Assembly (NCBI GenBank): GCA_015231265.1
Contig: JADGBX010000004.1
Coordinates: 494 to 64,493, forward strand
Origin: Magnetococcales bacterium
Lineage (GTDB): Bacteria > Pseudomonadota > Magnetococcia > Magnetococcales > JADGBX01
Direction: 5' to 3'
DNA length: 64,000 nucleotides
The position numbers and the translations under genes are program-made. Shown one piece after another: positions 1 through 64,000 of the stretch. The notes under the pieces are model-generated. The model did not search any database. It saw only the letters and a list, made by a program, of their open reading frames with translations, and was not told the DNA's origin. Every line of letters begins with the position of its first letter. The stretch's first letter is position 1.

Positions 1-838
1 AGGGAAAATCGATCAGCTTCCTGAGATGTTGATGAAGGAAGGGATCACCAAGCGCCCCACTGACGGCAGCCTCCCCTTCCCAGACCGCCAGCGACCGAAG
101 ATACTCCTCCAAAGATCGATGTGAGATCTTCTCGAAACAGCGGCACCCCTCACGCTCAAAAGAGTCGGGATCCGGTTGATTCAACCAGTATCCGTAGGTG
201 GCTCTTAATGCTCTCACGGCAAGGGTGCGGATGATCACCGGATCTAGAGGTAGAGGATAGTCGTCCCCATCAACGCCATGGTCCGTCCGAGCGTGACGAA
301 CGAGGATCGTCACAGTTCTCCGCACCGGCTGGTGGGTCTGTGACAGAAGAAGAAGAGTCCCCTCATCAAACTCTGAAAACCTGGCAATAACTGCATCAAA
401 AACGGATGAAAAACGGGCAAGGCGTCCGTCGGACATCAATACGGCAACGGCATGAAGGTAGGCGGTCAACACCTCCAGTGCTTCATAGCGCTCCGACTCA
501 GTGCGACTCTCGTTGATTGCTTGAAAAAAGAGATCCACAAAGGTGGCAAAGAAGTTGTGTCCCTCTTCATGATCAATATATTGGTTGAGACAGGAGCGGC
601 TCAGTAGAAAACGGCGGAGCTCAGGAAGAATGAGACGCCAGTTGCGAAACGGGTGACTCAGTTCTACAAGGAGACGTTCCAGAGTTCGACTCACACCAGC
701 CAGACCGGCCACCGGCTCAAGAAGTCGAACATGTTCCGGAGCAATGGAAACCGAATCGACAGCTGTTTCGCGAAGATTGGCCCGCAGGGCACTTGATTGC
801 AGAGAATGGGCGTGATCCATTCTGGAAACGGGTGTCAT
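1..838 (-). CDS. 5' part of a large protein resembling the N-terminus of PEP/pyruvate-binding (pyruvate phosphate dikinase-like) proteins; runs off the window edge
   Basis: Not in the ORF track. My minus-strand translation is open from ATG 838 to base 1: MTPVSRMDHAHSLQSSALRANLRETA...LVELSHPFRNWRLILPELR...TYGYWL. The S-x-AL-x-x-NL and ELSHP(F/Y)RNW motifs recall the N-terminus of large deltaproteobacterial PPDK-like proteins. GGGAGGG RBS upstream. Confidence 0.5.
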   Translation of the reverse strand, partial: MTPVSRMDHAHSLQSSALRANLRETAVDSVSIAPEHVRLLEPVAGLAGVSRTLERLLVELSHPFRNWRLILPELRRFLLSRSCLNQYIDHEEGHNFFATFVDLFFQAINESRTESERYEALEVLTAYLHAVAVLMSDGRLARFSSVFDAVIARFSEFDEGTLLLLSQTHQPVRRTVTILVRHARTDHGVDGDDYPLPLDPVIIRTLAVRALRATYGYWLNQPDPDSFEREGCRCFEKISHRSLEEYLRSLAVWEGEAAVSGALGDPFLHQHLRKLIDFP

Positions 839-1105
839 GAACCGCACGTTCCCTCCCGGTGATGTGGATGACGATTCAGTCACGAAAACTTGCCCTTCCC
901 TTCCATTCCTGCACGAACCGCGTCATACTCACCCGCTTGAAATGACATATGCATGAGGTATCGTTCATATCGCTTGGGAATCGGCACCATGACAGCCATC
1001 CCTTGCCCTGGACACGAATACCGTTAGAGTAGTGTATATTTCAGCTGCTGACAATACGGAGCAGCGGTCTCAAACCACCTTTGGTTCAGAGTTTGGAACG
1101 ACTCC

Positions 1106-1552
1106 ATGCCAAGAATTCGCCTTACTGAAACGATCCCTTATACACCGGATCAGGTCTACGGCCTCATCGTCGATGTTGAGAGCTATCCACAGTTTCTGCC
1201 GTGGTGTGTCTCAACGCGTAAATTCGACGTTGAAGAGGAGCAGTTCATTGCCGAACTGACCATCGCCTTCAAAGGGATCCGTCAGAGTTTTCAAACTATT
1301 GACAGGGTTATTCCTGGCAAACAAGTTGACATCCATCTCAAATCAGGACCGTTTCGTCATCTGACGAGTCACTGGCGCCTGACACCCCAATCCAACGACT
1401 CAACACGCATCGACTTTTCCATCGATTTCCAGTTCAAAAGCCGAATCATGAATATGACGGTCGGCCCGGTTTTCACCCACGCTGCCAAGCAGATGGTGGC
1501 CGCCTTCCGGAGTCGTGCACAAGCACTGTACGGTTCGGACGCCGCCTCCTGA
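1106..1552 (+). CDS. RatA/PasT/COQ10 family START-domain protein (paralog 1)
   Basis: PYTPDQVYGLIVDVESYPQFLPWC and SGPFRHLTSHW motifs; C-terminal MVAAFRSRAQALYG. Confidence 0.9.
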   Translation: MPRIRLTETIPYTPDQVYGLIVDVESYPQFLPWCVSTRKFDVEEEQFIAELTIAFKGIRQSFQTIDRVIPGKQVDIHLKSGPFRHLTSHWRLTPQSNDSTRIDFSIDFQFKSRIMNMTVGPVFTHAAKQMVAAFRSRAQALYGSDAAS

Positions 1553-1684
1553 ACAGGTGCTGCTTATCCACAAACCTGTTGCGCCTGTTTCACGAAGAAA
1601 CTCCAGGCTGTTGACACACCACTCACTCCCTATTATTGCCTCAGAGACCCCATCGGTCTCTGCAACACATAAAGGTGGATAACG

Positions 1685-2110
1685 ATGAAAAGCGTCGCCA
1701 CTGAAACTGTCCCGTTCACTCCGCAACAGATGTATGACCTCGTCGTGGATATGGACAGTTATCCAGAATTCATCCCCTGGTGCACGGCTGCCGGCAAATA
1801 TGATGAGACCGATACCTCGTTCGTTGCCGAGATGACGGTCTCCTTTAAAGCCGTTCGCGAAACGTTTCGCACCCTGGACACCGTTGAGCCGGGAAAACGA
1901 ATCACCATCAACTTGATGTCCGGTCCGTTCAAAGAGTTAAAAAGCGAGTGGCGCTTTTCAGAGGTTCCTCGTGGTTGTAAGATCGATTTTTCCATCGAGT
2001 TCAGCTTCAAGAACAGATTGATGGATATGACTCTCGGGCCGGTTTTCGGACAGGCTACAAAAAAAATGGTCAAAGCGTTTCGTGATCGCGCGAAGGCCCT
2101 CTATGGTTGA
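1685..2110 (+). CDS. RatA/PasT/COQ10 family START-domain protein (paralog 2)
   Basis: PFTPQQMYDLVVDMDSYPEFIPWC, SGPFKELKSEW, MVKAFRDRAKALYG; AAAGGTGGA RBS. Confidence 0.9.
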   Translation: MKSVATETVPFTPQQMYDLVVDMDSYPEFIPWCTAAGKYDETDTSFVAEMTVSFKAVRETFRTLDTVEPGKRITINLMSGPFKELKSEWRFSEVPRGCKIDFSIEFSFKNRLMDMTLGPVFGQATKKMVKAFRDRAKALYG

Positions 2111-2217
2111 GACGGTATCGACGATTGCAGAGAGATCGTCGATGGTTCACAATGCATACTTAGAGTAGTTTCCAAGAATGACAACCCCTTTTCCCAATCC
2201 TTTGGAGTATCAAATCC

Positions 2218-3246
2218 ATGATTAGGCCCATGCCCAAAGCACTGAGTGCGCTGTTGACCGGCGTCTTCATGATGACACTGTTCAGTCTCCCGGTTTCAGC
2301 CGCTCCGGTGGCAAAAATCGGATCCTGGACACTCCAGATGGGTGATGTTGATAAAGCGCTTGAGAGCAAAATCCACAAGATCAAAACCAACCTTTACCGC
2401 CTCCGAATGGAGTATGTGCGTGAACAGGTTCGGGATCATCTGATGGAGAAGGAGGCCAAGGCGCAAGGTATCAGCAGCAAAGAGCTTTGGAAGAAAGAGA
2501 TCGAAGCCAAAGCGAATGCTCCCACCGACGAGCAGGTCAAAGCCTTTATCGACCAGAACAAAGCCAATCTTCCCAATGAAGGAAAGGGGATGGAGGGGAG
2601 AATCAGCGATTTCATGCGGAGTCAGAAAACGCAAATTCTTGAAGGCCAGTACCTGATCATTCTCGCTAAGAAATATGATGCAGAGATTCTACTTGAGAAA
2701 CCAACCCCGCCACGCATGAACGTGACAGGGCCGACCGATCTTTCAAAAGGAGATGCCTCAGCTCCGATCACGATCATTGAGTTCTCTGATTTCGAGTGTC
2801 GTTTCTGCAAAAAAGCGACCCAGGTTGTAGATGTGGTCATGAAACACTACGGCCCAAAAACCCGTCTGGTTTATCGCCATTTCCCCATGTCCTTCCATAA
2901 ACAGGCTCCCAAAGCTTCTGAAGCTTCGCTCTGTGCGGCCGATCAGAAAAAATTCTGGGAGTATCATGACGCCCTGTTCGACAATCCGAAGAAACTCCAT
3001 CGCAAAGGGCTGACAGAACTGGCCAAAGAAGTCGGATTGAATGTTGAAACCTTCGACACCTGCCTCGACTCTGGTAATAAAGCTGCACGTGTGAAACAGG
3101 ATCTCGCTGACGGTAAGAAACTCGGCATTACAGGCACCCCCACCTTCTTCATCAATGGGCTCCAGTTGGTTGGTGCCGTTCCTCCCCAGGAGTTCCGTCG
3201 GATCATCGATGCTGAACTCGAGCGTCTGGAAGGCTCAACGAAATAG
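2218..3246 (+). CDS. DsbA-family thioredoxin-fold protein with signal peptide and N-terminal helical domain
   Basis: Signal peptide (..PVSA); EFSDFECRFC CxxC motif, RHFP, cis-Pro loop GTPTFFING. Confidence 0.85.
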   Translation: MIRPMPKALSALLTGVFMMTLFSLPVSAAPVAKIGSWTLQMGDVDKALESKIHKIKTNLYRLRMEYVREQVRDHLMEKEAKAQGISSKELWKKEIEAKANAPTDEQVKAFIDQNKANLPNEGKGMEGRISDFMRSQKTQILEGQYLIILAKKYDAEILLEKPTPPRMNVTGPTDLSKGDASAPITIIEFSDFECRFCKKATQVVDVVMKHYGPKTRLVYRHFPMSFHKQAPKASEASLCAADQKKFWEYHDALFDNPKKLHRKGLTELAKEVGLNVETFDTCLDSGNKAARVKQDLADGKKLGITGTPTFFINGLQLVGAVPPQEFRRIIDAELERLEGSTK

Positions 3247-3275
3247 ATAGAGATGCAAACGACATGACAGCGTCG

Positions 3276-3788
3276 TTAAGAGCGGTAGAGCGGGTTTCTC
3301 CGGAATGAAAGACCGGGGAAGCCCGTCTGCCGTAACGCCTCGTAGAGAACAATGGAGACGCTGTTGGCCAGATTGAGGCTCCTAGCATCGGGAATCATAG
3401 GGATGCGCAACAGAGACTCACTGTATTGATTGCGGATCGATTCCGGCAGACCACTCCCTTCGGACCCGAACAAGAAGCGGTCCCCTTCCCTGTATTCAGG
3501 CTTGGTGTAGCACCTATTGCCGTGTGTTGTCAGAGCAAAGGTGCGAACATCGGGTTCAGTCCTGGCAAGGTAGTCATCCCAATCCCGGTAGCGTTGCACG
3601 TCAGCCAGCTCCCGATAATCCATCCCTGCCCGTTTCACCGACGCCTCATCCAGACGAAAACTTAATGGCCCAACAAGGTGTAAAACAGAGTCAGAAACAG
3701 CGCACAAACGAATAATATTTCCTGTATTTGGTGGAATCTCCGGACGGTGGAGAACGACATGGAATGTTCCTAAATTTATGTTTTTCAT
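3276..3788 (-). CDS. trmL: tRNA (cytidine/uridine(34)-2'-O)-methyltransferase TrmL
   Basis: PEIPPNTGNIIRLC, KRAGMDY, FGSEGSGLP, RIPM...RSLNLANSV SPOUT motifs. Confidence 0.93.
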   Translation of the reverse strand: MKNINLGTFHVVLHRPEIPPNTGNIIRLCAVSDSVLHLVGPLSFRLDEASVKRAGMDYRELADVQRYRDWDDYLARTEPDVRTFALTTHGNRCYTKPEYREGDRFLFGSEGSGLPESIRNQYSESLLRIPMIPDARSLNLANSVSIVLYEALRQTGFPGLSFRRNPLYRS

Positions 3789-4080
3789 GAGATCTTATTT
3801 CACATTTATAAAAGGTTATTTCAGGTTTCGTATTCTATCGGATCAGGAACTGACCCACCACATCATCACCGACTCGGATCAATTCATCCAGCCTCAATCA
3901 CACCAATTTCTTATCAGGGCATAAAACGGGTTGACGAAACCGAAGAAGTTCTGAATAGTTGTCGCTTTAAATAATGGGTCGAACAGATCCGCAGGAAGCG
4001 GATCATCCCTTTGCAAGAAAGCAGAAGGGAATGTTCCTGGAAATGAATCAGTTTTCAATCACGGGAGGCCAAGAGAGCCC

Positions 4081-4608
4081 ATGGTTAACGAACAAGGCGA
4101 AAATCGCCGAGACTTTCTGATGCTCGCGACAGGGGCTGTCGGCGCGGTGGGAGTGGCCGGCGCTGCATGGCCCTTCATCAAATCGATGAGCCCCTCAGCC
4201 GACGTCCTTGCTCAGGCAACGACGGAAGTGGACATCAGCACACTCTCCGAAGGTCAGATGATCACCGTACCCTGGCAGGGTAAACCGGTGTTCATTCTCC
4301 ATCGCACACAAGCACAGATCGACGAAGCGGTCAAAGACGACGGTCAGGCTATGCGTGACCCGGAGAAAGACGGCGATCGGATCCAAAAACCGGAATGGCT
4401 CGTTGTTCTGGCTCTCTGCACCCATCTCGGTTGCGTTCCCCAGCCTATCGGAACCGGCGAGTACGGCGGTTTTCTCTGTCCCTGTCACGGCACCCACTAC
4501 GATACCTCTGGTCGCATCCGCAAGGGTCCGGCTCCGAAGAATCTCCCGGTGCCCCATTACGAGTTCAAAGACGACAGCACACTCGTGATCGGCAAGGCCA
4601 TCGCCTGA
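4081..4608 (+). CDS. petA: Ubiquinol-cytochrome c reductase Rieske Fe-S subunit
   Basis: RRDFL Tat-type anchor; CTHLGC and CPCHG Rieske motifs; GPAP. Confidence 0.97.
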
Positions 4609-4630
4609 TCGAGATAAGGAGGTTTTTCCC

Positions 4631-5839
4631 GTGTTCAAGAATATCATGGCTTGGGTGGATGAGCGTCTGCCCGTCAGCGATCTTATCAAGAGCCAGCTTA
4701 CCGAATATCCCGCCCCTAAGAATCTGAATTATTGGTGGAACTTCGGCTCTTTGGCCCTTCTCGTCCTGGTGATTCAGCTCGCCACCGGCATCTTCCTTGT
4801 GATGCACTACAAACCGGATGCCGCGCTTGCATTCGACTCAGTCGAACACATCATGCGTGACGTCAATTTCGGTTGGTTGCTTCGCTATATGCATGCCAAC
4901 GGTGCGTCATTCTTCTTCATCGCCGTCTACATCCACATTCTCCGTGGCATGTACTACGGCTCCTACCGCAAACCCCGTGAGATTCTCTGGTGGTTTGGTA
5001 TCGTCATCTTCTTCCTGTTGATGGGTACCGCCTTCATGGGTTATGTGCTTCCTTGGGGCCAGATGTCCTACTGGGGCGCTGCGGTTATCACCAACCTGAT
5101 GAGTGCTGTTCCCGTTGTTGGTGAGGATCTGGTGATCTGGGTCTGGGGTGGATTCTCCGTCGGTGATCCGACTCTGAATCGCTTCTTCTCTCTCCACTAT
5201 CTGATGCCTTTCCTCGTGACCGGCATGGTTGTTCTGCACCTGTGGGCACTGCACGCTGTTCACTCGAACAACCCGGATGGTATCGACCTGGAGAAGAAAG
5301 ACACCATCCCGTTCCATCCCTACTACACCGTTAAGGATCTCTACGGTGTCGGTGTCTTCCTGCTGATCTACTGCTTCTTTGTCTTCTTCGCGCCCAACGC
5401 CTTTCTGGAGCCCGATAACTACATCGAAGCCAATCCGATGCAGACCCCTGCGCACATTGTTCCGGAGTGGTACTTCCTGCCCTTCTACGCTATCCTGCGC
5501 TCCATCGACTTCCTGGGCACCTTCAGCAAACTGGCTGGTGTGATCGCCATGATCGGCTCCATCGCCATCCTGTTCGTGCTGCCTTTCCTGGATCGTTCGC
5601 CAGCCCGCTCATTCCGGTACCGCCCCATCAGTAAGGTGCTGTTCTGGATCTTCTTCGTTGACTGCGTCATCCTCGGTTGGGTTGGGTACAACCCCTCTGA
5701 TGCCGTCGTCCTCGGTGGGATTCCCATCGTCTATGTCGGACGTGCTGCTTCGGCCGTCTACTTCGGGTACTTCGTACTGATCTGGATTATTACGGCCTTC
5801 GGAATCGAGAAGCCCAAACCCCAGCCCAAGAGCCTTTAA
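4631..5839 (+). CDS. petB: Cytochrome b of the bc1 complex
   Basis: [31 protein letters not shown] motifs. Confidence 0.98.
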
Positions 5840-5854
5840 GGGGAGGTTGATATC

Positions 5855-6685
5855 ATGACGTTCAACTCTTTAGTCAAAGCAACCGCCCTGGTCCTGGCGC
5901 TGGCTACGCCTCAGGCACTGCTCGCAGGTGGCGCCGCTGCTCCTCTTCCCACGCAGGATTGGGAACATAAGGGAATGTTCGGGGAGTTTGACAACAACCA
6001 AATGAAACGTGGTGCCCAAGTGACCGTCGAGGTGTGCATGGGCTGCCATTCGGTCAAATACATCAAGTTCGACTTCCTGCGTCAGTTCGGTTTTACCGAG
6101 CAGGAAGTGAAAGACATGGCAGAAAGCCAAGGCCAGACCAAGAAGAGCCGGATGATCTCTTCCATGTCCGAGGAGGATGCCAAAGACTCTTTTGGTGTCA
6201 TTCCGCCTGATCTCTCTCTGATGACCAAAGCGAGAAAAGGGTACGAGGATTACACCTATGCCATGCTCACCGGTTATCTGAATGAAGATGAAAGCGAGCT
6301 CATCAACAATGCGATGGAGGACGATGCCCTCTCCGACTCTGAGATTCAGAGCATCGCCGCCAAGCTCCATTTGAACCCGGATGATCCGGAAAAGGTCAAA
6401 GAGGTGGTCACCCGCATTCAGAATGGTGAAAACTTCAACAAGTACTACCCCGGCAACTTCTTTGCCATGCCACAACCGTTGATGGCTGATCAGGTTGAGT
6501 ATGCAGATGGCACCAAAACCGATCTGCATCAACTCGCCAAGGATACAACAGCCTTTCTGGCCTGGGCTGCCGAGCCGACGCTGATGGAACGCAAATCCAC
6601 CGGTAAGGGTGTCTTGCTCTATCTGATCCTCTTGACTGCTCTGCTCTATGCAATTAAGCGTCGGATGTGGTCCAAGCTGCACTAA
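5855..6685 (+). CDS. petC: Cytochrome c1 of the bc1 complex
   Basis: Signal peptide, CMGCH heme motif, PPDLSL, FAMPQPL axial Met, C-terminal TM helix. Confidence 0.95.
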   Translation: MTFNSLVKATALVLALATPQALLAGGAAAPLPTQDWEHKGMFGEFDNNQMKRGAQVTVEVCMGCHSVKYIKFDFLRQFGFTEQEVKDMAESQGQTKKSRMISSMSEEDAKDSFGVIPPDLSLMTKARKGYEDYTYAMLTGYLNEDESELINNAMEDDALSDSEIQSIAAKLHLNPDDPEKVKEVVTRIQNGENFNKYYPGNFFAMPQPLMADQVEYADGTKTDLHQLAKDTTAFLAWAAEPTLMERKSTGKGVLLYLILLTALLYAIKRRMWSKLH

Positions 6686-6735
6686 GCTAAAGGGTGTAAG
6701 GAGTCGATTCCGGCTTCATCAACCTTGAAGAATCG

Positions 6736-6768
6736 AAACCCCTCGTCCATCATGGTCGAGGGGTTTTT
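6736..6768 (+). terminator. Rho-independent terminator after petC
   Basis: AAACCCCTCG...CGAGGGGTTT stem running into a T-tract. Confidence 0.8.
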
Positions 6769-6816
6769 CCATTGTGTCCTCAACAGTGCTCTCGTTAACT
6801 GAAAGCGGCAGATCTC

Positions 6817-9369
6817 ATGCCTGAAACCCAGCAGAATCGTGTGATGGCGTTTGCAACCTTCTTTCAAGATATTTCTCAGGAAGAGCGCCACCTATTTGAG
6901 TGTTTCAATGCTGCGACTGGTAAAACGGATGTGATCTCTACGTTCACATTCAACGAAATGGTTCACCAGTGGTGCAGACGACTTGAAGAACTCCCCAGTA
7001 CAGTTGTGCCGATTTTCGGTCATAGCTCACCTGAAATGATGGCCGCATGGTTCGGGGCGCTGAAAGTCGGCAAGAGACCTACATTCCTTTCCTACCCGAA
7101 TCAGAAAATCTCTGCTGAAGCCTATCAAACTAAATTGGAGAATTACCGACACAAGTTCGGCACTGTCACCATGGTGGGAGAATCGACGGAAAAGGCATTA
7201 GTCCCTGACCTGATCACCCCAAACACGCACCTGGAGAGAGAGCACCCCCAAAAAGAGCGACTCCCTGAGCCTATGTCTCACCCTTCGTTTCTCCAGTGTA
7301 GCTCGGGAACTACCGGTCTCCAAAAAGCTGTCGAAATCGATGAAAAAAGGCTGATCAATCAACTACAAGCCTGTTCAAAAGCGCTCTCTCTTGATCCAGA
7401 GAATGACGCCATCGTCAGTTGGTTGCCGCTCTATCACGACATGGGTTTGATCGCCACCTTCCTGCTCCCACTGTTGACACGCACACCAGTGACCTACATC
7501 GACACCTTCGATTGGGCGAGCAACCCTACACTCCTGTTGCAAGTGTTGGAACAAAAACAAGCGACACTCTGCTGGCTCCCCAATTTTGCCTTCTCTTTTC
7601 TTACAAAAGTTACAGGTGAGTATGATCTCGGATCGGTGCGCAGTTTCATCAACTGCTCTGAGCCGGTCTCTCAGATTGCATTTGATCGCTTCATGCGCCG
7701 ATTCAACGTCAGACCCCAGCAGCTTTCCATCAGTTATGCTCTGGCTGAGAATGTCTTTGCAGCAACCCATTCGGCACCGGGTTCAGCACCGATCGGTCTC
7801 CATGTGGAACGCTCGGCTCTACACCATGGAAGAGTGAGGGCAATCGGCTCGGAACCATTGAACACACAGGCAACTGATGAAAAGCATCAGGGGTCCGACA
7901 CCCCGTTTCTGACCATTTTCTCTTGTGGACGCTCTGTTGAAGGGACGGAAATCAAAATCGACGCTGAAGATGGTCGTGATATTGGAGAGGTTCTTCTCCG
8001 CGGCAACGCAACCGTTGAATCCTATGTTGACGCGGATTCTCCTCGCTCCGATGGGTGGTTTCCCACTGGAGACCTGGGGTTTATCCACAATGGAGAGCTC
8101 TATATCTCGGGCAGAATCAAAGATCTCATCATCCACAACGGCAAGAATATCTATCCCCATGATCTTGAGGAGATCGTCAATAACCACCCGGCAACTCACC
8201 CCGGTCGATGCGTGGCTTTCGGAGAAAGAGACTCCGAGCTGGAATCAGAACGAATCATCATACTGTTTGAGCCGAAACAGACCCTCAATACAGAAGAGAA
8301 ACGGCGTGTTCAACAGCAGTTGCAGGAGCAGATTGAAATGCTGTTCGATGTACGTGTCCAGGTGAATGCCGTTCCCAGAATGTGGTTGCACAAGACCTCC
8401 AGTGGCAAGATCGTCCGCTCTGCCAATCGCGAGCGGTTCCAGAAGGAGAGCCGCCGCACCATTCACATTCTCGGCGATAGCCATGTACGCATTCTCTGGA
8501 CCAATCACAACAGCCACGAGAACATGTTCCGCCATCTTCGCGCCTATTGGCTTGGGCTGCTGCGTGGTGATAACTGGAAGGAGGCGACCAGACTCTTCGA
8601 ACAGATCATCGCCACCTTCAACCCCAATGATATCCTGATCATCTCAGCAGGAGAGCCTGAGTGCCGGAACACCTTTCCGGGGTCCGATAATCCCCGCGGA
8701 GCAATCACCGAGGCGATCCACAACTATGTTTCCCTGTTCGAGTATCTGCGGGGAATCTGGGGAGGAGAGATCGCCTTCATGAGTGGGATTCCTACCACAC
8801 CGGTAGACAAGCCGGACGATGATGGCATTTGGCCAGTACTGGGTACGGCTCAGGAGCGTTATGCTCATCAAGCCCTTTTCTACACTCAAATGAAAGCGGT
8901 ACTCACCAGAATGGGGATCCCCTTTATCGATCTCTGTTCCCCTTTTCTCGACAATGATGGCCTGATGTCTCCGAATAAGCTGTTCGACGGTACCCATCTG
9001 CATCCGATATTCCGTGAGATCTACATACGGTTACTGGAAGGGAGTTATGGGTTTGTCAACAGCGCTCCTGAAGAGGTCGATCCTCTGAATACCCCGTGGA
9101 ACGGCACCTATGAGCACTATCTCACCCTCATGACCCACTATCTACACACCAAATGTTCGCCGGGAACCGAGCCCGACTTGAATCATCTGGTCTCGGGCGG
9201 TGTGCTGGACTCCATGGGCGTCGTTGAATTGATTTCACTGCTGGAGCAGTTCTTCCGCTTCAAGATTCCCTTGATGAAGGTGGGTCGCGATGATTTCGAA
9301 TCGGTGCAGCAGATCTACCGTCGCTTTGCACCCGATTTTGCCACACCCATCCCTGAGGAGACTCCATGA
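6817..9369 (+). CDS. Fatty acyl-AMP ligase-like adenylation domain + SGNH/GDSL domain + C-terminal acyl carrier protein fusion
   Basis: Adenylation motifs FLQCSSGTTGLQK, WLPLYHDMGLI, SYALAEN, TGDLGF, GRIKDLII, KTSSGKI. SGNH blocks ILGDSH, GEPECR, DGTH. Carrier motif GVLDSMGVVEL. Confidence 0.8.
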   Translation: MPETQQNRVMAFATFFQDISQEERHLFECFNAATGKTDVISTFTFNEMVHQWCRRLEELPSTVVPIFGHSSPEMMAAWFGALKVGKRPTFLSYPNQKISAEAYQTKLENYRHKFGTVTMVGESTEKALVPDLITPNTHLEREHPQKERLPEPMSHPSFLQCSSGTTGLQKAVEIDEKRLINQLQACSKALSLDPENDAIVSWLPLYHDMGLIATFLLPLLTRTPVTYIDTFDWASNPTLLLQVLEQKQATLCWLPNFAFSFLTKVTGEYDLGSVRSFINCSEPVSQIAFDRFMRRFNVRPQQLSISYALAENVFAATHSAPGSAPIGLHVERSALHHGRVRAIGSEPLNTQATDEKHQGSDTPFLTIFSCGRSVEGTEIKIDAEDGRDIGEVLLRGNATVESYVDADSPRSDGWFPTGDLGFIHNGELYISGRIKDLIIHNGKNIYPHDLEEIVNNHPATHPGRCVAFGERDSELESERIIILFEPKQTLNTEEKRRVQQQLQEQIEMLFDVRVQVNAVPRMWLHKTSSGKIVRSANRERFQKESRRTIHILGDSHVRILWTNHNSHENMFRHLRAYWLGLLRGDNWKEATRLFEQIIATFNPNDILIISAGEPECRNTFPGSDNPRGAITEAIHNYVSLFEYLRGIWGGEIAFMSGIPTTPVDKPDDDGIWPVLGTAQERYAHQALFYTQMKAVLTRMGIPFIDLCSPFLDNDGLMSPNKLFDGTHLHPIFREIYIRLLEGSYGFVNSAPEEVDPLNTPWNGTYEHYLTLMTHYLHTKCSPGTEPDLNHLVSGGVLDSMGVVELISLLEQFFRFKIPLMKVGRDDFESVQQIYRRFAPDFATPIPEETP

Positions 9370-9953
9370 GTTCCCAGAACAACACGCCCGGTCTGAAGCT
9401 GAATCTTGGCTGTGGCAATCACCATCTGAATGGCTATCTCAATGTGGATAAGGTGGGCCGGGCCGACACACTGTGTGATCTTGAATCCTTACCGTGGCCA
9501 TGGGAGAACAACAGTGTCCAGGAAATTGTCATGCGTCATGTTCTGGAGCATCTTGGTCAGAAGAGCGACACCTTTCTCGGCATCATGCAGGAGATCTATC
9601 GGGTGTGTCGAGATGGTGCCGTGATCACCATCACCGTTCCCCATCCACGCAGTGACAGTTTTCTCGACGACCCCACTCACGTCCGCCCGATTACCGTCAA
9701 CGGCATGGCCCTCTTCTCAAAAGCAAAGAATCTGGAGTGGGCGGAACGGGGTGCTGCCAACACACCGCTGGGCTTGATTCTGGATGTGGATTTCGAGTTG
9801 ACCGACTCCCGCTTCAATCTGGATGAACCCTGGCTCTCCAAACTCCAGCAGGGTGTCCTGACCACAGAGCAGATCTTTGAGGCAGAGCGGCATCAGTTCA
9901 ATGTGGTGCACGAGATTGAGATAGTCCTGACCGTGCGAAAACCTGCTCAATAA
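9366..9953 (+). CDS. Class I SAM-dependent methyltransferase-domain protein
   Basis: KLNLGCG motif I, HVLEH, DDPTH; ATGA overlap with the upstream gene. Confidence 0.8.
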   Translation: MSSQNNTPGLKLNLGCGNHHLNGYLNVDKVGRADTLCDLESLPWPWENNSVQEIVMRHVLEHLGQKSDTFLGIMQEIYRVCRDGAVITITVPHPRSDSFLDDPTHVRPITVNGMALFSKAKNLEWAERGAANTPLGLILDVDFELTDSRFNLDEPWLSKLQQGVLTTEQIFEAERHQFNVVHEIEIVLTVRKPAQ

Positions 9954-9988
9954 AAAACGGGCGTCTCTGGTGAGGTCGCCCGTTCTTT
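9952..9988. terminator. Probable bidirectional terminator between the methyltransferase and fumarase
   Basis: AAAAAACGGGCG...CGCCCGTTCTTT between convergent genes. Confidence 0.7.
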
Positions 9989-10010
9989 CATTACGACTGG
10001 TTGTGTTTCT

Positions 10011-11624
10011 TTACAGGTTGGCAAAAAAATCGTTGCCTTTATCATCTACCACAATAAAGGCGGGGAAGTTCTCCACCTCAATTCGGTAGACCGCCTCCAT
10101 ACCTAGTTCAGGATAGTCGATCACTTCGGATTTTGTGATGCACTCCTCAGCCAGTCGCGCCGCAGCGCCGCCTATGGAGCCGAGATAGAACCCACCATTA
10201 TCTTTACAGGCGTTGGTCACATCACCACTGCGATTGCCCTTTGCAAGCATTACATATGAACCACCATGCTTCTGGAAGAGATCCACATAACTGTCCATCC
10301 GTCCTGCGGTGGTGGGACCGAACGAACCCGATGCATAACCATCCGGAGTCTTGGCAGGGCCAGCATAATAGACGATGTGATTCTTGAAATAATCGGGCAT
10401 CGGCTCGTTGCGTTCCAACCGCTCCTTGATCTTGGCGTGGGCGATATCACGCGCAACGACGATGGGGCCGTTCAACATCACTCTCGTCTTGATGGGATAG
10501 GCTGAGAGCTCCTTCTTGATCTCATCCATAGGGCGGTTGAGGTCGAGTGTTACCACCTGAGCACTCAGAGACTCCGGTGGTGTCTCGGGAAGGAAACGCG
10601 CTGGTTCAGTCTCCAGAGCTTCGATCCAGATTCCAGAGCGGTCGATACGGGCAAGAACGTTTCGATCGGCTGAGCAGGAGACTCCAATGCCCACAGGACA
10701 TGAAGCACCATGACGAGGAAGGCGAATTACCCGTACGTCGTGGGCGAAGTAGCGTCCGCCGAACTGGGCACCCAGGCCATACTCCCGAGTCATCTGCAGG
10801 ATCTCTTTCTCCAGCTCACGATCTCGGAAACCATGACCAGCTCCACTTCCTTTGTCAGGCAGTGTATCCAGATAGCGGGCGGAAGCCAGTTTCACCGTTT
10901 TCAAGGTGTGCTCGGCAGAGGTTCCACCGATAACCACGGCGAGATGATAAGGAGGACACGCGGCTGTTCCCAGGCTCTTCAACTCCTCTTTCAAGAATTC
11001 TCTCAGGCTGTCCGGATTGAGAAGTGCCTTTGTTCGTTGGTAGAGAAAGGTTTTGTTGGCAGATCCTCCACCCTTGGCCATGAACAAGAACCGATAGGCG
11101 TCACCATCCACCGCCTCAAGGTCGATCTGAGCCGGGAGATTACTGCCTGTATTGGCCTCATCAAACATGGTGAGCGGGGCCACCTGAGAGTAGCGCAGAT
11201 TACCCTGGGTATAGGCATTGAACACACCACGCGACAGCGCTTTTCTATCGCCACCACCTGTCCAGACCGACTCCCCCTTCTTGCCCATGATGATCGCTGT
11301 TCCGGTATCCTGGCACCCAGGGAGAACACCACCTGCTGCGATATTGGCGTTCTTCAGTAGTTCAAAGGCGACATAGCGATCATTGTCGGAGGCTTCAGGA
11401 TCGTCCAAAATAGCACGAAGCTGTTTGAGATGGCTGGTTCTGAGCAGGTGCTCCACATCGCGAAATGCCCGTTCTGCCAGTAGTGTTAACCCTTCAGGGG
11501 CGACCTCAAGGATCTCGCGACCCCCAACGTCCTTGACAGAAACATGCTTTTTGGACACCAGTCGGTATTGCGTCTCCGTATCCGGTCCCAAAGGCAACAG
11601 ATCAGTGTATTGAAACGTGGGCAT
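10011..11624 (-). CDS. fumA: Fumarate hydratase class I (Fe-S)
   Basis: [35 protein letters not shown] motifs. Confidence 0.95.
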
Positions 11625-11782
11625 GGTCCACTCCTTGCCTTCACTATTCTACAGTTCAATTAAGATGTGGTTACTCTCTTTGAAACAGGCTGACAGCTCA
11701 TCACATCGGGACAGGAACGATTTCACTCTCCCGCGAGAAGTCGGCCCAAGGGTAGCATGATCCTGCACAACCGGAAACGTCC

Positions 11783-12427
11783 ATGCCATATTCCCAACTC
11801 TCGGTTCACGATCTGATCATTCACATCGGCTTGTGGCTGCTCTTCGCCCTTCAGCACTCCGGAATGGCCTCTGAACGCTTCAAAAAGGGGTGGTGCCGCC
11901 TCCTTGGACCTCTCGCAGCGGCTGAGCGCCTCCTCTATAACCTTATTTCAGCCCTATGCACCTCAGCGATTCTGTTACACGCCTATCAATTCCTTCCCCA
12001 CACGCCACTCTTTCGTCCGGAGGGGTATATGCTTCTGACTCTCTTCGGCGTACAGTTTCTCGGAGCGATGGGAATGCTGGCAGCTCTGGCCACCTATGAT
12101 CTGGCCCGTTTTTCTGGCTTTGCCGCACTACGTGCAGCCTCCAGCGGAGAAAACCTCCCTGAAGAGCCTTTTCAGATCGCTTGGCCGCATCGATTTGTTC
12201 GTCATCCTGTCTACGCATGCGGCCTGTTGGTGATCTGGGTCAGGCCACTGGATACGGCGGCACTGATTCTCAATCTCTGTGCAACCACCTACCTGATCAT
12301 AGGCATGCGTTTGGAAGAGGGAAGGCTCCTGACAGCCTATGGAGAACCCTACATGCGCTACCGAAAACAGGTTCCTGCTTTGATCCCTTTGCCTGGACGC
12401 TCCCTACCTCGGTTTCGAGCCCGTTGA
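11783..12427 (+). CDS. Isoprenylcysteine carboxyl methyltransferase / nurim / MddA-like membrane methyltransferase
   Basis: LFALQHSGMA, VRHP, EE..L...YG..Y..YR..VP; several TM helices. Confidence 0.75.
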   Translation: MPYSQLSVHDLIIHIGLWLLFALQHSGMASERFKKGWCRLLGPLAAAERLLYNLISALCTSAILLHAYQFLPHTPLFRPEGYMLLTLFGVQFLGAMGMLAALATYDLARFSGFAALRAASSGENLPEEPFQIAWPHRFVRHPVYACGLLVIWVRPLDTAALILNLCATTYLIIGMRLEEGRLLTAYGEPYMRYRKQVPALIPLPGRSLPRFRAR

Positions 12428-12460
12428 TGAGATCCGGAAGAGCCTGTGCACAGTTACAGA

Positions 12461-13423
12461 TCAGGCGATGCTTGCCACGACATAATCAGGACGGATCCCC
12501 CTCGCCTCGTACAGTAAGGGCAGTGTCTCCTCTTCACCCTGATAGACTCCGGAGAGAGTCAAACATGTTTTAAAGCCCATGGCTGCACCCCCTAGGATAT
12601 CGGTATCCAATGTGTCGCCAACCATGAGAATCTTCTCGGGATCAACCGAGTCATCCAGAGTAGAGAGCGCCAGGGTGAAGATCGGGGTAAACGGTTTTCC
12701 ACAGCCGATGATCGGCATGTCGAATTGCTCGGATAGTTCCATGGTGGTATATCCGGCCACCGCATTCAGACGCCCGTCACTCTCCGGAGCCACCAGATCG
12801 GGATTGGCAAGAAGAATGGGGCACTGTTTCTCCTGCAACAGCGTATCCACCTCCTCACGCTGCTCGGTGACGTAGTAATCGCGATTACTGCACATGATGA
12901 TGCTCTCGGCATCACGCCAAGAGAGCGCATTGCCATCATGGCTCACCAACAACTGTTCCGGGTTGGGAGCATAAGAACCGCGACTGTCAGCAGTACCAAC
13001 CATGTAGTAGGGTTTTCCCTGCAAATCAGTTGTTGCCATGAAAGGAATCACCGCCATACCTGAGCTGACGATCTCCTCCTTGGCAATCTCAAACCCCATA
13101 TCCTTGAACCGCAACTCAAGCTTTTCGGGTGATTGAGAGGCGTTGTTGGAGACAATCCGATACCTCTTACCCATCGCTTTAAGCTTCTTAAGTGTTGCCG
13201 CAGCTCCCGGTATTGGTTTCCGACCAACATTCAGCACACCGAAAGCATCAAAAAACAGAGCATCGAACTGCTCCACCAACTCCCAAAAGGAGGAGACGGA
13301 AGCTACCCCTCCGGCACGTAAACGCTGATCCAATGTCTCATCATCACGACACAACATCTGCCGATAGCGTGCATAATAGGGTGTAAGTTTCTTCTGACCG
13401 AGAATGGCAGGTTTTCCGTTCAT
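12461..13423 (-). CDS. HAD-superfamily hydrolase, subfamily IIA
   Basis: FDAFGVL, VSNNAS, NPD, GKP, MVGDTLDTDILG. Confidence 0.88.
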   Translation of the reverse strand: MNGKPAILGQKKLTPYYARYRQMLCRDDETLDQRLRAGGVASVSSFWELVEQFDALFFDAFGVLNVGRKPIPGAAATLKKLKAMGKRYRIVSNNASQSPEKLELRFKDMGFEIAKEEIVSSGMAVIPFMATTDLQGKPYYMVGTADSRGSYAPNPEQLLVSHDGNALSWRDAESIIMCSNRDYYVTEQREEVDTLLQEKQCPILLANPDLVAPESDGRLNAVAGYTTMELSEQFDMPIIGCGKPFTPIFTLALSTLDDSVDPEKILMVGDTLDTDILGGAAMGFKTCLTLSGVYQGEEETLPLLYEARGIRPDYVVASIA

Positions 13424-13571
13424 GTGAGTTCTCCTTTATTGGCTCCATCACCACTCCATCACCACTAAAATGGTAACAGAGACGCTTCGTCCAACAACAC
13501 TGACAACATGCTGCTCCTGCAGTGTTTGTTCAGTTTCTGGTGGCAAGATCAACAGGTTTGCGTTGCAATTT

Positions 13572-13586
13572 ATAGATGATCAGTAT
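13572..13586. promoter_or_regulatory. Possible LysR-type T-N11-A box in the divergent HAD/LysR intergenic region
   Basis: ATA-GATGATCAG-TAT (ATA-N9-TAT) in an AT-rich stretch upstream of the LysR gene. Confidence 0.3.
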
Positions 13587-13731
13587 ATTTTCTTACCATA
13601 TCCATTTTGATTATGAATCAGGATCTCTGTAAGGACTCTTCTGCAAGCAGGCAACAACAGACCAGGAAGCGTTCCAGAGACGTGATCTACATCCGACCAC
13701 GGAGAGGTCTGCAACAACAAGGTGTTGATTC

Positions 13732-14676
13732 ATGAGCTTTTCAGATACACGACTCCGGGTTTTTTACGCCGTCGCGAAACAACTCTCTTTTACCAGAGCA
13801 GCAGAAGAACTCTATCTCACACAGCCTGCGGTCACCTTTCAGATCCGGCAGCTGGAAGAGCACTTTAATACACGACTGTTTGACCGTCACCATAACCGGA
13901 TCTCCCTCACGGAAGCCGGAGAAGTGGTGTTCGGATACGCCGAACGCATTTTGGAACTCTACCGGGAGACCGACAAGGCGATCAATGAGATGACCGGGGT
14001 CACTCGGGGAATCGTCAAGATCGGCGCCTCTACAACCATCGGCGAGTACCTGTTTCCCAGAATCCTCAGCGGCTATCACGACAATTTTCCCAATGTCCAA
14101 ATTCGACTCAGCGTCGACAACACCCGCTTGGTGGTGCGCAAACTGGAAGATGCGACTATTGATGTGGGCATGGTGGAAGGGCCGGTCAAAAACAAGAATA
14201 TCGTCACTGCTGACTGTCTGGAAGATGAGCTTGTTGTCATTCTGCCTCCTGATCATCCCCTGACCAAGATGAAGGAGATCCCTCTGGCCAAGTTCAAAGA
14301 GTGCCCGTTCGTCTCCCGTGACGAAGGATCGGGGACGCGTGAGGTGATCACTGATCTGCTCGGACAGGCTGGACTGCCATACGATCAGCTCAATGCAATT
14401 CTTGAACTTGGTACCACCGAGTCGGTAAAGGGTGCTGTCGAAGGGGGAGTCGGTGTCAGCATCGTCTCCATCGTCTCTTTGCGGAAAGAGCTGAAACTGG
14501 GCACGTTGGTTGCTCGCCGGATCAAGAGCGTTCCTCTAAAAAGAGAGATCCGCTTTGTCTACCAGAAACAGAAATTCCGTACCAAAGCGGTGGAAGAGTT
14601 TCTTAAATTTGCTCAAACACAGTGTCAACGACTCTCTGAGGAGATGGAGATATCGATTCAGGACAGCAGTTCCTGA
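13732..14676 (+). CDS. LysR-family transcriptional regulator (CysL/YeiE-like)
   Basis: HTH SFTRAAEELYLTQPAVTFQIRQLE; GASTTIGEY; RDEGSGTR. Confidence 0.92.
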   Translation: MSFSDTRLRVFYAVAKQLSFTRAAEELYLTQPAVTFQIRQLEEHFNTRLFDRHHNRISLTEAGEVVFGYAERILELYRETDKAINEMTGVTRGIVKIGASTTIGEYLFPRILSGYHDNFPNVQIRLSVDNTRLVVRKLEDATIDVGMVEGPVKNKNIVTADCLEDELVVILPPDHPLTKMKEIPLAKFKECPFVSRDEGSGTREVITDLLGQAGLPYDQLNAILELGTTESVKGAVEGGVGVSIVSIVSLRKELKLGTLVARRIKSVPLKREIRFVYQKQKFRTKAVEEFLKFAQTQCQRLSEEMEISIQDSSS

Positions 14677-16622
14677 TCTTTCGACGACTCAGACACTTTC
14701 CAGAGGATTTCTCCTGCAACGCCTGTGATTCTGCTCACAGGCGTTGTGCCTTGAACAGCATTTCCCAACACGATCGCTTCTACTTTCTCCAGGTCATGTA
14801 ACACAAGAGAGCGCTCTTGTGCTCCGGACTCACCAATAAACTGCGCACGCCAGAGACTCTTCAACAGACCATCCTCAAGAGGTGGAACAAACCACTTCCC
14901 CTCCATTCTATACGCGAGTCCGCGAATGGCAGTCTCCGTCACACAGCTCCGTTTATTGACGAACAGTGCATCATCACTCCCCTGGGTTCTGGCTTCAGCC
15001 AACGCTTCATCAAAGTGATGACGACGACTGATTTTGTACCGTAGCAATCTCTCGTTATTGTCGATGATCGTTCTGGATATCACCAGTCGCAATGAAGGGT
15101 TCGGATCTGGTAGCGGGCGCGTCAACCAAGTCATCTCACCAGTTGCATCAAGGGTGATCCTGAGCACGAATGGCAGGGCGCTGCCCTGCATAATTGTGGC
15201 CAGTTCAGTGTTGACGACTTCTGAAATGAGTGTCTGAAACCTCACGGCATCAAAAAGAAACCCAAGAGCCCTGGCCGATTGGTGCAGACGAGACGTGTGT
15301 TCAGACAAGAGGACAACAGACAGATCCGCCTCGACACGCATGGTTTCAATCAACTGGAAGGGTGCAGTCTCTCTGGAGAAAGGGGCGGTCTCCGTCATAA
15401 ATCGCCCTTTGTCAGCCAGCTCCTGCCACTCAGCATCGGTCTGGGAATCAGCAACGATTCCTCCTCCCAGTCCGAGTGTTGCTTGGTGATCCCCGTCCCA
15501 GGTCACTGTCCGAATTGCGACATTGAAGAGATAGTCACCGCCTGGAAGAAAAGCACCGATCGCGCCTGTATAGACACCGCGTGGAAACTGCTCCAACTCA
15601 CGAATGATCTCCATGGTGCGATGCTTGGGAGCGCCTGTGATTGACGCTGCTGGAAAGAGAGACTGCATCTGATCCGAGAATTTCGTTCCAGGATGCGCAC
15701 GACCTCTCACCCGTGTCTCCAGGTGATGGACTGAAGGGAAGGCACGCCAGGAGATGAGATCTCCCGTCGTCACGCTGCCGGTTTGGCACACACGGCCCAG
15801 ATCGTTACGAACCATATCAACGATCATCACATGCTCGGCACGATCCTTCTCTGACGAGAGAAGTTCCTGCCGGATTGCCATATCTGTTGTCGAATCGCTC
15901 TGTCGAGGTCGGGTGCCCTTGATCGGCCCCGACTCCAGATCATCCCCCACTCTGGCCAGAAACAGTTCCGGTGAAAAGGAAGTAACGGTCCAGTTCCCTT
16001 GGGAAATCCATGCACCGAAAGGGTGTCGATGGCGTGTCTGAAGATCGAGGAAGATCTGGGCTGGGTCACCCCTATCCAGGTGAATTCTGGAACGGGTGGT
16101 GAAGTTAACCTGATAACTATCACCGGCAAGGATTAGATCGTTGATCTTTGAAAGAGCATCGACATAGCCCGAACGACTTAGATCCAGATGACAAGAGAAC
16201 GGTGATGAAGGGGGTGACAACGAGTGTGGAGGCGAGTCGGGAATCAAACAGGCAGGCAGTGCGCTGTCATAGACGGCAAACCAGACCAAAGGCAATTGGG
16301 GTGAACCGGTTTCCGTCAATGTGCCTGATCGAGATGTGAAAACAGGAAGTCCAAAAGCGGCAGAAGCTTCATAAGAGATCCAACCAGCGACCCATTTTCC
16401 AGCCTCCGAGGCTTTTTCAGCCTCAGAGAGCACTGAGGTAACCTGGTCAGAACTGTACGCAGTCAATAATCGTTCTGGAGAGGTGAGTAGCAGAGGCACC
16501 GCAAAAGGGGCAAAATCCAGCAGCACACTCTCGCGATGTTCATGGAGCCAAAGAGGTGTGACAGGGATGGGATCACTGTCACGCAGAAGCGCTTGAATCG
16601 ACGCATCGAAAGATGTCGACAT
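14658..16622 (-). CDS. pabB: Aminodeoxychorismate synthase component I fused to a class IV aminotransferase-like (PabC-like) domain
   Basis: GDSYQVN, SFSPELF, PIKGTRPR, AEHVMIVDMVRNDLG, SITGAPK, NVAIRT; C-terminal LIETMR..H..RL domain. Overlaps the 3' end of LysR by 19 bp. Confidence 0.88.
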   Translation of the reverse strand: MSTSFDASIQALLRDSDPIPVTPLWLHEHRESVLLDFAPFAVPLLLTSPERLLTAYSSDQVTSVLSEAEKASEAGKWVAGWISYEASAAFGLPVFTSRSGTLTETGSPQLPLVWFAVYDSALPACLIPDSPPHSLSPPSSPFSCHLDLSRSGYVDALSKINDLILAGDSYQVNFTTRSRIHLDRGDPAQIFLDLQTRHRHPFGAWISQGNWTVTSFSPELFLARVGDDLESGPIKGTRPRQSDSTTDMAIRQELLSSEKDRAEHVMIVDMVRNDLGRVCQTGSVTTGDLISWRAFPSVHHLETRVRGRAHPGTKFSDQMQSLFPAASITGAPKHRTMEIIRELEQFPRGVYTGAIGAFLPGGDYLFNVAIRTVTWDGDHQATLGLGGGIVADSQTDAEWQELADKGRFMTETAPFSRETAPFQLIETMRVEADLSVVLLSEHTSRLHQSARALGFLFDAVRFQTLISEVVNTELATIMQGSALPFVLRITLDATGEMTWLTRPLPDPNPSLRLVISRTIIDNNERLLRYKISRRHHFDEALAEARTQGSDDALFVNKRSCVTETAIRGLAYRMEGKWFVPPLEDGLLKSLWRAQFIGESGAQERSLVLHDLEKVEAIVLGNAVQGTTPVSRITGVAGEILWKVSESSKDQELLS

Positions 16623-16681
16623 GGAGACAGCGTTCCTTCACTGACAACCCAATGGAACGTCATGACACTCAGCACGGGGAG

Positions 16682-16738
16682 AGTATCCCAGCTCTCCCAA
16701 AGAGCTAGGCGTAGAGTAGTATCCCAGCTCTCCCAAAG
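16682..16738. repeat. Two identical 21-bp direct repeats, 36-bp period
   Basis: AGTATCCCAGCTCTCCCAAAG at 16682-16702 and 16718-16738. Confidence 0.9.
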
Positions 16739-16766
16739 TGCGTGTCAAGAGAGGCCCAAAGCAGTT

Positions 16767-17654
16767 TTACAGAATGTCATGCGCTTGCAAGACTGGTCGG
16801 GGATCAACATGTAGCCTCTTGATACCCAGATCCTTCTCATCGATCCCCATGGCCAGACCAAGCAACTGAGCGAAGTTCAGCTCCGGCAGCTCAATCTTCT
16901 TGCCGATAGTGGCTTCGATAGGTCCCTGGTTGGCTCCCATGATCATATCGCACAATGTACAGGGCGAGATCATCACATCGGCACCGGCTTCACGGGCATT
17001 GAGACAGTTCTTACCCGCCATCTCATGGGTCTCCTGCTTATCGGAGAGCATGAAATGGAAACCGCAACACTTGTCATGCCCATCGTAAGCAACCGGCTTT
17101 CCACCCAAGAGTTCAATGAGTCGATCCAGATGATCGGCCTCTTCACCGGCCTTGGCATCAAAGATCTCGGCAGGACGAATATTGTGACAACCGTAGAAGG
17201 GTGCCACCTGCAAACCATTGAGTGGTTTTACGATCCGTGACTGGAGTACCTTGGGATCCACCTGATCGGTGATCACCCACAACAGATGATACACCTTGAT
17301 GGATGCCTGATACGGACGAACACCCGACTCTTCAAGCACCTTGTTGATAGATGCGAGAATATCTGGCTCGGTCCGGAAACGGTAGTTGGCATGGGTCAGT
17401 GTCTGCAAGCACGTGTTGCAGACTGTCACCAAATCGCACCCCTTCTCCTCCGCTTCGGAAAGGATCCGGGCAGCAACCGCCAGGGAGAAAGCCGGTTTGG
17501 TCTCGCGCAGGCTGACTGCCCCACAGCAGGTGGAACGCGGCATCTCATGCAGCGTAATTCCAAGAGCTTCACAGACGGAACGCGCTGACCAGTCGGCCTC
17601 TTTCTGAACCTGTTTGGCCGCGCATCCGGGATAATAGGCAAATTCCATCGGCAT
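16767..17654 (-). CDS. HdrB-like CCG-domain subunit (SdhE-type anchor of a type E succinate dehydrogenase/fumarate reductase)
   Basis: YYPGC..TCCGA..CNTC and YGC..KCCG..CTLC (two CCG domains); start moved to the ATG after a GAGGAG RBS. Confidence 0.88.
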   Translation of the reverse strand: MPMEFAYYPGCAAKQVQKEADWSARSVCEALGITLHEMPRSTCCGAVSLRETKPAFSLAVAARILSEAEEKGCDLVTVCNTCLQTLTHANYRFRTEPDILASINKVLEESGVRPYQASIKVYHLLWVITDQVDPKVLQSRIVKPLNGLQVAPFYGCHNIRPAEIFDAKAGEEADHLDRLIELLGGKPVAYDGHDKCCGFHFMLSDKQETHEMAGKNCLNAREAGADVMISPCTLCDMIMGANQGPIEATIGKKIELPELNFAQLLGLAMGIDEKDLGIKRLHVDPRPVLQAHDIL

Positions 17655-17678
17655 GATCGTCTCCTCGCACCGCACCCG

Positions 17679-18683
17679 TTACTCGGGCTCGACCTCTTTG
17701 GCTTTGGTCTCGACATCCAGGGGATTTTTCTCAAGGATATCGTACATCTTGCGAACCTCCTCAATCCCTTCCGCTTTGTGCGGAATCGGCGAGGGGATCT
17801 TGCCCTTCTTCAGTAGATGCAGGGCGGTGGGAATCTCACCCATAGTTCCGAAGATACCAATGGTCCGCATCATGACACTGAACTCGTTCAGATCACCACG
17901 GGAGGTGATATCTTCATGGAATGCCAGAGCATGTTTGGCACCAGTGGTATTGGTAAACCCCTTTTGGATACCGCGAGTCCGCAGTTTGACAATAGCCTCC
18001 ATGGGGGCCACATCCTTGGGACACGCTTCAACACACATGGCGCAACGGCTGCAGGACCACATCATGTGATCTTCCGAAAGCTCCTTAAGGCGGGCCGTCT
18101 TGCACCCTTCACGGGGGTCGGAGACGAACCGGAACGCCTTGGCCAACGCAGCAGGTCCAATATACTCCGGCGACACTTCCGCCACCGTACATTCAGAGTA
18201 GCAGCACCCGCACATGATGCACTGGGTAACGTGGTTGACCTGATCGTAGGAGTTTTGATGAACCTCGGTATCCGCCTCATCCCCCCCTTTGATGAAGGGT
18301 TGGATCTTGATCACCCGATCGAAAAAAGGTGCTATATCGATCGCCATATCCTTGAGTACCGGCTGATTGCCCTGAGGCGCCACCTCAATCACTTGGTGCT
18401 CCTTGCCTTCGACGGACCGAGCAACAATGCCAACATGCGTTTTGCATGCCAGACGAGTCTTGCCGCTGATCTTCATGGCACAGGATCCGCAGATAGCCGA
18501 CCGGCACGACTGCCGATACGTTATAGTGCTATCTTGGTGATCACGAATATCGTCAAGCGCAGTGAGCACCGTAGTCGTCTCTTCGCACTCAATTATGTAC
18601 TCCTGCCAGTTGGTATCCACCTTACCGTTGTCACCGTGGCAGGTGTTGCGCTGAACGCGGAATATGTAGGTCTTAATCGACAT
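17679..18683 (-). CDS. sdhB: Succinate dehydrogenase/fumarate reductase Fe-S subunit with C-terminal extension
   Basis: SCRSAICGSC..LAC [2Fe-2S]; CIMCGCCYSEC; CSRCAMCVEACP. Confidence 0.92.
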   Translation of the reverse strand: MSIKTYIFRVQRNTCHGDNGKVDTNWQEYIIECEETTTVLTALDDIRDHQDSTITYRQSCRSAICGSCAMKISGKTRLACKTHVGIVARSVEGKEHQVIEVAPQGNQPVLKDMAIDIAPFFDRVIKIQPFIKGGDEADTEVHQNSYDQVNHVTQCIMCGCCYSECTVAEVSPEYIGPAALAKAFRFVSDPREGCKTARLKELSEDHMMWSCSRCAMCVEACPKDVAPMEAIVKLRTRGIQKGFTNTTGAKHALAFHEDITSRGDLNEFSVMMRTIGIFGTMGEIPTALHLLKKGKIPSPIPHKAEGIEEVRKMYDILEKNPLDVETKAKEVEPE

Positions 18684-18698
18684 CTTGCTTCCTCTCGC

Positions 18699-20393
18699 TC
18701 AGTAGACCCGTTCCTTGGGTACATATCTGGGATTGTCCACAGTGCGCACCGCCTCATAGGAGAGCTCGACACTCTTGGTTTCGGCATTCCACATTGCGAT
18801 GGTGTGTTTACGCCAATTGTCGTCATCCCGTGTTGGATAGTCCGTGCGTGAATGAGCACCCCGAGACTCTGTGCGGGCGATGGCCCCTTTGATGATGCAC
18901 TCGGCCAGATCAATGATATTACGGAGCTCCAGGGCACGCAGCAGGTTCAAGTTGAACGACTTGGTCTTGTCATCCAGGTGGATTAAGTCATAGTCGCGTC
19001 GCACGCTCGGCAACTGCTCTTCAGCCTGGGCTAATCCATCCGGCGTCCTGAACACGCCACAGTAGGCGTTCATCTTTGATGAGAGACGTGTATGCAACTC
19101 GACGGGCCGAATTCCCCACTCCTCCCTATTGATCAAGTTCTCAATATCCTTGTTAACCTCATCAACGGCTTCTTGTGGGAAGATCCGGTACTCTTGACTA
19201 TTGACGAACTCGCTTGCAGCCTTCCCGGTAATCTTCCCGAACACCACGCCGTCAAGCAGAGAATTACCGCCCAACCTGTTGGCGCCATGTACTGAAACAC
19301 ATGCCGCTTCTCCAGCAGCATAGAGTCCGCTCAGTGGAGAGGCACCATACTTGTCGGTTCGAATTCCGCCCATGGAGTAGTGAGCCGTTGGCCGTACAGG
19401 AATCGGTTCCTTGATTGGATCGACACCCTCCAGGTCGATACAGAGCTGCCTGATCTGCGGCAAACGTTCCATAATCTTTTCGGCACCGAGAAGAGTAAGA
19501 TCAAGGAAAATGGCTCCATCTCGCCCTCTCCCCTCGATGATCTCCGTCTGCTCACCTCGTGAGACCACATCGCGAGAAGCCAGCTCCTTCTTCGTCGGAG
19601 CATATTTACCCATGAAACGCTCACCATCAACGTTGATCAGGACACCCCCTTCACCCCGAGCCCCTTCAGTGACCAGAATGCCGGATGTGCGCAACCCCGT
19701 CGGATGGAACTGTACGAACTCCATATCGGCCAGAGGAGCCCCGGCTCTCAGAGCAAGAGCCATACCGTCGCCGGTGTTGGTGGTGGCGTTGGTGCTGGAC
19801 TGATAAACACGCCCGTAACCACCGGTGGCCATCAGCACCGCTTTACCACGGATGGGGAACACTTCACCGGTCTTGATGTCATAGACGACCACACCGGTCA
19901 CACTCTTACCATCAGGATCAGTGACGAGTTTCAGCACCTGGCACTCTTCGTAAACGGGAACTTTCGCTTTGACCAACTGCTCCCAGAGCACGTGCAACAT
20001 CACCTGCCCGGTACGGTCGGCAGCAAAACATGTCCGGTCGAAGCTGGCCCCACCGAAAGGACGCTGGGCGATCTTGCCGGCTTCTCTTCGAGAGAAGGGA
20101 CACCCCATTCGGTCCATCTCCATGATCGCTTCCGGAGCGGTTTCACACATCAGTTCGATGGCATCCTCGTCACCGATGTAGTCCGACCCTTTAACGGTAT
20201 CGTAGGAGTGGAGAGAGGTGTCATCCTCTGGATCAATGGCTGCATTGACCCCTCCCTGGGCAGCGCACGAATGGCTGCGCAGCGGATGGATCTTACTGAT
20301 GATGGCGACGTTGACGTTCTCTTTAACGCCCTCAAGCGCCGCACGCATGCCGGCCAGTCCTGCACCGACGATTATGAGGTCATGGCTTTTCAT
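18699..20393 (-). CDS. sdhA: Succinate dehydrogenase/fumarate reductase flavoprotein subunit
   Basis: [16 protein letters not shown] (covalent FAD His), [29 protein letters not shown]. Confidence 0.95.
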
Positions 20394-20926
20394 TCTGCTA
20401 CTCCGCTCATCGGATGACGATACTCCCTGTTCACGATACTCACCGTCCTATCTTCCACCGTGAATGCGCTGCAACGGTGAGAGCATCCTTCGTTGAGTCC
20501 GCGACACGGAATCCCGATCTACACCAAACCCGCGATTATTGAATCTGAAACCATCCACACTGGAAAACGTTGAGCACATGGCTGTCAAAACAGCTCTTCT
20601 TCCTCAAGAATTATGTAAAACTCATTCCGTCACACATACTCACTACAAACAATCAAATATCTCAATATTTTTCGCGCAATACAGCCCACCGTATCTAAGG
20701 GGTCGATTGCGTGAAAACCGGGGGTACATTATGCATATACGATCTTTTTATCTGCAATAATTGTCTATTTGTACAGCTTTCCGACGGGATTGTCAAAAGG
20801 GTCCAACACAAAAAAACACGACACTCCCGTCGATTGCTCGACCCGGGCGGCTATGCTAAACATTATTCTTTAGGCATGCACCAGGGAACAGGCAACGGCC
20901 AGATTCCATTCGCAGTGAGGACCCCC

Positions 20927-23500
20927 ATGACTGAGAAGTACACTCCCCGCACCATTGAAGCCAAATGGCAGACGGAATGGGAAAACAATTCCGTTTTCAA
21001 GGTTGAAGAGACGCCAGACAAGGAGACCTTCTATCTTCTGGTCATGTTCCCCTACCCTTCCGGACGAATCCACATGGGTCACGTCCGTAACTACGCAATC
21101 GGTGATCTGATCGCCCGCTATCAGCGCATGCAGGGTAAGAACGTTCTTCATCCCATGGGTTGGGACGCATTCGGGATGCCTGCAGAGAATGCCGCCATCA
21201 AGCAGAACACCCACCCCGGTGACTGGACCTATAGCAACATCGACACCATGCGCGAAGAGCTGAAAAGCATGGGTCTCTCCTACGATTGGTCCAGGGAGTT
21301 CGCCACCTGCGACCCCGACTACGCCCACTGGGAGCAAGTCCTCTTTCTCAAACTGCATGAAAAGGGGCTGATCTATCGTGAGATGTCCCATGTCAACTGG
21401 GATCCAGTGGATCAAACGGTTCTTGCCAATGAACAGGTGATCGACGGCAAAGGCTGGCGCAGTGGGGCTCCGGTTGAACGCAAAGCGTTGTCACAATGGT
21501 TTTTTCGTATCACCGACTATGCTGAAGAGCTGCTCACCGACATTGAGAAACTGGACGGCTGGCCGGAAACGGTTCGCACCATGCAGACCAATTGGATCGG
21601 CAAGAGTCACGGCGTTGAGTTCTCTTTCACAATCAAGGGTAGGGAGGAGAGACTTCCCGTCTACACCACCCGCGCCGACACCATCATGGGCGTCACTTTC
21701 TGCTCCATCGCCTCCGAACACCCCTTAGCTGTGGAAATTGCCGAAACCAACCCCGAAGCCGCCGCTTTCGTCCGCGAGTGCCAAGCCACCGGCACCAGTG
21801 AAGAGGCTGTTGAGAAACTTGAAAAGAAGGGCTTCGATACCGGTCTGCGTGCCATTCATCCATTTACCGGTGAGGAGGTGCCCATCTTCATTGCCAACTT
21901 CGTCCTGATGGGGTACGGCACCGGCGCGGTTATGGCTGTTCCCGCCCACGACCAAAGAGATTTTGAATTTGCCAAAGCGTATGAAATCCCAATCAAGGTC
22001 GTCATTCAACCGGAAGGGGAAACACTCTCAGGTGAGACTCTGGAAGCCGCCTATACCGGGCCGGGAACACTAACCAACTCTAGACAGTTTGACGGCATTG
22101 ATAACGAAGCCGCCAAACGCACCGTTGCTGAAGCGTTTGAGGCAGAGGGTATCGGCAAAGCAACGGTGAATTTCCGACTGCGCGATTGGGGAGTCTCCCG
22201 ACAGCGGTACTGGGGAAACCCCATCCCAGTGGTTCACTGCCCCAGTTGTGGTGTCGTTCCGGTTCCTGAATCAGACCTTCCCGTCTCTCTTCCTAAAGAG
22301 GTGGAGCTGACGGGATCCGGCAATCCTCTGGATCGTCACCCCACATGGAAACAGACCACATGCCCCAGTTGTGGTGCTGATGCAGTGCGGGAAACGGACA
22401 CCATGGATACCTTCATGGAGTCCTCCTGGTACTTCCTGCGCTACTGCTGTGCTGATTTGAACAGCGCTCCGCTCGATCGGGCTCGGGTAGATCACTGGAT
22501 GCCTGTGAACCAATATGTGGGTGGAATCGAACATGCAGTTCTGCACCTGCTCTATGCGCGCTTCTTCCACAAAGCGCTCCGTGATGTCGGGCTTGTGAGT
22601 TGTGACGAACCCTTCACCAAACTGCTTACACAAGGCATGGTTCGAAAAGATACGCACACCTGTCCCGAACATGGCTGGCGCTACCCCAGTGAAGTCAAGG
22701 AAGAGCGTGGGAGACTGTTCTGCATAGAGTGTGGAGCGGAAATCTCCGTTGGACGCAATGAAAAGATGTCCAAAAGCAAACACAATGTGGTGGATCCCAA
22801 CGATCTGATCAAAGGGTATGGCGCCGATACGGCCCGTCTCTTCATGCTCTTTGCCGCTCCTCCTGAACGAGATCTAGAGTGGAATGACAGCGGTGTGGAT
22901 GGTGCATGGCGGTTTCTCAATCGGCTTTGGCGCCTTGTCGTTGATGTGGCGTCACGGACAGAGGAGATCGCTCCGGCGACTGAGATGCCCAAGGATCCAG
23001 CCCTCAAAAAACTGCGAAGCAAACTGCACGCGACCATTGCTAAAGTGACCGAGGATATCGAACGCCAGTCATTCAATACCGGGATCGCTGCAGTAATGGA
23101 GCTGGTTAATGAAGCCTCTCCCTTCCTGCAAAACAAAAAGGCCGACACGATAACGCTCTCCATTCTACGTGAGATTGCTGAGGTGGCTATTCTCCTCCTC
23201 CATCCCTACTCACCGCATATTACAGAAGAGTTGTCACGCACTCTTGGTCACACAGGGTATGTTTCTCAGAAAGCGTGGCCAAGAGCCGATGCCAAAGCAC
23301 TGGTCAAAGAGGAGATGACCATCGTGGTTCAAGTAAATGGAAAACTCAGAGGCAGGCTCACCGTCGCTGCAGACACCGACCAGAAAACTCTTGAAACATT
23401 GGCTCAGGAAGATGCCAAAGTTGTTCCCCATCTGGAGGGCAAGAGTGTGCGAAAAGTGATTGTCGTTCCCGGCCGACTCATCAACATCGTAGCTGGATGA
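20927..23500 (+). CDS. leuS: Leucine--tRNA ligase
   Basis: FPYPSGRIHMGH (HIGH), KMSKS, editing domain; start moved to MTEKYTP after a GAGG RBS. Confidence 0.98.
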   Translation: MTEKYTPRTIEAKWQTEWENNSVFKVEETPDKETFYLLVMFPYPSGRIHMGHVRNYAIGDLIARYQRMQGKNVLHPMGWDAFGMPAENAAIKQNTHPGDWTYSNIDTMREELKSMGLSYDWSREFATCDPDYAHWEQVLFLKLHEKGLIYREMSHVNWDPVDQTVLANEQVIDGKGWRSGAPVERKALSQWFFRITDYAEELLTDIEKLDGWPETVRTMQTNWIGKSHGVEFSFTIKGREERLPVYTTRADTIMGVTFCSIASEHPLAVEIAETNPEAAAFVRECQATGTSEEAVEKLEKKGFDTGLRAIHPFTGEEVPIFIANFVLMGYGTGAVMAVPAHDQRDFEFAKAYEIPIKVVIQPEGETLSGETLEAAYTGPGTLTNSRQFDGIDNEAAKRTVAEAFEAEGIGKATVNFRLRDWGVSRQRYWGNPIPVVHCPSCGVVPVPESDLPVSLPKEVELTGSGNPLDRHPTWKQTTCPSCGADAVRETDTMDTFMESSWYFLRYCCADLNSAPLDRARVDHWMPVNQYVGGIEHAVLHLLYARFFHKALRDVGLVSCDEPFTKLLTQGMVRKDTHTCPEHGWRYPSEVKEERGRLFCIECGAEISVGRNEKMSKSKHNVVDPNDLIKGYGADTARLFMLFAAPPERDLEWNDSGVDGAWRFLNRLWRLVVDVASRTEEIAPATEMPKDPALKKLRSKLHATIAKVTEDIERQSFNTGIAAVMELVNEASPFLQNKKADTITLSILREIAEVAILLLHPYSPHITEELSRTLGHTGYVSQKAWPRADAKALVKEEMTIVVQVNGKLRGRLTVAADTDQKTLETLAQEDAKVVPHLEGKSVRKVIVVPGRLINIVAG

Positions 23501-24048
23501 CTGCCATGACTCCCCAACGAAACACGTCACGCTCCTCCGATTCATTCAGGCTCTGGTGGACACTCCTGCTGCTACCACTGCTTTCCGGGTGTGGTTACGC
23601 TTTTCCCGGCGCGGTAGCCAAGCGGACGATTCCTGGTCTGGAAAGTGGGTTTCTCATTGTCAGCGGGCCAGGCACAATTTCGTCACCACTGCTGTCTCAA
23701 TCTTTAAAATACCAACTAAAAACGCGCTTGGGTCTCCAAATTGCTGACCCCGATAAATCACTGGACGATGTTCCGCATCTGCTGATCTCCCTGAACCGTC
23801 TGCAACAGGACAAGCTAATCGAGGACTCACTGGGCAGAGCTGATAAATACCGAGTCCAGATTACCGGTACGCCGACCATCAAGATTCCTGGCACCAAACC
23901 CACAGTCATGCCATCGATCACTGGTGAGACGACCTATTTTGAATCCCATGAAAGCACAACGAGCCTTACACTGAAAAAACAGGCGGGTATTGAAGCGGTT
24001 GAGGCACTCATCGAAAAGCTGTTGGTGCAATTGACCGGCAATTCGTAG
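23497..24048 (+). CDS. Probable LPS assembly lipoprotein LptE-like
   Basis: Lipobox LLSGCGY; conserved leuS-lptE-holA position; sequence divergent. Confidence 0.65.
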   Translation: MTAMTPQRNTSRSSDSFRLWWTLLLLPLLSGCGYAFPGAVAKRTIPGLESGFLIVSGPGTISSPLLSQSLKYQLKTRLGLQIADPDKSLDDVPHLLISLNRLQQDKLIEDSLGRADKYRVQITGTPTIKIPGTKPTVMPSITGETTYFESHESTTSLTLKKQAGIEAVEALIEKLLVQLTGNS

Positions 24049-24066
24049 AGAGCGGCTCCCCTCCTC

Positions 24067-25074
24067 GTGAAATTGAAACCCAATGCCATCCGGAGCATGA
24101 AACCGGACGCCCCACCCGCAGCGATTCTGCTCTACGGTTCTGAACAGGGGAAGATTCAGGAAGAGGCCGAGGCGATCAAGCGGATCGTCTTGGGTGATGG
24201 CGATGAAACCTTCTCTCTGGCAATCTTTCATGCCACAGAGCTTGATGAAGAGCAGTTCGCCACCACCTGCCGGGAGATCCCCTTCCTCACACCACGGCGT
24301 CTCGTCTGGTTGAAGGCAACAGAATCGCTGGACGTTCACGCTCGTAAACGGCTTGTCGAGTATCTCAAGGATCCTGTCCTGAGCACTGTACTGCTGATGA
24401 CAGGGGATGCTTTGGAGGCGAACAATCCTCTCCGACGATCCATGGAGCGCAATAAAAAGGGGTGGTGTATCCCTTTCTACCCTCTTGAGGGTGGAGCATT
24501 CGTACAGTGGGTACGCAGTCGATTGTCCAAGGCAAGAGTCGCCATAGAACCCGATGCCCTTCAGTTTCTCTCCCACCACCTTGAAGGCAATACAGCTATT
24601 GCAGAAGGTGAATTGGAGAAGGTGATTCTACGGGTCGGCAACGATCGAACCATTCGCCTTAACGACCTTGACGCCCTCTCCAAAGGACTCCAGGAGACAG
24701 ACAAGTTCTCTTGGGTAACCAGCTGCTTCAATGGCAAGATTTCTGAAACCATTCACGACCTTGACCAACTCCTGGATGCAGGAGAGGCACCCCTGGCATT
24801 ACTGGGGCTCTATCTACGCCATCTGCGCCGCCTGATCGAAGGACGAGACTATCTGAGACAGGGTAAACAGCCTAAAGTGATCGCCAGAAAGATGCGTGTA
24901 TTCTGGAAAGAGGAATCCATCTTTTTCAGCCAGTGTAAACGCTGGAACAATCGTGATCTGGCCCAGTTGATCCTTCACTGCCAATCTCTGGATTTTGAGC
25001 TGCGGCATTCTGCAAAACAGTCAAGGCAGCTTATGCATGCATTGGTCTTCAAAACAGCACGACTGCTTGAATAG
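24067..25074 (+). CDS. holA: DNA polymerase III delta subunit
   Basis: LLYGSEQG, PFL..RRLV, ELEK motifs; follows leuS-lptE. Confidence 0.9.
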   Translation: MKLKPNAIRSMKPDAPPAAILLYGSEQGKIQEEAEAIKRIVLGDGDETFSLAIFHATELDEEQFATTCREIPFLTPRRLVWLKATESLDVHARKRLVEYLKDPVLSTVLLMTGDALEANNPLRRSMERNKKGWCIPFYPLEGGAFVQWVRSRLSKARVAIEPDALQFLSHHLEGNTAIAEGELEKVILRVGNDRTIRLNDLDALSKGLQETDKFSWVTSCFNGKISETIHDLDQLLDAGEAPLALLGLYLRHLRRLIEGRDYLRQGKQPKVIARKMRVFWKEESIFFSQCKRWNNRDLAQLILHCQSLDFELRHSAKQSRQLMHALVFKTARLLE

Positions 25075-25122
25075 TTTCCGAGAACACGCTCTAGGGCGTG
25101 TCTTCAATTAGCCCAAACAGCC

Positions 25123-25163
25123 GCAACAAAAAAACCCGGACACCATCCGGGTTTTTTTGTTGC
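25123..25163. terminator. Bidirectional Rho-independent terminator
   Basis: Perfect 18-bp stem GCAACAAAAAAACCCGGA-cacca-TCCGGGTTTTTTTGTTGC between convergent genes. Confidence 0.9.
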
Positions 25164-25197
25164 CTGCTGAATAATCAAGGACCCCTACTGGAAAACC

Positions 25198-26136
25198 TCA
25201 ACCATCACGTGTGATCTGGTCGATCAACTCCTGAAGCGCTTCGGGAGCCCGATCGTTTTCCACCTGGCAAGTGCCGGCATTGGCGTGACCACCCCCTCCA
25301 TATTTCAAGGCCAACATACCGATATTCGTCTTGGAGGTGCGATTGAGTATCGATTTACCGATGGCAAACACCGTGTTCATCTTCTTCAATCCCCAAAGCA
25401 CATGGATGGAGATGTTGGTATCAGGAAACAGAGCATAGATCATGAACCTGTTACCTGCCCAAATGGTCTCCTCCTCACGCAGATCCAGTATCACCAGATT
25501 ATCATGAACCGTGGAGCACCGTTTTAACTGCTCCTTGAACTTCTCACCATGCTCCAGATAGAGATCGACGCGCTCCTTAACATCCGGCAAGGCAAGGATC
25601 TCATCGATATCATGCTCGCGACAGAAGTCGATGAGCTGCATCATCAATTCATAGTTAGAGATCCTGAATGTACGGAAACGGCCCAGACCGGTTCTGGCAT
25701 CCATCAAGAAATTCATCAAGTCCCAACCACCCGGATTGAGAATCTCATCACGATTGAACTGAGCCGAGTCCCCCTTGTCCACCGCCTCCATCATATCGAC
25801 TGAGACTCTTGGGAATCCTTTGGCACCGTCATAGTGGTCGTAGACCACTCGGGCCGCCGAAGGCGCCTCAGGATCAATGATGTGGTTCTCAGGTTTTTCA
25901 CTGCCACGGCGAACTGTCTCACTCTCGTGGTGGTCAAACGCCAGATGAACGCCCTCAACATAAGGAAGATTGGTGGTGATATCACGATCAGTGATGTCGA
26001 TCTTTCCATCCTGCATATCCTTGGGATGCACGAACTTGATGGAGTCTATGAGATCCAGCTCCTTCATTAACACGGCGCAGACCAAGCCGTCAAAATCACT
26101 TCTGGTCACCAATCGATACTTCTCACCCTTCGCCAT
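25198..26136 (-). CDS. DHH-family phosphoesterase (commonly labelled exopolyphosphatase; nanoRNase/pAp phosphatase-like)
   Basis: TRSDFDG, FDHH, GGGGHANAG; start moved to MAKGEKYRLV. Confidence 0.85.
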   Translation of the reverse strand: MAKGEKYRLVTRSDFDGLVCAVLMKELDLIDSIKFVHPKDMQDGKIDITDRDITTNLPYVEGVHLAFDHHESETVRRGSEKPENHIIDPEAPSAARVVYDHYDGAKGFPRVSVDMMEAVDKGDSAQFNRDEILNPGGWDLMNFLMDARTGLGRFRTFRISNYELMMQLIDFCREHDIDEILALPDVKERVDLYLEHGEKFKEQLKRCSTVHDNLVILDLREEETIWAGNRFMIYALFPDTNISIHVLWGLKKMNTVFAIGKSILNRTSKTNIGMLALKYGGGGHANAGTCQVENDRAPEALQELIDQITRDG

Positions 26137-26303
26137 GGCTCTGCTCCATTGTATTCCGTGGATATTCGACAATGCGTCTGGAAATCGTTCCAACCTATTT
26201 GCTATAGCCTCTATTACTTCGTCGCTTTCAGTGCATCCACTCTAGCGAATCGGAGACAATCTTGAAACCGATTTTTTTGAATCATGCCATATGCCGGGCA
26301 GGA

Positions 26304-28577
26304 TTAAGGTCGGATGAGAAACCAGCAGTAATGGATATCGGGGCGCCGTTTGAAATCCGGGTGAAGCGTCTCTCGATGCATGGGCTGAACTTTGACGGAA
26401 CTGTTCTCTTCACCACGACTCTGCCACTGAAACGTGAATGAGCGGCTGTTGGTAGAAAAAACAAGCGTGCCTCCTGGGGCCAGAAGTGCAAGGGCTCGGT
26501 CGATCAGTTGCGGGTGATCACGATTGATGTCGAAAACAGTCTCTGTCCGCTTGGAGTTGGAAAAGGTCGGAGGATCAAGAAAAATCAGATCATATCGGTG
26601 ATCACAACTCTCGAGCCAAGTCAGACAATCCTGCTGTTCAAAACGGTGCTGCTCGCCGGTGAAACCGTTGATGCGCATGTTACGTTCCGCCCAGGCAAGA
26701 TAGACGGGAGAGAGATCTACCGTTGTAGTTTCTCGAGCACCGCCATCTGCCGCATAGACCGTTGCACTGCCGGTGTAAGCAAAGAGATTCAGGAACCGTG
26801 CATTGTGTGCTCTCTCACGAATCATCGCCCGAACGGGACGATGATCAAGAAAGAGCCCGGTGTCGAGATAGTCTGTGAAATTGAGTTGAAACCGCAAGCC
26901 CCCCTCCTCCACCTCGTGAACCCGTCTCTCCTCGTCAAGTTTCCGATACTGCTTGGCTCCCTTCTGGCGCTGACGCATTTTGAAGAACAGATTGCCGGAC
27001 GCAACCTGAAGCTGCTTCCGTATCACGGCCAGAGCATCAGCCCGCCGTTTCAGGGCGGCCTTGGGGTCGATCCCTTTTGGAGCGTGATACTCCTGAACAT
27101 GAACCCACTCGCCATAACAATCGACAGCGAAATTGAACTCAGGCATATCCGCATCATAGAGCCGATAGCAGCTCACCTCTTCACGACGCAGCCATTTTTT
27201 TAGCTGTTTTGCATTTTTTGCCAATCTGTTTCCAAACATGCGGGCTTGGGCATTCTCGGCATCACCTCGGGCTAGGAGCTCCTCCACGGAAGGTGGCTGT
27301 GTGGCTTGGTGCCTCGTAGCCCCCTGCCCTGTTCTCCTCTGAGAAGAGGGATGAGAACGCTCTTGATAGCGGCTCTGCGGCCCCTTTCCAGAGGATTGAG
27401 ACTGTGTCACCGGGGTTAAACCAATGAAGGAGACCGCCCCTTCCATGGGACCATTGCGCATGGCAACAGTCTGTCTTGGAGAAACGGGCCACCCCTGATA
27501 AGCCTCGTTCCTGGTGGTGTAAACGGCACCACAACTGGTCGCACTCTTGGCAAAAAGGGTTCCGAGACGCCGATAGAGCTGAGTAAGGTCGTCCTGACCA
27601 CTGAGTCGCTGTCCATAGGGAGGATTGGTAACGAGAACGCGACTTTTGAATCGACTCCAATGGCGCTCCCAGCCTTTGGCATCCGGCATGGAACGACATG
27701 CAAGCGAGATTACATCCTCCAACCCGGCCTGGGTAACATTCCGAGTTGCCGCGGCAATGGCGCGACGATCATGATCACTTCCCAGAATCGGTGGAATCTT
27801 TTCCAGGCCCTTTTCACTTCTCTCCTCAGCCTCGCTCCTTATCCTCTTCCAGATCTGCGAATCGTAGCCGGACCAGTGCTGAATACCATAAGCATCCCTC
27901 AACAGTCCCGGAGCCATATCCGCCGCCATCATCGCCCCTTCGATGAGAAATGTTCCGGAGCCACACATGGGATCGGCAAGTGCCCAACCCTCTCGGGCTC
28001 TCTCCGGCCATCCGGCCATGAGTAGAATGCCCGCCGCCAAGGTTTCACGCATGGGTGCAATACCGGTCTCTTTGCGATACCCCCGCCTGTGTAGGCGCTC
28101 TCCTGAGAGATCGATTCCCAGATCGGCTCTGGCGCCTTGTATGTGGACAAAGATCCGAATATCGGGAGAACGGAGATTCACGGAAGGACGCTCTCCACGT
28201 AGCTCCCGCAGCCGATCAACAAACGCATCCTTCACTTTGAGCGCTGTGAAACCCGTATGCCTCAGTTGGGCATTGGTTCCGGTCGCTTCCACAGCAAAGG
28301 TGGCATCCGGGGGCAGATGCTCTTCCCACGGGAGCTCCTTGACGGTCTCATAGAGAGCTTCAGCACTCTCTGCTGCTCCTGAGGCGAGCACCAACAGAAC
28401 CCGCTCCGCTGTTCTCAGCCAGAGAAGAGCCCGATAGATCGTTTCATCATCGGCCTCGAAACGGACCCCCAACCGTCGTTGACGGATCTTCGATGCACCT
28501 AAATGGGAGAGTTCAAGAGCCAGGACGGACTCCAACCCTGAGGAAGTGGTGGCAAACAGGGAAAGAGACATGGACAC
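26304..28577 (-). CDS. rlmKL: Bifunctional 23S rRNA methyltransferase RlmKL
   Basis: THUMP region, LHRRGYR, DPMCGSGT, TNPPYG; RLYDADMPE, YLDTGLFLDHR, LNLFAYTG, DPPTFSNSK. Confidence 0.95.
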   Translation of the reverse strand: MSMSLSLFATTSSGLESVLALELSHLGASKIRQRRLGVRFEADDETIYRALLWLRTAERVLLVLASGAAESAEALYETVKELPWEEHLPPDATFAVEATGTNAQLRHTGFTALKVKDAFVDRLRELRGERPSVNLRSPDIRIFVHIQGARADLGIDLSGERLHRRGYRKETGIAPMRETLAAGILLMAGWPERAREGWALADPMCGSGTFLIEGAMMAADMAPGLLRDAYGIQHWSGYDSQIWKRIRSEAEERSEKGLEKIPPILGSDHDRRAIAAATRNVTQAGLEDVISLACRSMPDAKGWERHWSRFKSRVLVTNPPYGQRLSGQDDLTQLYRRLGTLFAKSATSCGAVYTTRNEAYQGWPVSPRQTVAMRNGPMEGAVSFIGLTPVTQSQSSGKGPQSRYQERSHPSSQRRTGQGATRHQATQPPSVEELLARGDAENAQARMFGNRLAKNAKQLKKWLRREEVSCYRLYDADMPEFNFAVDCYGEWVHVQEYHAPKGIDPKAALKRRADALAVIRKQLQVASGNLFFKMRQRQKGAKQYRKLDEERRVHEVEEGGLRFQLNFTDYLDTGLFLDHRPVRAMIRERAHNARFLNLFAYTGSATVYAADGGARETTTVDLSPVYLAWAERNMRINGFTGEQHRFEQQDCLTWLESCDHRYDLIFLDPPTFSNSKRTETVFDINRDHPQLIDRALALLAPGGTLVFSTNSRSFTFQWQSRGEENSSVKVQPMHRETLHPDFKRRPDIHYCWFLIRP

Positions 28578-28630
28578 TTATCCGGGAAACAGAGGAGCCG
28601 TCTGGCTACGATGGAAACGCAGACGGAGAG

Positions 28631-30484
28631 TCAGGAGACTTTTCGAATCTCTTTGGGGACGATGATCAGCTCTTCGTTGACTTCATTGGCAGCTTCAAAC
28701 TCCGGTGTCAGGCAGAAGTCACCGCTACCAACACACTCCAATTCAAAAAAGACACCATGATCACAACGCTTGCACTTCTCGCGATCCAAGTGCTGCGTCA
28801 CGATGGTGCGAATCGCTTCTGACTTGGACCGAAACACCTTGTCTGAGCCGATATGCTTGATATGACCACTGCGCTTGAACATGGTCATCACCTGATCACG
28901 CACGGCGCACAGGAAGAGATTCCCCCCCTTGTCGTGGCGTTTCTCCGCCTCATGCCGCAACATCTCGACACCGGCCACATCGATGAAGTTGATCCCACTG
29001 GAGACGATCAGAAGCTGTTTCTGTTGAGCGTTACCTACCGTCATGCAGTGAAGAATCTCCTCGACATGATTGACAGCCCCGAAAAAGAGCGCTCCTTCAA
29101 TGGCGACGATCTTCAATTGGGGACACTCTTTATGAGTCTTTGCATGCACCAGATGCCGCACGCCCGTCGGATTTGGATTGGGAACCAGACTGACGATACG
29201 TGGGGCTGCCGCTTTACTCAGGTAGATCACCAGAGAGAGCATCACACCAACATAGATCGCCAACTCCAGATGGAGCAGCAACGTGGCGCCAAATGTTACC
29301 ACCATCACAGCCGCTTCCGATTCACTGGTACGAACGATCATGCGTATGTGGTGAAACTCGATGAGATTATAGGCGACCAGAAGGATGACACCCGCCATGG
29401 CAGCAATCGGCAGATACGCTGCAAGCGGTGCGATGAGCAAAACGATCAGCATCAACGGAACTGCTGCAAACACGGCAGAAATCGGCGTCTGTGCCCCTGC
29501 CCTGAAGTTGACGCCTGAGCGAGTAAAAGAACCCGACGAGGGGTAGCTGGAGAAGAAACTACCGACAATATTGGAAAGACCCTGACCAATGAACTCCTGA
29601 TTACCGTTGATGCGCTGTCTCGATTGCAGAGAAACGGAACGGGCGATGGAGACCGCTTCTATCAGTCCCAACAGGGCAATCGCCAATGCACCGGAGGCGA
29701 GATCACTCCAGATTTTCGCATCCCATGTCGGTGAGGAGAGCGGTGGCAGGCTGGCTGGTAGTGCCCCAACGAGTTGTATCCCCGCGTCCTCTCCACCAAG
29801 CACCAGAGCAGTCACGCTGCCACCGACCATGGCAATGAGCATACCCGGCCATCGAGGCGCAACTATACGCAGTACAACGGCAATACCCAATGTGACACTT
29901 CCCGTCAAAACCACGCTGAGGTTGGCATCAGGGAGTCGTATGAACACTTCGTGGAGCGTCGCAACAAAACTGAGCCCCCCAGGCAGCTCAATACCCAGGA
30001 AATGCTTCAACTGGCTTGAGGCAATCAGAATAGCCGCACCACTGGTGAAACCGACCACCACCGAGTGGGAGACGAAATTCACCAACGTTCCCATCCGGGC
30101 TAAACCCAACGCCAGCTGAAACAGGCCAACCATGATGGCCAACGTCAATGCCATACCGATAAATGGGTCACTGCCAGGAGTCGCCATTGGGGCGAGCGTC
30201 GAGTAGACAACGATGGAGATCGCAGTCGTCGGCCCGGAAACCAGATGGTGAGAGGAGCCAAAAAGCGCCGCAATGATCGCAGGGATCATTGCCGTATAGA
30301 GACCAAACTGGGGAGGAAGCCCTGCAATTGCTGCAAAAGCGACTCCCTGGGGTAGAACAATGACCGCACCTGTCAGGCCAGCAAAGAGATCTTGACGGAG
30401 GGTTTTGCGGTTGACGCGAGGCATCCAGCGACGAAATGGGAACACTTCGGCCCAGGCCATACTACAGACTGTGTTCTCCTTCAC
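28631..30484 (-). CDS. SulP/SLC26 family inorganic anion transporter with STAS domain
   Basis: DLFAGLTGA..LPQGVAFA, GLYTA, SGPT, NQEFIGQG, SGSFTRS; STAS GALFFGA..INFID. Confidence 0.93.
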   Translation of the reverse strand: MKENTVCSMAWAEVFPFRRWMPRVNRKTLRQDLFAGLTGAVIVLPQGVAFAAIAGLPPQFGLYTAMIPAIIAALFGSSHHLVSGPTTAISIVVYSTLAPMATPGSDPFIGMALTLAIMVGLFQLALGLARMGTLVNFVSHSVVVGFTSGAAILIASSQLKHFLGIELPGGLSFVATLHEVFIRLPDANLSVVLTGSVTLGIAVVLRIVAPRWPGMLIAMVGGSVTALVLGGEDAGIQLVGALPASLPPLSSPTWDAKIWSDLASGALAIALLGLIEAVSIARSVSLQSRQRINGNQEFIGQGLSNIVGSFFSSYPSSGSFTRSGVNFRAGAQTPISAVFAAVPLMLIVLLIAPLAAYLPIAAMAGVILLVAYNLIEFHHIRMIVRTSESEAAVMVVTFGATLLLHLELAIYVGVMLSLVIYLSKAAAPRIVSLVPNPNPTGVRHLVHAKTHKECPQLKIVAIEGALFFGAVNHVEEILHCMTVGNAQQKQLLIVSSGINFIDVAGVEMLRHEAEKRHDKGGNLFLCAVRDQVMTMFKRSGHIKHIGSDKVFRSKSEAIRTIVTQHLDREKCKRCDHGVFFELECVGSGDFCLTPEFEAANEVNEELIIVPKEIRKVS

Positions 30485-30767
30485 ATTATACTCCGTCTTC
30501 TGGATTTTCTCTCAAACATGGTCCTGGATTCCAAACCCCCCATACAGAAAATAACTGGTATCTGTCACCGCCGAAGAGCGTCACGAAGACCACTGTGGCC
30601 TGGACGCTCTGCTGGCTTGTTGCTTTAACGATTGTTTCTGGAGAGCAGCCACTATTATTTGGTTCCCTGCATATGGTCTGCACTCGCTCGTTGTCAAATG
30701 AAGGTCTAAATCATTCAACAGCACATATCGTGTGACTGTGAGGATGCTCCGTAACGTGTTCGATCAC

Positions 30768-31715
30768 TTAACGGGCAATCATCACCGATGTCTCCGAGTG
30801 CTCCAGCACCCGCAACACCGTACTACCTGAAAGAAGACGCTCAAGATCTCCAAGACCACTATCGGAAAGGACGATCACCGAGTGGTGCTTTCCTTCACCG
30901 ATGATCTCAGAGACTATGTTGCCGATTCGGATTTCACTCTTATGCGGCTTGATACCCACCTCTTTCAACGCATTCGTTGCTTCGAGGATTGAGTCTTTGG
31001 CGTGATCCACCCGTTGTTCATCCTCAGCAACGGCAAGCAGAGAGACGGGACACTCGCATCTGTCGGAAATCATCGCATCTCGTTTGACGGCTTCAATACT
31101 GCTTTTCGAACCATCGACACAGATCAAGTGGCCTTTGCCCTCTTCAATCTCTCTGGCGACCAATACGGAACAGGGCGCTTTCACAGCCAATTGTAGTGCA
31201 AGAGGAGTGACGCCGAAAATCTTGTCGAAACGATTTCTGGTCCGACCGGAAGCACCGACGATGATAAGATCGTGGTCGCCATCTTTCTGCTGTTCCAGAA
31301 CACCGGCAAGGATGTCAGAGGCCACCTTCAAGCGCAGGCGGATCTTCTTCCCCATCGTGTTCTGATATTCGATCATATGATCACCGAGAGGATCACCACG
31401 AACGTCACTATGTGTCGTGCGCTCATCCCAATCCTCTTCCATCTGGCCAAGTTCGACCAGCATGTCGCGACCTTTCTTAAGGTAGCGAATGCCGGGCAGC
31501 TCAAGCCCCCACTCAAGGATATTCTCTCGAGCAACTCTCACCTGCATGCCGCCGATCATACCTTGATCGACCTTACGCACGTAAAGAAGCGTGATGTCTG
31601 CATCCATCCCCTGACCGAGTCGTGCTGCGTAGCGCACACCACGGTAGGATTCATCTGATCCATCGGTGCAGATCAGAATGCGAAAGCGCGTTTCCGAGTC
31701 CGTTTCCTGAGTCAT
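30768..31715 (-). CDS. Tandem universal stress protein (two USP domains)
   Basis: ILICTDGSDES, DLIIVGASG, PCSVLVAR; LICVDGS, LLSGST..VL...SVMIAR. Confidence 0.88.
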   Translation of the reverse strand: MTQETDSETRFRILICTDGSDESYRGVRYAARLGQGMDADITLLYVRKVDQGMIGGMQVRVARENILEWGLELPGIRYLKKGRDMLVELGQMEEDWDERTTHSDVRGDPLGDHMIEYQNTMGKKIRLRLKVASDILAGVLEQQKDGDHDLIIVGASGRTRNRFDKIFGVTPLALQLAVKAPCSVLVAREIEEGKGHLICVDGSKSSIEAVKRDAMISDRCECPVSLLAVAEDEQRVDHAKDSILEATNALKEVGIKPHKSEIRIGNIVSEIIGEGKHHSVIVLSDSGLGDLERLLSGSTVLRVLEHSETSVMIAR

Positions 31716-31739
31716 GACGTCAAGGTTCCCTCAAAGAGA

Positions 31740-33134
31740 TCAGATGAAGAACGGCCAATAGACCGAAGCGAAAACCAGCATAAGAAAGGTGGACAATAAA
31801 GCCATTTTCCATCCAACCGCGAGAAAGTCCGTCGTCTTAAGATAACCCGAAGCATACACAATGGTACACGCCGGCGTTCCGACGACGGTGAGGTAAGCAA
31901 AGGCAGACGAAATAGCTGTGATGAACCCAATGACAATGGGTGATTCACCAGCTGCTTTTGCCAGATTGAGAACAATCGGCCCAAGAACTGCCACAGCAGC
32001 ACCATTCGACATGGTATTCGTCACACCGGTTGTCAGTGCCGACACCGACAGCCACAACCCGACACCCTCGTCAGCCCCAAGAGGCGTCAACATGGTGAGG
32101 AACGTATTCGCTACCCACTCGGCTGCTCCGGTATTTTTCATTTGAACACCAAGGGAGATTGCAGCGGCATAGAGCAGAACAACGCCCCAGTTCACACCAC
32201 TGTTAAGATCTTCCCAAAGCACGAGACCTGCCACCAGGAACGCTGAGGCACCCAACACTGCGATGGTCCCCATACCAACTTCGCTGGAGACGAAGACCCA
32301 GCCGAAAAGGATGAGCGCGAAAAGGATGATTGACGTCCAATCCCGTGGTTTCAGAGGCCCCTGCTCTTTCACTTGCTCCTTGAGCTTTTCAACCGCAGGG
32401 CTGAGATCGCTGAACTCCGGTTTAAACGTAAAGAAAAGAAGAAGCGTTACAAACGGCAACTGCAATAGAAACATCGGATAGGCGTAGATCATCCAATCTA
32501 CATAGCTGATCGTAAGACCATAAAACTCTTTCCAGTAGCCAATCATGATCGCATTGCGCGCTCCACCCGAAGGCGTACCGATTCCGGCGACCGAACAACC
32601 ATATGCGATGGAAAAGAGAAGAACAGCTGCCAAATTGCGCACCTCCTTGGGATCCTTGGAGGTGAGGGTGATCAGAGTAATACCCACCGGCAACATCATG
32701 GCGGCAACAGTGTGCTCACCGATGAATGAAGCGAGGATGCCCGACACTACAGAGATACCAAAGGCGATGCGGATCGTTTTGGTCCCGGTAACGTTAATGA
32801 TCAACAGAGCAATACGCTTGTCGAGCTTCTGCTTCACGACAGCAACCGCGAGCATCAGCGAGCCCATGATGAAGAGCACGGAGTCGTTCATCAGGCTACG
32901 CGCAACAGTCGATGATGCGATACCAAGCAGCAGCACCTGACCAACAACGATCAACAATGCCACAGTCGGAAGCGGAACCGGTTCGGTCACAAAAAGGATA
33001 GTTGCCACCACAGTCATGGCCAGAACAATCATACCCTCTTCACTCAACCCCTCGGGAAGAGGAAGCGTTAGGATGATGGCACCAACGATAAGCGCAATAA
33101 AAAACCACTTCTTTTCGCGCAAAAACTCTTTCAC
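31740..33134 (-). CDS. SLC13/DASS family sodium-coupled anion symporter
   Basis: TEPVPLP, GTPSGGARNAI, MSNGAAVAVLGP, VGTPAC; many TM helices. Confidence 0.9.
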   Translation of the reverse strand: MKEFLREKKWFFIALIVGAIILTLPLPEGLSEEGMIVLAMTVVATILFVTEPVPLPTVALLIVVGQVLLLGIASSTVARSLMNDSVLFIMGSLMLAVAVVKQKLDKRIALLIINVTGTKTIRIAFGISVVSGILASFIGEHTVAAMMLPVGITLITLTSKDPKEVRNLAAVLLFSIAYGCSVAGIGTPSGGARNAIMIGYWKEFYGLTISYVDWMIYAYPMFLLQLPFVTLLLFFTFKPEFSDLSPAVEKLKEQVKEQGPLKPRDWTSIILFALILFGWVFVSSEVGMGTIAVLGASAFLVAGLVLWEDLNSGVNWGVVLLYAAAISLGVQMKNTGAAEWVANTFLTMLTPLGADEGVGLWLSVSALTTGVTNTMSNGAAVAVLGPIVLNLAKAAGESPIVIGFITAISSAFAYLTVVGTPACTIVYASGYLKTTDFLAVGWKMALLSTFLMLVFASVYWPFFI

Positions 33135-33539
33135 AGTCCACTCTCCATTGCCTCATCCCTGAGCGATTCCCCACAACCATGCGTTCATCTGCAAGCGCAT
33201 CTATGGCATCATGCTTCTCTTAACTCACGAAAAGAGACAGTGCCGCCCACACCGCATGGATCAAAGCATGATCTGGAAATCATTTGGGATTCACGACGAA
33301 TCAAAGCAAACTATTATACATAATTCGACCCAAACGGGAACCGTCCCCGTTCTGTTTTCCACAGGAAAGCAGGCAAGATGTTGAATAAATGGCATCATTC
33401 TTGATTGATTCACAACCATCTACAAATTATAACTGTTATTACATATTTATAGTGCTGATTATTAAAGCTAATCCCTACTTCCGTATAGTCACAATAACTA
33501 TTAGTCAGGATCACTTCACAGATCGCCCATACACTCTTT

Positions 33540-33788
33540 TCAGCGCATCCCGAGAGCCTGCTTGTAGAGGTGAAGCAGTGCCTCTTCTTCATCAACCTGA
33601 TGCTGATCCATTTTTCGAAGCCGGATAATCTGACGCATCACTTTTGGTTCGAAACCACCGTTCTTCGCTTCGGCATAGATCTCGCGGATACTGGCCCCAA
33701 TCTCAGATTTTTCCTCTTCAAGACGTTCAATTCTTTCAACAAAAATACGAAGCTCTTCATGCTCGATCTCAGGGCTGCTCTCCGACAT
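33540..33788 (-). CDS. DUF2312 / GapR-like nucleoid-associated DNA-binding protein
   Basis: [40 protein letters not shown]; start moved to MSESS after a GGAGAG RBS. Confidence 0.92.
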
Positions 33789-34068
33789 TGTTCTCTCTCC
33801 TGTAATAGCTCTCATACACGCTGAACGCACCGTTCATACCTACAAGAACAGCACTGGACACAGCCGATGATTCCTCTGCAACGCACAACTGTCAAGCAAC
33901 TCACCACCCCATCAGGAGAGCGCCCAACCATACAAAAAACGTGAAGGGATCGTAAATATATCAGCAAGAGCTGCCAAAAACGTGCATAATCAAATTTCTT
34001 GAACACGATGCTTGAGTTGTTTTGCTTGGCATCTGACGATTAACGCAAGAATTTCAGGAATAGATTGC

Positions 34069-35790
34069 ATGGTTACCGAAGCGAAAACACCCCATCCGGC
34101 TCAAAACGACGACACGCTTGGAGAGATTCTCCAGCTCCTGAAAGAGATCCCGGAGATCAGCCATGACGGCTTCTCCAATATTACGGATCATATGGGAAAT
34201 TTCTCCAGCAGTTTTGCAACGGGTGCCACACGATCGATCTCCATTACGGAGCTGATCGAGTCGGATGGCGATATGGGGTTGACGCCCCTGCGTAATGACC
34301 TCCGCAAGGTAAACCGTGAGATCAGCGGCGCCTTCAAGTCCCTGGATACTCTTGTCGAACAGCAGCAAGGATTTCTTACCCTCATCAACAAGACACTGGA
34401 ATGGGCACTCACTCTGGAGCAGGACGCCTTTCTGCCACCCATCGTCGATCAGATCAAAGCTCAAAGCGGCGAACGCCTGGAAATCCAGACGCTCGGAGCG
34501 ATCATCGACAGCCTGATTCAACAGACCCGCCCCTTGATCCATGATGTAATCATGGCGAGTGAAGAGGCGACGGATGTGATGAACCATCTTTCCCGCCGCG
34601 TTACTGCCGACCTGGAGTCATCACGTCATGGACTCACAGGAATCAAGAAAAAAACCTCCCAGGGGACACGCACTCTTACCCGTATCGTCAAGGATGTCGG
34701 TTCTATTTGCAGTGCAATGCACGACCGTTCCCGCAAGGTGAATGATATCGTGTTTCAGATGGTGCAATCGATGCAGTATGACGACATCACGGCGCAGCGT
34801 GTACAACATGCGCTCCAAGCTCTGGAGACAGGTCGGGATAAACTGACTACAGAGAAACCGAGCACCAGAGACATCCAATGGTTTACCGTCGCATCGACCA
34901 TTATCATCAACCAACTCCATGCCACACGTGACGATGCAGTCAAAGCGATCAGTGACAGCCGGGAACAGCTTGATCTGATTGCAGAACTGGCCCGTGAACA
35001 GGTCAGTGACGTGAGCACTATCCGGAAACACGGTGTTGCTTTCAGGCAAGAGACGGCAGATGTCACCTATCATCTGACCTCAATGGGCCATTTCAGTGCA
35101 TTTAACGAACGCTTCTCCAATGATGTGCTCAGCGATCTGACAAAGGCTGAGAACGCAATTTTTCAGGCTAAACGGGCGATGAACGTCCTGGCCATGACCA
35201 GCAACCGATTGGAAAAATTGGCCTCTTCCCTGAAAACACAAGGGAGTGAACGGCTGGAAGTACTGACGCGCAACATCATCGCTCTGGCGCAGAAAATACA
35301 GATTGAAGGCCCAAAACAGGTGGCAGCTTTCAACAAAGCTTCTGTCAAACTTCATAGCATCAGCATGACTTTTTCGGACAAGGTAACTCCCAAGCTGATG
35401 CGCACCAACAGCCTGTTACGACGCGTTCCACTCACCACCAAACAGCTGGATAGCAACAACGAAGATCTGATCTCGGAGATGAATGAGACTCTTGGTGATG
35501 CACAGGCTACGGCTATTCAGATCATGCTCCTGGTCACAGAGATGGATTTCCACGAGGAGATTCATGACCATGTGGAAACTGCAACGCGCCTACTCAATAG
35601 ACTTCTGGAAGATCTTGGTATTTCCCCAGGCTCTCTGAGCGACAAGGAGTTGGCAGAATTGACAAATGAGTTTGAGGATCTCGCCAACATGTACACCATG
35701 GAGAGCGAACGGCGGGTTCACAACGCTGCGCTTGATCAAGGCGATGGGCATGCTGATGAGGACGATGATGATGGCATAGAGCTGTTCTGA
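34069..35790 (+). CDS. Soluble all-helical chemotaxis-associated protein (MCP-like/CheZ-like)
   Basis: Coiled-coil, no TM; MQYDDITAQRVQH motif; C-terminal YTMESERRVH...DDDDGIELF. Confidence 0.6.
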   Translation: MVTEAKTPHPAQNDDTLGEILQLLKEIPEISHDGFSNITDHMGNFSSSFATGATRSISITELIESDGDMGLTPLRNDLRKVNREISGAFKSLDTLVEQQQGFLTLINKTLEWALTLEQDAFLPPIVDQIKAQSGERLEIQTLGAIIDSLIQQTRPLIHDVIMASEEATDVMNHLSRRVTADLESSRHGLTGIKKKTSQGTRTLTRIVKDVGSICSAMHDRSRKVNDIVFQMVQSMQYDDITAQRVQHALQALETGRDKLTTEKPSTRDIQWFTVASTIIINQLHATRDDAVKAISDSREQLDLIAELAREQVSDVSTIRKHGVAFRQETADVTYHLTSMGHFSAFNERFSNDVLSDLTKAENAIFQAKRAMNVLAMTSNRLEKLASSLKTQGSERLEVLTRNIIALAQKIQIEGPKQVAAFNKASVKLHSISMTFSDKVTPKLMRTNSLLRRVPLTTKQLDSNNEDLISEMNETLGDAQATAIQIMLLVTEMDFHEEIHDHVETATRLLNRLLEDLGISPGSLSDKELAELTNEFEDLANMYTMESERRVHNAALDQGDGHADEDDDDGIELF

Positions 35791-35814
35791 ACCTCCAACA
35801 AGATCGCTTAATCC

Positions 35815-35865
35815 AAAAAAAGCGCCGGAGACCACATCAACTGGGTTCCGGCGCTTTCTCTTTTT
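35815..35865. terminator. Probable bidirectional terminator
   Basis: AAAAAAAGCGCCGGA...TCCGGCGCTTTCTCTTTTT between convergent genes. Confidence 0.75.
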
Positions 35866-35885
35866 AAGGGCTATAAATGGCTTAT

Positions 35886-37862
35886 TTACTTGCTGGACAG
35901 CGCCAACAGCAGACCATTTAGCCGTTTGACGTAACCCGCAGGATCCTCCAACTGTCCCCCTTCACCGAGCAGTGCCTGATCAAACAGTACGTTGGCCCAA
36001 TCTCCAAAGCGAGCCTCATCGCTCTCCTTCTCCATCACCTGCATCAGGGGGTGGTCGGGATTGAGTTCCAAGATCCGTTTTGTGGCGGGCACATCCTGTC
36101 CAGCCTCTTTCAAAATCCTCTCCAGAGAGGCACTCATATCGTGGTCATCACTGACCAGACAGGAGGGGGAGTCCGTGAGCCGGGCCGAGGAACGCACATC
36201 CTTGATGCGATCGCCCAACGTTCCCTTCACCCGTTCGATAACCCCATCGATGCTGGATGCTTCCTTCTCTTCACTCTCAGATGCCTTCTCTTCATCGTCG
36301 GAAACCTCTTCTCCACCCAGCTTGGAGAGATCAAGATCACCCTTGGTCACAGACTGCAACGGCTTCCCATCGAACTCATTGAGGTGGGTCACCAGCCACT
36401 CATCAACCCGATCGGTAAGCAGTAGCACTTCAATGCCCTTACGACGGAAGATCTCCAGATGGGGACTGCTGGAAGCGGCTGCACTATTCTCAGCATTGAC
36501 GTAATAGATCGCCTCCTGCCCTTCTTTCATTCTCTCGATATACGCCTGTAGAGAAATTCTCTGCTCGGCAACATCGTCATGGGTCGTTGAGAAGCGCAAC
36601 AGCTTGGCAATGCGATCCTTATTGGCGGCATCTTCTATGATGCCCTCTTTGATCACCATGCCGAAGGTTTTCCAGAAATCGTTGTATTTGCTTTCGTCTT
36701 CGTCTTTAGCCAACGTCTCCATCAACCCAAGAACCTTACTCACTGCCCCCTTGCGAATGGCACTCATCACCCGGTTCTGCTGCAGAATCTCACGGGAGAC
36801 GTTAAGCGGCAGATCGGAGGAGTCCACCACACCGCGAATAAACCGCAGATATCGGGGCATGAGATCCTCTGAGCCCTCCGTGATGAAGACGCGGCGCACA
36901 TAGAGACGGACACCATCCTTCTGCTCTCGATCCCAGAGGTTGAACGGGGGGCGTTTCGGGATGTAGAGAAGCAGCGTGTATTCGTAGTTGCCTTCGAGGC
37001 GGGCATGAATATGGCTCAGTGGCTCGTCGAAATCGTGAGAGACATGTTTGTAGAACTCCGTATACTCCTCATCGCTGATTTCCGACTTCGAACGAGTCCA
37101 GAGGGCGGAGGCCTGGTTGATCTTCTCCCACTCGGGCTTCTGCTCACCTTCACCATCCGCTTTGCTTTCAGCCTCCTTTTCACCCTCCTCTTCATCAGGA
37201 ATCGTCTCTTCAGGGGGGATCGGCATCATGATCGGCCAGGCGACATGATCGGAGAATTTCCGAATGATCGACTTCAGGCGCCAGCCATCGATAAACTCAT
37301 CCTGATCTTCACGCAGATGCAGAATGACATCCGTTCCACGCTGGGCTTTAGAAACGGTCTCAATAGTGAATTCACCATCCCCCTTCGAGGACCAGCGAAT
37401 CGCGGCACTCTCTTCGGTACCAGCACGACGGGTCAGAACAGTGACCCGGTCGGCAACGATGAAAGCCGAGTAGAAACCGACGCCGAACTGACCAATCATC
37501 TGCGCGTCGCTGGCCTGATCTCCCGAAAGAGACGAGAGGAACTCCTTGGTCCCGGAGCGAGCGATTGTGCCCAAGTTCGCGATCACCTCATCGTGATCCA
37601 TCCCGATGCCGGCATCAGAGATCGTGAGGGTCCGAGACTCCTTGTCGAACGAGAGACGGATCTCCAATGAGGAGTCTCCTTCATAGAGTCCATCATCGGA
37701 AAGTGCGGCAAAACGGAGCTTGTCAGATGCATCGGAGGCATTTGAGATCAGCTCGCGAAGAAAGATCTCCTTGTTGCTGTAGAGCGAGTGAATCATAAGA
37801 TCCAGAAGCTGCCGAACCTCAGTCTGAAAAGCGTGTGTCTCTTGGCCGGTTGTGGTGGTCAT
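35886..37862 (-). CDS. htpG: Molecular chaperone HtpG (Hsp90)
   Basis: FQTEVRQLLDLMIHSLYSNKEIFLRELISNASDA, IGQFGVGFYSAF, DLPLNVSREILQ. Confidence 0.98.
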   Translation of the reverse strand: MTTTTGQETHAFQTEVRQLLDLMIHSLYSNKEIFLRELISNASDASDKLRFAALSDDGLYEGDSSLEIRLSFDKESRTLTISDAGIGMDHDEVIANLGTIARSGTKEFLSSLSGDQASDAQMIGQFGVGFYSAFIVADRVTVLTRRAGTEESAAIRWSSKGDGEFTIETVSKAQRGTDVILHLREDQDEFIDGWRLKSIIRKFSDHVAWPIMMPIPPEETIPDEEEGEKEAESKADGEGEQKPEWEKINQASALWTRSKSEISDEEYTEFYKHVSHDFDEPLSHIHARLEGNYEYTLLLYIPKRPPFNLWDREQKDGVRLYVRRVFITEGSEDLMPRYLRFIRGVVDSSDLPLNVSREILQQNRVMSAIRKGAVSKVLGLMETLAKDEDESKYNDFWKTFGMVIKEGIIEDAANKDRIAKLLRFSTTHDDVAEQRISLQAYIERMKEGQEAIYYVNAENSAAASSSPHLEIFRRKGIEVLLLTDRVDEWLVTHLNEFDGKPLQSVTKGDLDLSKLGGEEVSDDEEKASESEEKEASSIDGVIERVKGTLGDRIKDVRSSARLTDSPSCLVSDDHDMSASLERILKEAGQDVPATKRILELNPDHPLMQVMEKESDEARFGDWANVLFDQALLGEGGQLEDPAGYVKRLNGLLLALSSK

Positions 37863-38276
37863 GATCTGCTAGTGCCTCGTATGAGCTTGACGTATCAAAA
37901 AGTAGACAGAATTGGTATATCGAACGACCTGTGAGCTGCATCCATCCGCAATTCAACATGGGAAGCGACTCCTCATATGGAGTGGTACACGAATAGTTTG
38001 CCGCACAGTATCCTTAAGAGGATCAGTTCTCTTATTGCTCAACTCTTTTTCGTGCAATAACACGGGTCATTGCGCGTGTATATTGGCATGCACGGAAACG
38101 AAGTCCACCCCTCCAGGCCATTTTTTTCATTTCATGAGAAACAGGCAACAGCCGTGATAGAGGTGGATGACGGTGGAAATACAGGATGATGACGCTCTTT
38201 TCCCAATGGTCTGGTGGTCACACATGGTATATTGGTTGGGTGATGACGCTAACGTTCTGCCTTGAAGAGACTCTCC

Positions 38277-39248
38277 ATGCCTCGACCAAAATCAAGGATT
38301 ACTCAATATACTGTCCAAGACGCCTATCAGTACATTGAACGGGCACTCTCCGGTCAGAGGTTGGAGTTGAAAAAGAAGAATGCAGAAGAGCTTTTCCACG
38401 CAATTTCTCTTGATGATCACGCCCAGGCAGCGTTGCAACTTCAGAACTGGATAGACGATTACATGCCGGAGGCCAACAGGCGCAGAATGCTGGGGTCTCT
38501 GCGTCAGGCTAAGTTCGCAAGAGAGTCAAAAATCGTCAATTTAACGGTAACCAGTGACACTTCACAACATCTTGACCACTTTCAGAAAAAACATGGTCAC
38601 TCCTCGCGTAATGAAGCTCTCAATGCTCTTCTCAAAGAACTCGATCGTATCGAGGCACAGCACTCTCCCCCTACACCGGGAGCACCAACTACTGATAAGA
38701 GAGCAATAGAACCTCAAACCGACTCTCAAGCCACCCAATCCGACCCCAACACTAGAGCAGACAAAACCGCAACACCCTCGCTTCCTCTTTCATCACCCAC
38801 GCTCTCCAACAGGAGGACACGACAAGCAGAGCAACATAATCCACAGAGAGAGATCGCACTTATCGCTTTGGAACGCAAACATCAACGGATGTTGATCAGT
38901 GCAATTCTCCTTGTCTTTTTTGCTCTTGCTTTAGGTTACTTCTTCGGAATTGGCAAGCACAGAATTGATCGCATCGCAGAGAAACCGGATCAGCTTTCCA
39001 TCGTCGATCCTGAAGCACTCCTCGATCCCAACAAACGCCCTTTGGTCAGAATCGGCAATGGCAACACCTGGATGCGACTGGTACCACTGGAAGATGCACC
39101 GATCTCCAAAGCCCCCTCGGTTACATCAACACCTCTGATGGAAGTCCCCACACACTCCAAAAAGCCGGGTGAAAACACACTGTTGGAAACAGAGCCTATT
39201 ACTACTTTGCAAATGAGCTACACCCTGGATCCGGTATCTGACCCATAG
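38277..39248 (+). CDS. Hypothetical membrane protein with MatP-like N-terminal DNA-binding/RHH region, disordered linker and one TM helix
   Basis: LQNWIDDYMPEANRRRMLGSLRQAKF..KIVNLTV..LDHFQKKHG..SRNEALNALL resembles the MatP helical bundle plus RHH; S/T/P/Q linker; TM MLISAILLVFFALALGYFFGIG. Confidence 0.6.
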   Translation: MPRPKSRITQYTVQDAYQYIERALSGQRLELKKKNAEELFHAISLDDHAQAALQLQNWIDDYMPEANRRRMLGSLRQAKFARESKIVNLTVTSDTSQHLDHFQKKHGHSSRNEALNALLKELDRIEAQHSPPTPGAPTTDKRAIEPQTDSQATQSDPNTRADKTATPSLPLSSPTLSNRRTRQAEQHNPQREIALIALERKHQRMLISAILLVFFALALGYFFGIGKHRIDRIAEKPDQLSIVDPEALLDPNKRPLVRIGNGNTWMRLVPLEDAPISKAPSVTSTPLMEVPTHSKKPGENTLLETEPITTLQMSYTLDPVSDP

Positions 39249-39259
39249 AGAATCCAGGC

Positions 39260-40774
39260 TTAGCGTCCGGATCGGAGAATCATCTGGTTATCTTTTGAGC
39301 GACTCTCACCCACGGAAGAGACTCGGATTGCAGGAAGATCCTGAACTGGACACTTATTTTCACATATTCCGCAACCGATGCAGAGTTCCGGATCGACAAA
39401 TGGCTGCTTCAACACCTTCACCTGTCCTTCTCGATCAACGACCTTCTTCTTCTGATACCAGATCGCCTTGGGTGACGTTGGGCACATCTCCTCACAGACG
39501 ATACACTCCGTCTGCATGGCCCAAGGCAGACAGCGCCCACGATCATAAAAGGCCGTACCCAGCTTCACTGGCGTTTTGAAGCCTCCAACCCCCACTTTTT
39601 CAGCCACCGAAATGGGCCGGATCGCCGCTGTGGGACACACCTGTCCACACAACACGCAGTGGTGCTCACAATAGCCAAGTTTAGGAATGAGAATCGGTGT
39701 CCACACCCCTTCTATTCCAGACTCCAACAGGGCCGGTTGCAGCACATGCGTGGGACACACCTTCATACAGGCACCACACTTGATGCAACGCGCCAGAAAG
39801 TCAGATTCAGGCAAACTTCCCGGCGGGCGAATGACACCTGGCAGGGGTTCTGTTCGAGAACTATCGGCACTGCTCAACATGGGATGAAACAGTGCTGCAG
39901 CGACCGTGGTCTCAACGAGACGTCTTCGACTCACATCGATAGGGGCGTGAATGGAGCTTTTCTCCCCTGGTAATCCGAAATGCAGAGCGTCATGGGGACA
40001 CTCTCGGATACAGTTGAGACAAACATGGCACTCGGAGATGCGCAGCTCTCCCTGAGGATCACACGCTCCCTGGCAGTGACGCATGCACGCCATACAGTCG
40101 GTGCAGCGATCCACATTGCGGCGAATCCGGAACGGCGCCCGCCAGGACAGCACTCCCAACAGAGCGCCCAAGGGACAGAGCGTGCGACACCAGAACCTGG
40201 GAATGAATCGATTAGCTAGAATCAGAGCGATGAAGATCAACGCCAAACCAACACCGCCATGAACCAACATCTGTGACGTTCCAAGGGGTAGATTCCACTG
40301 TTGCAAGGCTGGAAATATCCCCAGAATGAAAGAGCGCGTTATGAGCGCCAATGGATCGAACAGCCCGATCTGCAAAGCACCAAACAGTGATAACACCAGA
40401 AGTGACAGAAGAATGTAATACTTGAGTGAGAAATATGAACGATAACGGTTGCGTGCGTAATCTTCCTTCGGTCGCAGAAAGGAGAAGAGGTAGCCCGTAA
40501 ACTGATTCAATATCCCCAGTGGACAGATCCAGGAACAGAAGAATCGACCAAAAAACAGTGTTAAAACAACAATTAGAACTGACCACGCCAAAGCACTGTA
40601 GAGCATGCCACTGGTCAAAATCACCGAGAGACCGGTCAGAGGATCCAACGCCAGAAGCCAATCGGTCTCATACCCTTGAAGATCCTCCCCATTCATCATA
40701 GTGAGGAAAAACAGAAACAGAGCAAAGAAGAAGATCGCATAGAGACGACGAATGGCACGCAGATCAGGAATCAT
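39260..40774 (-). CDS. Membrane polyferredoxin, NapH/MauN-like fused to NapG/MauM-like domain
   Basis: GRFFCSWICPLG, RFWCRTLCPLG, several CxxCxxC motifs, IRPPGS..FLARCIKCGACMKVCP, CIGCGICENKCP. Confidence 0.88.
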   Translation of the reverse strand: MIPDLRAIRRLYAIFFFALFLFFLTMMNGEDLQGYETDWLLALDPLTGLSVILTSGMLYSALAWSVLIVVLTLFFGRFFCSWICPLGILNQFTGYLFSFLRPKEDYARNRYRSYFSLKYYILLSLLVLSLFGALQIGLFDPLALITRSFILGIFPALQQWNLPLGTSQMLVHGGVGLALIFIALILANRFIPRFWCRTLCPLGALLGVLSWRAPFRIRRNVDRCTDCMACMRHCQGACDPQGELRISECHVCLNCIRECPHDALHFGLPGEKSSIHAPIDVSRRRLVETTVAAALFHPMLSSADSSRTEPLPGVIRPPGSLPESDFLARCIKCGACMKVCPTHVLQPALLESGIEGVWTPILIPKLGYCEHHCVLCGQVCPTAAIRPISVAEKVGVGGFKTPVKLGTAFYDRGRCLPWAMQTECIVCEEMCPTSPKAIWYQKKKVVDREGQVKVLKQPFVDPELCIGCGICENKCPVQDLPAIRVSSVGESRSKDNQMILRSGR

Positions 40775-40780
40775 GGTGTG

Positions 40781-41839
40781 TTATCCGATCTGTTGTTCAT
40801 GAATACGCACCTTCGAGAGATCGGCCATACCGAGCCCCCTTGCCTGGGCATAGGCAAGAAATGGAATCTCCTCGGGTGTTTTATCCAACAGGCGCAGACT
40901 CCAGGCATCCACGGCAACCTCATCCACACCGGCAATCAACGTGTCACGTCGAGCGACATCATCTAGACTGCCACCGGTGGGACCATTCCGTAACAACACC
41001 CGAGTGGCATCCATCACGGTGAGTGTCGGACGGAAAGTAGCTCCAAGATCAGCAATGGAGACATGGATATCCTGATGCAGACGATTGCGTGCACCACCAA
41101 TGGCCCCGAACCAATTTTTCATGGCCAGAGTGGCGCCGGATAGGGAATGGTGTTTGACGATCGGGAGGTTGATCACTCTGTCCACTTGATGAAAAATCTC
41201 CGCCACCGGCCAGCTCTTCAGTCGATCCCCTTTCATAACCGTTGCCACGAAATCCCTCTCCGTTGGAATCACCACTTCAGCTCCGGCTTTGAGCGCGATA
41301 GGCCCAATGCCTGAGCGGTGAAAACAGCGCTTAGGGTCATTGAGGGAAACATCGGTCACCAACACCTTTCCAGCTCCGGCCTCCCTACAGGCCACAACCA
41401 TCGCTTCGACCAGTTCCGGTCCGGTGTTTGCCGCCTGTTCAGGTTGCCTATCCCAACCGATATTGGGTTTGAGAAGGACACGCTCTCCTGGCTTAATGAA
41501 CGCTTCAAGCCCGCCTAGTTGCGTTAAAAGCGCGCGAACCATTCGGGTATGATCACTCCCTCGAACGACGGCAATCTCGGAACCGATCGCGGTGGGATCC
41601 ATTCGAAATTCTTTCAGATCCTTAAGAATTTCCTTTTTTTCGTAATAGGGGGTTTCATCATAGAACCAATAGCCACCCGCAGCGAACCCTGCTGCAAGGG
41701 CAGCCGTCAAGCTGGTCTCCTTCAGAAACGCCCGCCGACTAAGAACCGGTTCAGTACGGTTGTGAACCGTTTTCTTCTTGCGGGGACGTCTCTTCCGGCT
41801 GGATTGGGTTGTTGTTTTCGTCTTGTTCGTGTGTACCAT
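40781..41839 (-). CDS. DUF362-domain protein with twin-arginine motif
   Basis: SRRAFLK plus hydrophobic stretch; VLLKPNIGWD..ANT.P, NLPIVKHH..TLAMKN..G; start uncertain (41839 or 41872). Confidence 0.85.
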   Translation of the reverse strand: MVHTNKTKTTTQSSRKRRPRKKKTVHNRTEPVLSRRAFLKETSLTAALAAGFAAGGYWFYDETPYYEKKEILKDLKEFRMDPTAIGSEIAVVRGSDHTRMVRALLTQLGGLEAFIKPGERVLLKPNIGWDRQPEQAANTGPELVEAMVVACREAGAGKVLVTDVSLNDPKRCFHRSGIGPIALKAGAEVVIPTERDFVATVMKGDRLKSWPVAEIFHQVDRVINLPIVKHHSLSGATLAMKNWFGAIGGARNRLHQDIHVSIADLGATFRPTLTVMDATRVLLRNGPTGGSLDDVARRDTLIAGVDEVAVDAWSLRLLDKTPEEIPFLAYAQARGLGMADLSKVRIHEQQIG

Positions 41840-42836
41840 TATTTGCCTGTTGAGAGGAGGAAACAGCCACATCAGACGACGACAGAAACTGCTGGAGTTT
41901 CGGAATCAGAGCTTCAGGAAGCACTCCGAACAACCCGAAAAGTCGACCCTGGGCGTGGTGGTAGTGCCACACACCTTCAAAGGGGTCATCTACCCGAGTC
42001 AAACCAAGAGATCCTAAACGTCTCTCACCATAGGAGATCTGCTCAGCATCGTGGAACGCTCTTAAGGACTCAACAACCCGAGCAATCTCCTGGTCACTGG
42101 AGAGCATGATGAAGGCGGTCACTACACCTCCATCTGCAACATGGTAGGATCGCTCAAGAACAGAATCCATAAAATCAATGCCATGGAAGTCTTCTTTAAT
42201 GTATTTAGTTGACTGAACTACTCCAAGATCTGGAAAACGAAGAGATATCTCCTTGTCATCACTCCCTTTCGGAACCAAGTCAGCCAGAAACTCTCCTATA
42301 GAAATAAGATCAAGATTATCTCGAAAACCAGTCACTTTAAAAAAGAAACGTGATTGGAAGAAGGCCAAATTCCGTTCTCCCCCAAACCCCATATCCCCCA
42401 CATCAACCGCCTTGAGTGACCCACCACCCTCATCCATAAGAATGCCGAACGCATGGAGAGGCTTGCCCATGTCGAAGAGATCAACTACCAAATCAGGCTG
42501 TTCAACTTCACCATCAGCACCGTTAGCATTTGATTCAATGCGATATTCACTCACAGCAAGGGCTTTAAACCCTGCAGAAATATAGTGTTCCGCATGACCG
42601 TTGATATACTCGTAGAGAGTGTCCGTGGAGTAATAACGCACTTTTCCAAGACGGGAAAAGCGAGGGATCTTGGACGGTGTCAACGTTTGGGAGATGGGAT
42701 CGGAACGGCGCATCTCAACCGGTAGACGCAGCCGTTCCGACTCTTGACGCAATCCATCAAGATAAATCGCCAACCCAATGATTGGCAATAGAAAAATAAG
42801 ACCTACTCTGACCGAAACAGGAGCCTCAGCCCGCAT
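41751..42836 (-). CDS. Membrane-anchored periplasmic protein, DUF6599-like
   Basis: N-terminal TM; LYEYINGHAEHY...GF...FDMGKP..AFG. Confidence 0.65.
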   Translation of the reverse strand: MRAEAPVSVRVGLIFLLPIIGLAIYLDGLRQESERLRLPVEMRRSDPISQTLTPSKIPRFSRLGKVRYYSTDTLYEYINGHAEHYISAGFKALAVSEYRIESNANGADGEVEQPDLVVDLFDMGKPLHAFGILMDEGGGSLKAVDVGDMGFGGERNLAFFQSRFFFKVTGFRDNLDLISIGEFLADLVPKGSDDKEISLRFPDLGVVQSTKYIKEDFHGIDFMDSVLERSYHVADGGVVTAFIMLSSDQEIARVVESLRAFHDAEQISYGERRLGSLGLTRVDDPFEGVWHYHHAQGRLFGLFGVLPEALIPKLQQFLSSSDVAVSSSQQANNGTHEQDENNNPIQPEETSPQEENGSQPY

Positions 42837-42848
42837 GGAGCATCCTCA

Positions 42849-44066
42849 TCAAACAGAGAAAGAGAGATCTCGATGCGCCGCTTGCAACTTCGCCGCCAAA
42901 GGCAAACCATGTTCACAGCTTCCCGAACATACGGCGCTCTGGCAGGAGAGACACACCTCTGCCTGACCCTTTCTATCCAGTGCGGCATAGGAACGCATGG
43001 CGTGCTTCTCATCGCCATAATCCTGGAAATACATCTGATAACGCAGGATGGATGCGATAGAGACGCCCTCGGGACAGGATGATTCACAGTCACCACAGCC
43101 GGTTCGGCAGTACTCATTACCGAATCTGGCAGCATAGTGATCCAGAACACGCTGGTCGGAAGCAGTAAACCGCTCCCCCGAAGCGGCCAGGTAGAGGTCC
43201 AGATCTCTAACAGTCTTGATGGAGATCACCAATCCCGCAACTTCTTGATGTTGCAAAACCCATTTAAATGCAGCATGTTCAAACGTGCCTTCGCCACTGA
43301 TGCCGCCATCTTTTGCACCAGCCAGCGTTTTCATCGCCACCACGCCAACACCGCGCTGATGGGCCTCCTTCAGAACATCCGGAACTCTGGGAAATTTCAT
43401 GAAGTTGAATGCCGGCATGATGACATCAAACTTGCCAGAACGAACAGCGTCCAACATCAGGGTCTCCATGTTGTGGGGACCATGAGACGACACTGCCAGA
43501 TATTTGATTTTACCAGCTTCTTTTAGCCTCTCCGTCGCTTCGAGCATATCTGGGTCGAGAAGACGATCCCGCTCATGTTCATAGTCGGGCTTCTCGCCGA
43601 TTGCATGGACAAAGACAATATCCAGATAGTCGGTTCCCATCCGTTTGAGGCTGTTCTCAACGGCAGAAATATACTCGTCCACTCCGCTACCTACCTGGAG
43701 GTGGCTCTTTCCGGATTGATAGGAAATGGGATGACAATATTTTGAAGCGATAACAATTTTATCACGTTGACCATGTCGCTTCAGAGCTTCACCGATGTGA
43801 TCCTCACTAGGACCATAATCGGGAGCTGTATCGAAATAATTGATACCGCGCTGAATAGCGCGTAACACCATTGAAGCAGACGGTAATCTCCCAGCCCCGT
43901 AGGAGATGTCACTCATCTTGATATCCGTGGAGCCGAGGCGGTTGTAGCTGCGTACCTTGGCGCGATGCGTCGCCGCTTCCACAGGCGATACCATCGTTGT
44001 TGCCGTCGTAGCAGCTGTTGCCGCTGTGACCATGGCGGTTGACTTGAGAAACTCTCTCCTCTTCAT
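42849..44066 (-). CDS. Tat-exported aldo/keto reductase with C-terminal 4Fe-4S dicluster
   Basis: MKRREFLK..VEA signal; GINYFDTAPDYG, ASK, FVH catalytic residues; AMKTLAG; YCRTGCGDCESSCP..CLSC..C..C. Confidence 0.9.
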   Translation of the reverse strand: MKRREFLKSTAMVTAATAATTATTMVSPVEAATHRAKVRSYNRLGSTDIKMSDISYGAGRLPSASMVLRAIQRGINYFDTAPDYGPSEDHIGEALKRHGQRDKIVIASKYCHPISYQSGKSHLQVGSGVDEYISAVENSLKRMGTDYLDIVFVHAIGEKPDYEHERDRLLDPDMLEATERLKEAGKIKYLAVSSHGPHNMETLMLDAVRSGKFDVIMPAFNFMKFPRVPDVLKEAHQRGVGVVAMKTLAGAKDGGISGEGTFEHAAFKWVLQHQEVAGLVISIKTVRDLDLYLAASGERFTASDQRVLDHYAARFGNEYCRTGCGDCESSCPEGVSIASILRYQMYFQDYGDEKHAMRSYAALDRKGQAEVCLSCQSAVCSGSCEHGLPLAAKLQAAHRDLSFSV

Positions 44067-44598
44067 GCGCTTTCCTCACGATGTAGGGAAATGAACACTA
44101 TTGCCGACTTCTCCAACGAATTCTATCACTCTTTTCTGCATGTTTCATTTTTTCCATAGGCAAGAGTCACAACCACCAACTCAGAGGTGTTATCTACTGA
44201 TGTGAATCCCACTTCCAAGTCATTATCAGTTTGTTCCATATGATCAAAAAAGAAGAACAATTCCATTGCCATCACCTCATAGAATCGCCATAATGTCGGC
44301 CTCACAATTAAAAACCATCCTATACGAACTCCTGTCTTTTCGGTTCACTGTTGCTGATGGTCATGAGTTTCCTACCATGCGTCGAGACATGGATGACAAC
44401 AAGACTTTATTCGAAGTAACTGACTGATTTTCTGTGAGGTATTACCCAGCATTTTCAGGCTGTCCACCCTCCATTGAGGGGTGATGACAATAAAAGGGGA
44501 ATTGGAACACGCAATCTGGAACTGACTCAGAACCACACAATAGTGTTTGACATGCCTTTTTGTTGAGTCGGCAGCCATACCCTGTTCCTAATCTTAAA

Positions 44599-45507
44599 AT
44601 GAAAACACAACCAATGAATGCTCACCTCCCTGACCCTGAAGAGGTAAGGGAGCTGCTATTTGTTCTTGAAAAGGCCCTCAGCGACCATAATACATGGATG
44701 ATGAATTGGCATCGCGCCATCATCTGCAACCAAAGTGTTGAAGAGGCGCATCTTGATCATAAAGCACACAGAAAATGCAACTTCGGAATATGGTACTACA
44801 ACTCAAACCACCCCATCCTGAGCAACCATCAATCTTTTCTTAATATTCGCACCATCCACAGAACCCTCCATGAAATGGGGCGAGAGCTTCTGATTAAATC
44901 CGGCAAAGGTCTGGAGATCATGCCCGGTGAATACGATACGTTTCTCGAAATTCGTACTCAGTTTCGAGCTGAGATTCGTGTTCTGGAAAAAACTCTGAAT
45001 GATCTCATTGCCAGCACAGATCCACTCACCCGCGTCTTCAACCGCTCACAGATGAAGAGCATGATTGAACACCACCATACGATGTTGAAGGAGACCGGTC
45101 ACGTCTGCTCCATTGCCATGGTGGATCTTGACCATTTCAAATCCATTAACGATACGTATGGCCACAAGACCGGGGATGATGTTCTACAGTTTGCTTCTGG
45201 CTTCATTGCTCGCAATCTTAGACCTTCCGACCTCATTTTCAGATATGGCGGTGAAGAGTTTCTCGTCTGTCTGCCAAAAACGACAACGCAAACAGCCTTT
45301 CATGTCCTGGAACGCATTCGCTGCCAACTCTCTCAACAGACGATCAACAGCACGGATGATCAGGTACTGAAGGTAACCTGTTCTGTTGGCATCTCACAGC
45401 TTCAAACCAATCTTTCACTGGAAGAAGCCCAGAAGCAGGCAGATACAGCCGTTTACGATGCCAAACAGAGTGGTCGAAACAGAATCTGCGTCTTTGAAGA
45501 AAACTGA
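44599..45507 (+). CDS. Diguanylate cyclase with N-terminal CZB zinc-binding domain (DgcZ-like)
   Basis: H..W, HRKCNFGIWYY, IHRTLH (CZB); DPLT, DLDHFKSINDTYGH, RPSD I-site, RYGGEEF. Confidence 0.92.
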   Translation: MKTQPMNAHLPDPEEVRELLFVLEKALSDHNTWMMNWHRAIICNQSVEEAHLDHKAHRKCNFGIWYYNSNHPILSNHQSFLNIRTIHRTLHEMGRELLIKSGKGLEIMPGEYDTFLEIRTQFRAEIRVLEKTLNDLIASTDPLTRVFNRSQMKSMIEHHHTMLKETGHVCSIAMVDLDHFKSINDTYGHKTGDDVLQFASGFIARNLRPSDLIFRYGGEEFLVCLPKTTTQTAFHVLERIRCQLSQQTINSTDDQVLKVTCSVGISQLQTNLSLEEAQKQADTAVYDAKQSGRNRICVFEEN

Positions 45508-45726
45508 TCACACCTGAAATCGCTTTTCAAGCCTATAGCCTTACCCATGAATTCTTCTTTTTTAGAAAAACAATCAAATAATTACAAACAATCTCAACTC
45601 TACTACACCCTTTCAGGACACGTTGGAAAGATCTTTGGATATCTTACGGAGCATGATATTCTTTTGGATTATAATGTGTTTCTGATCCGCAGATTCACTT
45701 GACCATTCCTTTTAGATCAAGGCGCC

Positions 45727-46533
45727 ATGTCGTCACAGTTACCTTCTCATTCAACCAACAATGATGTTGAATATGCTCTAGCTGTTTTACGGCCTGAAGA
45801 GAGTCGGGCATTGATCGGGATGGCCGTCGCTCGCCTTCCACAGGTTCGTGATCACCTCTCTGCAGGTCGAATGATCATTGTCGGTGGATCAACCACACGT
45901 CATGTTGTTCGCAACTTGCTTCAAGAGGATCCTGGATACGAAGCGTTCGCTGTGGGCTGCATCCAAGACGGTCTCCTTAACGAAACCCCCAAAGAGACGC
46001 GCGGAGAAGGGCCCTATATCTTTGAAGAAGGTACACATTCCAGAGGATGGCCTGGTCCGGCGCTTGACCGATTTGAGTACGGTGATCTCTACATCAAAGG
46101 CGGCAACGCAATCGATCCGGAAGGCAATGTAGCCATTCTCATGGGATCCCCGGTTGGCGGAACGATCGGAGCGGCCTGGACGATCCTGTCGGCAAGAGGC
46201 GGTGAACTGATCATTCCTATCAGTATTGGGAAGCTGGTTCCTTCAGCAATTGATTGCTGTCGGCTCCTTGGCCAGGGTAAACACACGAGAATCATGGGCA
46301 CCCCTGTCGGTGCCATGCCTATCCCGGCCGGAATGGCGACGGTGGTAACGGAAATAACAGCATTCCAATCACTGTTCGGAGTCCACGCAACCGTTGTGGC
46401 TGCAGGTGGCATGCATGACTGTGCGGGTTCACTCACCCTTCATCTCGAGTCGTCCTCCAATCGAATAGAAAACGCTTGGAATGCCCTCATCTCCATTAGA
46501 GAAGAGGTCTCCTCTTTGCAAGAGAGCGGATGA
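45727..46533 (+). CDS. Conserved hypothetical protein (possible RpiA/CoA-transferase-like fold)
   Basis: L.P.ES..LI..AV, GGSTT, YIKGGNAIDPEG..A..MGSP.GGT.G, IIPISIGKL. Confidence 0.55.
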   Translation: MSSQLPSHSTNNDVEYALAVLRPEESRALIGMAVARLPQVRDHLSAGRMIIVGGSTTRHVVRNLLQEDPGYEAFAVGCIQDGLLNETPKETRGEGPYIFEEGTHSRGWPGPALDRFEYGDLYIKGGNAIDPEGNVAILMGSPVGGTIGAAWTILSARGGELIIPISIGKLVPSAIDCCRLLGQGKHTRIMGTPVGAMPIPAGMATVVTEITAFQSLFGVHATVVAAGGMHDCAGSLTLHLESSSNRIENAWNALISIREEVSSLQESG

Positions 46534-46689
46534 GGATTATTGTGTAGAGTGTTGTAACGATACAGGCAACAGGGCAGAGCTTCATTTCAATCAGTGTTCA
46601 ACCACTGGTGTGGTGTTGAACGTTTGTTTTTATGATGGTTTCTTCTCCGTCCGGATAGAGACGGAATAACGCTTTGGGAGGCGTTCGTA

Positions 46690-47646
46690 ATGGATAATAT
46701 GATGGAGGAGATTGCACAACGGGCCAATCTGGCTTTTAGCAACCAGATGGAGATGTTGACATTCTACCTGACGGATAATCAGCAGTATGGTGTCAATGTT
46801 TTCAAGATCATTGAGGTGATTGAAACACCGAAGGCGATCACGAAGATGCCCCATTCCCACCCTGCCGTTACCGGAGCCATCGACTTCAGAGACTCCATGG
46901 TGACCGCAATTGATCTCTCCGTCGGACTGGGAATGGAGCCAGTGGATGTCGCCAACGACATCAGCTACATCATCATCTGTGAATACAGTGGAACGACACA
47001 GGGTTTGTTAATCAAAAGCCCAAATAAGCTGATCAATAAAAGCTGGGAAGAGATCCAGAGTCCCGGGCAGATGCACAATGCCGGCTATCTTACGGCTCTC
47101 ACCTATGATGAGAACAGGGACTCGATCCAGATTCTGGACGTGGAGAGAATCTTAGGAGAGATCATCGGTGTTGAAGAGACCATCACCGAAGAGGTGATTG
47201 AAGCCAGCACAGCCGTCGATACCAGCGGCCATCGGATTCTCATGGTTGATGACTCTAAAGCAGCCCGCGCACTGCTCAAGAACGCCATGGATCAATTGAA
47301 CGTCAATTACATTCTTGCCGAAAGTGCCGTACGTGCTCTTGATATCATCAAAAAAGAGGTCCAGAAAGGGAACGATCGGCCCTTCTCGCTGATTATTTCC
47401 GATATTGAAATGCCTGCAATGGATGGCTTTACCTTTACCCGCAAAATGAAGGGGAAAGCCAAACTGAAAGATATTCCGATCATCCTCCACAGCTCCATGA
47501 GCAACCCCGCCAACAGGATCAAAGCCGAACAGGTGGGTGCTGATGATTTCGTCCCGAAGTTTCGCCCCGACGAGATTGCCAGTGCAGTATTGAATATCAT
47601 CGATGGTATCAATAAGCAGAAGCAGGGAGCTCAATCCAACGCTTGA
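46690..47646 (+). CDS. cheV: Chemotaxis protein CheV (CheW + receiver)
   Basis: YGVNVFKIIEVI CheW domain; VDDS, ISDIEMPAMDGF, HSS, FVPKF receiver. Confidence 0.93.
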   Translation: MDNMMEEIAQRANLAFSNQMEMLTFYLTDNQQYGVNVFKIIEVIETPKAITKMPHSHPAVTGAIDFRDSMVTAIDLSVGLGMEPVDVANDISYIIICEYSGTTQGLLIKSPNKLINKSWEEIQSPGQMHNAGYLTALTYDENRDSIQILDVERILGEIIGVEETITEEVIEASTAVDTSGHRILMVDDSKAARALLKNAMDQLNVNYILAESAVRALDIIKKEVQKGNDRPFSLIISDIEMPAMDGFTFTRKMKGKAKLKDIPIILHSSMSNPANRIKAEQVGADDFVPKFRPDEIASAVLNIIDGINKQKQGAQSNA

Positions 47647-47664
47647 TTCTGAAATGCTGCTCCC

Positions 47665-47705
47665 TTCCCTGTTGCAGAGCCGACCGTGAGCTTTGCAACG
47701 GGGAA
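47665..47705. terminator. Long hairpin just downstream of cheV (possible terminator, no U-tract)
   Basis: TTCCCTGTTGCAGAGC / GCTTTGCAACGGGGAA arms, pairing with G-U. Confidence 0.4.
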
Positions 47706-47943
47706 CACTACGCCTCTCTGATATCCCCCCATTACCTAACAATGATGATGATCACTCTCCCAACTGGACAAAGGATGGGGAAGCGCTGAGTGCTGCCTAA
47801 GAACGACGAGAAATAGCCAGAATATCTCATCCGGTTGCAGACACCCTGCTCTTCTCTTTCTACGAAACTCAGAGAGTTGATTCGAACAGGATAGAGACTC
47901 AAGCGAACACATCACACGAAAGCAACCATCCAGATAGCGTGAA

Positions 47944-48073
47944 AGTGCAGCTTGATCCATACAAGCACAGCATGGTCCGACAGTGGTGGTGAATCTTCTA
48001 GTGCAGCTTGATCCATACAGGCACAGTATGGTCCGACAGTGGTGGTGAATCTTCTCACGCAACTGTCGGACCA
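47944..48073. repeat. 56-bp tandem duplication (2 mismatches) followed by a 12-bp inverted copy of an internal motif
   Basis: Units 47944-47999 and 48000-48055; TGGTCCGACAGT (48029-48040) is complementary to ACTGTCGGACCA (48062-48073). Confidence 0.9.
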
Positions 48074-48125
48074 CCCTGAGTACGATTACTCCTGCTGATA
48101 ACGACCTACTGCACAGCAGACTGTA

Positions 48126-49472
48126 TCAATAGAGGACACATCGTCCGATTGATGTCTCTCGGCACTGCTTACCATTTGTCCAGCGCGCACCGATCAGAGA
48201 TGCTCCCTCGAACATGGTTCCCGTAATATCCGCCCCAACCAGATTAGCTCCTTCCAGATTGGCTTTTTTGAAATTCACGTTTACCAATCGGGCTCCTGAG
48301 AAGGACGCATTGCGAAGATCAGAGCGTTCCATATTGGTACCGGTGAGATCGGCATCTTCGAAGTTTGCCCCCTCCATTGAGGTTTCAGTCAGCGTTGCAC
48401 TTTTCATCACCCGATTCTTGAGGTTGATCTTCTCCAGAACACATCCTGGGCAAAAGAAGGGCTGATCCTGATTGCAGCTACCGGTTCCCTTCCCACAACG
48501 CTTGCCATTTGTCCAAATCGCAGCATCGAATTTAACCCTGTCCAGAATGGCACCTTCAAGATCTGCTCCTTTGAGATTGGCAGATGTAAGGTCGGCCCGT
48601 GTGAGGTTAGCGCCTCTTAACTTGGCTCCGGAAAGATCTGCACGACGCAGACTCGCTTTTACCAGACTCGCTTTTACCAGACTTGCTTTTACCATCCGAG
48701 CATCATCGGCATTGATCATGTTCATATTGGCACCGGTGAGATTGGTCAGAATCATCTCAGCACCAGAGATCCGCGCATTCTGCATATCGGCATCATGCAG
48801 ATCCGCACCGGTCAAAACCGCTCTGCTCATGTCAGCACCGGACATTTTGACATTGCGCATAGACGACGCCTTGAACGTTGCCGGAATGTCTCCAGGTGTC
48901 AGGTCATACCATTTACCAGTTGCCAGACCGAGCGCCCACGTGGCATCGACATCTTCCAGATTTGCTCCATCAAGATGCGCATTGGTAAAGTTTGCTCCAC
49001 GCAGAACTGCCCCTTTGAAATTAGCGGCCTTAGCATTGGAGTGCTTGAAGTTACCCTTGCGTATCGAGGCGTTGGTGAACGTGCTCTTCGTCAAAGAGGA
49101 TTTCTGAAAATCTGCCTGATCCAACATCGCATCATCAAAGCTGGCATTATCAATAGTGGAATCAGAAAGAATGGAGTAGGGCATCTGAGCGCCATCAAAT
49201 GTCGCCCCTTTCAACTGTCCTTTGGAGAGATCAATCATACGCATTTCAGCGCCGCTGAAATCCTCTCCACTGAAGTCACACCCCGTACATCTACGCTTCT
49301 CTCCTTGCGTTTTGATGGCATTCACCCGGTCCGAGCCATCCATCACAGCCAGATCGGGATCAACAGGGGGCACCGAACAGCCTGAAACGGCAGTGGTGAA
49401 GAGCAATCCAATTAATCCAGCAAAATATCTGCGATGGCCTTTAGATGATTCGGCCAAGAACTGTTTTTTCAT
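48126..49472 (-). CDS. Pentapeptide-repeat lipoprotein
   Basis: Lipobox AVSGC; long A(D/N)(L/F)xx repeats; two CxxC-capped modules ending WTNGKxC; start moved to MKKQF after a GGAGAGG RBS. Confidence 0.88.
   Translation of the reverse strand: MKKQFLAESSKGHRRYFAGLIGLLFTTAVSGCSVPPVDPDLAVMDGSDRVNAIKTQGEKRRCTGCDFSGEDFSGAEMRMIDLSKGQLKGATFDGAQMPYSILSDSTIDNASFDDAMLDQADFQKSSLTKSTFTNASIRKGNFKHSNAKAANFKGAVLRGANFTNAHLDGANLEDVDATWALGLATGKWYDLTPGDIPATFKASSMRNVKMSGADMSRAVLTGADLHDADMQNARISGAEMILTNLTGANMNMINADDARMVKASLVKASLVKASLRRADLSGAKLRGANLTRADLTSANLKGADLEGAILDRVKFDAAIWTNGKRCGKGTGSCNQDQPFFCPGCVLEKINLKNRVMKSATLTETSMEGANFEDADLTGTNMERSDLRNASFSGARLVNVNFKKANLEGANLVGADITGTMFEGASLIGARWTNGKQCRETSIGRCVLY
48648..48692. 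repeat. Three 15-bp tandem copies within the pentapeptide gene (VKASL x3)
   Basis: CAGACTCGCTTTTAC x2 plus CAGACTTGCTTTTAC. Confidence 0.9.
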
Positions 49473-49644
49473 GACGGATGATTCCCTCTCCGAGTCAAAC
49501 ATGATCGATGAACCTACATTGTAGGGTTGCAGGTGACTGGATGCCAAGTCGTTTTATCCCTCAGTCACACCAGCGAAGAGAAATGCTGATTATCAAGGGG
49601 AAAAAACCCATTTTCTTAACGATGGATACACACAAATCGACATT

Positions 49645-49989
49645 TCAGAAATGCCGTTCCAACTCTTCACAGGCGGTTCGAAGCGCAGAGTGTGCGTCAG
49701 AATCACAACACTCTTCATTATCTAGAAGGTGACGAACAGCGGTATAGAGCTCAAGAAATGCCCGTTCAACACACTTATCCGTATCCAATGCCTTGTCGAT
49801 TAGAGCAACATGACAGATACAGTCGTTCAACCTTCCAGGTCCGGCACCTCCATTCTCCATACGACAACGATCGGTATGATCACCCAAGCCGTGAGGAGTA
49901 TACAGAAGAGCCTTACGCATCAAGGCCATTCGTGCAGCTGAGAGTTTCACCTCTTCATGGATATTCTCATCCGTGACGTGATCCGACAT
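49645..49989 (-). CDS. Small Cys/His-containing hypothetical protein
   Basis: About 114-aa ORF with an AAGGTG RBS-like element upstream; HTDRC...CICH and ECC motifs. Confidence 0.55.
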   Translation of the reverse strand: MSDHVTDENIHEEVKLSAARMALMRKALLYTPHGLGDHTDRCRMENGGAGPGRLNDCICHVALIDKALDTDKCVERAFLELYTAVRHLLDNEECCDSDAHSALRTACEELERHF

Positions 49990-50573
49990 ACGCACTACAC
50001 CTTACTGTTCATGAATACGAAAGTCAGATTGCGCGGAAATCAATGAAGCTATTGCGAGAAATGTGCTGATAAGCGACTCCTGAAACAATAGGTGACATAT
50101 CCAGGTGTAACAAGGTTCCGTTCTGGTTAACACACCACAACAACAGCTTCAATACAGACCAATCTGAGTGTTTCATATGTTAATTAGCACTCAATTATGG
50201 AGTGAGAAAGCAAGCACCTCTAAACAGAATCCGTTGATGCTTCGTGAGATCAAATCCATACGTCGACCCCGATCACAGCGGTCTGAATCTGAGAATCAAT
50301 CTAGAGATTACGACACTTAATGATGCATAAATAAATTATATTAATGAGGCGTGTTTACAAACCTATTCAACGAAACGTATAGTATCGACATGTTGGGTGG
50401 CGAGAGTACTGAAAACGCCTCAACGGACTCGTCTGTTGCACGCGGTTTTTTGCACTCTTAATTGATTGTTCGTTTCGTTATCGTCTCGGATTTAATCGTC
50501 AAGCTGATCAACAACGTGAACTGGGAGGCCGTTTTTCGGCCCGTGCTCCAACTGTGCTGTTGTGGAGAGTCAC

Positions 50574-51089
50574 ATGTCCCGTCAACTCTTGATTCTACGC
50601 CATGCAAAATCGGCTTGGAACACTGGAGCCCCGACAGATTTCGATCGCCCCCTTGCCCCTCGTGGTCAAAAAGCAGCGCCGAAAATGGGATCCTGGCTGA
50701 AAAAGCAGGGCATTGTTCCCGATCATGTGGTGAGTTCTCCCGCACGTCGTGCCAAACAGACGGTTAAGTTGGCATGCAAGAAGCTCGGTTATCCAAAGAA
50801 GTCGATCCAATGGGAAGAGAGGATCTACGGAGCTGGTGTAGAAGATTTTCTCTCTGTCCTAGCCGAAACGCCGTCCACTGCAGAACGTGTAATGATCGTC
50901 GGCCATAATCCCGGATTGGAGTTTCTGTTTGCCCATTTGGTGGGAACAGAGACCTTCGAGGATCACTACGACGCCTTCATTATCAAGACAGCCACGTCCG
51001 TTCTGCTTCAAATGCCTGATGACTGGACCAATCTATCACGTGGGTGTGCCAAGTTTGTCTTCAGACAACACCCCAGAGAGCTTCCTTAG
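50574..51089 (+). CDS. sixA: Phosphohistidine phosphatase SixA
   Basis: LILRHAKSAW, DFDRPL..RG, SSPARRAKQT, VGHNPG. Confidence 0.9.
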   Translation: MSRQLLILRHAKSAWNTGAPTDFDRPLAPRGQKAAPKMGSWLKKQGIVPDHVVSSPARRAKQTVKLACKKLGYPKKSIQWEERIYGAGVEDFLSVLAETPSTAERVMIVGHNPGLEFLFAHLVGTETFEDHYDAFIIKTATSVLLQMPDDWTNLSRGCAKFVFRQHPRELP

Positions 51090-51380
51090 CATTATGGCAG
51101 CAATCTGATCGAAGTGAATAGGAGTAATGAGTTCTATATCAATTGTCAACGCCTCCAGAATCGCTGAACCAAGAGGCTGTGTTGACTCTATTTGGCTTCT
51201 CCCAAAGAAGGAGGGAGATTCCCAAATACTGAGATCTGTCTTCTTTCCGAATGCACTCTCCTTCATCTCTTGCTTTTGACTGATGTGGAAGAAGACACTT
51301 GATGGCGTGTAACACGTGTTGGGGTGGGGAACTCAGGTTCCCTACCCCATTTTTTTTGCTGTAAATCGATTTCAGGAGCC

Positions 51381-52757
51381 ATGAGCGTGGAGAAGATACT
51401 CGAACTGATCCGTAAGCAAAGACCGAATCACCAACGCGAACTCTCCGACTATCTGACACTACCTTCCATCTCAAGCCGGAGCGATCAGAAAGAGGTGATG
51501 ATGCAGACAGCAGAGATGACGCGCTCAATGATGGTCAAATCCGGGCTCGACGATGCTGCTGTTTATGAAACACCCGGTCATCCCGTGGTCATGGGATCCA
51601 ACAGAAAGAAGATAGAGGCTCCTACCCTTTTGATCTATGGCCATTATGATGTCCAGCCCGTCGATCCTCTCGATGAATGGGAAACGCCTCCATTTCAACC
51701 GGATATCAGGAACAACCGTCTTTTTGCCCGGGGTTCCACAGATGATAAAGGACAGGTTCATGCCCATCTCAAAGCTCTTGAGGCTATCTTCTCCCATACA
51801 GGCGAACTCCCTCTGAATGTCGTTGTCCTGGTTGAAGGGGAAGAAGAGATCGGCAGCCCCAATCTTGTCCCCTTCCTGAACGAGCATCGTGATGCGCTGA
51901 ATGCCGATCTGGCTGTTGTCTCAGATACCTTCATGTGGGCAGAAGGGCAACCGGCCATTGTTTGTGGGTTGCGCGGGTTGCTGGTGATGGAGATCAGCGT
52001 TACAGGTCCCAACCGTGATCTCCACTCCGGTTTCTACGGAGGAGCCGTGGCCAACCCTATTGAGATCCTGGCGCGCATGTTGGCTCAGGTCAAAGACGAT
52101 AACGGCAGGATTCTGATCCCCGGTTTTCTAGATTCTGTTACTCCCCTCACCGAGATGGAACGCAACCAGATTGCAGAGATCCCCTTTGATGAGCAGGAAT
52201 TCCTCTCGGGACTCTCCGTTGAGAAAGGGTGGGGTGACCCGGACTTCTCCATCTTGGAGAAACTATGGGCACGCCCTACATTCGAGATCAACGGCCTCTG
52301 GGGTGGGTTCATTGATGAAGGGGTGAAAACGGTTCTTCCGGCCAAGGCCAATGCCAAAATCACAATGCGCCTCGTACCCGATCAGAACCCTCAACAGATT
52401 GCTGATGCAGTATCACACTTTTTCCACTCTATTGCTCCAGCCTCGGTTACTGTCGAAACCAAACGTATCAGCGGCGGTGGGCCTGGTATAGTCATTCCCA
52501 CCGATACACCCGCCATGCTTGCCGCTTCTCACGCTTTGGAAGCAACGTTTGGTAAACGTCCATACTTCAGTCGAGAAGGGGTTTCGATCCCTGTTGTGAA
52601 CGATTTTCGAGAGGTTCTTGGTATCGAAACACTTCTGATAGGATTGGGCCTTCCCGATGCCCGCCCCCACTCGCCTAACGAGAACCTACACCTTCCAACC
52701 TACCACTTGGGCATTGAGGCCATGGTGCGGCTCTACCACCAACTTGCAACGCTGTGA
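51381..52757 (+). CDS. M20-family dipeptidase
   Basis: YGHYDVQP, ARGSTDDKG, EGEEEIGS, DLHSG, HSPNE; start moved to MSVEKI after an AGGAG RBS. Confidence 0.92.
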   Translation: MSVEKILELIRKQRPNHQRELSDYLTLPSISSRSDQKEVMMQTAEMTRSMMVKSGLDDAAVYETPGHPVVMGSNRKKIEAPTLLIYGHYDVQPVDPLDEWETPPFQPDIRNNRLFARGSTDDKGQVHAHLKALEAIFSHTGELPLNVVVLVEGEEEIGSPNLVPFLNEHRDALNADLAVVSDTFMWAEGQPAIVCGLRGLLVMEISVTGPNRDLHSGFYGGAVANPIEILARMLAQVKDDNGRILIPGFLDSVTPLTEMERNQIAEIPFDEQEFLSGLSVEKGWGDPDFSILEKLWARPTFEINGLWGGFIDEGVKTVLPAKANAKITMRLVPDQNPQQIADAVSHFFHSIAPASVTVETKRISGGGPGIVIPTDTPAMLAASHALEATFGKRPYFSREGVSIPVVNDFREVLGIETLLIGLGLPDARPHSPNENLHLPTYHLGIEAMVRLYHQLATL

Positions 52758-52809
52758 TTGCCGATTTTTGAACGGAAAAAACAGAATAAGTTGATAATTT
52801 GGATTGCAT

Positions 52810-52858
52810 ACATACCGATCGGTATGCTACTACTGGTTGCACATACCGACCGGTATGT
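52810..52858. promoter_or_regulatory. Two palindromic operator sites, probably bound by the adjacent TetR
   Basis: CATACCG-AT-CGGTATG (52811-52826) and ACATACCG-AC-CGGTATGT (52841-52858), 52-100 bp upstream of the TetR ATG. Confidence 0.8.
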
Positions 52859-52910
52859 ATGTTGTTCTCTTGTAACCTTCGTTTCCAATTCACAGGGTAA
52901 TTCCAGAACC

Positions 52911-53531
52911 ATGCCGCGTTCCGAATCACAACGTAATCCCGACAAAACCAGAGAACGCCTAATGACATCCGCGTTTGAAACATTCTGGAGAAAAGGATTC
53001 CAAGGAGCAGGATTAACAGAAATTCTCAAACAGGCCAATCTGACCAAAGGTGCGCTCTATCACCACTTTCCCGACAAAAAGAGCCTCGGTTATGCCGTTG
53101 TTGAAGAGGTTATGGGAAAGATGATGGAGGAGGACTGGTTACGCCCAATCCGTGAGGCAGAAGACCCTTTGCTCGGTCTTGAAGTCACACTGCAAGAAAA
53201 TGTGGAACGGTATGGGGAAACACTGGTCCAACTGGGATGCCCTATCAACGCTTTGGCCCAGGAGATGGCCCCGGTTGACGAAGGGTTCAGAATTCGCATG
53301 TATCAGCTTCTGGAGCGGTGGCGCAGTGAGATGTCTCTTGCTCTACAGAAAGGGCGGGAGCTAGGCATCGTCCGCGAGGAAATTGATCCCCACCGAACAT
53401 CAGTCTTTATTCTTGCCACTCTTGAAGGGTGTGCCGGACTCGCCCGAAACACCCAACGCCTGGATCTTCTGGTTACCTGTGCAGCAGGATTGACCGATTA
53501 CTTCAGAAGCCTGCGAACACCGCATTCGTAA
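52911..53531 (+). CDS. TetR/AcrR family transcriptional regulator
   Basis: TRERLM..A...FWRKGF..GL..IL..ANLTKGALYHHFPDK; GCPI; start moved to MPRSESQ. Confidence 0.93.
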   Translation: MPRSESQRNPDKTRERLMTSAFETFWRKGFQGAGLTEILKQANLTKGALYHHFPDKKSLGYAVVEEVMGKMMEEDWLRPIREAEDPLLGLEVTLQENVERYGETLVQLGCPINALAQEMAPVDEGFRIRMYQLLERWRSEMSLALQKGRELGIVREEIDPHRTSVFILATLEGCAGLARNTQRLDLLVTCAAGLTDYFRSLRTPHS

Positions 53532-53593
53532 CCCTCAAGACCGTTTCAGCCAGTCACGATTATTCAATAGCAGTCACATAAGGACGAAGACCA

Positions 53594-55885
53594 ATGAATG
53601 GATGGATGAAAACCATGTTGCGCTGGCGCTGGCTGGTGGTTCTGATCGGGATCGCCGTGGTCGGTGCTGCTGGAAGTGGGGCTCGCCTGCTTCGATTCGA
53701 CACCGATTATCGGGTTTTCTTCAGTGATGAGAACCCTCAACTTGTCGCCTTTGAAACCATTCAAAACACCTACACTAAGAACGATAATGTTCTCTTTACC
53801 ATCGCTCCGAAAAGCGGCAAGGTCTTCAGCCGTGATACATTGGCGATGATTCAGGAACTGACTGAAAAATCGTGGCAGATCCCCTACTCCATTCGCGTAG
53901 ACTCTCTGACCAACTATCAGCACACCGAGGCGGAGGAGGACGACCTGATCGTTGCCGATCTCGTCGAATCACCCCAGGATCTCTCCGATGCAGACCTTGA
54001 GAGAATCAAAACGATTGCTATTAATGAGCCCCTTTTGCTCCATCGCCTCATCTCTCCCAAAGCCGATACGACCGCGGTCAACGTCACTATCCAACTCGCA
54101 GGCAAACGCCCTGATCTTGAGGTGCCGGAAGTTGCCGCTTTCGCCAGAACTCTGGCCCAAGAGATGCGCACTGCTTATCCGGAGGTTGAGATCCACCTCA
54201 CCGGTATGAGCATGATGAACAACGCTTTCCCGGAAGCATCGAAAAGAGACATGGCAACGCTGATTCCGATCATGTTTCTGGTGGTTCTGGTAACGCTGGG
54301 CTTCATGGTCCGTTCCATATCGGCCATGTTCGCATCACTCCTGGTCATTATCTTCTCCATTGTTACCGCCATGGGCATTACCGGCTGGCTTGGCATCGCC
54401 CTGACAGGACCCTCAGCCGGAGCTCCAACCATCATTCTCACCATGGCAGTTGCCGATTGTGTTCATATTCTCGTGACGTTCTTTCAGGGGATGCGTCGGG
54501 ACGGCTTGGATAAAGAGACCGCCATTCTGGAGAGCCTGCGCATTAATGCGCAGCCGGTATTCCTCACCAGCGCCACAACGGCCATCGGCTTTCTGAGCAT
54601 GAACTTTGGTGAGGTCCCTCCCTTCCACGATCTGGGAAACATCGTCACCATGGGCGTTCTCATGGCGTACGCCCTCTCCATGACTTTTCTTCCCTGTTTG
54701 ATCATGATTCTCCCAATTTCGGTGAAAACAAGTCGGGATGAAGGTGCCATGGCAAGAGCGATGGACAGGTTTGCCGGATTCGTAATCAAACGGCGCTCTC
54801 CCCTGCTCTGGTTGATGAGTGGGATTACACTCCTATTGATCGCCTTTATTCCCAGCAATGAGCTGAATGATGAGTTCGTCAAATACTTCAGCAAGGAGAT
54901 TGAATTCCGCCGGGCGACTGACTTTACGACAGACCATCTGACAGGCATCTACGCCATCGAGTACTCTTTGGAATCTGGCAGTTCAAACGGTGTTGCCGAC
55001 CCTGAGTTTCTGGCCAATGTGGAAGCCTTTGCCCAATGGTACCGTTCTCAGCCCGAGGTGATTCACGTCAACAGCATCACGGACATCTTCAAACGCCTCA
55101 ACAAAAGCATGCATGGAGATGACCCCTCCTATTATAAACTGCCGGATGCTCGGGATCTTTCGGCTCAGTACCTGCTGCTCTATGAGATGTCCCTGCCCTA
55201 TGGGTTGGATCTGAACAATCAGATCAACGTGGACAAATCCAGCACCCGTTTCACCGTTACCATGCACTCGATCTCCACCAATCAGGTTCTCGACGTGGAG
55301 AAACGTGCCCAAGCCTGGATGCGCACCAACCTTCCTGAGACGATGGTGACTCCCGGGGCCAGCCCGACCATCATGTTTGCCAATATCGGCAAGCGAAATA
55401 TTATGGGAATGCTCACCGGCACGACCATCGCCCTGGTGCTCATCTCCTTCCTCATGATCGCCGCGCTGCGCAGTCTCAAGGTAGGGCTGATCAGCATCAT
55501 CCCCAATCTCGCTCCCATGGCCATGGCGTTCGGAATCTGGGGCATCATGGTGGGTCAGGTGGGCCTCGCTCTGTCGGTCGTGACCGGCATGACCCTGGGT
55601 ATCGTGGTGGATGACAGTGTCCACTTCCTCAGCAAATATCTACGCGCTCGACGTGAAAAAGGGCTGGGAAGCCATGAAGCTGTTCGCTACGCATTCAACA
55701 GTGTCGGCACTGCCCTCTGGGTCACCTCAATCGTCCTGGTGGCTGGCTTCTTCGTCCTCACCTTTTCCACCTTCAAGTTCAACTCCGGAATGGGTCTGCT
55801 TACTGCGATGACCATTGCTCTCGCACTGGTAGCGGACTTCCTCCTGCTTCCACCGCTTCTGATGAAACTGGAGAAAAACCAATGA
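53594..55885 (+). CDS. MMPL/RND-family inner membrane transporter
   Basis: Two repeats of TM + periplasmic loop + TM bundle; MAVADCVH, LTSATTAIGF, GIVVDDSVHF. Confidence 0.92.
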   Translation: MNGWMKTMLRWRWLVVLIGIAVVGAAGSGARLLRFDTDYRVFFSDENPQLVAFETIQNTYTKNDNVLFTIAPKSGKVFSRDTLAMIQELTEKSWQIPYSIRVDSLTNYQHTEAEEDDLIVADLVESPQDLSDADLERIKTIAINEPLLLHRLISPKADTTAVNVTIQLAGKRPDLEVPEVAAFARTLAQEMRTAYPEVEIHLTGMSMMNNAFPEASKRDMATLIPIMFLVVLVTLGFMVRSISAMFASLLVIIFSIVTAMGITGWLGIALTGPSAGAPTIILTMAVADCVHILVTFFQGMRRDGLDKETAILESLRINAQPVFLTSATTAIGFLSMNFGEVPPFHDLGNIVTMGVLMAYALSMTFLPCLIMILPISVKTSRDEGAMARAMDRFAGFVIKRRSPLLWLMSGITLLLIAFIPSNELNDEFVKYFSKEIEFRRATDFTTDHLTGIYAIEYSLESGSSNGVADPEFLANVEAFAQWYRSQPEVIHVNSITDIFKRLNKSMHGDDPSYYKLPDARDLSAQYLLLYEMSLPYGLDLNNQINVDKSSTRFTVTMHSISTNQVLDVEKRAQAWMRTNLPETMVTPGASPTIMFANIGKRNIMGMLTGTTIALVLISFLMIAALRSLKVGLISIIPNLAPMAMAFGIWGIMVGQVGLALSVVTGMTLGIVVDDSVHFLSKYLRARREKGLGSHEAVRYAFNSVGTALWVTSIVLVAGFFVLTFSTFKFNSGMGLLTAMTIALALVADFLLLPPLLMKLEKNQ

Positions 55886-56709
55886 GACAGACCACACCCT
55901 CCCCCATCACCAGCCGCTGGTTGTTCCAAGGCATCGTCTATGCAACGGCAACCCTTATGTCCCTGGCCCCCTCTTCGCTCCTGGCCGAAACACCAGCAGA
56001 GAAAGGCTTGGCCATTGCGACCGAAGCAGATCGCCGCGACATGGGGTATGGTGACATGACGGCCAACATGACGATGACTCTCAAAAACCGTCATGGAGAA
56101 ACCAGTGTTCGCTACATGCGTATAAAAATGCTGGAGATGGAGAACGACGGGGACAAGTCCATGTCGATCTTTGATCGCCCTCGGGACGTCAAAGGAACCG
56201 CCATGCTCACCTTCAGTCACGCAACCAAGCCAGACGATCAATGGATGTATCTCCCTGCGCTGAAACGGGTCAAACGCATCTCCTCCCGCAACAAGTCGGG
56301 ACCGTTTATGGGCAGTGAGTTTGCCTTTGAAGATCTGGGCTCCCAGGAGATCGGTAAATACACCTACACCTGGATTAATAATGAAGCGTGTGGCGACTTG
56401 GAGTGCTTCGTCATTGAACGAAAGCCCACATACAAATATTCCGGATACACCCGGCAGATGGTCTGGATGGACACAGCCGAATACCGCCCTCTGAAGATCG
56501 ACTATTACGATCGCAAAAATTCTCTACTCAAGACCCAAACGTTTACGGAGTATCACCAGTTTATTGGTAAGTACTGGCGTGCCCACACCATGGATATCGT
56601 CAACCACCAGACAGGAAAATCGACCAATCTCGTCTGGTCGAAGGTGAAGTTTCAGACCGGCCTCAAAGAGCGTGACTTCACACGCAACAGCCTCAAACGG
56701 GCACGCTGA
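55882..56709 (+). CDS. Periplasmic LolA-like protein (outer membrane lipoprotein-sorting protein family)
   Basis: Signal peptide; PRDVKGTAML, DDQWMYLPALKRVKRI, FMGSEFAFEDL; ATGA overlap with the MMPL gene. Confidence 0.88.
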   Translation: MRQTTPSPITSRWLFQGIVYATATLMSLAPSSLLAETPAEKGLAIATEADRRDMGYGDMTANMTMTLKNRHGETSVRYMRIKMLEMENDGDKSMSIFDRPRDVKGTAMLTFSHATKPDDQWMYLPALKRVKRISSRNKSGPFMGSEFAFEDLGSQEIGKYTYTWINNEACGDLECFVIERKPTYKYSGYTRQMVWMDTAEYRPLKIDYYDRKNSLLKTQTFTEYHQFIGKYWRAHTMDIVNHQTGKSTNLVWSKVKFQTGLKERDFTRNSLKRAR

Positions 56710-56846
56710 CAACTCGGGATCAAGATGGCAGGCACCATTGTCATTGCAGGCAGAATCTGTTGAAATTGCATCAATTGACGACCATGTTCCGAATATGTGT
56801 CGGGCCATGGAATGATTGATCACTTCACACACAATGGGGGTGGATC

Positions 56847-57275
56847 TTGTCTGCCAATCTGATCCAAAAAAAGGTTAATAAATTCGCCAGTTGTTCTCTA
56901 TTCCGTCCTGTGATGCTCGGAATCAGCCTTATGGGGCTGTTGACGACACCACTGGTCGCCGAAACCGAGGGACTTCTTAAACGCTACTCTGCCCAGGCTG
57001 CCTCCTGCCGAACAGATGCCTGCACAGACACCGTTGTCAAGAAGCTCGAAGAGAGTGGACGGAAACCCTACATTCTGCGCATGTGGGATCTGAACCAAGC
57101 GATGTGGAAGACGGTCCATGTAGGCCACTATGAAACCCGCGATGAAGCCCAGGCCGAAGTCACTGCTATCAAAGAGAGTCTCAGCATTGATGGCTTTGTG
57201 TCAGCGGTGGATATGACACCGATCAAGAAATGCGATGAACACAAAGATCAAGAGAAGAACCACACCAAGCAATAA
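56847..57275 (+). CDS. Exported SPOR-domain-like protein
   Basis: Signal peptide (..PLVA); YSAQAAS...L...G..PYI...W..V.VG.Y.TRDEA pattern; start uncertain. Confidence 0.65.
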   Translation: MSANLIQKKVNKFASCSLFRPVMLGISLMGLLTTPLVAETEGLLKRYSAQAASCRTDACTDTVVKKLEESGRKPYILRMWDLNQAMWKTVHVGHYETRDEAQAEVTAIKESLSIDGFVSAVDMTPIKKCDEHKDQEKNHTKQ

Positions 57276-57327
57276 GCGCCAATCCTGCCCGGTGCTTCAC
57301 CCTTTGCAACGGCAAGGCAGAAACAGC

Positions 57328-58725
57328 ATGCACGCCTCTTTGCGTGGGCCTCTGCTATTTTGCCTGATAGTGATAGCGACTATTTCACCACAACCTGCTT
57401 TCTCTTCAGATCTGAAGCTCTCTTTTGATCGAACGCTCAAAACAGCCTCGACAACAGATCAGGCTGTCTTTGACGATTCGCTCCCCACACCGCCCCCTTC
57501 ACTGATGATGTCCGAATCATTGGGCCACTTCCCAACGCTCAACGGTCTCTCAACTGGGGAACCGGGCATGGATGAGGAGGAGAGTGATATCCGCAGTGAA
57601 TGGTCGGGCCATGTAAGCGGTGAACTACGGTGGTTCCCTGAAGATGGTCTGCAAGGACAGGACGAGAACCTCTACCCCGCATTTTCTCTGCAAGCTGAGT
57701 ATCTTAGAGAGTGGAACGATGGATACGACCAGTTCACCTTCACACCCTTCATGAGAGTAGATTATCACGATTCCCGACGCACCCACGCCGATATTCGGGA
57801 GCTCTCCTGGGTTCACGTTGAAGAAAACTATGAATTGCGGATGGGTGTTCGCAAAGTGTTCTGGGGTGTGACCGAATCCCAACATCTGGTGGACATCATC
57901 AATCAGAGCGATTTGGTGGAGAGCACCGACGGTGAGGAGAAACTGGGGCAACCCATGTTCAATATCGCCTTTGATAAAGAGTGGGGCATGTTGGATCTTT
58001 TTGTTCTACCTTTCAACAGGCTACGCACCTATCCCGGCAAGGATGCCCGGTTTCGAACAACCTACTGGGTCGATGACAAACAAGCCATTTTCGAATCAGA
58101 GCTTGAAGAGTGGCAGCCGGGTGTTGCTGTACGCTGGATGCAGAGTTTCGGTGATTGGGATGTAGGCCTCTCCCACTTCTCAGGGATGAGCCGTGACCCT
58201 CGATTCATTGTGGGTACGCGTCATGGTTCGGAGACGGTTCTTATCCCCTATTACGAACGTATCGATCAGACTGGCCTTGATATCCAGGCCACTCTGGAGT
58301 CGTGGTTACTCAAACTGGAAGCGATCAGTCGCAGTGGTCAGGGTTCTCGACGCTATGCCGCTGCCACAGCCGGGTTCGAGTACACTCTGGTCGGAATTTT
58401 TGAATCGGATGCTGATCTGGGATTCATCGCAGAGTATCTCTATGACGACCGTAGAGAAGGCGCTCCTACCCCGTTCCAGAACGACTTGATGCTGGGCATG
58501 CGACTGGCCATGAACGATGAACAGAGCACGGAGGCTCTGTTCGGGGTCATCACTGACCTGGACCACAATGCGACCCTTATGAATCTGGAAGGCTCCCGTC
58601 GTCTCGGTGACTCCTGGAAACTCTCTCTGGAAGGGCGTGCGCTTATTGATATTTCCGACAAGGACCCCCTCACCATCTGGCGCCGGGATCAGATGGTTCA
58701 ACTGGAGCTGACGCGCTATTTCTGA
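57328..58725 (+). CDS. Outer membrane beta-barrel protein of unknown function
   Basis: Signal peptide; VFWGVTES.HLVDIINQ.D..EEKLGQPM; alternating beta strands; C-terminal LELTRYF. Confidence 0.75.
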   Translation: MHASLRGPLLFCLIVIATISPQPAFSSDLKLSFDRTLKTASTTDQAVFDDSLPTPPPSLMMSESLGHFPTLNGLSTGEPGMDEEESDIRSEWSGHVSGELRWFPEDGLQGQDENLYPAFSLQAEYLREWNDGYDQFTFTPFMRVDYHDSRRTHADIRELSWVHVEENYELRMGVRKVFWGVTESQHLVDIINQSDLVESTDGEEKLGQPMFNIAFDKEWGMLDLFVLPFNRLRTYPGKDARFRTTYWVDDKQAIFESELEEWQPGVAVRWMQSFGDWDVGLSHFSGMSRDPRFIVGTRHGSETVLIPYYERIDQTGLDIQATLESWLLKLEAISRSGQGSRRYAAATAGFEYTLVGIFESDADLGFIAEYLYDDRREGAPTPFQNDLMLGMRLAMNDEQSTEALFGVITDLDHNATLMNLEGSRRLGDSWKLSLEGRALIDISDKDPLTIWRRDQMVQLELTRYF

Positions 58726-58906
58726 CTCTACTTCGTGAACACGTCACTCGAGCGCTTCAAAAAATAATTGGCATGGAATGGAGAGAGCGCACAATTCCTC
58801 TCTCCTAGCGCTTGACAGAAGGGGGTCGGGAATCCGATAGTGCTTCTACTTGGAACTGGCGTTCCATAGATGCACTCCCTTTCGACGATTCAGGCTGGAA
58901 GAACAC

Positions 58907-60124
58907 ATGGAAGAGTTTCCCCGTATCCAACGTCTACCCCCCTATGTTTTCTCTGTTGTCAACGCGCTGAAACACACGGCTCGCCAACAGGGCGAAGATA
59001 TCATCGACTTCGGCATGGGAAATCCGGATCAGGCGACCCCGCAACACATTGTCGATCGCCTCTGTGAAGCGGCCCAGGAAGCGAAGAACCATCGCTATTC
59101 GCTCTCAAAAGGCATCCCCGGCCTTCGCAAGGAGCTATGCCGCTACTACAAGCGTCGATTCGACGTGGAGCTGGATCCGGAAACCGAATCTATCGTCACG
59201 ATCGGTTCCAAAGAGGGGTTGTCCCATTTGGCGCTGGCCATCACCCGGCCTGGCGACACCATCATGGTTCCCAACCCCACCTACCCTATTCACGGCTACG
59301 CCTTTGTAATCGCCGGCGCCGATATCCGCCACGTCCCGTTACATCCGGATGGTGATTTTTTTGCTGAAATGACCAAGGCGATCCAGACGACCTGGCCACG
59401 GCCCAAGGTTCTGGTGATCAACTTCCCATCCAATCCCACCGCGCAGGTGGTTGATCTGGACTTCTACGTTCGTGCTGTGGAGTTTGCCAAAGAGCACGAT
59501 CTGATAATCTTCTCGGATATCGCCTATGCCGAGATCTCCTTCGATGGCTACAAAAGCCCCAGCATCATGCAGGTTCCCGGTGCCATGGATGTGGCTGTGG
59601 AGTGTTATTCACTCTCGAAAACCTATAACATGCCGGGCTGGCGTGTCGGATTCATGGTGGGGAACAGACGCCTTATCCACGCCTTGAGTCGCATTAAATC
59701 CTATCTTGACTACGGCATGTTCCAACCGATTCAGATCGCTGCAGCCGTTGCCCTCAAAGAGTCACGTCTCAACGCAGAAGCAGGGAAACGGGACTGCGTG
59801 GATGATATCCGTGAACTCTATCAGAACCGCCGAGATGTTCTGATAGATGGTTTGGGACGGGCAGGATGGGAGATAGACAAACCATTGGCATCCATGTTTG
59901 TCTGGGCAAAGATTCCTGAAGAGTTTAGAAAAATGGGCTCTCTGGAGTTCTCCAAACTTCTGTTACAAGAAGCAAAAATGGCCGTCAGCCCTGGTATCGG
60001 ATTCGGCCACTACGGCGACGAGTACGTTCGCATTGCTCTGATTGAGAATGAACACAGAACTCGCCAAGCCATTCGTCAGGTGAAAAAATTCTTGAATGCA
60101 GGTGGTGATGTGGCATCCGAGTGA
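58907..60124 (+). CDS. alaC: Alanine transaminase AlaC (class I/II PLP aminotransferase)
   Basis: [49 protein letters not shown]; start moved to MEEFPR. Confidence 0.88.
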
Positions 60125-60216
60125 TTTCGGAGCAACAAAAACACCGTTTTTCAGCATGAATCAAGCCGAACCTAATCACTGTTTACGATGGGTTCAACTG
60201 TTTCGGGAGAGGAATT

Positions 60217-61539
60217 GTGAAGCAATTGCGCGTTGGCATTCTGGGCTGTGGAACCGTTGGAACCGGAACCGCAAGGCTTCTCATGGCGCAGCAGAATGTG
60301 TTGCGCAGACGGACCGGGGTTGACATCAAACTGGTCCGTATTGCCGATCGAATCTTTGCCAATGACGATCATGGCAAGACGTTCAAAGGGGTACAACTGG
60401 TCGATGATGCCGCAGCCGTCATCGAAGCAGAAGATATCGATGTGGTCATCGAACTGATCGGCGGTCTGGAACCGGCACGCAGCTTTGTCATCGACGCCAT
60501 GAAACGTGGTAAGCATGTCGTGACTGCCAACAAAGCGCTGGTTGCCGTCCATGGCAACGATATACTGCTGGAGGCGATTCGCCGCAAGGTGGACTTCGGA
60601 TTTGAAGCGTCGGTCGCCGGAGCCGTACCGGTCATCAAAGCCGTTCGAGAGAGTCTGGCCGCCAACACCGTCGTCGAGATTCACGGCATTCTCAATGGGA
60701 CTTGCAACTACATTCTCACCCAAATGCGTGAGGAGGGTCTCCCCTTCGACGAAGTCCTGAAAACAGCACAGGAAAAGGGGTACGCCGAGGCCGACCCTAC
60801 CTTCGATGTGGATGGCATCGATACCGCCCACAAACTTGCCATTCTCTCAGCATTGGCTTTCGGTACGCCGATCGTCTACGACAAAGTGTTTATTGAGGGT
60901 ATCCGCTCCATCTCCGATACCGACATCAAATGGGCGACGCGCATGGGCTTCAAGATCAAGCTCCTGGGTATCACCCAGTTGAGCAAGGATGGTCTGGAGT
61001 TACGCGTTCATCCTACCATGGTCAGCGCTGACAGCATGGTGGGCTCTGTTGAGGACGTCTTTAACGCTGTTTTCATCAAAGGCGATTTCTCAGACACCAC
61101 CATGTATTACGGCCGAGGAGCTGGAGAAGAACCCACAGCCAGTGCCGTGGTCGCTGATATCATCGATATCGCACGCAACCTGAAAGCCAATGTTGACGGT
61201 CACCGGGTTGCCCCCTTCTCCTACCTGCCTGATGAACTGCGTTCATGCACAGTCCGTAGCATGGACAAACTTACCGGTGACTACTATATCCGCTTGACCG
61301 TTGATGATCGTCCCGGTGTTCTTGCCGATATCACTGCCATCTTCAAAGAGGAGGGCATCTCCATCAAACGCCTACAGCAGGAGGCGCGCTCCACACCGTA
61401 TAATGACCCGGTTCCTCTTGTGATGGTAACGCACCGCACCCGTGAGAATCAGGTGCAGGGTGCTCTGCGAAAAGTGGCAAACCTTGATGCCGTAAAAGAG
61501 AAACCGCATTTGATCAGGATAGAAAACGAGCTGGCATGA
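60217..61539 (+). CDS. hom: Homoserine dehydrogenase with C-terminal ACT domain
   Basis: GCGTVG, VVTANKA, FEASVAG, GILNGTCNYIL, GYAEADPTFDV, DRPGVLA. Confidence 0.97.
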   Translation: MKQLRVGILGCGTVGTGTARLLMAQQNVLRRRTGVDIKLVRIADRIFANDDHGKTFKGVQLVDDAAAVIEAEDIDVVIELIGGLEPARSFVIDAMKRGKHVVTANKALVAVHGNDILLEAIRRKVDFGFEASVAGAVPVIKAVRESLAANTVVEIHGILNGTCNYILTQMREEGLPFDEVLKTAQEKGYAEADPTFDVDGIDTAHKLAILSALAFGTPIVYDKVFIEGIRSISDTDIKWATRMGFKIKLLGITQLSKDGLELRVHPTMVSADSMVGSVEDVFNAVFIKGDFSDTTMYYGRGAGEEPTASAVVADIIDIARNLKANVDGHRVAPFSYLPDELRSCTVRSMDKLTGDYYIRLTVDDRPGVLADITAIFKEEGISIKRLQQEARSTPYNDPVPLVMVTHRTRENQVQGALRKVANLDAVKEKPHLIRIENELA

Positions 61540-61585
61540 TCTTCCCGCTTTTTGGCTGAACTGAACCAACTACTGGGGTGAACAG

Positions 61586-62992
61586 GTGCCAGTCACTCTT
61601 TGGATCGACGGATTGATCTCAGAAGATGATCCCCCTCTGAAACAGAGTGCCCCTTCACTTTTTGGTCTCATGGCACGTGGCTCAGGGGGATTCGTCTCCA
61701 CACCCTGGCCTAAAACTCAGCATCCCGTAACAGTGACTGACTTGGGTGGAGAGAAAGAGCGCTCTATTACTGAAGAGGATTCCTCTTCCCTAACTCGTCT
61801 CGATCTTGCAGATCGACATCTACCTCTCTTATCTCTACTAGGACTCCTGCATTCGGATCAGGAAGCCCTGTTCTGTCCTGCACAACACTCTGCTTCACCC
61901 CTCCCCTCCTCTGCCTCGACATCACCTAACAACGCTGAAACAAACGTTGCGTTGATTCCTGTCCCCGGGATTTCGGAGGGGTACTTCGCTGCAGTGGATC
62001 ACTTTGGTCCAGATGGGGTGGATAGATCCCGTGTTTGGGGCCTGATGACCTTCACTCACCTGATGCCGAAGAAGGATCGCCTTCTCTTTGTCTCTCCCCA
62101 CCGTACCGGGCTCAATGCTGAAGAGATGGTAGAGATTATTGAGGCACTTCGGGAGGAGTTTGCAACAGAAGGGTGGTCCATATTACCGTTGGATGCCACA
62201 CGCTGCCTCATTGCGCTCCCAATCGGTAAAACAGGCTCGAATTCACCCCCATTTCGTGTTGGCACCATACCACCAGAGAGAATGGAAGGTCGATCGATCA
62301 GACCCTGGATGCCAGTGGGACCAGATGCATCCACGTTGCACCAATTGATGACCATAGGACAGCTTCTCCTGGCACGCCACCCTCTGAATACCACACGCAC
62401 CCTATCCGGTCGCCTTCCTCTGAACAGTCCGTGGATTTGGGGGATTTCAGCATCTCCTTTTCCATTGGCAGAGACAAAAGAGGGAAACAAAGCTCCCGAC
62501 TCTCGCAATGGATCACTTTGGTCCTCATCTCCTGTTGTCCGTGGAGCCGGTGCGCTTGCAGGGTTTGCGACCCAAGCGTTATCGTCGGAGTTTCCCTCTG
62601 CTAATCAGGATGAAACGCGCAACCTTCTTAACACGCTTTCGTCGCGCATTGAGCACAACCCTAAGGAGATTCACCTCCTTCATCTCCAAACCCCAGCCCA
62701 TCTCGCACGCCATGGATTGCACAATGAGAGACTGGAAATCGTATCACTCTTGGATAGCACTGTGATTGCTCCACTGGCTGAGATGCTACATAAACACTCT
62801 CAACCTCTTGTGATTACTGATGGTCTTCCTCTTAACAAGGATGGAACGACCCGTACTGAACCGCTGCTTTGGGTTGCAGCCCAGGGAAAAGAGTTACTCC
62901 CCAAACGCCGGTTCTGGCCAGTGGGAAACAGCCTGCCCAAAGAACAGATGTCCCTGCGGGATTTCGTTTCACGCTGGCTGACAGGTGAATGA
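61586..62992 (+). CDS. Degenerate cofactor-independent phosphoglycerate mutase-like (ApgM/RpfE-like) protein
   Basis: HPLN..R...GRLPLNSPWIWG signature; located between hom and recJ. Confidence 0.65.
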   Translation: MPVTLWIDGLISEDDPPLKQSAPSLFGLMARGSGGFVSTPWPKTQHPVTVTDLGGEKERSITEEDSSSLTRLDLADRHLPLLSLLGLLHSDQEALFCPAQHSASPLPSSASTSPNNAETNVALIPVPGISEGYFAAVDHFGPDGVDRSRVWGLMTFTHLMPKKDRLLFVSPHRTGLNAEEMVEIIEALREEFATEGWSILPLDATRCLIALPIGKTGSNSPPFRVGTIPPERMEGRSIRPWMPVGPDASTLHQLMTIGQLLLARHPLNTTRTLSGRLPLNSPWIWGISASPFPLAETKEGNKAPDSRNGSLWSSSPVVRGAGALAGFATQALSSEFPSANQDETRNLLNTLSSRIEHNPKEIHLLHLQTPAHLARHGLHNERLEIVSLLDSTVIAPLAEMLHKHSQPLVITDGLPLNKDGTTRTEPLLWVAAQGKELLPKRRFWPVGNSLPKEQMSLRDFVSRWLTGE

Positions 62993-62999
62993 GGTGAGC

Positions 63000-64000
63000 A
63001 TGGATACACTTTTCTCAACTCTGTCCTTGAAGGGAAGAGTCTGGAAAGCGCGAGCACTACCCGGTCAGGAACACAATCGCTTGGCCGATAAACTTGGTCT
63101 CAGTCCTGGACTGGCGCCCATGTTGGCGCATCGCAGAATCGATGATCAAGAGAGTGCTGGACTGTTCTTCCACCCAACTCTCAAGCAGCTTCCTGACCCT
63201 CATGATCTTAAAGACATGCAACGGGCGGTGCGGCGTGTAATTGAAGCACTGGAGAACAAGCAGTCCATCGCAGTCTTTGGTGACTATGATGTGGATGGAA
63301 CAACCTCATCTGCTCTAATGGCACGCTATTTCCGCGCGCTCGGGGTTACCATCCGGATCTATATCCCCAACCGTCTGACTGAGGGGTATGGCCCTAATGC
63401 CGACGCTATTAGACTTCTCAAAGAAGAGGGTACCGATCTACTGCTAACCGTAGATTGCGGTATCACCTCTTTTGATGAGTTGGAACTCGCCTCTGAACTG
63501 GGCATGGACGTGATCGTCACCGATCACCATCAACAATCGCCTCGTGGACTGCCCAAGGCAGTAGCCGTCGTCAATCCCAATCGCGCTGACGACACCTCTT
63601 CCCATACGATGTTGGCCGGCGTAGGGGTAGCTTTCTACTTGGTTCTGGCGATCAATCGCGAACTGCGCACGCAGGGCTGGTTCACTTCGTCTCGTCCAGA
63701 ACCGGACACGCGAAACCTCATGGATCTTGTCGCGCTGGGCACCGTGGCCGACATGGTGTCTCTGACAGGCGCCAATCGACCTCTGGTATCTGCTGGTTTA
63801 CGCTGGAGCGGGCGCACGGGAAATCTCGGTTTCAACGCCTTGGCACAGGCCGTGGGAGCAACCATCCCGATCAAATCGGACCACATTGGTTTCCGTCTTG
63901 GTCCACGCATCAATGCTGCGGGTCGCCTGGGAAAAACCGGTCTCGGCGTGACACTACTGACAACCGACGATCCTGAGCAGGCCAAGATGCTTGCTGAGAC
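63000..64000 (+). CDS. recJ: Single-stranded-DNA exonuclease RecJ (5' part; runs off the window)
   Basis: ATG 63000 after GAGGTG; my translation shows GDYDVDG, PNRLTEGYG, TVDCG, VTDHH, LAGVGV, LVALGTVAD, PRINAAGRL. Confidence 0.96.
   Translation, partial: MDTLFSTLSLKGRVWKARALPGQEHNRLADKLGLSPGLAPMLAHRRIDDQESAGLFFHPTLKQLPDPHDLKDMQRAVRRVIEALENKQSIAVFGDYDVDGTTSSALMARYFRALGVTIRIYIPNRLTEGYGPNADAIRLLKEEGTDLLLTVDCGITSFDELELASELGMDVIVTDHHQQSPRGLPKAVAVVNPNRADDTSSHTMLAGVGVAFYLVLAINRELRTQGWFTSSRPEPDTRNLMDLVALGTVADMVSLTGANRPLVSAGLRWSGRTGNLGFNALAQAVGATIPIKSDHIGFRLGPRINAAGRLGKTGLGVTLLTTDDPEQAKMLAE

What the first reader, a model, noticed from the sequence alone, without database searches (positions are those of the whole stretch)
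6817..9953. Single-polypeptide adenylation-SGNH-carrier protein coupled to a methyltransferase: a candidate self-contained acyl-transfer system
Seen: the 850-aa protein has a complete FAAL-type adenylation domain, an SGNH domain with intact Ser (GDSH) and Asp-x-x-His (DGTH), and a C-terminal carrier domain (LDSM Ser, DltC-like). It overlaps (ATGA) a SAM methyltransferase, and the pair is bounded by terminators. No PKS/NRPS condensing domain or MBOAT gene is nearby. Known: in Dlt and alginate/peptidoglycan O-acylation pathways the ligase, carrier and SGNH transferase are separate proteins, and the SGNH partner is normally extracytoplasmic. Inference: a cytoplasmic activate-load-transfer enzyme that acylates a sugar nucleotide, glycan or small molecule which is then methylated. 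I do not recognise this A-SGNH-ACP order as characterised.
Basis: partly seen in the sequence, partly recalled or inferred. Interest (0 to 1): 0.7.

Follow-up and report, generated by a model that had tools for sequence, protein, structure and literature searches.

The report
Fused acid-ligase, SGNH, carrier protein enzyme
One uncharacterised bacterial protein joins an acid-activating enzyme, an esterase-like transferase domain and an acyl carrier, so it can probably activate an acid and attach it to a target inside the cell without the membrane partner that related systems need; the target is unknown.

Summary
ORF 6817-9369 encodes an 850-aa protein with a complete FAAL-like adenylation domain, a middle domain that models as an SGNH fold (Z 15.5), and a DltC-like carrier domain. 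Ser555, Asp724, His727 and carrier Ser799 are invariant in 40 of 40 aligned homologues. A class I methyltransferase gene overlaps it (ATGA), and both hairpin terminators are real.

The fusion is a monophyletic family. It occurs in 28 of 56 Magnetococcales genomes and in a few Myxococcota, with no conserved neighbour. The closest stand-alone ligases sit in Dlt-like cassettes (MBOAT, carrier, GDSL proteins). The SGNH domain belongs to another, cytoplasmic SGNH clade (GDSH...GE-x-[DE]-CR...DxxH, no block III Asn). Members of that clade are repeatedly fused to glycosyltransferases, TPR repeats and methyltransferases.

Best reading: an in-cis activate-load-transfer enzyme, most likely acylating a glycan or glycoconjugate. 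The acid and the acceptor are unknown.

The link to this particular methyltransferase is not conserved: its orthologues lie elsewhere in five relatives. However, three other family members carry fused methyltransferases of three different Pfam families.

I found no paper on this architecture. Earlier notes of this scan report a related fusion, in a different domain order, on other DNA.

The parts
6735..6767 (+). Hairpin terminator after petC, followed by TTTTT. It separates the bc1 operon from the gene.
   Evidence: dG -22.3 kcal/mol, z -4.64, 0 of 200 shuffles fold as well.
6817..9369 (+). Gene for the 850-aa adenylation-SGNH-carrier protein (P0001). The true start may be the second ATG at 6844, because many homologues begin at the position of Met10.
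6817..8451 (+). FAAL-like adenylation domain, residues 1-545. Core motifs are intact: SSGTTGLQKAV, YALAE, TGDLGF, GRIKDLIIHNGKNIYP, SSGK.
8449..9060 (+). SGNH-fold domain, residues about 545-748. Block I is G553-D554-S555-H556. Block II Gly is G580. Block III is G612-E613-P614-E615-C616-R617, with no Asn. Block V is D724-G-T-H727.
8479..8481 (+). Codon of Ser555, the predicted nucleophile.
   Evidence: Invariant in 40 of 40 homologues.
8986..8997 (+). Codons of Asp724 to His727, the predicted acid and base.
   Evidence: Both invariant in 40 of 40 homologues.
9109..9327 (+). Carrier-protein domain, residues about 765-837. The modelled helices are DltC-like.
9211..9213 (+). Codon of Ser799, the predicted phosphopantetheine attachment site (LDS motif).
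   Evidence: Invariant in 40 of 40 homologues. It sits at the start of modelled helix 255-269.
9355..9360 (+). GAGGAG ribosome-binding site inside the upstream gene, five bases before the methyltransferase ATG.
9366..9953 (+). Gene for a 195-aa class I SAM methyltransferase (P0002). It overlaps the upstream stop codon (ATGA).
9956..9984 (+). Hairpin terminator after the methyltransferase gene. It is flanked by A-rich and T-rich runs and faces the convergent fumarase gene.
   Evidence: dG -19.3 kcal/mol, z -4.87.

Best explanation
P0001 is a self-contained, cytoplasmic acyl relay that depends on its own carrier domain.

Inferred steps:
1. The FAAL-like domain adenylates a carboxylic acid of unknown identity.
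2. It loads that acid as a thioester on the phosphopantetheine arm of its own C-terminal DltC-like carrier domain (Ser799).
3. The SGNH domain (Ser555, Asp724, His727) takes the acyl group from the carrier arm in cis.
4. The SGNH domain passes the acyl group to a hydroxyl or amino group of an acceptor inside the cell, with no MBOAT.

The acceptor is most likely a sugar, glycan or protein-linked glycan. In some lineages a methyltransferase works in the same pathway, either on the product or on the carrier-bound acid.

Shown: the domains, their order, the invariant catalytic residues, the fold, the family distribution and the domain associations. Inferred: every chemical step, the acid and the acceptor.

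My odds: in-cis relay with the SGNH domain as transferase about 0.6; glycan-type acceptor about 0.35; functional coupling of this particular methyltransferase about 0.35.
For: Catalytic parts are intact and conserved. The adenylation core motifs, Ser555, Asp724, His727 and Ser799 are invariant in 40 of 40 homologues at 37-47% identity.

The folds are confirmed. The SGNH fold scores Z 15.5. The carrier domain matches DltC and other solved carriers.

The fusion arose once and has been kept. All 19 fused-family adenylation domains form one clade, support 1.0, among 61 stand-alone ligases. The family is present in 28 of 56 Magnetococcales genomes and in 3 of 151 genomes of one Myxococcota order.

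There is no conserved neighbour in the 19 relatives' loci analysed, so the protein must be largely self-sufficient.

SGNH enzymes that use thioester donors and act as acyltransferases are among the structural matches: SsfX3 Z 11.0, PatB Z 12.5, OatA Z 12.0.

The genome has a phosphopantetheinyl transferase.

Evidence for a glycan acceptor:
- A profile of the SGNH domain finds 609 representatives at E<=0.001.
- Of 29 scanned with Pfam, 6 carry TPR repeats, 5 carry glycosyltransferase domains, 5 carry methyltransferase domains and 1 carries an N-terminal PP-binding domain.
- A relative in G185 (hhalign probability 95.6%, E 1.3e-8) lies between a TPR-sulfotransferase and a TPR-GT41-methyltransferase gene, next to a TPR-GT41 gene and a flagellin gene.
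- Papers report acyl carrier protein and AMP-dependent synthetase genes inside flagellin glycosylation islands (PMC7874193 and PMC4875605; passages read).

Evidence for a methyltransferase link:
- Fused FkbM-type (P0009), Methyltransf_11 (P0014) and Methyltransf_24 (P0242) domains follow the carrier domain.
- A 48%-identical copy of P0002 is the N-terminal domain of a 1397-aa TPR-GT41 protein.
Against: - No enzymology exists, and no substrate-specific residue was identified.
- The SGNH fold cannot distinguish a transferase from a hydrolase.
- The block III oxyanion Asn is replaced by an invariant Pro, so the chemistry may be atypical.
- The glycan link rests on domain co-occurrence in remote relatives (E 1e-13 to 1e-7) and on one island, not on the gene's own context. 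The window's context is housekeeping.
- Some neighbours point elsewhere: petABC or cox operons, a CDP-alcohol phosphatidyltransferase and a PGAP1-like hydrolase.
- Profile-profile comparison found no relation between this SGNH domain and the GDSL proteins of the Dlt-like cassettes (probabilities 2.2% and 0.7%).
- Orthologues of the P0002 methyltransferase are never adjacent to the gene in other genomes.
Confidence: 0.45

Rival explanations
1. Lipid remodelling enzyme. The relay works in the same way, but the acceptor is a membrane lipid such as a lysophospholipid, lyso-cardiolipin or another envelope lipid. This would make it a functional analogue of E. coli Aas (acyl-ACP synthetase fused to an acyltransferase; recalled, not from a call).
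For: - The ligase is of the fatty-acyl-AMP-ligase type.
- SGNH lipases and lysophospholipases are among the fold matches (PlaA Z 12.8).
- The gene lies beside operons for membrane respiratory complexes. It is directly downstream of petABC in the window and in G007. It is convergent with petABC in G052, and three genes away in G050. It is directly downstream of COX2-COX1-COX3-COX3 in the myxobacterial G605.
- Lipid-related neighbours appear in single loci: a CDP-alcohol phosphatidyltransferase, and a PGAP1-like hydrolase.
Against: - The protein has no membrane-anchoring segment by eye.
- The fusions of the SGNH clade are with glycosyltransferases, TPR repeats and methyltransferases, not with lipid enzymes.
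- The respiratory adjacency may be only two or three events among related genomes, and a terminator separates the genes in the window.
Confidence: 0.2
2. Loading module with a hydrolytic SGNH domain. The ligase loads the carrier, and the acyl-carrier is used by an unlinked partner such as one of the genome's MBOAT proteins, a synthase or an N-acyltransferase. The SGNH domain acts as a proofreading or releasing thioesterase, as TesA does on acyl-ACP (recalled, not from a call).
For: - Most characterised SGNH proteins are hydrolases, and these fill the top of the fold lists.
- The closest stand-alone ligases work with separate carrier proteins and MBOAT partners. An MBOAT cluster lies within four genes in 21 loci, and carrier-protein clusters in 29 loci, among the loci L002-L080 in which a ligase ORF was found.
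- The window's genome has two MBOAT genes elsewhere.
Against: - A thioesterase fused between a ligase and its carrier would create a futile ATP-consuming cycle, yet the catalytic residues are invariant.
- No partner gene is conserved near the gene in 19 loci.
- The MBOAT examined in the genome (C144) has an ordinary partner gene and no link to this locus.
Confidence: 0.2
3. The adjacency of the methyltransferase gene is incidental. It arose when two syntenic blocks (petABC plus the fused gene, and methyltransferase plus fumarase) came together, and the methyltransferase has an unrelated, widely conserved role.
For: - In G007 the methyltransferase orthologue lies convergent to the class I fumarase, as in the window, while the fused gene sits next to petAB on another contig.
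- Orthologues at E<1e-50 occur in 8 other genomes of the order. Three of these lack the fused gene (G017, G045, G046). In the five that hold both genes, the two lie on different contigs.
- The family has 2815 hits, with 51-60% identity among the 120 best, whose named sources span several phyla.
Against: - The ATGA overlap and the Shine-Dalgarno site inside the upstream gene indicate co-transcription and translational coupling. One pair of terminators brackets exactly these two genes.
- Three other family members have fused methyltransferase domains of three different Pfam families.
- At the same genomic position, G007 carries a fused FkbM-type methyltransferase.
Confidence: 0.6

Closest known systems
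Dlt pathway of Firmicutes (DltA ligase, DltC carrier, DltB MBOAT, DltD SGNH-like transferase, DltX). Pathway details are recalled, not from a call.
   Same: The logic is the same: adenylation enzyme, dedicated small carrier, then an SGNH-fold transferase. The carrier domain matches solved DltC chains. The nearest stand-alone ligases sit in Dlt-like cassettes with MBOAT, carrier and GDSL proteins.
   Different: All three parts are in one soluble polypeptide. No MBOAT or DltX-like gene is adjacent. The ligase is FAAL-like, not DltA-like. The SGNH domain is cytoplasmic and shows no detectable relation to the cassette GDSL proteins. Pfam DltD did not match at E<=1.
AlmEFG of Vibrio cholerae (glycine ligase, carrier protein, acyltransferase acting on lipid A). 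Recalled, not from a call.
   Same: It is a Gram-negative activate-load-transfer system that works on the cytoplasmic side without an MBOAT.
   Different: It has three separate proteins. The transferase belongs to another superfamily (lysophospholipid acyltransferase type), and the donor is an amino acid.
SsfX3, the GDSL-family salicylyl-acyltransferase of SF2575 tetracycline biosynthesis (PDB 3skv)
   Same: It is an SGNH-fold enzyme that transfers an activated acyl group to a hydroxyl group in the cytoplasm rather than hydrolysing an ester. It is a structural match at Z 11.0. A review lists it as an acyltransferase with an unusual nucleophile-oxyanion zone (PMC10792757, passages read).
   Different: It is a stand-alone enzyme with an extra N-terminal domain. 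Its donor is a CoA thioester made by a separate ligase (recalled). It carries no carrier domain.
FAAL-ACP loading didomains of polyketide and lipopeptide synthases, and FadD32/Pks13 (recalled)
   Same: A FAAL-type ligase passes its acid to a covalently linked or dedicated carrier instead of CoA.
   Different: In those systems the carrier feeds a ketosynthase or condensation domain. Here an SGNH domain sits between ligase and carrier, and no synthase is in the window.
Acyl carrier protein plus AMP-dependent synthetase gene sets in flagellin glycosylation islands of Aeromonas and Enterobacteriaceae (PMC7874193, PMC4875605)
   Same: Ligase and carrier genes stand among glycosyltransferases and methyltransferases for cytoplasmic glycan tailoring (passages read). 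This is the same mix of domains to which the SGNH clade is fused.
   Different: Those are separate genes accompanied by FabG and LuxC/LuxE, they are functionally uncharacterised, and no SGNH partner was reported in the passages I read. The window's gene is not in such an island.
   Same: It expresses the same idea: a one-protein relay that skips the membrane partner.
   Different: The domain order differs (ligase, carrier, SGNH), the SGNH domain is described as DltD-like, and the lineage is different. The sequence look-up found no shared words with P0001. I did not check that note.

Membership tests
Adenylate-forming enzymes (ANL superfamily, Pfam AMP-binding) | Match above the curated cut-off, with intact core motifs (P-loop-like SSGTTG, TGD, catalytic Lys of motif A10). 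| tested here: met
   PF00501 scores 104.1 bits against a cut-off of 29.9. The motifs are invariant in 40 of 40 homologues, including K531.
Fatty acyl-AMP ligases (FAAL) | Membership of curated FAAL models. | tested here: inconclusive
   The best NCBIfam hit, NF006624, scores 237 bits but is below its 600-bit cut-off. The best solved relative is E. coli FAAL 3pbk, E 3.8e-44.
Fatty acyl-AMP ligases (FAAL) | FAAL-specific insertion that blocks use of CoA, and a fatty-acid substrate. | not testable with these tools
   A variable-length segment (residues about 340-368) aligns with the corresponding region of 3pbk. Neither CoA exclusion nor the identity of the acid can be read from sequence.
SGNH/GDSL hydrolase-like superfamily | The SGNH three-layer fold. 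| tested here: met
   Model pLDDT 87.2. Foldseek E 1e-6 to solved SGNH esterases. VIA-align Z 15.5, rmsd 3.0 A, 174 residues aligned.
SGNH/GDSL hydrolase-like superfamily | Block I Ser nucleophile (GDS) and block V Asp-x-x-His. | tested here: met
   G553-D554-S555 and D724..H727 are invariant in 40 of 40 homologues.
SGNH/GDSL hydrolase-like superfamily | Block II Gly and block III Asn of the oxyanion hole. | tested here: not met
   A Gly is present (G580, in at least 90% of sequences). Block III reads G-E-P-E-C-R, with an invariant Pro where the Asn stands in thioesterase I (ELGGND). I assigned the block by its position after the third strand of the model, not by superposition. Of 141 remote relatives, 115 have GE-x-DCR there.
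SGNH/GDSL hydrolase-like superfamily (Pfam Lipase_GDSL_2) | Score above the curated cut-off. | tested here: not met
   13.3 bits against a cut-off of 32.9. Myxococcota homologues score higher (31.3 bits) but remain below the cut-off.
Phosphopantetheine-binding carrier proteins | Helical bundle with a conserved Ser at the start of helix II. | tested here: met
   Helices are modelled at 221-233, 255-269 and 280-293 of the 306-residue model, with Ser799 at model position 255. Ser799 is invariant. The family profile matches solved carriers at E 8e-5 to 5e-4.
Phosphopantetheine-binding carrier proteins | Pfam PP-binding above its cut-off, and actual modification of the Ser. | tested here: inconclusive
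   13.6 bits against a cut-off of 20.8. Homologue P0014 scores 20.4 bits. Modification cannot be tested here. One AcpS-type transferase gene is in the genome.
Dlt D-alanylation system | MBOAT (DltB) and DltD encoded with the ligase and the carrier. | tested here: not met
   No MBOAT was found among the window ORFs scanned. There is no Pfam DltD hit. The two MBOAT genes of the genome lie on other contigs.
Class I SAM-dependent methyltransferases (P0002) | Rossmann-like methyltransferase fold with a glycine-rich motif I. | tested here: met
   Model pLDDT 95.2. Foldseek gives 378 hits at E<=0.001, and the top hits are methyltransferases. The LNLGCG motif is invariant or nearly so. Pfam Methyltransf_11 scores 21.0 bits against 21.2, just below the cut-off.

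The most novel reading that the evidence does not exclude
The protein defines a new class of cytoplasmic O-acyltransferase system. It would be a one-polypeptide, MBOAT-free relay built like the Dlt pathway, in which a distinct SGNH clade (GDSH...GE-x-[DE]-CR...DxxH, no oxyanion Asn) takes its acyl group from a tethered carrier-protein thioester rather than from acyl-CoA. It would then decorate a nucleotide sugar or a protein-linked glycan, for example on flagellin, with methylation as a coupled step. The roughly 600 stand-alone, phage-borne and glycosyltransferase-fused relatives of that clade would then be glycan acyltransferases too.
Probability: 0.25. Interest if true: 0.75.

Novelty: new variant of a known kind. 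Interest (0 to 1): 0.55.

Why it matters
Carrier-protein-dependent acylation of cell components is known in bacteria mainly from the Dlt and Alm systems. In both, the parts are separate proteins, and in Dlt the transfer needs a membrane MBOAT.

A conserved single protein that holds the ligase, the transferase-like domain and the carrier would be a compact, soluble system. It should be easy to reconstitute for studying how an SGNH domain takes an acyl group from a carrier arm.

It could also reveal an unknown acyl decoration in magnetotactic cocci and myxobacteria. If the acceptor is a glycan, that would give a function to a large unannotated SGNH clade found in bacteria, phages and giant viruses, and it would offer a tool for custom acylation.

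If the acceptor turns out to be water or a common lipid, the finding is a modest addition to known families.

Tried and rejected
- Complex prediction. Complex prediction of the SGNH-carrier part (A2) with the methyltransferase (A6) returned the verdict 'no answer', score 0.00 against a mark of 0.32. This is not evidence either way.
- Sequencing runs. None was listed for 6700-10050, so no RNA holder was listed.
- Homologue loci. The search for related loci with the whole-protein alignment returned mostly stand-alone ligases and only one true family locus, L001. I therefore switched to the genome search with the SGNH-carrier part.
- Cassette origin of the SGNH domain. The idea that it descends from the GDSL proteins of the Dlt-like cassettes was rejected for lack of signal (hhalign probabilities 2.2% and 0.7%).
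- Longer fusions. The word-index search for proteins of 1489-4250 aa found none, although P0242 (1511 aa) exists. That blank is therefore weak evidence.
- Extra C-terminal tails. The roughly 250-residue C-terminal extensions of P0016 and P0025 have no Pfam match and no Atlas hit.
- An artefact of my ORF calling. The 1122-aa reading in G044 is an upstream in-frame start chosen by my ORF caller. A source-annotated protein on a contig of the same length has 837 aa (P0033).
- A missed gene. In L124 my greedy ORF picker took a shadow ORF and missed the target gene, so only 19 of the 20 fetched loci were analysed. The same problem in high-GC myxobacterial loci was fixed with a third-position GC filter.
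- Methyltransferase fold search. It gave only generic class I methyltransferases and no specific function.
- Earlier-findings look-up by sequence. It found nothing.
- DltD among fold matches. DltD was not among the 50 fold rows shown. This does not exclude a relation.

Full report
**What is there**

The window holds two overlapping genes on the + strand: 6817..9369 (850 aa, P0001) and 9366..9953 (195 aa, P0002).
- The stop codon of the first gene overlaps the ATG of the second (ATGA at 9366-9369). A GAGGAG site lies five bases upstream of that ATG.
- Upstream, the bc1 genes petA, petB and petC (4081-6685) end in a strong hairpin at 6735-6767 (dG -22.3, z -4.6), followed by TTTTT.
- Downstream of the second gene there is another hairpin at 9956-9984 (dG -19.3, z -4.9), facing the convergent class I fumarase gene.
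- The simple consensus scan did not list these two hairpins, and as a whole it was not above chance (11 sites found, 9.5 expected).
- The two genes therefore form their own small transcription unit.

**The three domains of P0001**

Residues 51-403 match Pfam AMP-binding well above the cut-off (E 9.7e-30).
- The best curated relatives are fatty acyl-AMP ligase models, but below their cut-offs (NF006624, 237 bits against 600).
- The best solved relative is the E. coli FAAL 3pbk (E 3.8e-44).

The middle and C-terminal parts are only faint in Pfam: Lipase_GDSL_2 E 0.12 and PP-binding E 0.083. I therefore tested them in other ways.
- An AlphaFold2 model of residues 545-850, built on 19 family sequences, has mean pLDDT 87.2.
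- Model residues 1-204 match solved SGNH esterases and acyltransferases. Foldseek's top hit is a sialate O-acetylesterase at E 1e-6, with 82 hits at E<=0.001.
- VIA-align gives Z 15.5, rmsd 3.0 A over 174 residues. PatB (Z 12.5), OatA (Z 12.0) and the salicylyl-acyltransferase SsfX3 (Z 11.0) are further down the list.
- A family profile matches solved carrier proteins, among them DltC chains, at E about 4e-4.
- In an alignment of 40 full-length homologues at 37-47% identity, G553-D554-S555, D724, H727, the carrier Ser799 and the adenylation core residues are invariant.

One detail departs from the textbook SGNH pattern. Where thioesterase I has ELGGND, with the oxyanion Asn (PMC10792757, passages read), this family has an invariant G-E-P-E-C-R. 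I assigned this block by its position after the third strand of the model, not by structural superposition.

**Distribution and neighbours**

Sixty-three other 90%-identity clusters cover at least 90% of the protein.
- Nearly all of the named ones come from Magnetococcales. A subgroup with an N-terminal TPR domain comes from Myxococcota.
- With the SGNH-carrier part as query, 28 of 56 genomes of the window's order have the gene (18 of 34 high-quality genomes, 10 of 20 genera). Presence is patchy by genus: 13/14 and 7/8 in two genera, but 0/9 and 0/2 in two others.
- With a profile of the SGNH domain, a 401-genome sample of the phylum gave the same 28 genomes plus one remote hit.
- Among Myxococcota, 1 of 401 sampled genomes and 3 of 151 genomes of one order have it.
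- In a tree of adenylation domains, all 19 fused-family members form one clade (support 1.0) among 61 stand-alone ligases, so the fusion arose once.

I fetched about 19 kb around 20 relatives and analysed 19 of them; my ORF picker missed the gene in one. No neighbour is conserved. The recurrent neighbours are all lineage-specific:
- a divergent FHA protein, in 5 loci;
- a convergent carbamoyltransferase, in 4 loci;
- GapR upstream, in 4 loci;
- petABC, in 3 loci plus the window.

**Relation to Dlt-like systems**

The nearest stand-alone ligases (30-40% identity) were picked up in 79 loci from other phyla.
- Within four genes of the ligase, an MBOAT cluster occurs in 21 loci and small carrier proteins in 29. 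GDSL-type proteins are also common, some of them with TPR repeats. Pfam was checked on two members of each cluster.
- The carrier domain of P0001 finds those small carriers by BLAST at 34-40% identity.
- The ligase and carrier of the fusion therefore look like kin of Dlt-like cassettes.
- The SGNH domain does not. Profile-profile comparison with the two main cassette GDSL families gave probabilities of 2.2% and 0.7%.
- The window's genome has two MBOAT genes on other contigs. The one I examined has an ordinary partner gene and no ligase or carrier.
- Earlier notes of this scan describe such cassettes, and one ligase-carrier-DltD-like fusion, on other DNA. I did not check those notes beyond finding cassettes of the same kind myself.

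**What the SGNH domain is related to**

A profile of the domain, searched against 1.84 billion representatives, found 609 proteins at E<=0.001.
- Nine of these are fused-family representatives. They include a 1511-aa form, P0242.
- The rest are mostly proteins of 200-280 residues, plus some multidomain proteins.
- Of 141 listed relatives, 113 have GDS, 115 have GE-x-DCR (89 of them GEIDCR) and 127 have DxxH. Seventy-nine have all three motifs in order. This is a distinct SGNH clade that lacks the block III Asn.

Of 29 relatives scanned with Pfam:
- 6 carry TPR repeats;
- 5 carry glycosyltransferase domains (GT2, GT10 or GT1-like);
- 5 carry methyltransferase domains;
- 1 has an N-terminal PP-binding domain.

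The one remote hit in the phylum sample, in G185, is a TPR-SGNH protein (hhalign probability 95.6%, E 1.3e-8). It lies between a TPR-sulfotransferase gene and a TPR-GT41-methyltransferase gene, next to a TPR-GT41 gene and a flagellin gene.
- This is the make-up of a cytoplasmic flagellin glycosylation locus of the FlmG type (PMC7591256, abstract and passages read).
- The ESM Atlas look-up gave nearest clusters that are short hypothetical proteins, mostly from phages, together with TPR-fused and glycosyltransferase-fused proteins. These are leads only.
- Papers on flagellin glycosylation islands report acyl carrier protein and AMP-dependent synthetase genes among the glycosyltransferases and methyltransferases (PMC7874193 and PMC4875605, passages read).

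**The methyltransferase**

P0002 models as a class I methyltransferase (pLDDT 95.2) with no specific solved relative.
- Its family is very large: 2815 hits, with 51-60% identity among the best 120, whose named sources span several phyla.
- In the order, clear orthologues (E<1e-50) occur in 8 other genomes. Three of these lack the fused gene. In the five that have both genes, the two lie on different contigs.
- tblastn of P0002 against all loci held at that point found only the window's own copy.
- In G007 the orthologue keeps the convergent fumarase neighbour, while the fused gene sits beside petAB on another contig. The window's arrangement therefore looks like the junction of two syntenic blocks.

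Other facts speak against mere chance:
- the ATGA overlap with an internal ribosome-binding site;
- the fused C-terminal methyltransferase domains of three different Pfam families in P0009 (FkbM type), P0014 (Methyltransf_11) and P0242 (Methyltransf_24);
- a 48%-identical copy of P0002 that forms the N-terminus of a 1397-aa TPR-GT41 protein in G017.

I put functional coupling of this particular methyltransferase at about one in three. I put a methyltransferase link somewhere in the family at about two in three.

**Most likely mechanism**

Inferred steps:
1. The ligase adenylates an acid and loads it on Ser799-phosphopantetheine.
2. Ser555 of the SGNH domain takes the acyl group in cis.
3. The SGNH domain hands the acyl group to an acceptor in the cytoplasm.

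Reasons for this reading:
- A purely hydrolytic SGNH domain in this position would waste ATP. Yet the triad is invariant, and the fusion has been kept in two phyla.
- The acceptor is most likely a sugar or a glycan, judged from the domain company that the SGNH clade keeps.

Rivals:
- a lipid acceptor, suggested by the FAAL-type ligase and the neighbouring operons for membrane complexes;
- a loading module whose SGNH domain edits or releases the acyl group.

None of the chemistry is shown here. The acid is unknown.

**Unexplained**

The gene lies beside respiratory operons in two phyla.
- It is directly downstream of petABC in the window and in G007.
- It is convergent with petABC in G052, and three genes away from it in G050.
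- It is directly downstream of COX2-COX1-COX3-COX3 in the myxobacterial G605.
- Related genomes are not independent, so this may amount to only two or three events. Even so, it is more than I would expect by chance, and I have no mechanism for it.

**Novelty**

Four full-text searches found no description of the architecture.
- Three returned no paper: 'fatty acyl-AMP ligase' + SGNH + 'acyl carrier protein', MBOAT + SGNH + 'acyl carrier protein' + adenylation, and one paper only for FAAL + GDSL.
- SGNH + 'carrier protein' + 'adenylation domain' returned four papers.
- For all of the papers returned, I judged them unrelated from their listings only.

I class the finding as a new variant of a known kind: carrier-dependent acylation of the Dlt or Alm type, compacted into one soluble protein with an SGNH domain of a different clade.

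Noticed in passing
window 4081-6685; L126, L118, L119; L184 5437-9573: The fused gene lies beside respiratory-chain operons in two phyla: petABC in the window and in three Magnetococcales relatives, and the cox operon in one myxobacterium. No mechanism is known, and the number of independent events is small.
   Followed up: partly
window 8449-9060; proteins P0243-P0383: The SGNH domain belongs to a large unannotated clade with the signature GDSH...GE-x-DCR...DxxH and no block III Asn (115 of 141 representatives have GE-x-DCR). It includes many proteins of about 200 aa that the Atlas attributes mostly to phages, as well as forms fused to glycosyltransferases, TPR repeats and methyltransferases.
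   Followed up: partly
window 9366-9953; L147 7806-11996: The 195-aa methyltransferase belongs to a very large family with 51-60% identity among its best 120 hits, whose named sources span several phyla, and with no assigned function. In another Magnetococcales genome it is the N-terminal domain of a 1397-aa TPR-GT41 protein that stands in tandem with a second giant TPR-GT41 protein.
   Followed up: partly
L180 7090-16686 (G185): A flagellin-linked island encodes TPR-sulfotransferase, TPR-SGNH, TPR-GT41-methyltransferase and TPR-GT41 proteins next to a flagellin gene. Every tailoring enzyme carries its own TPR domain.
   Followed up: partly
window 1106-2110: Two tandem genes for Polyketide_cyc (SRPBCC) proteins of 148 and 141 aa lie upstream of a DsbA-like thioredoxin-fold gene.
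   Followed up: no
window 16767-20393: A succinate dehydrogenase or fumarate reductase set has a flavoprotein, an iron-sulfur subunit and a CCG-domain (cysteine-rich) subunit instead of the usual membrane anchors. It lies near the class I fumarase.
   Followed up: no
window 14658-16622: One 654-aa ORF joins a chorismate-binding domain and a class IV aminotransferase domain (a PabB-PabC-type fusion).
   Followed up: no
L115, L120, L121, L127 (genus g17): A NodU/CmcH-type carbamoyltransferase gene lies convergent to the fused gene in one genus. It is another enzyme family that tailors hydroxyl groups, and it may or may not be related in function.
   Followed up: no
proteins P0016 and P0025, C-terminal ~250 residues: Two family members carry a conserved C-terminal extension after the carrier domain with no Pfam or Atlas match.
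   Followed up: partly

What the first reader, a model, noticed from the sequence alone, without database searches (positions are those of the whole stretch)
38277..39248. MatP-like DNA-binding domain fused to a transmembrane helix: candidate direct chromosome-to-membrane tether
Seen: the first ~125 aa contain AYQYIER, LQNWIDDYMPEANRRRMLGSLRQAKF and KIVNLTVTSDTSQHLDHFQKKHGHSSRNEALNALL. These are followed by a S/T/P/Q-rich linker, one TM helix (from about 38889) and a ~95-aa probably periplasmic tail. By eye against E. coli MatP as I recall it ([53 protein letters not shown]), the segments are collinear with the helical bundle and the ribbon-helix-helix. Known: MatP is a soluble gammaproteobacterial protein that binds matS in the terminus and links to the divisome through a C-terminal coiled coil and ZapB. 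Inference: here that coiled coil is replaced by a membrane anchor and periplasmic tail, giving a one-protein DNA-membrane-envelope link in an apparently non-gammaproteobacterial lineage. I know no described system like this. A GapR-like nucleoid protein lies 4.5 kb away. I noticed no canonical matS (GTGACRNYGTCAC) in the window, but that scan was not exhaustive.
Basis: partly seen in the sequence, partly recalled or inferred. Interest (0 to 1): 0.78.

Follow-up and report, generated by a model that had tools for sequence, protein, structure and literature searches.

The report
Membrane-anchored MatP-like DNA-binding protein
This gene from a magnetotactic coccus encodes a distant relative of MatP, the protein that organises the chromosome terminus in E. 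coli, joined by a long flexible linker to one membrane-spanning helix, so it probably holds specific DNA sites at the cell membrane.

Summary
Window 38277-39248(+) is an intact 323-aa ORF made of a folded N-terminal domain (residues 1-129), a P/S/T/Q-rich linker (130-203), one strongly hydrophobic helix (about 204-225) and a 98-aa tail with no relatives.

The MatP reading survives testing, as remote homology rather than family membership. No Pfam MatP model is reached. However:
- Family profile against 177,635 PDB sequences: MatP is the top hit (E 1.2e-4).
- hhalign against 22 true MatPs: 91.5%.
- A roughly 120-aa zetaproteobacterial family bridges the two (97.8% and 97.6%).
- The AF2 model (pLDDT 92.8) matches MatP alone over both domains (Z 9.3 of 48,161 chains).

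The protein belongs to a Magnetococcales family found in 41 of 56 genomes. Most members are soluble with tandem RHH motifs. Only 3 of the 41 carry linker plus TM, and one of these is the exact protein on record for Magnetofaba australis.

MatP's coiled coil, matS sites and MukB were not found. Function is inferred. I favour a dimeric DNA-membrane tether (0.4) over a ToxR-like membrane-bound regulator (0.3). No DNA target was found.

This is a new variant of a known kind. It also shows that MatP-like proteins occur outside the enteric gammaproteobacteria.

The parts
38277..38525 (+). Residues 1-83: basic N-terminal arm (MPRPKSRIT) and helical bundle, equivalent to the MatP N-terminal domain
   Evidence: AF2 model with 32-sequence alignment: pLDDT 92.8, helices 13-25, 36-41, 48-62 and 65-83. 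W58 is invariant in the family. VIA-align matches MatP 3vea_B over model 9-139, Z 9.3. hhalign to the zetaproteobacterial family covers residues 1-121.
38526..38663 (+). Residues 84-129: ribbon-helix-helix motif (strand KIVNLTVT, helices 93-106 and 111-129)
   Evidence: hhalign A3 against 22 MatPs aligns P0001 54-126 with MatP 53-130, 91.5%. NikR RHH: Z 5.0, rmsd 0.9 A over residues 88-129. PDB profile search: MatP is top (E 1.2e-4), then NikR.
38664..38885 (+). Residues 130-203: low-complexity, probably disordered linker that ends in a basic juxtamembrane stretch (ERKHQR)
   Evidence: 45% P/S/T/Q over residues 126-203. No secondary structure over 130-188 and mostly pLDDT below 50 up to residue 179 in the full-length model. 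The equivalent linkers are 195 aa (G006) and 173 aa (G020) and are not alignable.
38886..38951 (+). Residues 204-225: single transmembrane helix
   Evidence: KD19 is 2.54 at residues 205-223; the next best window elsewhere scores 0.21. It is the only high-confidence part of the single-sequence full-length model: pLDDT 87-91 for residues 201-220, within helix 189-233. TM segments sit at the equivalent place in G006 (2.07) and G020 (2.65).
38952..39248 (+). Residues 226-323 plus stop codon: extracytoplasmic tail of unknown fold
   Evidence: No Pfam family at E<=0.1. No similarity to the G020 tail (BLASTP E 0.25). No usable ESM Atlas hit. Low-confidence model with three short strands.

Best explanation
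The gene encodes a bitopic inner-membrane protein. Its cytoplasmic N-terminal 129 residues are a MatP-like, sequence-specific DNA-binding module: a basic N-terminal arm, a helical bundle and one ribbon-helix-helix motif.

Proposed mechanism: two chains pair through the RHH strands, as MatP and other RHH proteins do, and the dimer binds a still unknown, non-matS site. A roughly 75-residue flexible linker lets this dimer reach into the nucleoid while the single TM helix keeps it in the membrane. Bound loci are therefore held at the cell envelope, giving a one-protein DNA-membrane tether that takes the place of MatP's coiled coil and ZapB route to the envelope.

Shown: the ORF, the fold, the homology, the hydrophobic helix, and the same architecture in three genomes.

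Inferred: dimerisation, DNA binding, N-in topology, and that positioning DNA rather than regulating a promoter is the purpose.
For: Homology to MatP:
- Profile of 27 family N-domains against 177,635 PDB sequences: the three MatP sequences rank first (E 1.2e-4, 3.2e-4, 0.034), then NikR at 0.08. An 11-sequence profile gave the same order.
- hhalign, family against 22 MatPs: 91.5%, E 8.8e-7, 72 columns, collinear offsets.
- Bridging family of about 120-aa proteins from Mariprofundaceae/Zetaproteobacteria: family to bridge 97.8%, E 1.1e-12, 118 columns; bridge to MatP 97.6%, E 3.8e-12.
- Reciprocal check: run over 401 genomes, the family profile hit the true matP gene in 3 of 13 genomes of one family, E 9e-5 to 8e-4 (compare the matP loci).

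Fold:
- AF2 pLDDT 92.8.
- Foldseek against PDB: ranks 1-8 are all MatP chains, probability 0.77-0.99, TM 0.48-0.54 over 128-140 columns.
- VIA-align against 48,161 chains: MatP is alone at Z 9.3 with 125 residues aligned; the next hit is Z 6.1 on one domain only.
- ESM Atlas: MatP clusters at feature scores 0.90 and 0.88, and structural TM 0.63 and 0.58 over residues 8-130.

Membrane anchor: KD19 2.54; pLDDT 87-91.

Architecture repeated in G006 and G020. Linkers of 75, 195 and 173 aa differ in sequence, as expected for a spacer. In G006 and G020 the N-side TM flank carries the net positive charge.

The G020 TM form sits next to thiD, as do soluble forms in 5 other genomes. It is the only full-length family member found in that 99%-complete genome. 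So the TM form replaces the soluble form rather than adding to it.

Context from print: E. coli MatP itself binds lipid bilayers in vitro (PMC6538776, abstract).
Against: - No DNA target was found. There is no inverted repeat upstream, 1 canonical matS in 3.8 Mb, and every over-represented palindrome in the assembly belongs to a dispersed repeat or to response-regulator coding motifs.
- The assembly has 459 contigs, so terminus bias cannot be tested.
- P0001 matches no Pfam MatP model. Matches by relatives are sub-threshold: MatP N-domain 3 of 11, MatP_C 2 of 11.
- All Foldseek E-values are above 1e-3, and rmsd is 5-9 A.
- The family looks dispensable and prone to paralogy, which fits regulators better than a core organiser. 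It was not found in 15 of 56 genomes of the order, including a 99%-complete 5-contig genome. The complete 1-contig genome G012 has only an N-domain-only copy. Some genomes have 3-4 copies.
- Only 3 of 41 genomes have the TM form.
- For P0001 itself the positive-inside rule is uninformative: 4 K/R on each flank.
- The tails are not conserved.
- There is no evidence of expression.
Confidence: 0.4

Rival explanations
1. ToxR/CadC-style membrane-integrated one-component regulator. The RHH module binds the promoter of one or a few genes and activates or represses them. The extracytoplasmic tail, or the membrane state, controls dimerisation. Holding DNA at the membrane is a by-product.
For: The topology is the same as the ToxR family: cytoplasmic DNA-binding domain, one TM, outside tail. 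That family is well described (PMC6320335, PMC5430869 and PMC10629549, seen as search listing only). Most RHH proteins are transcription factors: the RHH-only structural matches are NikR and antitoxins. The family has several paralogues per genome and is missing from many genomes, as expected for regulators.
Against: The DNA-binding domain is not the OmpR-type winged helix that defines ToxR-like proteins (no such Pfam hit). The tail has no recognisable sensor domain and is not conserved among the three TM forms. The 75-195 aa variable linkers suggest reach rather than signal transmission. The nearest characterised relative, MatP, is a chromosome organiser. No operator-like repeat lies in the 414-bp upstream region.
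Confidence: 0.3
2. Membrane-sequestered DNA-binding protein released by proteolysis. The TM helix keeps the MatP-like module away from its sites until a protease cuts the linker. The freed soluble module then acts like the soluble family members.
For: The usual form of the family is soluble (38 of 41 genomes). The linker is long, exposed and disordered, which makes it a plausible protease substrate. The TM form occupies the same thiD-adjacent locus as soluble forms.
Against: No protease gene or recognisable cleavage motif is associated with it; the neighbours are htpG and an Fe-S membrane protein. The soluble forms carry two RHH motifs in one chain, whereas a released single-RHH fragment would still need to dimerise. 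This reading is purely speculative.
Confidence: 0.1
3. The MatP-like fold is used here for protein-protein contacts or has lost DNA binding. Alternatively, the gene is a decaying lineage-specific fusion with no specific function.
For: The protein is a singleton at 90% identity clustering, with only 5 distant hits among 1.84 billion representatives. Gene GC3 is 0.478, below that of its neighbours at 0.49-0.64. There is no evidence of expression.
Against: The frame is intact. The family's invariant or near-invariant residues are kept (W58, Y19, R76). The strand pattern KIVNLTVT and the basic N-terminal arm are typical of DNA-binding RHH proteins. The same architecture is kept in three family-level lineages of the order.
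Confidence: 0.1

Closest known systems
MatP (macrodomain Ter protein; Pfam PF06303 + PF17414; PDB 4d8j, 3vea, 3veb, 7nyw)
   Same: Same two-domain DNA-binding module, helical bundle followed by one ribbon-helix-helix, with collinear register: P0001 54-126 aligns with MatP 53-130. Shared W-I/V-D...R..M...R motif.
   Different: - 12-15% identity, below Pfam cut-offs.
- Has a basic MxRPK N-terminal arm that MatP lacks.
- No C-terminal coiled coil; instead a linker, a TM helix and a tail.
- Canonical matS: 1 in 3.8 Mb.
- MukB not found in the 80%-complete genome.
- Host is Magnetococcales, not Enterobacterales, Vibrionales or Pasteurellales.
Unnamed ~120-aa MatP-like proteins of Mariprofundaceae/Zetaproteobacteria, with relatives in Hahella, Thiotrichaceae and Aeromonadales MAGs (loci L098-L142)
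   Same: Full-length homology to the target's N-domain (97.8%, 118 columns). Same MARPK..IT N-terminus. Single RHH.
   Different: They stop after the RHH, with no linker, TM helix or tail. They are closer to MatP in the IRAARRR and TLSE motifs. The one member looked up carried no name (P0140).
Soluble tandem-RHH members of the same Magnetococcales family (e.g. MBF0614785.1, MEO5379015.1, annotated hypothetical)
   Same: Same N-domain and first RHH (E 1e-36 to 1e-50 against the family profile). Same thiD-adjacent locus as the G020 TM form.
   Different: A second RHH motif follows in the same chain, which could form the RHH pair without dimerisation. There is no TM helix.
ToxR / CadC / TcpP membrane-integrated transcription activators
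   Same: N-terminal cytoplasmic DNA-binding domain, one TM helix and an outside C-terminal part. By binding, they hold DNA at the membrane (PMC10629549 title, search listing only).
   Different: Their DNA-binding domain is an OmpR-type winged helix, not helical bundle plus RHH. They have a folded periplasmic sensor domain, whereas here the tail has no detectable domain.
Noc of Bacillus subtilis (DNA-membrane bridging nucleoid occlusion protein)
   Same: A site-specific chromosomal DNA binder that brings DNA to the membrane (PMC4331003, title and start of abstract).
   Different: Noc is a ParB-family protein that binds the membrane peripherally through an amphipathic helix. Here the anchor is an integral TM helix and the fold is unrelated.
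ZapT of Caulobacter crescentus
   Same: A terminus-to-divisome linker proposed for bacteria that lack MatP (PMC7188993, passages).
   Different: ZapT is a soluble MerR-family protein that links through ZapA and ZauP. It is unrelated in fold.

Membership tests
MatP (Pfam PF06303 MatP N-terminal domain) | Sequence scores above the curated cut-off (27 bits) of the model | tested here: not met
   No PF06303 hit for P0001 even at E<=10. None in the whole G000 assembly, 80% complete. Among family members, 3 of 11 give sub-threshold hits, best E 0.032.
MatP (Pfam PF17414 MatP_C ribbon-helix-helix) | Sequence scores above the curated cut-off (24 bits) | tested here: not met
   No hit for P0001. 2 of 11 family members give sub-threshold hits, best E 0.019. 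The best places in the G000 assembly lie elsewhere and are sub-threshold.
MatP-like superfamily (remote homology) | Significant profile-profile similarity to true MatPs, in collinear register | tested here: met
   hhalign 91.5%, E 8.8e-7. Through the zetaproteobacterial bridge, 97.8% and 97.6%. MatP is the top hit of the PDB profile search, E 1.2e-4. Reciprocal hits on matP genes.
MatP-like superfamily (fold) | Helical bundle followed by ribbon-helix-helix in one chain | tested here: met
   AF2 pLDDT 92.8. Foldseek ranks 1-8 are all MatP. VIA-align Z 9.3 with 125 residues aligned, the only chain with Z>=8 among 48,161.
MatP | C-terminal coiled coil used for tetramerisation and ZapB contact (role recalled from the literature, not from a call) | tested here: not met
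   The alignment to MatP ends at MatP residue 130. P0001 residues 130-188 have no predicted secondary structure, and residues 126-203 are 45% P/S/T/Q.
MatP | Cognate matS sites (GTGACRNYGTCAC) repeated in the genome | tested here: not met
   1 match in 3,818,756 bases and 0 in the window. The assembly is 80% complete and in 459 contigs.
MatP | Co-occurrence with MukBEF (recalled association) | tested here: inconclusive
   PF04310 MukB was not found in G000, but the genome is 80% complete. The SMC hinge was also not found, and that control did not ring in every genome expected.
MatP | Sequence-specific DNA binding and Ter localisation | not testable with these tools
   Needs DAP-seq or ChIP-seq and microscopy.
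Ribbon-helix-helix superfamily | Strand-helix-helix motif superposable on solved RHH domains | tested here: met
   NikR 1q5v_A: Z 5.0, rmsd 0.9 A over model 88-129. Many antitoxin RHH domains at Z 4-5. RHH-type Pfam hits are only sub-threshold in relatives.
ToxR-like membrane-integrated regulators | OmpR-type winged-helix DNA-binding domain | tested here: not met
   No such Pfam family for P0001 at E<=10. The fold is MatP-like.
ToxR-like membrane-integrated regulators | Bitopic topology: cytoplasmic N-terminal DNA-binding domain, one TM helix, extracytoplasmic C-terminus | tested here: inconclusive
   One strong hydrophobic helix. Orientation is inferred from the lack of a signal peptide and from the flanking charges in G006 and G020. 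P0001's own flanks are 4 against 4 K/R. No topology predictor or experiment was available.

The most novel reading that the evidence does not exclude
Magnetotactic cocci have turned a MatP-type chromosome-organising module into an integral membrane protein. A dimer bound to a set of chromosomal sites pins a chromosome region directly to the inner membrane, and through its outside tail perhaps to the envelope. This would be a ZapB-independent, single-polypeptide link between chromosome and envelope. More broadly, MatP would be one branch of an unrecognised superfamily in Magnetococcia, Zetaproteobacteria and scattered Gammaproteobacteria. Its members couple the same DNA-binding module to different outputs: a coiled coil, a second RHH, a TM anchor, or a recombinase-like domain.
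Probability: 0.3. Interest if true: 0.8.

Novelty: new variant of a known kind. Interest (0 to 1): 0.6.

Why it matters
MatP is described in print as confined to enteric bacteria and their close relatives (PMC7188993, passages; PMC3642087, passage). How other bacteria organise their terminus and connect the chromosome to the envelope is still an open question.

The evidence here shows that the MatP DNA-binding module exists, unannotated, in two other classes of Pseudomonadota. In three Magnetococcales lineages it is fused to a membrane anchor.

One carrier matches, letter for letter, a protein on record for Magnetofaba australis. That gives a concrete protein on which to test whether a bacterium can pin specific chromosomal sites to its membrane with a single polypeptide.

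If the protein turns out to be a regulator instead, it would be the first ToxR-like architecture built on an RHH/MatP fold that I could find. The searches listed none.

Tried and rejected
- Direct searches with P0001 found nothing useful. Pfam, NCBIfam and PDB phmmer gave only a weak MLD hit and a GGDEF chance hit. The word-index search found only the protein itself. The 'longer' profile search was crowded out and again found only the protein itself.
- BLASTP of P0001 against E. coli MatP: E 0.36.
- A search with E. coli MatP, meant to gather diverse MatPs, listed near-identical E. coli proteins apart from one row at 69% identity and none was used. Diversity was taken instead from 26 genomes of a phylum sample.
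- De novo search for matS-like palindromes in G000: all strong signals are dispersed repeats or coding motifs of response regulators. The first script timed out.
- No inverted repeat, and no promoter excess over shuffles, upstream of the gene.
- Homodimer prediction of the N-domain: no verdict (score 0.50, one unrelated control 0.58). It counts neither for nor against dimerisation.
- Tree of 32 N-domains: the three TM forms are each other's nearest rows by path, but no supported clade joins them. One origin or several cannot be told apart.
- Tail: no Pfam family, no similarity to the G020 tail, no Atlas hit. The 'TPR' name that one source gives the G020 protein is not backed by Pfam at E<=0.1.
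- The full-length single-sequence fold is of low confidence (pLDDT 48.2) apart from the TM helix.
- An apparent TM form in G049 was rejected. It is an artefact of an N gap that joins the gene to a neighbouring DJ-1-like gene.

Full report
**The object.** Window 38277-39248(+) is an intact ORF of 323 codons. No competing ORF longer than 62 aa overlaps it. Its neighbours are unrelated in function:
- htpG, divergent, at 35889-37862(-).
- A polyferredoxin-like membrane protein, convergent, at 39263-40774(-).
- A GapR gene at 33543-33788(-), PF10073 E 2.5e-32.

The ATG at 38277 is the likely start because relatives begin with the same MxRPK..IT motif.

**Anatomy.**
- Residues 1-129 fold with high confidence. 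With a 32-sequence alignment, AF2 gives pLDDT 92.8: four helices (13-25, 36-41, 48-62, 65-83), an extended segment (84-92) and two helices (93-106, 111-129).
- Residues 130-188 have no predicted secondary structure. Residues 126-203 are 45% P/S/T/Q.
- Residues 205-223 (MLISAILLVFFALALGYFF) have a mean Kyte-Doolittle value of 2.54, against 0.21 for the next best window elsewhere.
- That segment is the only confident part of the single-sequence full-length model: pLDDT 87-91 for residues 201-220, inside helix 189-233, with a whole-model mean of 48.2.
- The 98-aa tail has no Pfam family, no Atlas neighbour and no similarity to the tails of the other TM forms.

**Is it MatP-like?** Direct tests fail. 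P0001 matches no Pfam or NCBIfam family of relevance. PF06303 and PF17414 are not met anywhere in the 80%-complete assembly. BLASTP against E. coli MatP gives E 0.36.

Profile methods tell a consistent story:
- A profile of 11 N-domains, then of 27, searched against 177,635 distinct PDB sequences puts the three MatP sequences first (E 1.2e-4, 3.2e-4 and 0.034 with 27 rows). The NikR RHH follows.
- hhalign of the 27-row family alignment against 22 genuine MatPs gives 91.5%, E 8.8e-7. Those MatPs came from 26 genomes that pass the Pfam cut-off in a 401-genome sample of the phylum.
- Run over the same 401 genomes, the family profile hits the true matP gene in 3 of 13 genomes of one enterobacterial-type family.

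**The bridge.** That search also uncovered a third group. It comprises roughly 120-aa proteins found in 26 of 110 genomes of one family, which named records identify as Mariprofundaceae/Zetaproteobacteria. More distant copies occur in Hahella ganghwensis and in Thiotrichaceae, Aeromonadales and other gammaproteobacterial MAGs.
- They share the MARPK..IT start with the target family, and the IRAARRR and TLSE motifs with MatP.
- hhalign gives 97.8% (E 1.1e-12, 118 columns, full length) to the target family, and 97.6% (E 3.8e-12, 83 columns) to MatP.
- Individually they touch the two Pfam MatP models only below threshold: 5 of 10 and 6 of 10.

**Fold.**
- Foldseek of the model against the PDB returns MatP chains at ranks 1-8 (probability 0.77-0.99, TM 0.48-0.54, 128-140 columns). 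No E-value is below 1e-3, and from rank 9 nearly all supported matches are RHH domains of about 40-50 columns.
- An exhaustive VIA-align run over 48,161 representative chains gives MatP 3vea_B as the only chain with Z>=8 (Z 9.3, 125 residues aligned, rmsd 9.1 A). The next hits are generic death-fold bundles on the first domain alone (Z about 6) or RHH domains alone (NikR Z 5.0, rmsd 0.9 A). The large rmsd over both domains suggests a different inter-domain angle.
- The ESM Atlas independently lists MatP clusters among the nearest named neighbours, both by features (0.90, 0.88) and by structure (TM 0.63 and 0.58 over residues 8-130).

I conclude that the N-terminal module is a remote homologue of MatP, about 0.85 likely. 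It does not qualify as a member of the curated MatP family.

**The family and how rare the TM form is.** Exact look-ups name relatives of the same order as Magnetococcales: Magnetofaba australis, Magnetococcus sp. DMHC-6 and several MAGs. All are annotated hypothetical, except for one source that calls the G020 protein a putative TPR repeat protein.

The family profile matches 41 of 56 genomes of the order (40 of 56 with the smaller profile). I inspected the best locus of each of the 41:

| Architecture | Genomes |
|---|---|
| N-domain plus two RHH motifs in tandem, soluble | 26 |
| Short single-RHH proteins | 7 |
| N-domain only | 4 |
| C-terminal recombinase-like region, next to a serine recombinase (G003) | 1 |
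| Long linker and one TM helix (G000, G006, G020) | 3 |

- Of the 26 tandem forms, two are cut short by a gap or a contig end, and in one the second motif was seen only by eye.
- Of the 4 N-domain-only forms, one is cut by a contig end.
- The 3 TM forms come from three different family-level lineages.
- Their linkers are 75, 195 and 173 aa, and their tails 100, 147 and 172 aa. Neither region is alignable.
- The G020 TM gene lies beside thiD, as do soluble forms in five other genomes. It is the only full-length family member found in that 99%-complete genome. This suggests the TM form substitutes for the soluble form.
- A tree does not resolve whether the TM forms arose once.

**Function.** Nothing measured here bears directly on function. 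The mechanism I favour (0.4) is as follows. A single-RHH protein must pair to form the two-stranded sheet that reads the major groove. This is general knowledge of the RHH superfamily, and MatP does so. The TM helix fixes the dimer in the membrane, and the flexible linker gives it reach. Whatever sites it binds are therefore held at the membrane. That E. coli MatP has an affinity for lipid bilayers (PMC6538776, abstract) makes a membrane-bound relative less odd.

The main rival (0.3) is a ToxR/CadC-like membrane-integrated regulator. It has the same topology but a different DNA-binding fold and no recognisable sensor. Release by proteolysis (0.1) and loss of DNA binding (0.1) remain possible.

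Against a core chromosome role:
- The family is missing from 15 of 56 genomes, including a 99%-complete one, and the complete G012 genome carries only an N-domain-only copy.
- Several genomes have 3-4 paralogues.

**The DNA site.**
- Canonical matS occurs once in 3.8 Mb.
- There is no inverted repeat upstream of the gene.
- A genome-wide scan for over-represented palindromes found only dispersed repeat elements and coding motifs.
- With 459 contigs, positional bias cannot be assessed.

**Other MatP partners.**
- MukB was not found.
- A ZapB-family coiled-coil protein above the Pfam cut-off exists elsewhere in the genome, followed by what looks like zapA. That model also rings in unrelated control genomes.

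**Literature.** Searches for MatP-like proteins or MatP homologues returned three papers. Two state that MatP homologues are confined to enteric bacteria or absent from Pseudomonas, and one was irrelevant. A search combining ribbon-helix-helix, membrane-anchored, transmembrane helix and DNA-binding listed no paper containing all four terms; among the 12 listed, the relevant membrane-integrated DNA binders were ToxR/CadC. Supplementary files were not consulted. The library does not cover most subscription journals, so a prior description cannot be excluded.

**Verdict.**
- The MatP-like reading is supported as remote homology and shared fold.
- The membrane anchor is well supported.
- The tether function is plausible but untested.
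- Novelty: a new variant of a known kind.
- Interest: 0.6.

Noticed in passing
Loci L098-L142 (Mariprofundaceae/Zetaproteobacteria MAGs; Hahella ganghwensis L140; Thiotrichaceae L141; Aeromonadales L142): An unannotated family of roughly 120-147-aa proteins (MARPKYRIT...WTQLKNAIRAARRRA...VTLSRNAW...CTLSEVIERRLG). By hhalign it is 97.6% likely to be homologous to MatP but lacks the coiled coil. It was found in 26 of 110 genomes of one family in the phylum sample. It contradicts the printed statement that MatP homologues occur only in enteric bacteria.
   Followed up: partly
L143 (G030:C216) and L144 (G025:C310); L145 partial: In one Magnetococcales genus the family protein carries a 230-370-aa acidic, internally repeated insert (units such as EEPAQEVVARQPSEV) between the N-terminal helical domain and the tandem RHH. 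This is another way of separating the two halves with a long spacer.
   Followed up: no
L003/L015 (G003:C216), ORF 462-1181(-) of L003: A soluble family member whose C-terminus weakly resembles the Recombinase domain (PF07508, E 0.0034). It lies directly beside a serine recombinase gene and may sit on a mobile element.
   Followed up: no
G000 contigs, many contig ends (e.g. C23:39, C35:70, C55:34836); not in the finding's coordinates: At least two families of dispersed repeats with palindromic cores. GCTGGCG-N3-CGCCAGC (38 copies) commonly lies about 50 bp from TTTGGC-N3-GCCAAA (43 copies), apparently in one element. TGAGGC-N3-GCCTCA (34) and GGAACC-N3-GGTTCC (37) belong to another. They often sit at contig ends and probably break the assembly.
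   Followed up: partly
G000:C222:66024-66272(-), outside the window: A 97-aa coiled-coil protein above the Pfam ZapB cut-off (36.3 bits, E 2.3e-8), followed by an ORF starting MKDAIEISI that looks like zapA. It may be a ZapB/ZauP-ZapA pair. The ZapB model also rings in unrelated control genomes.
   Followed up: partly
G000:C20:8317-8598(+), outside the window: A second family copy in the same genome: an N-domain-only ORF of about 85 aa that ends at a TGA before any RHH. It is either a truncated paralogue or a pseudogene. Similar N-only copies occur in G004, G012 and G023.
   Followed up: partly
window 34012-35787(+): A 592-aa ORF with no Pfam family at E<=1e-5 and a very acidic C-terminus (DEDDDDGIELF), lying between the GapR gene and htpG.
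   Followed up: no
window 44560-45504(+): A diguanylate cyclase with an N-terminal chemoreceptor zinc-binding (CZB) domain (GGDEF E 1.4e-44; CZB E 1.8e-9).
   Followed up: no
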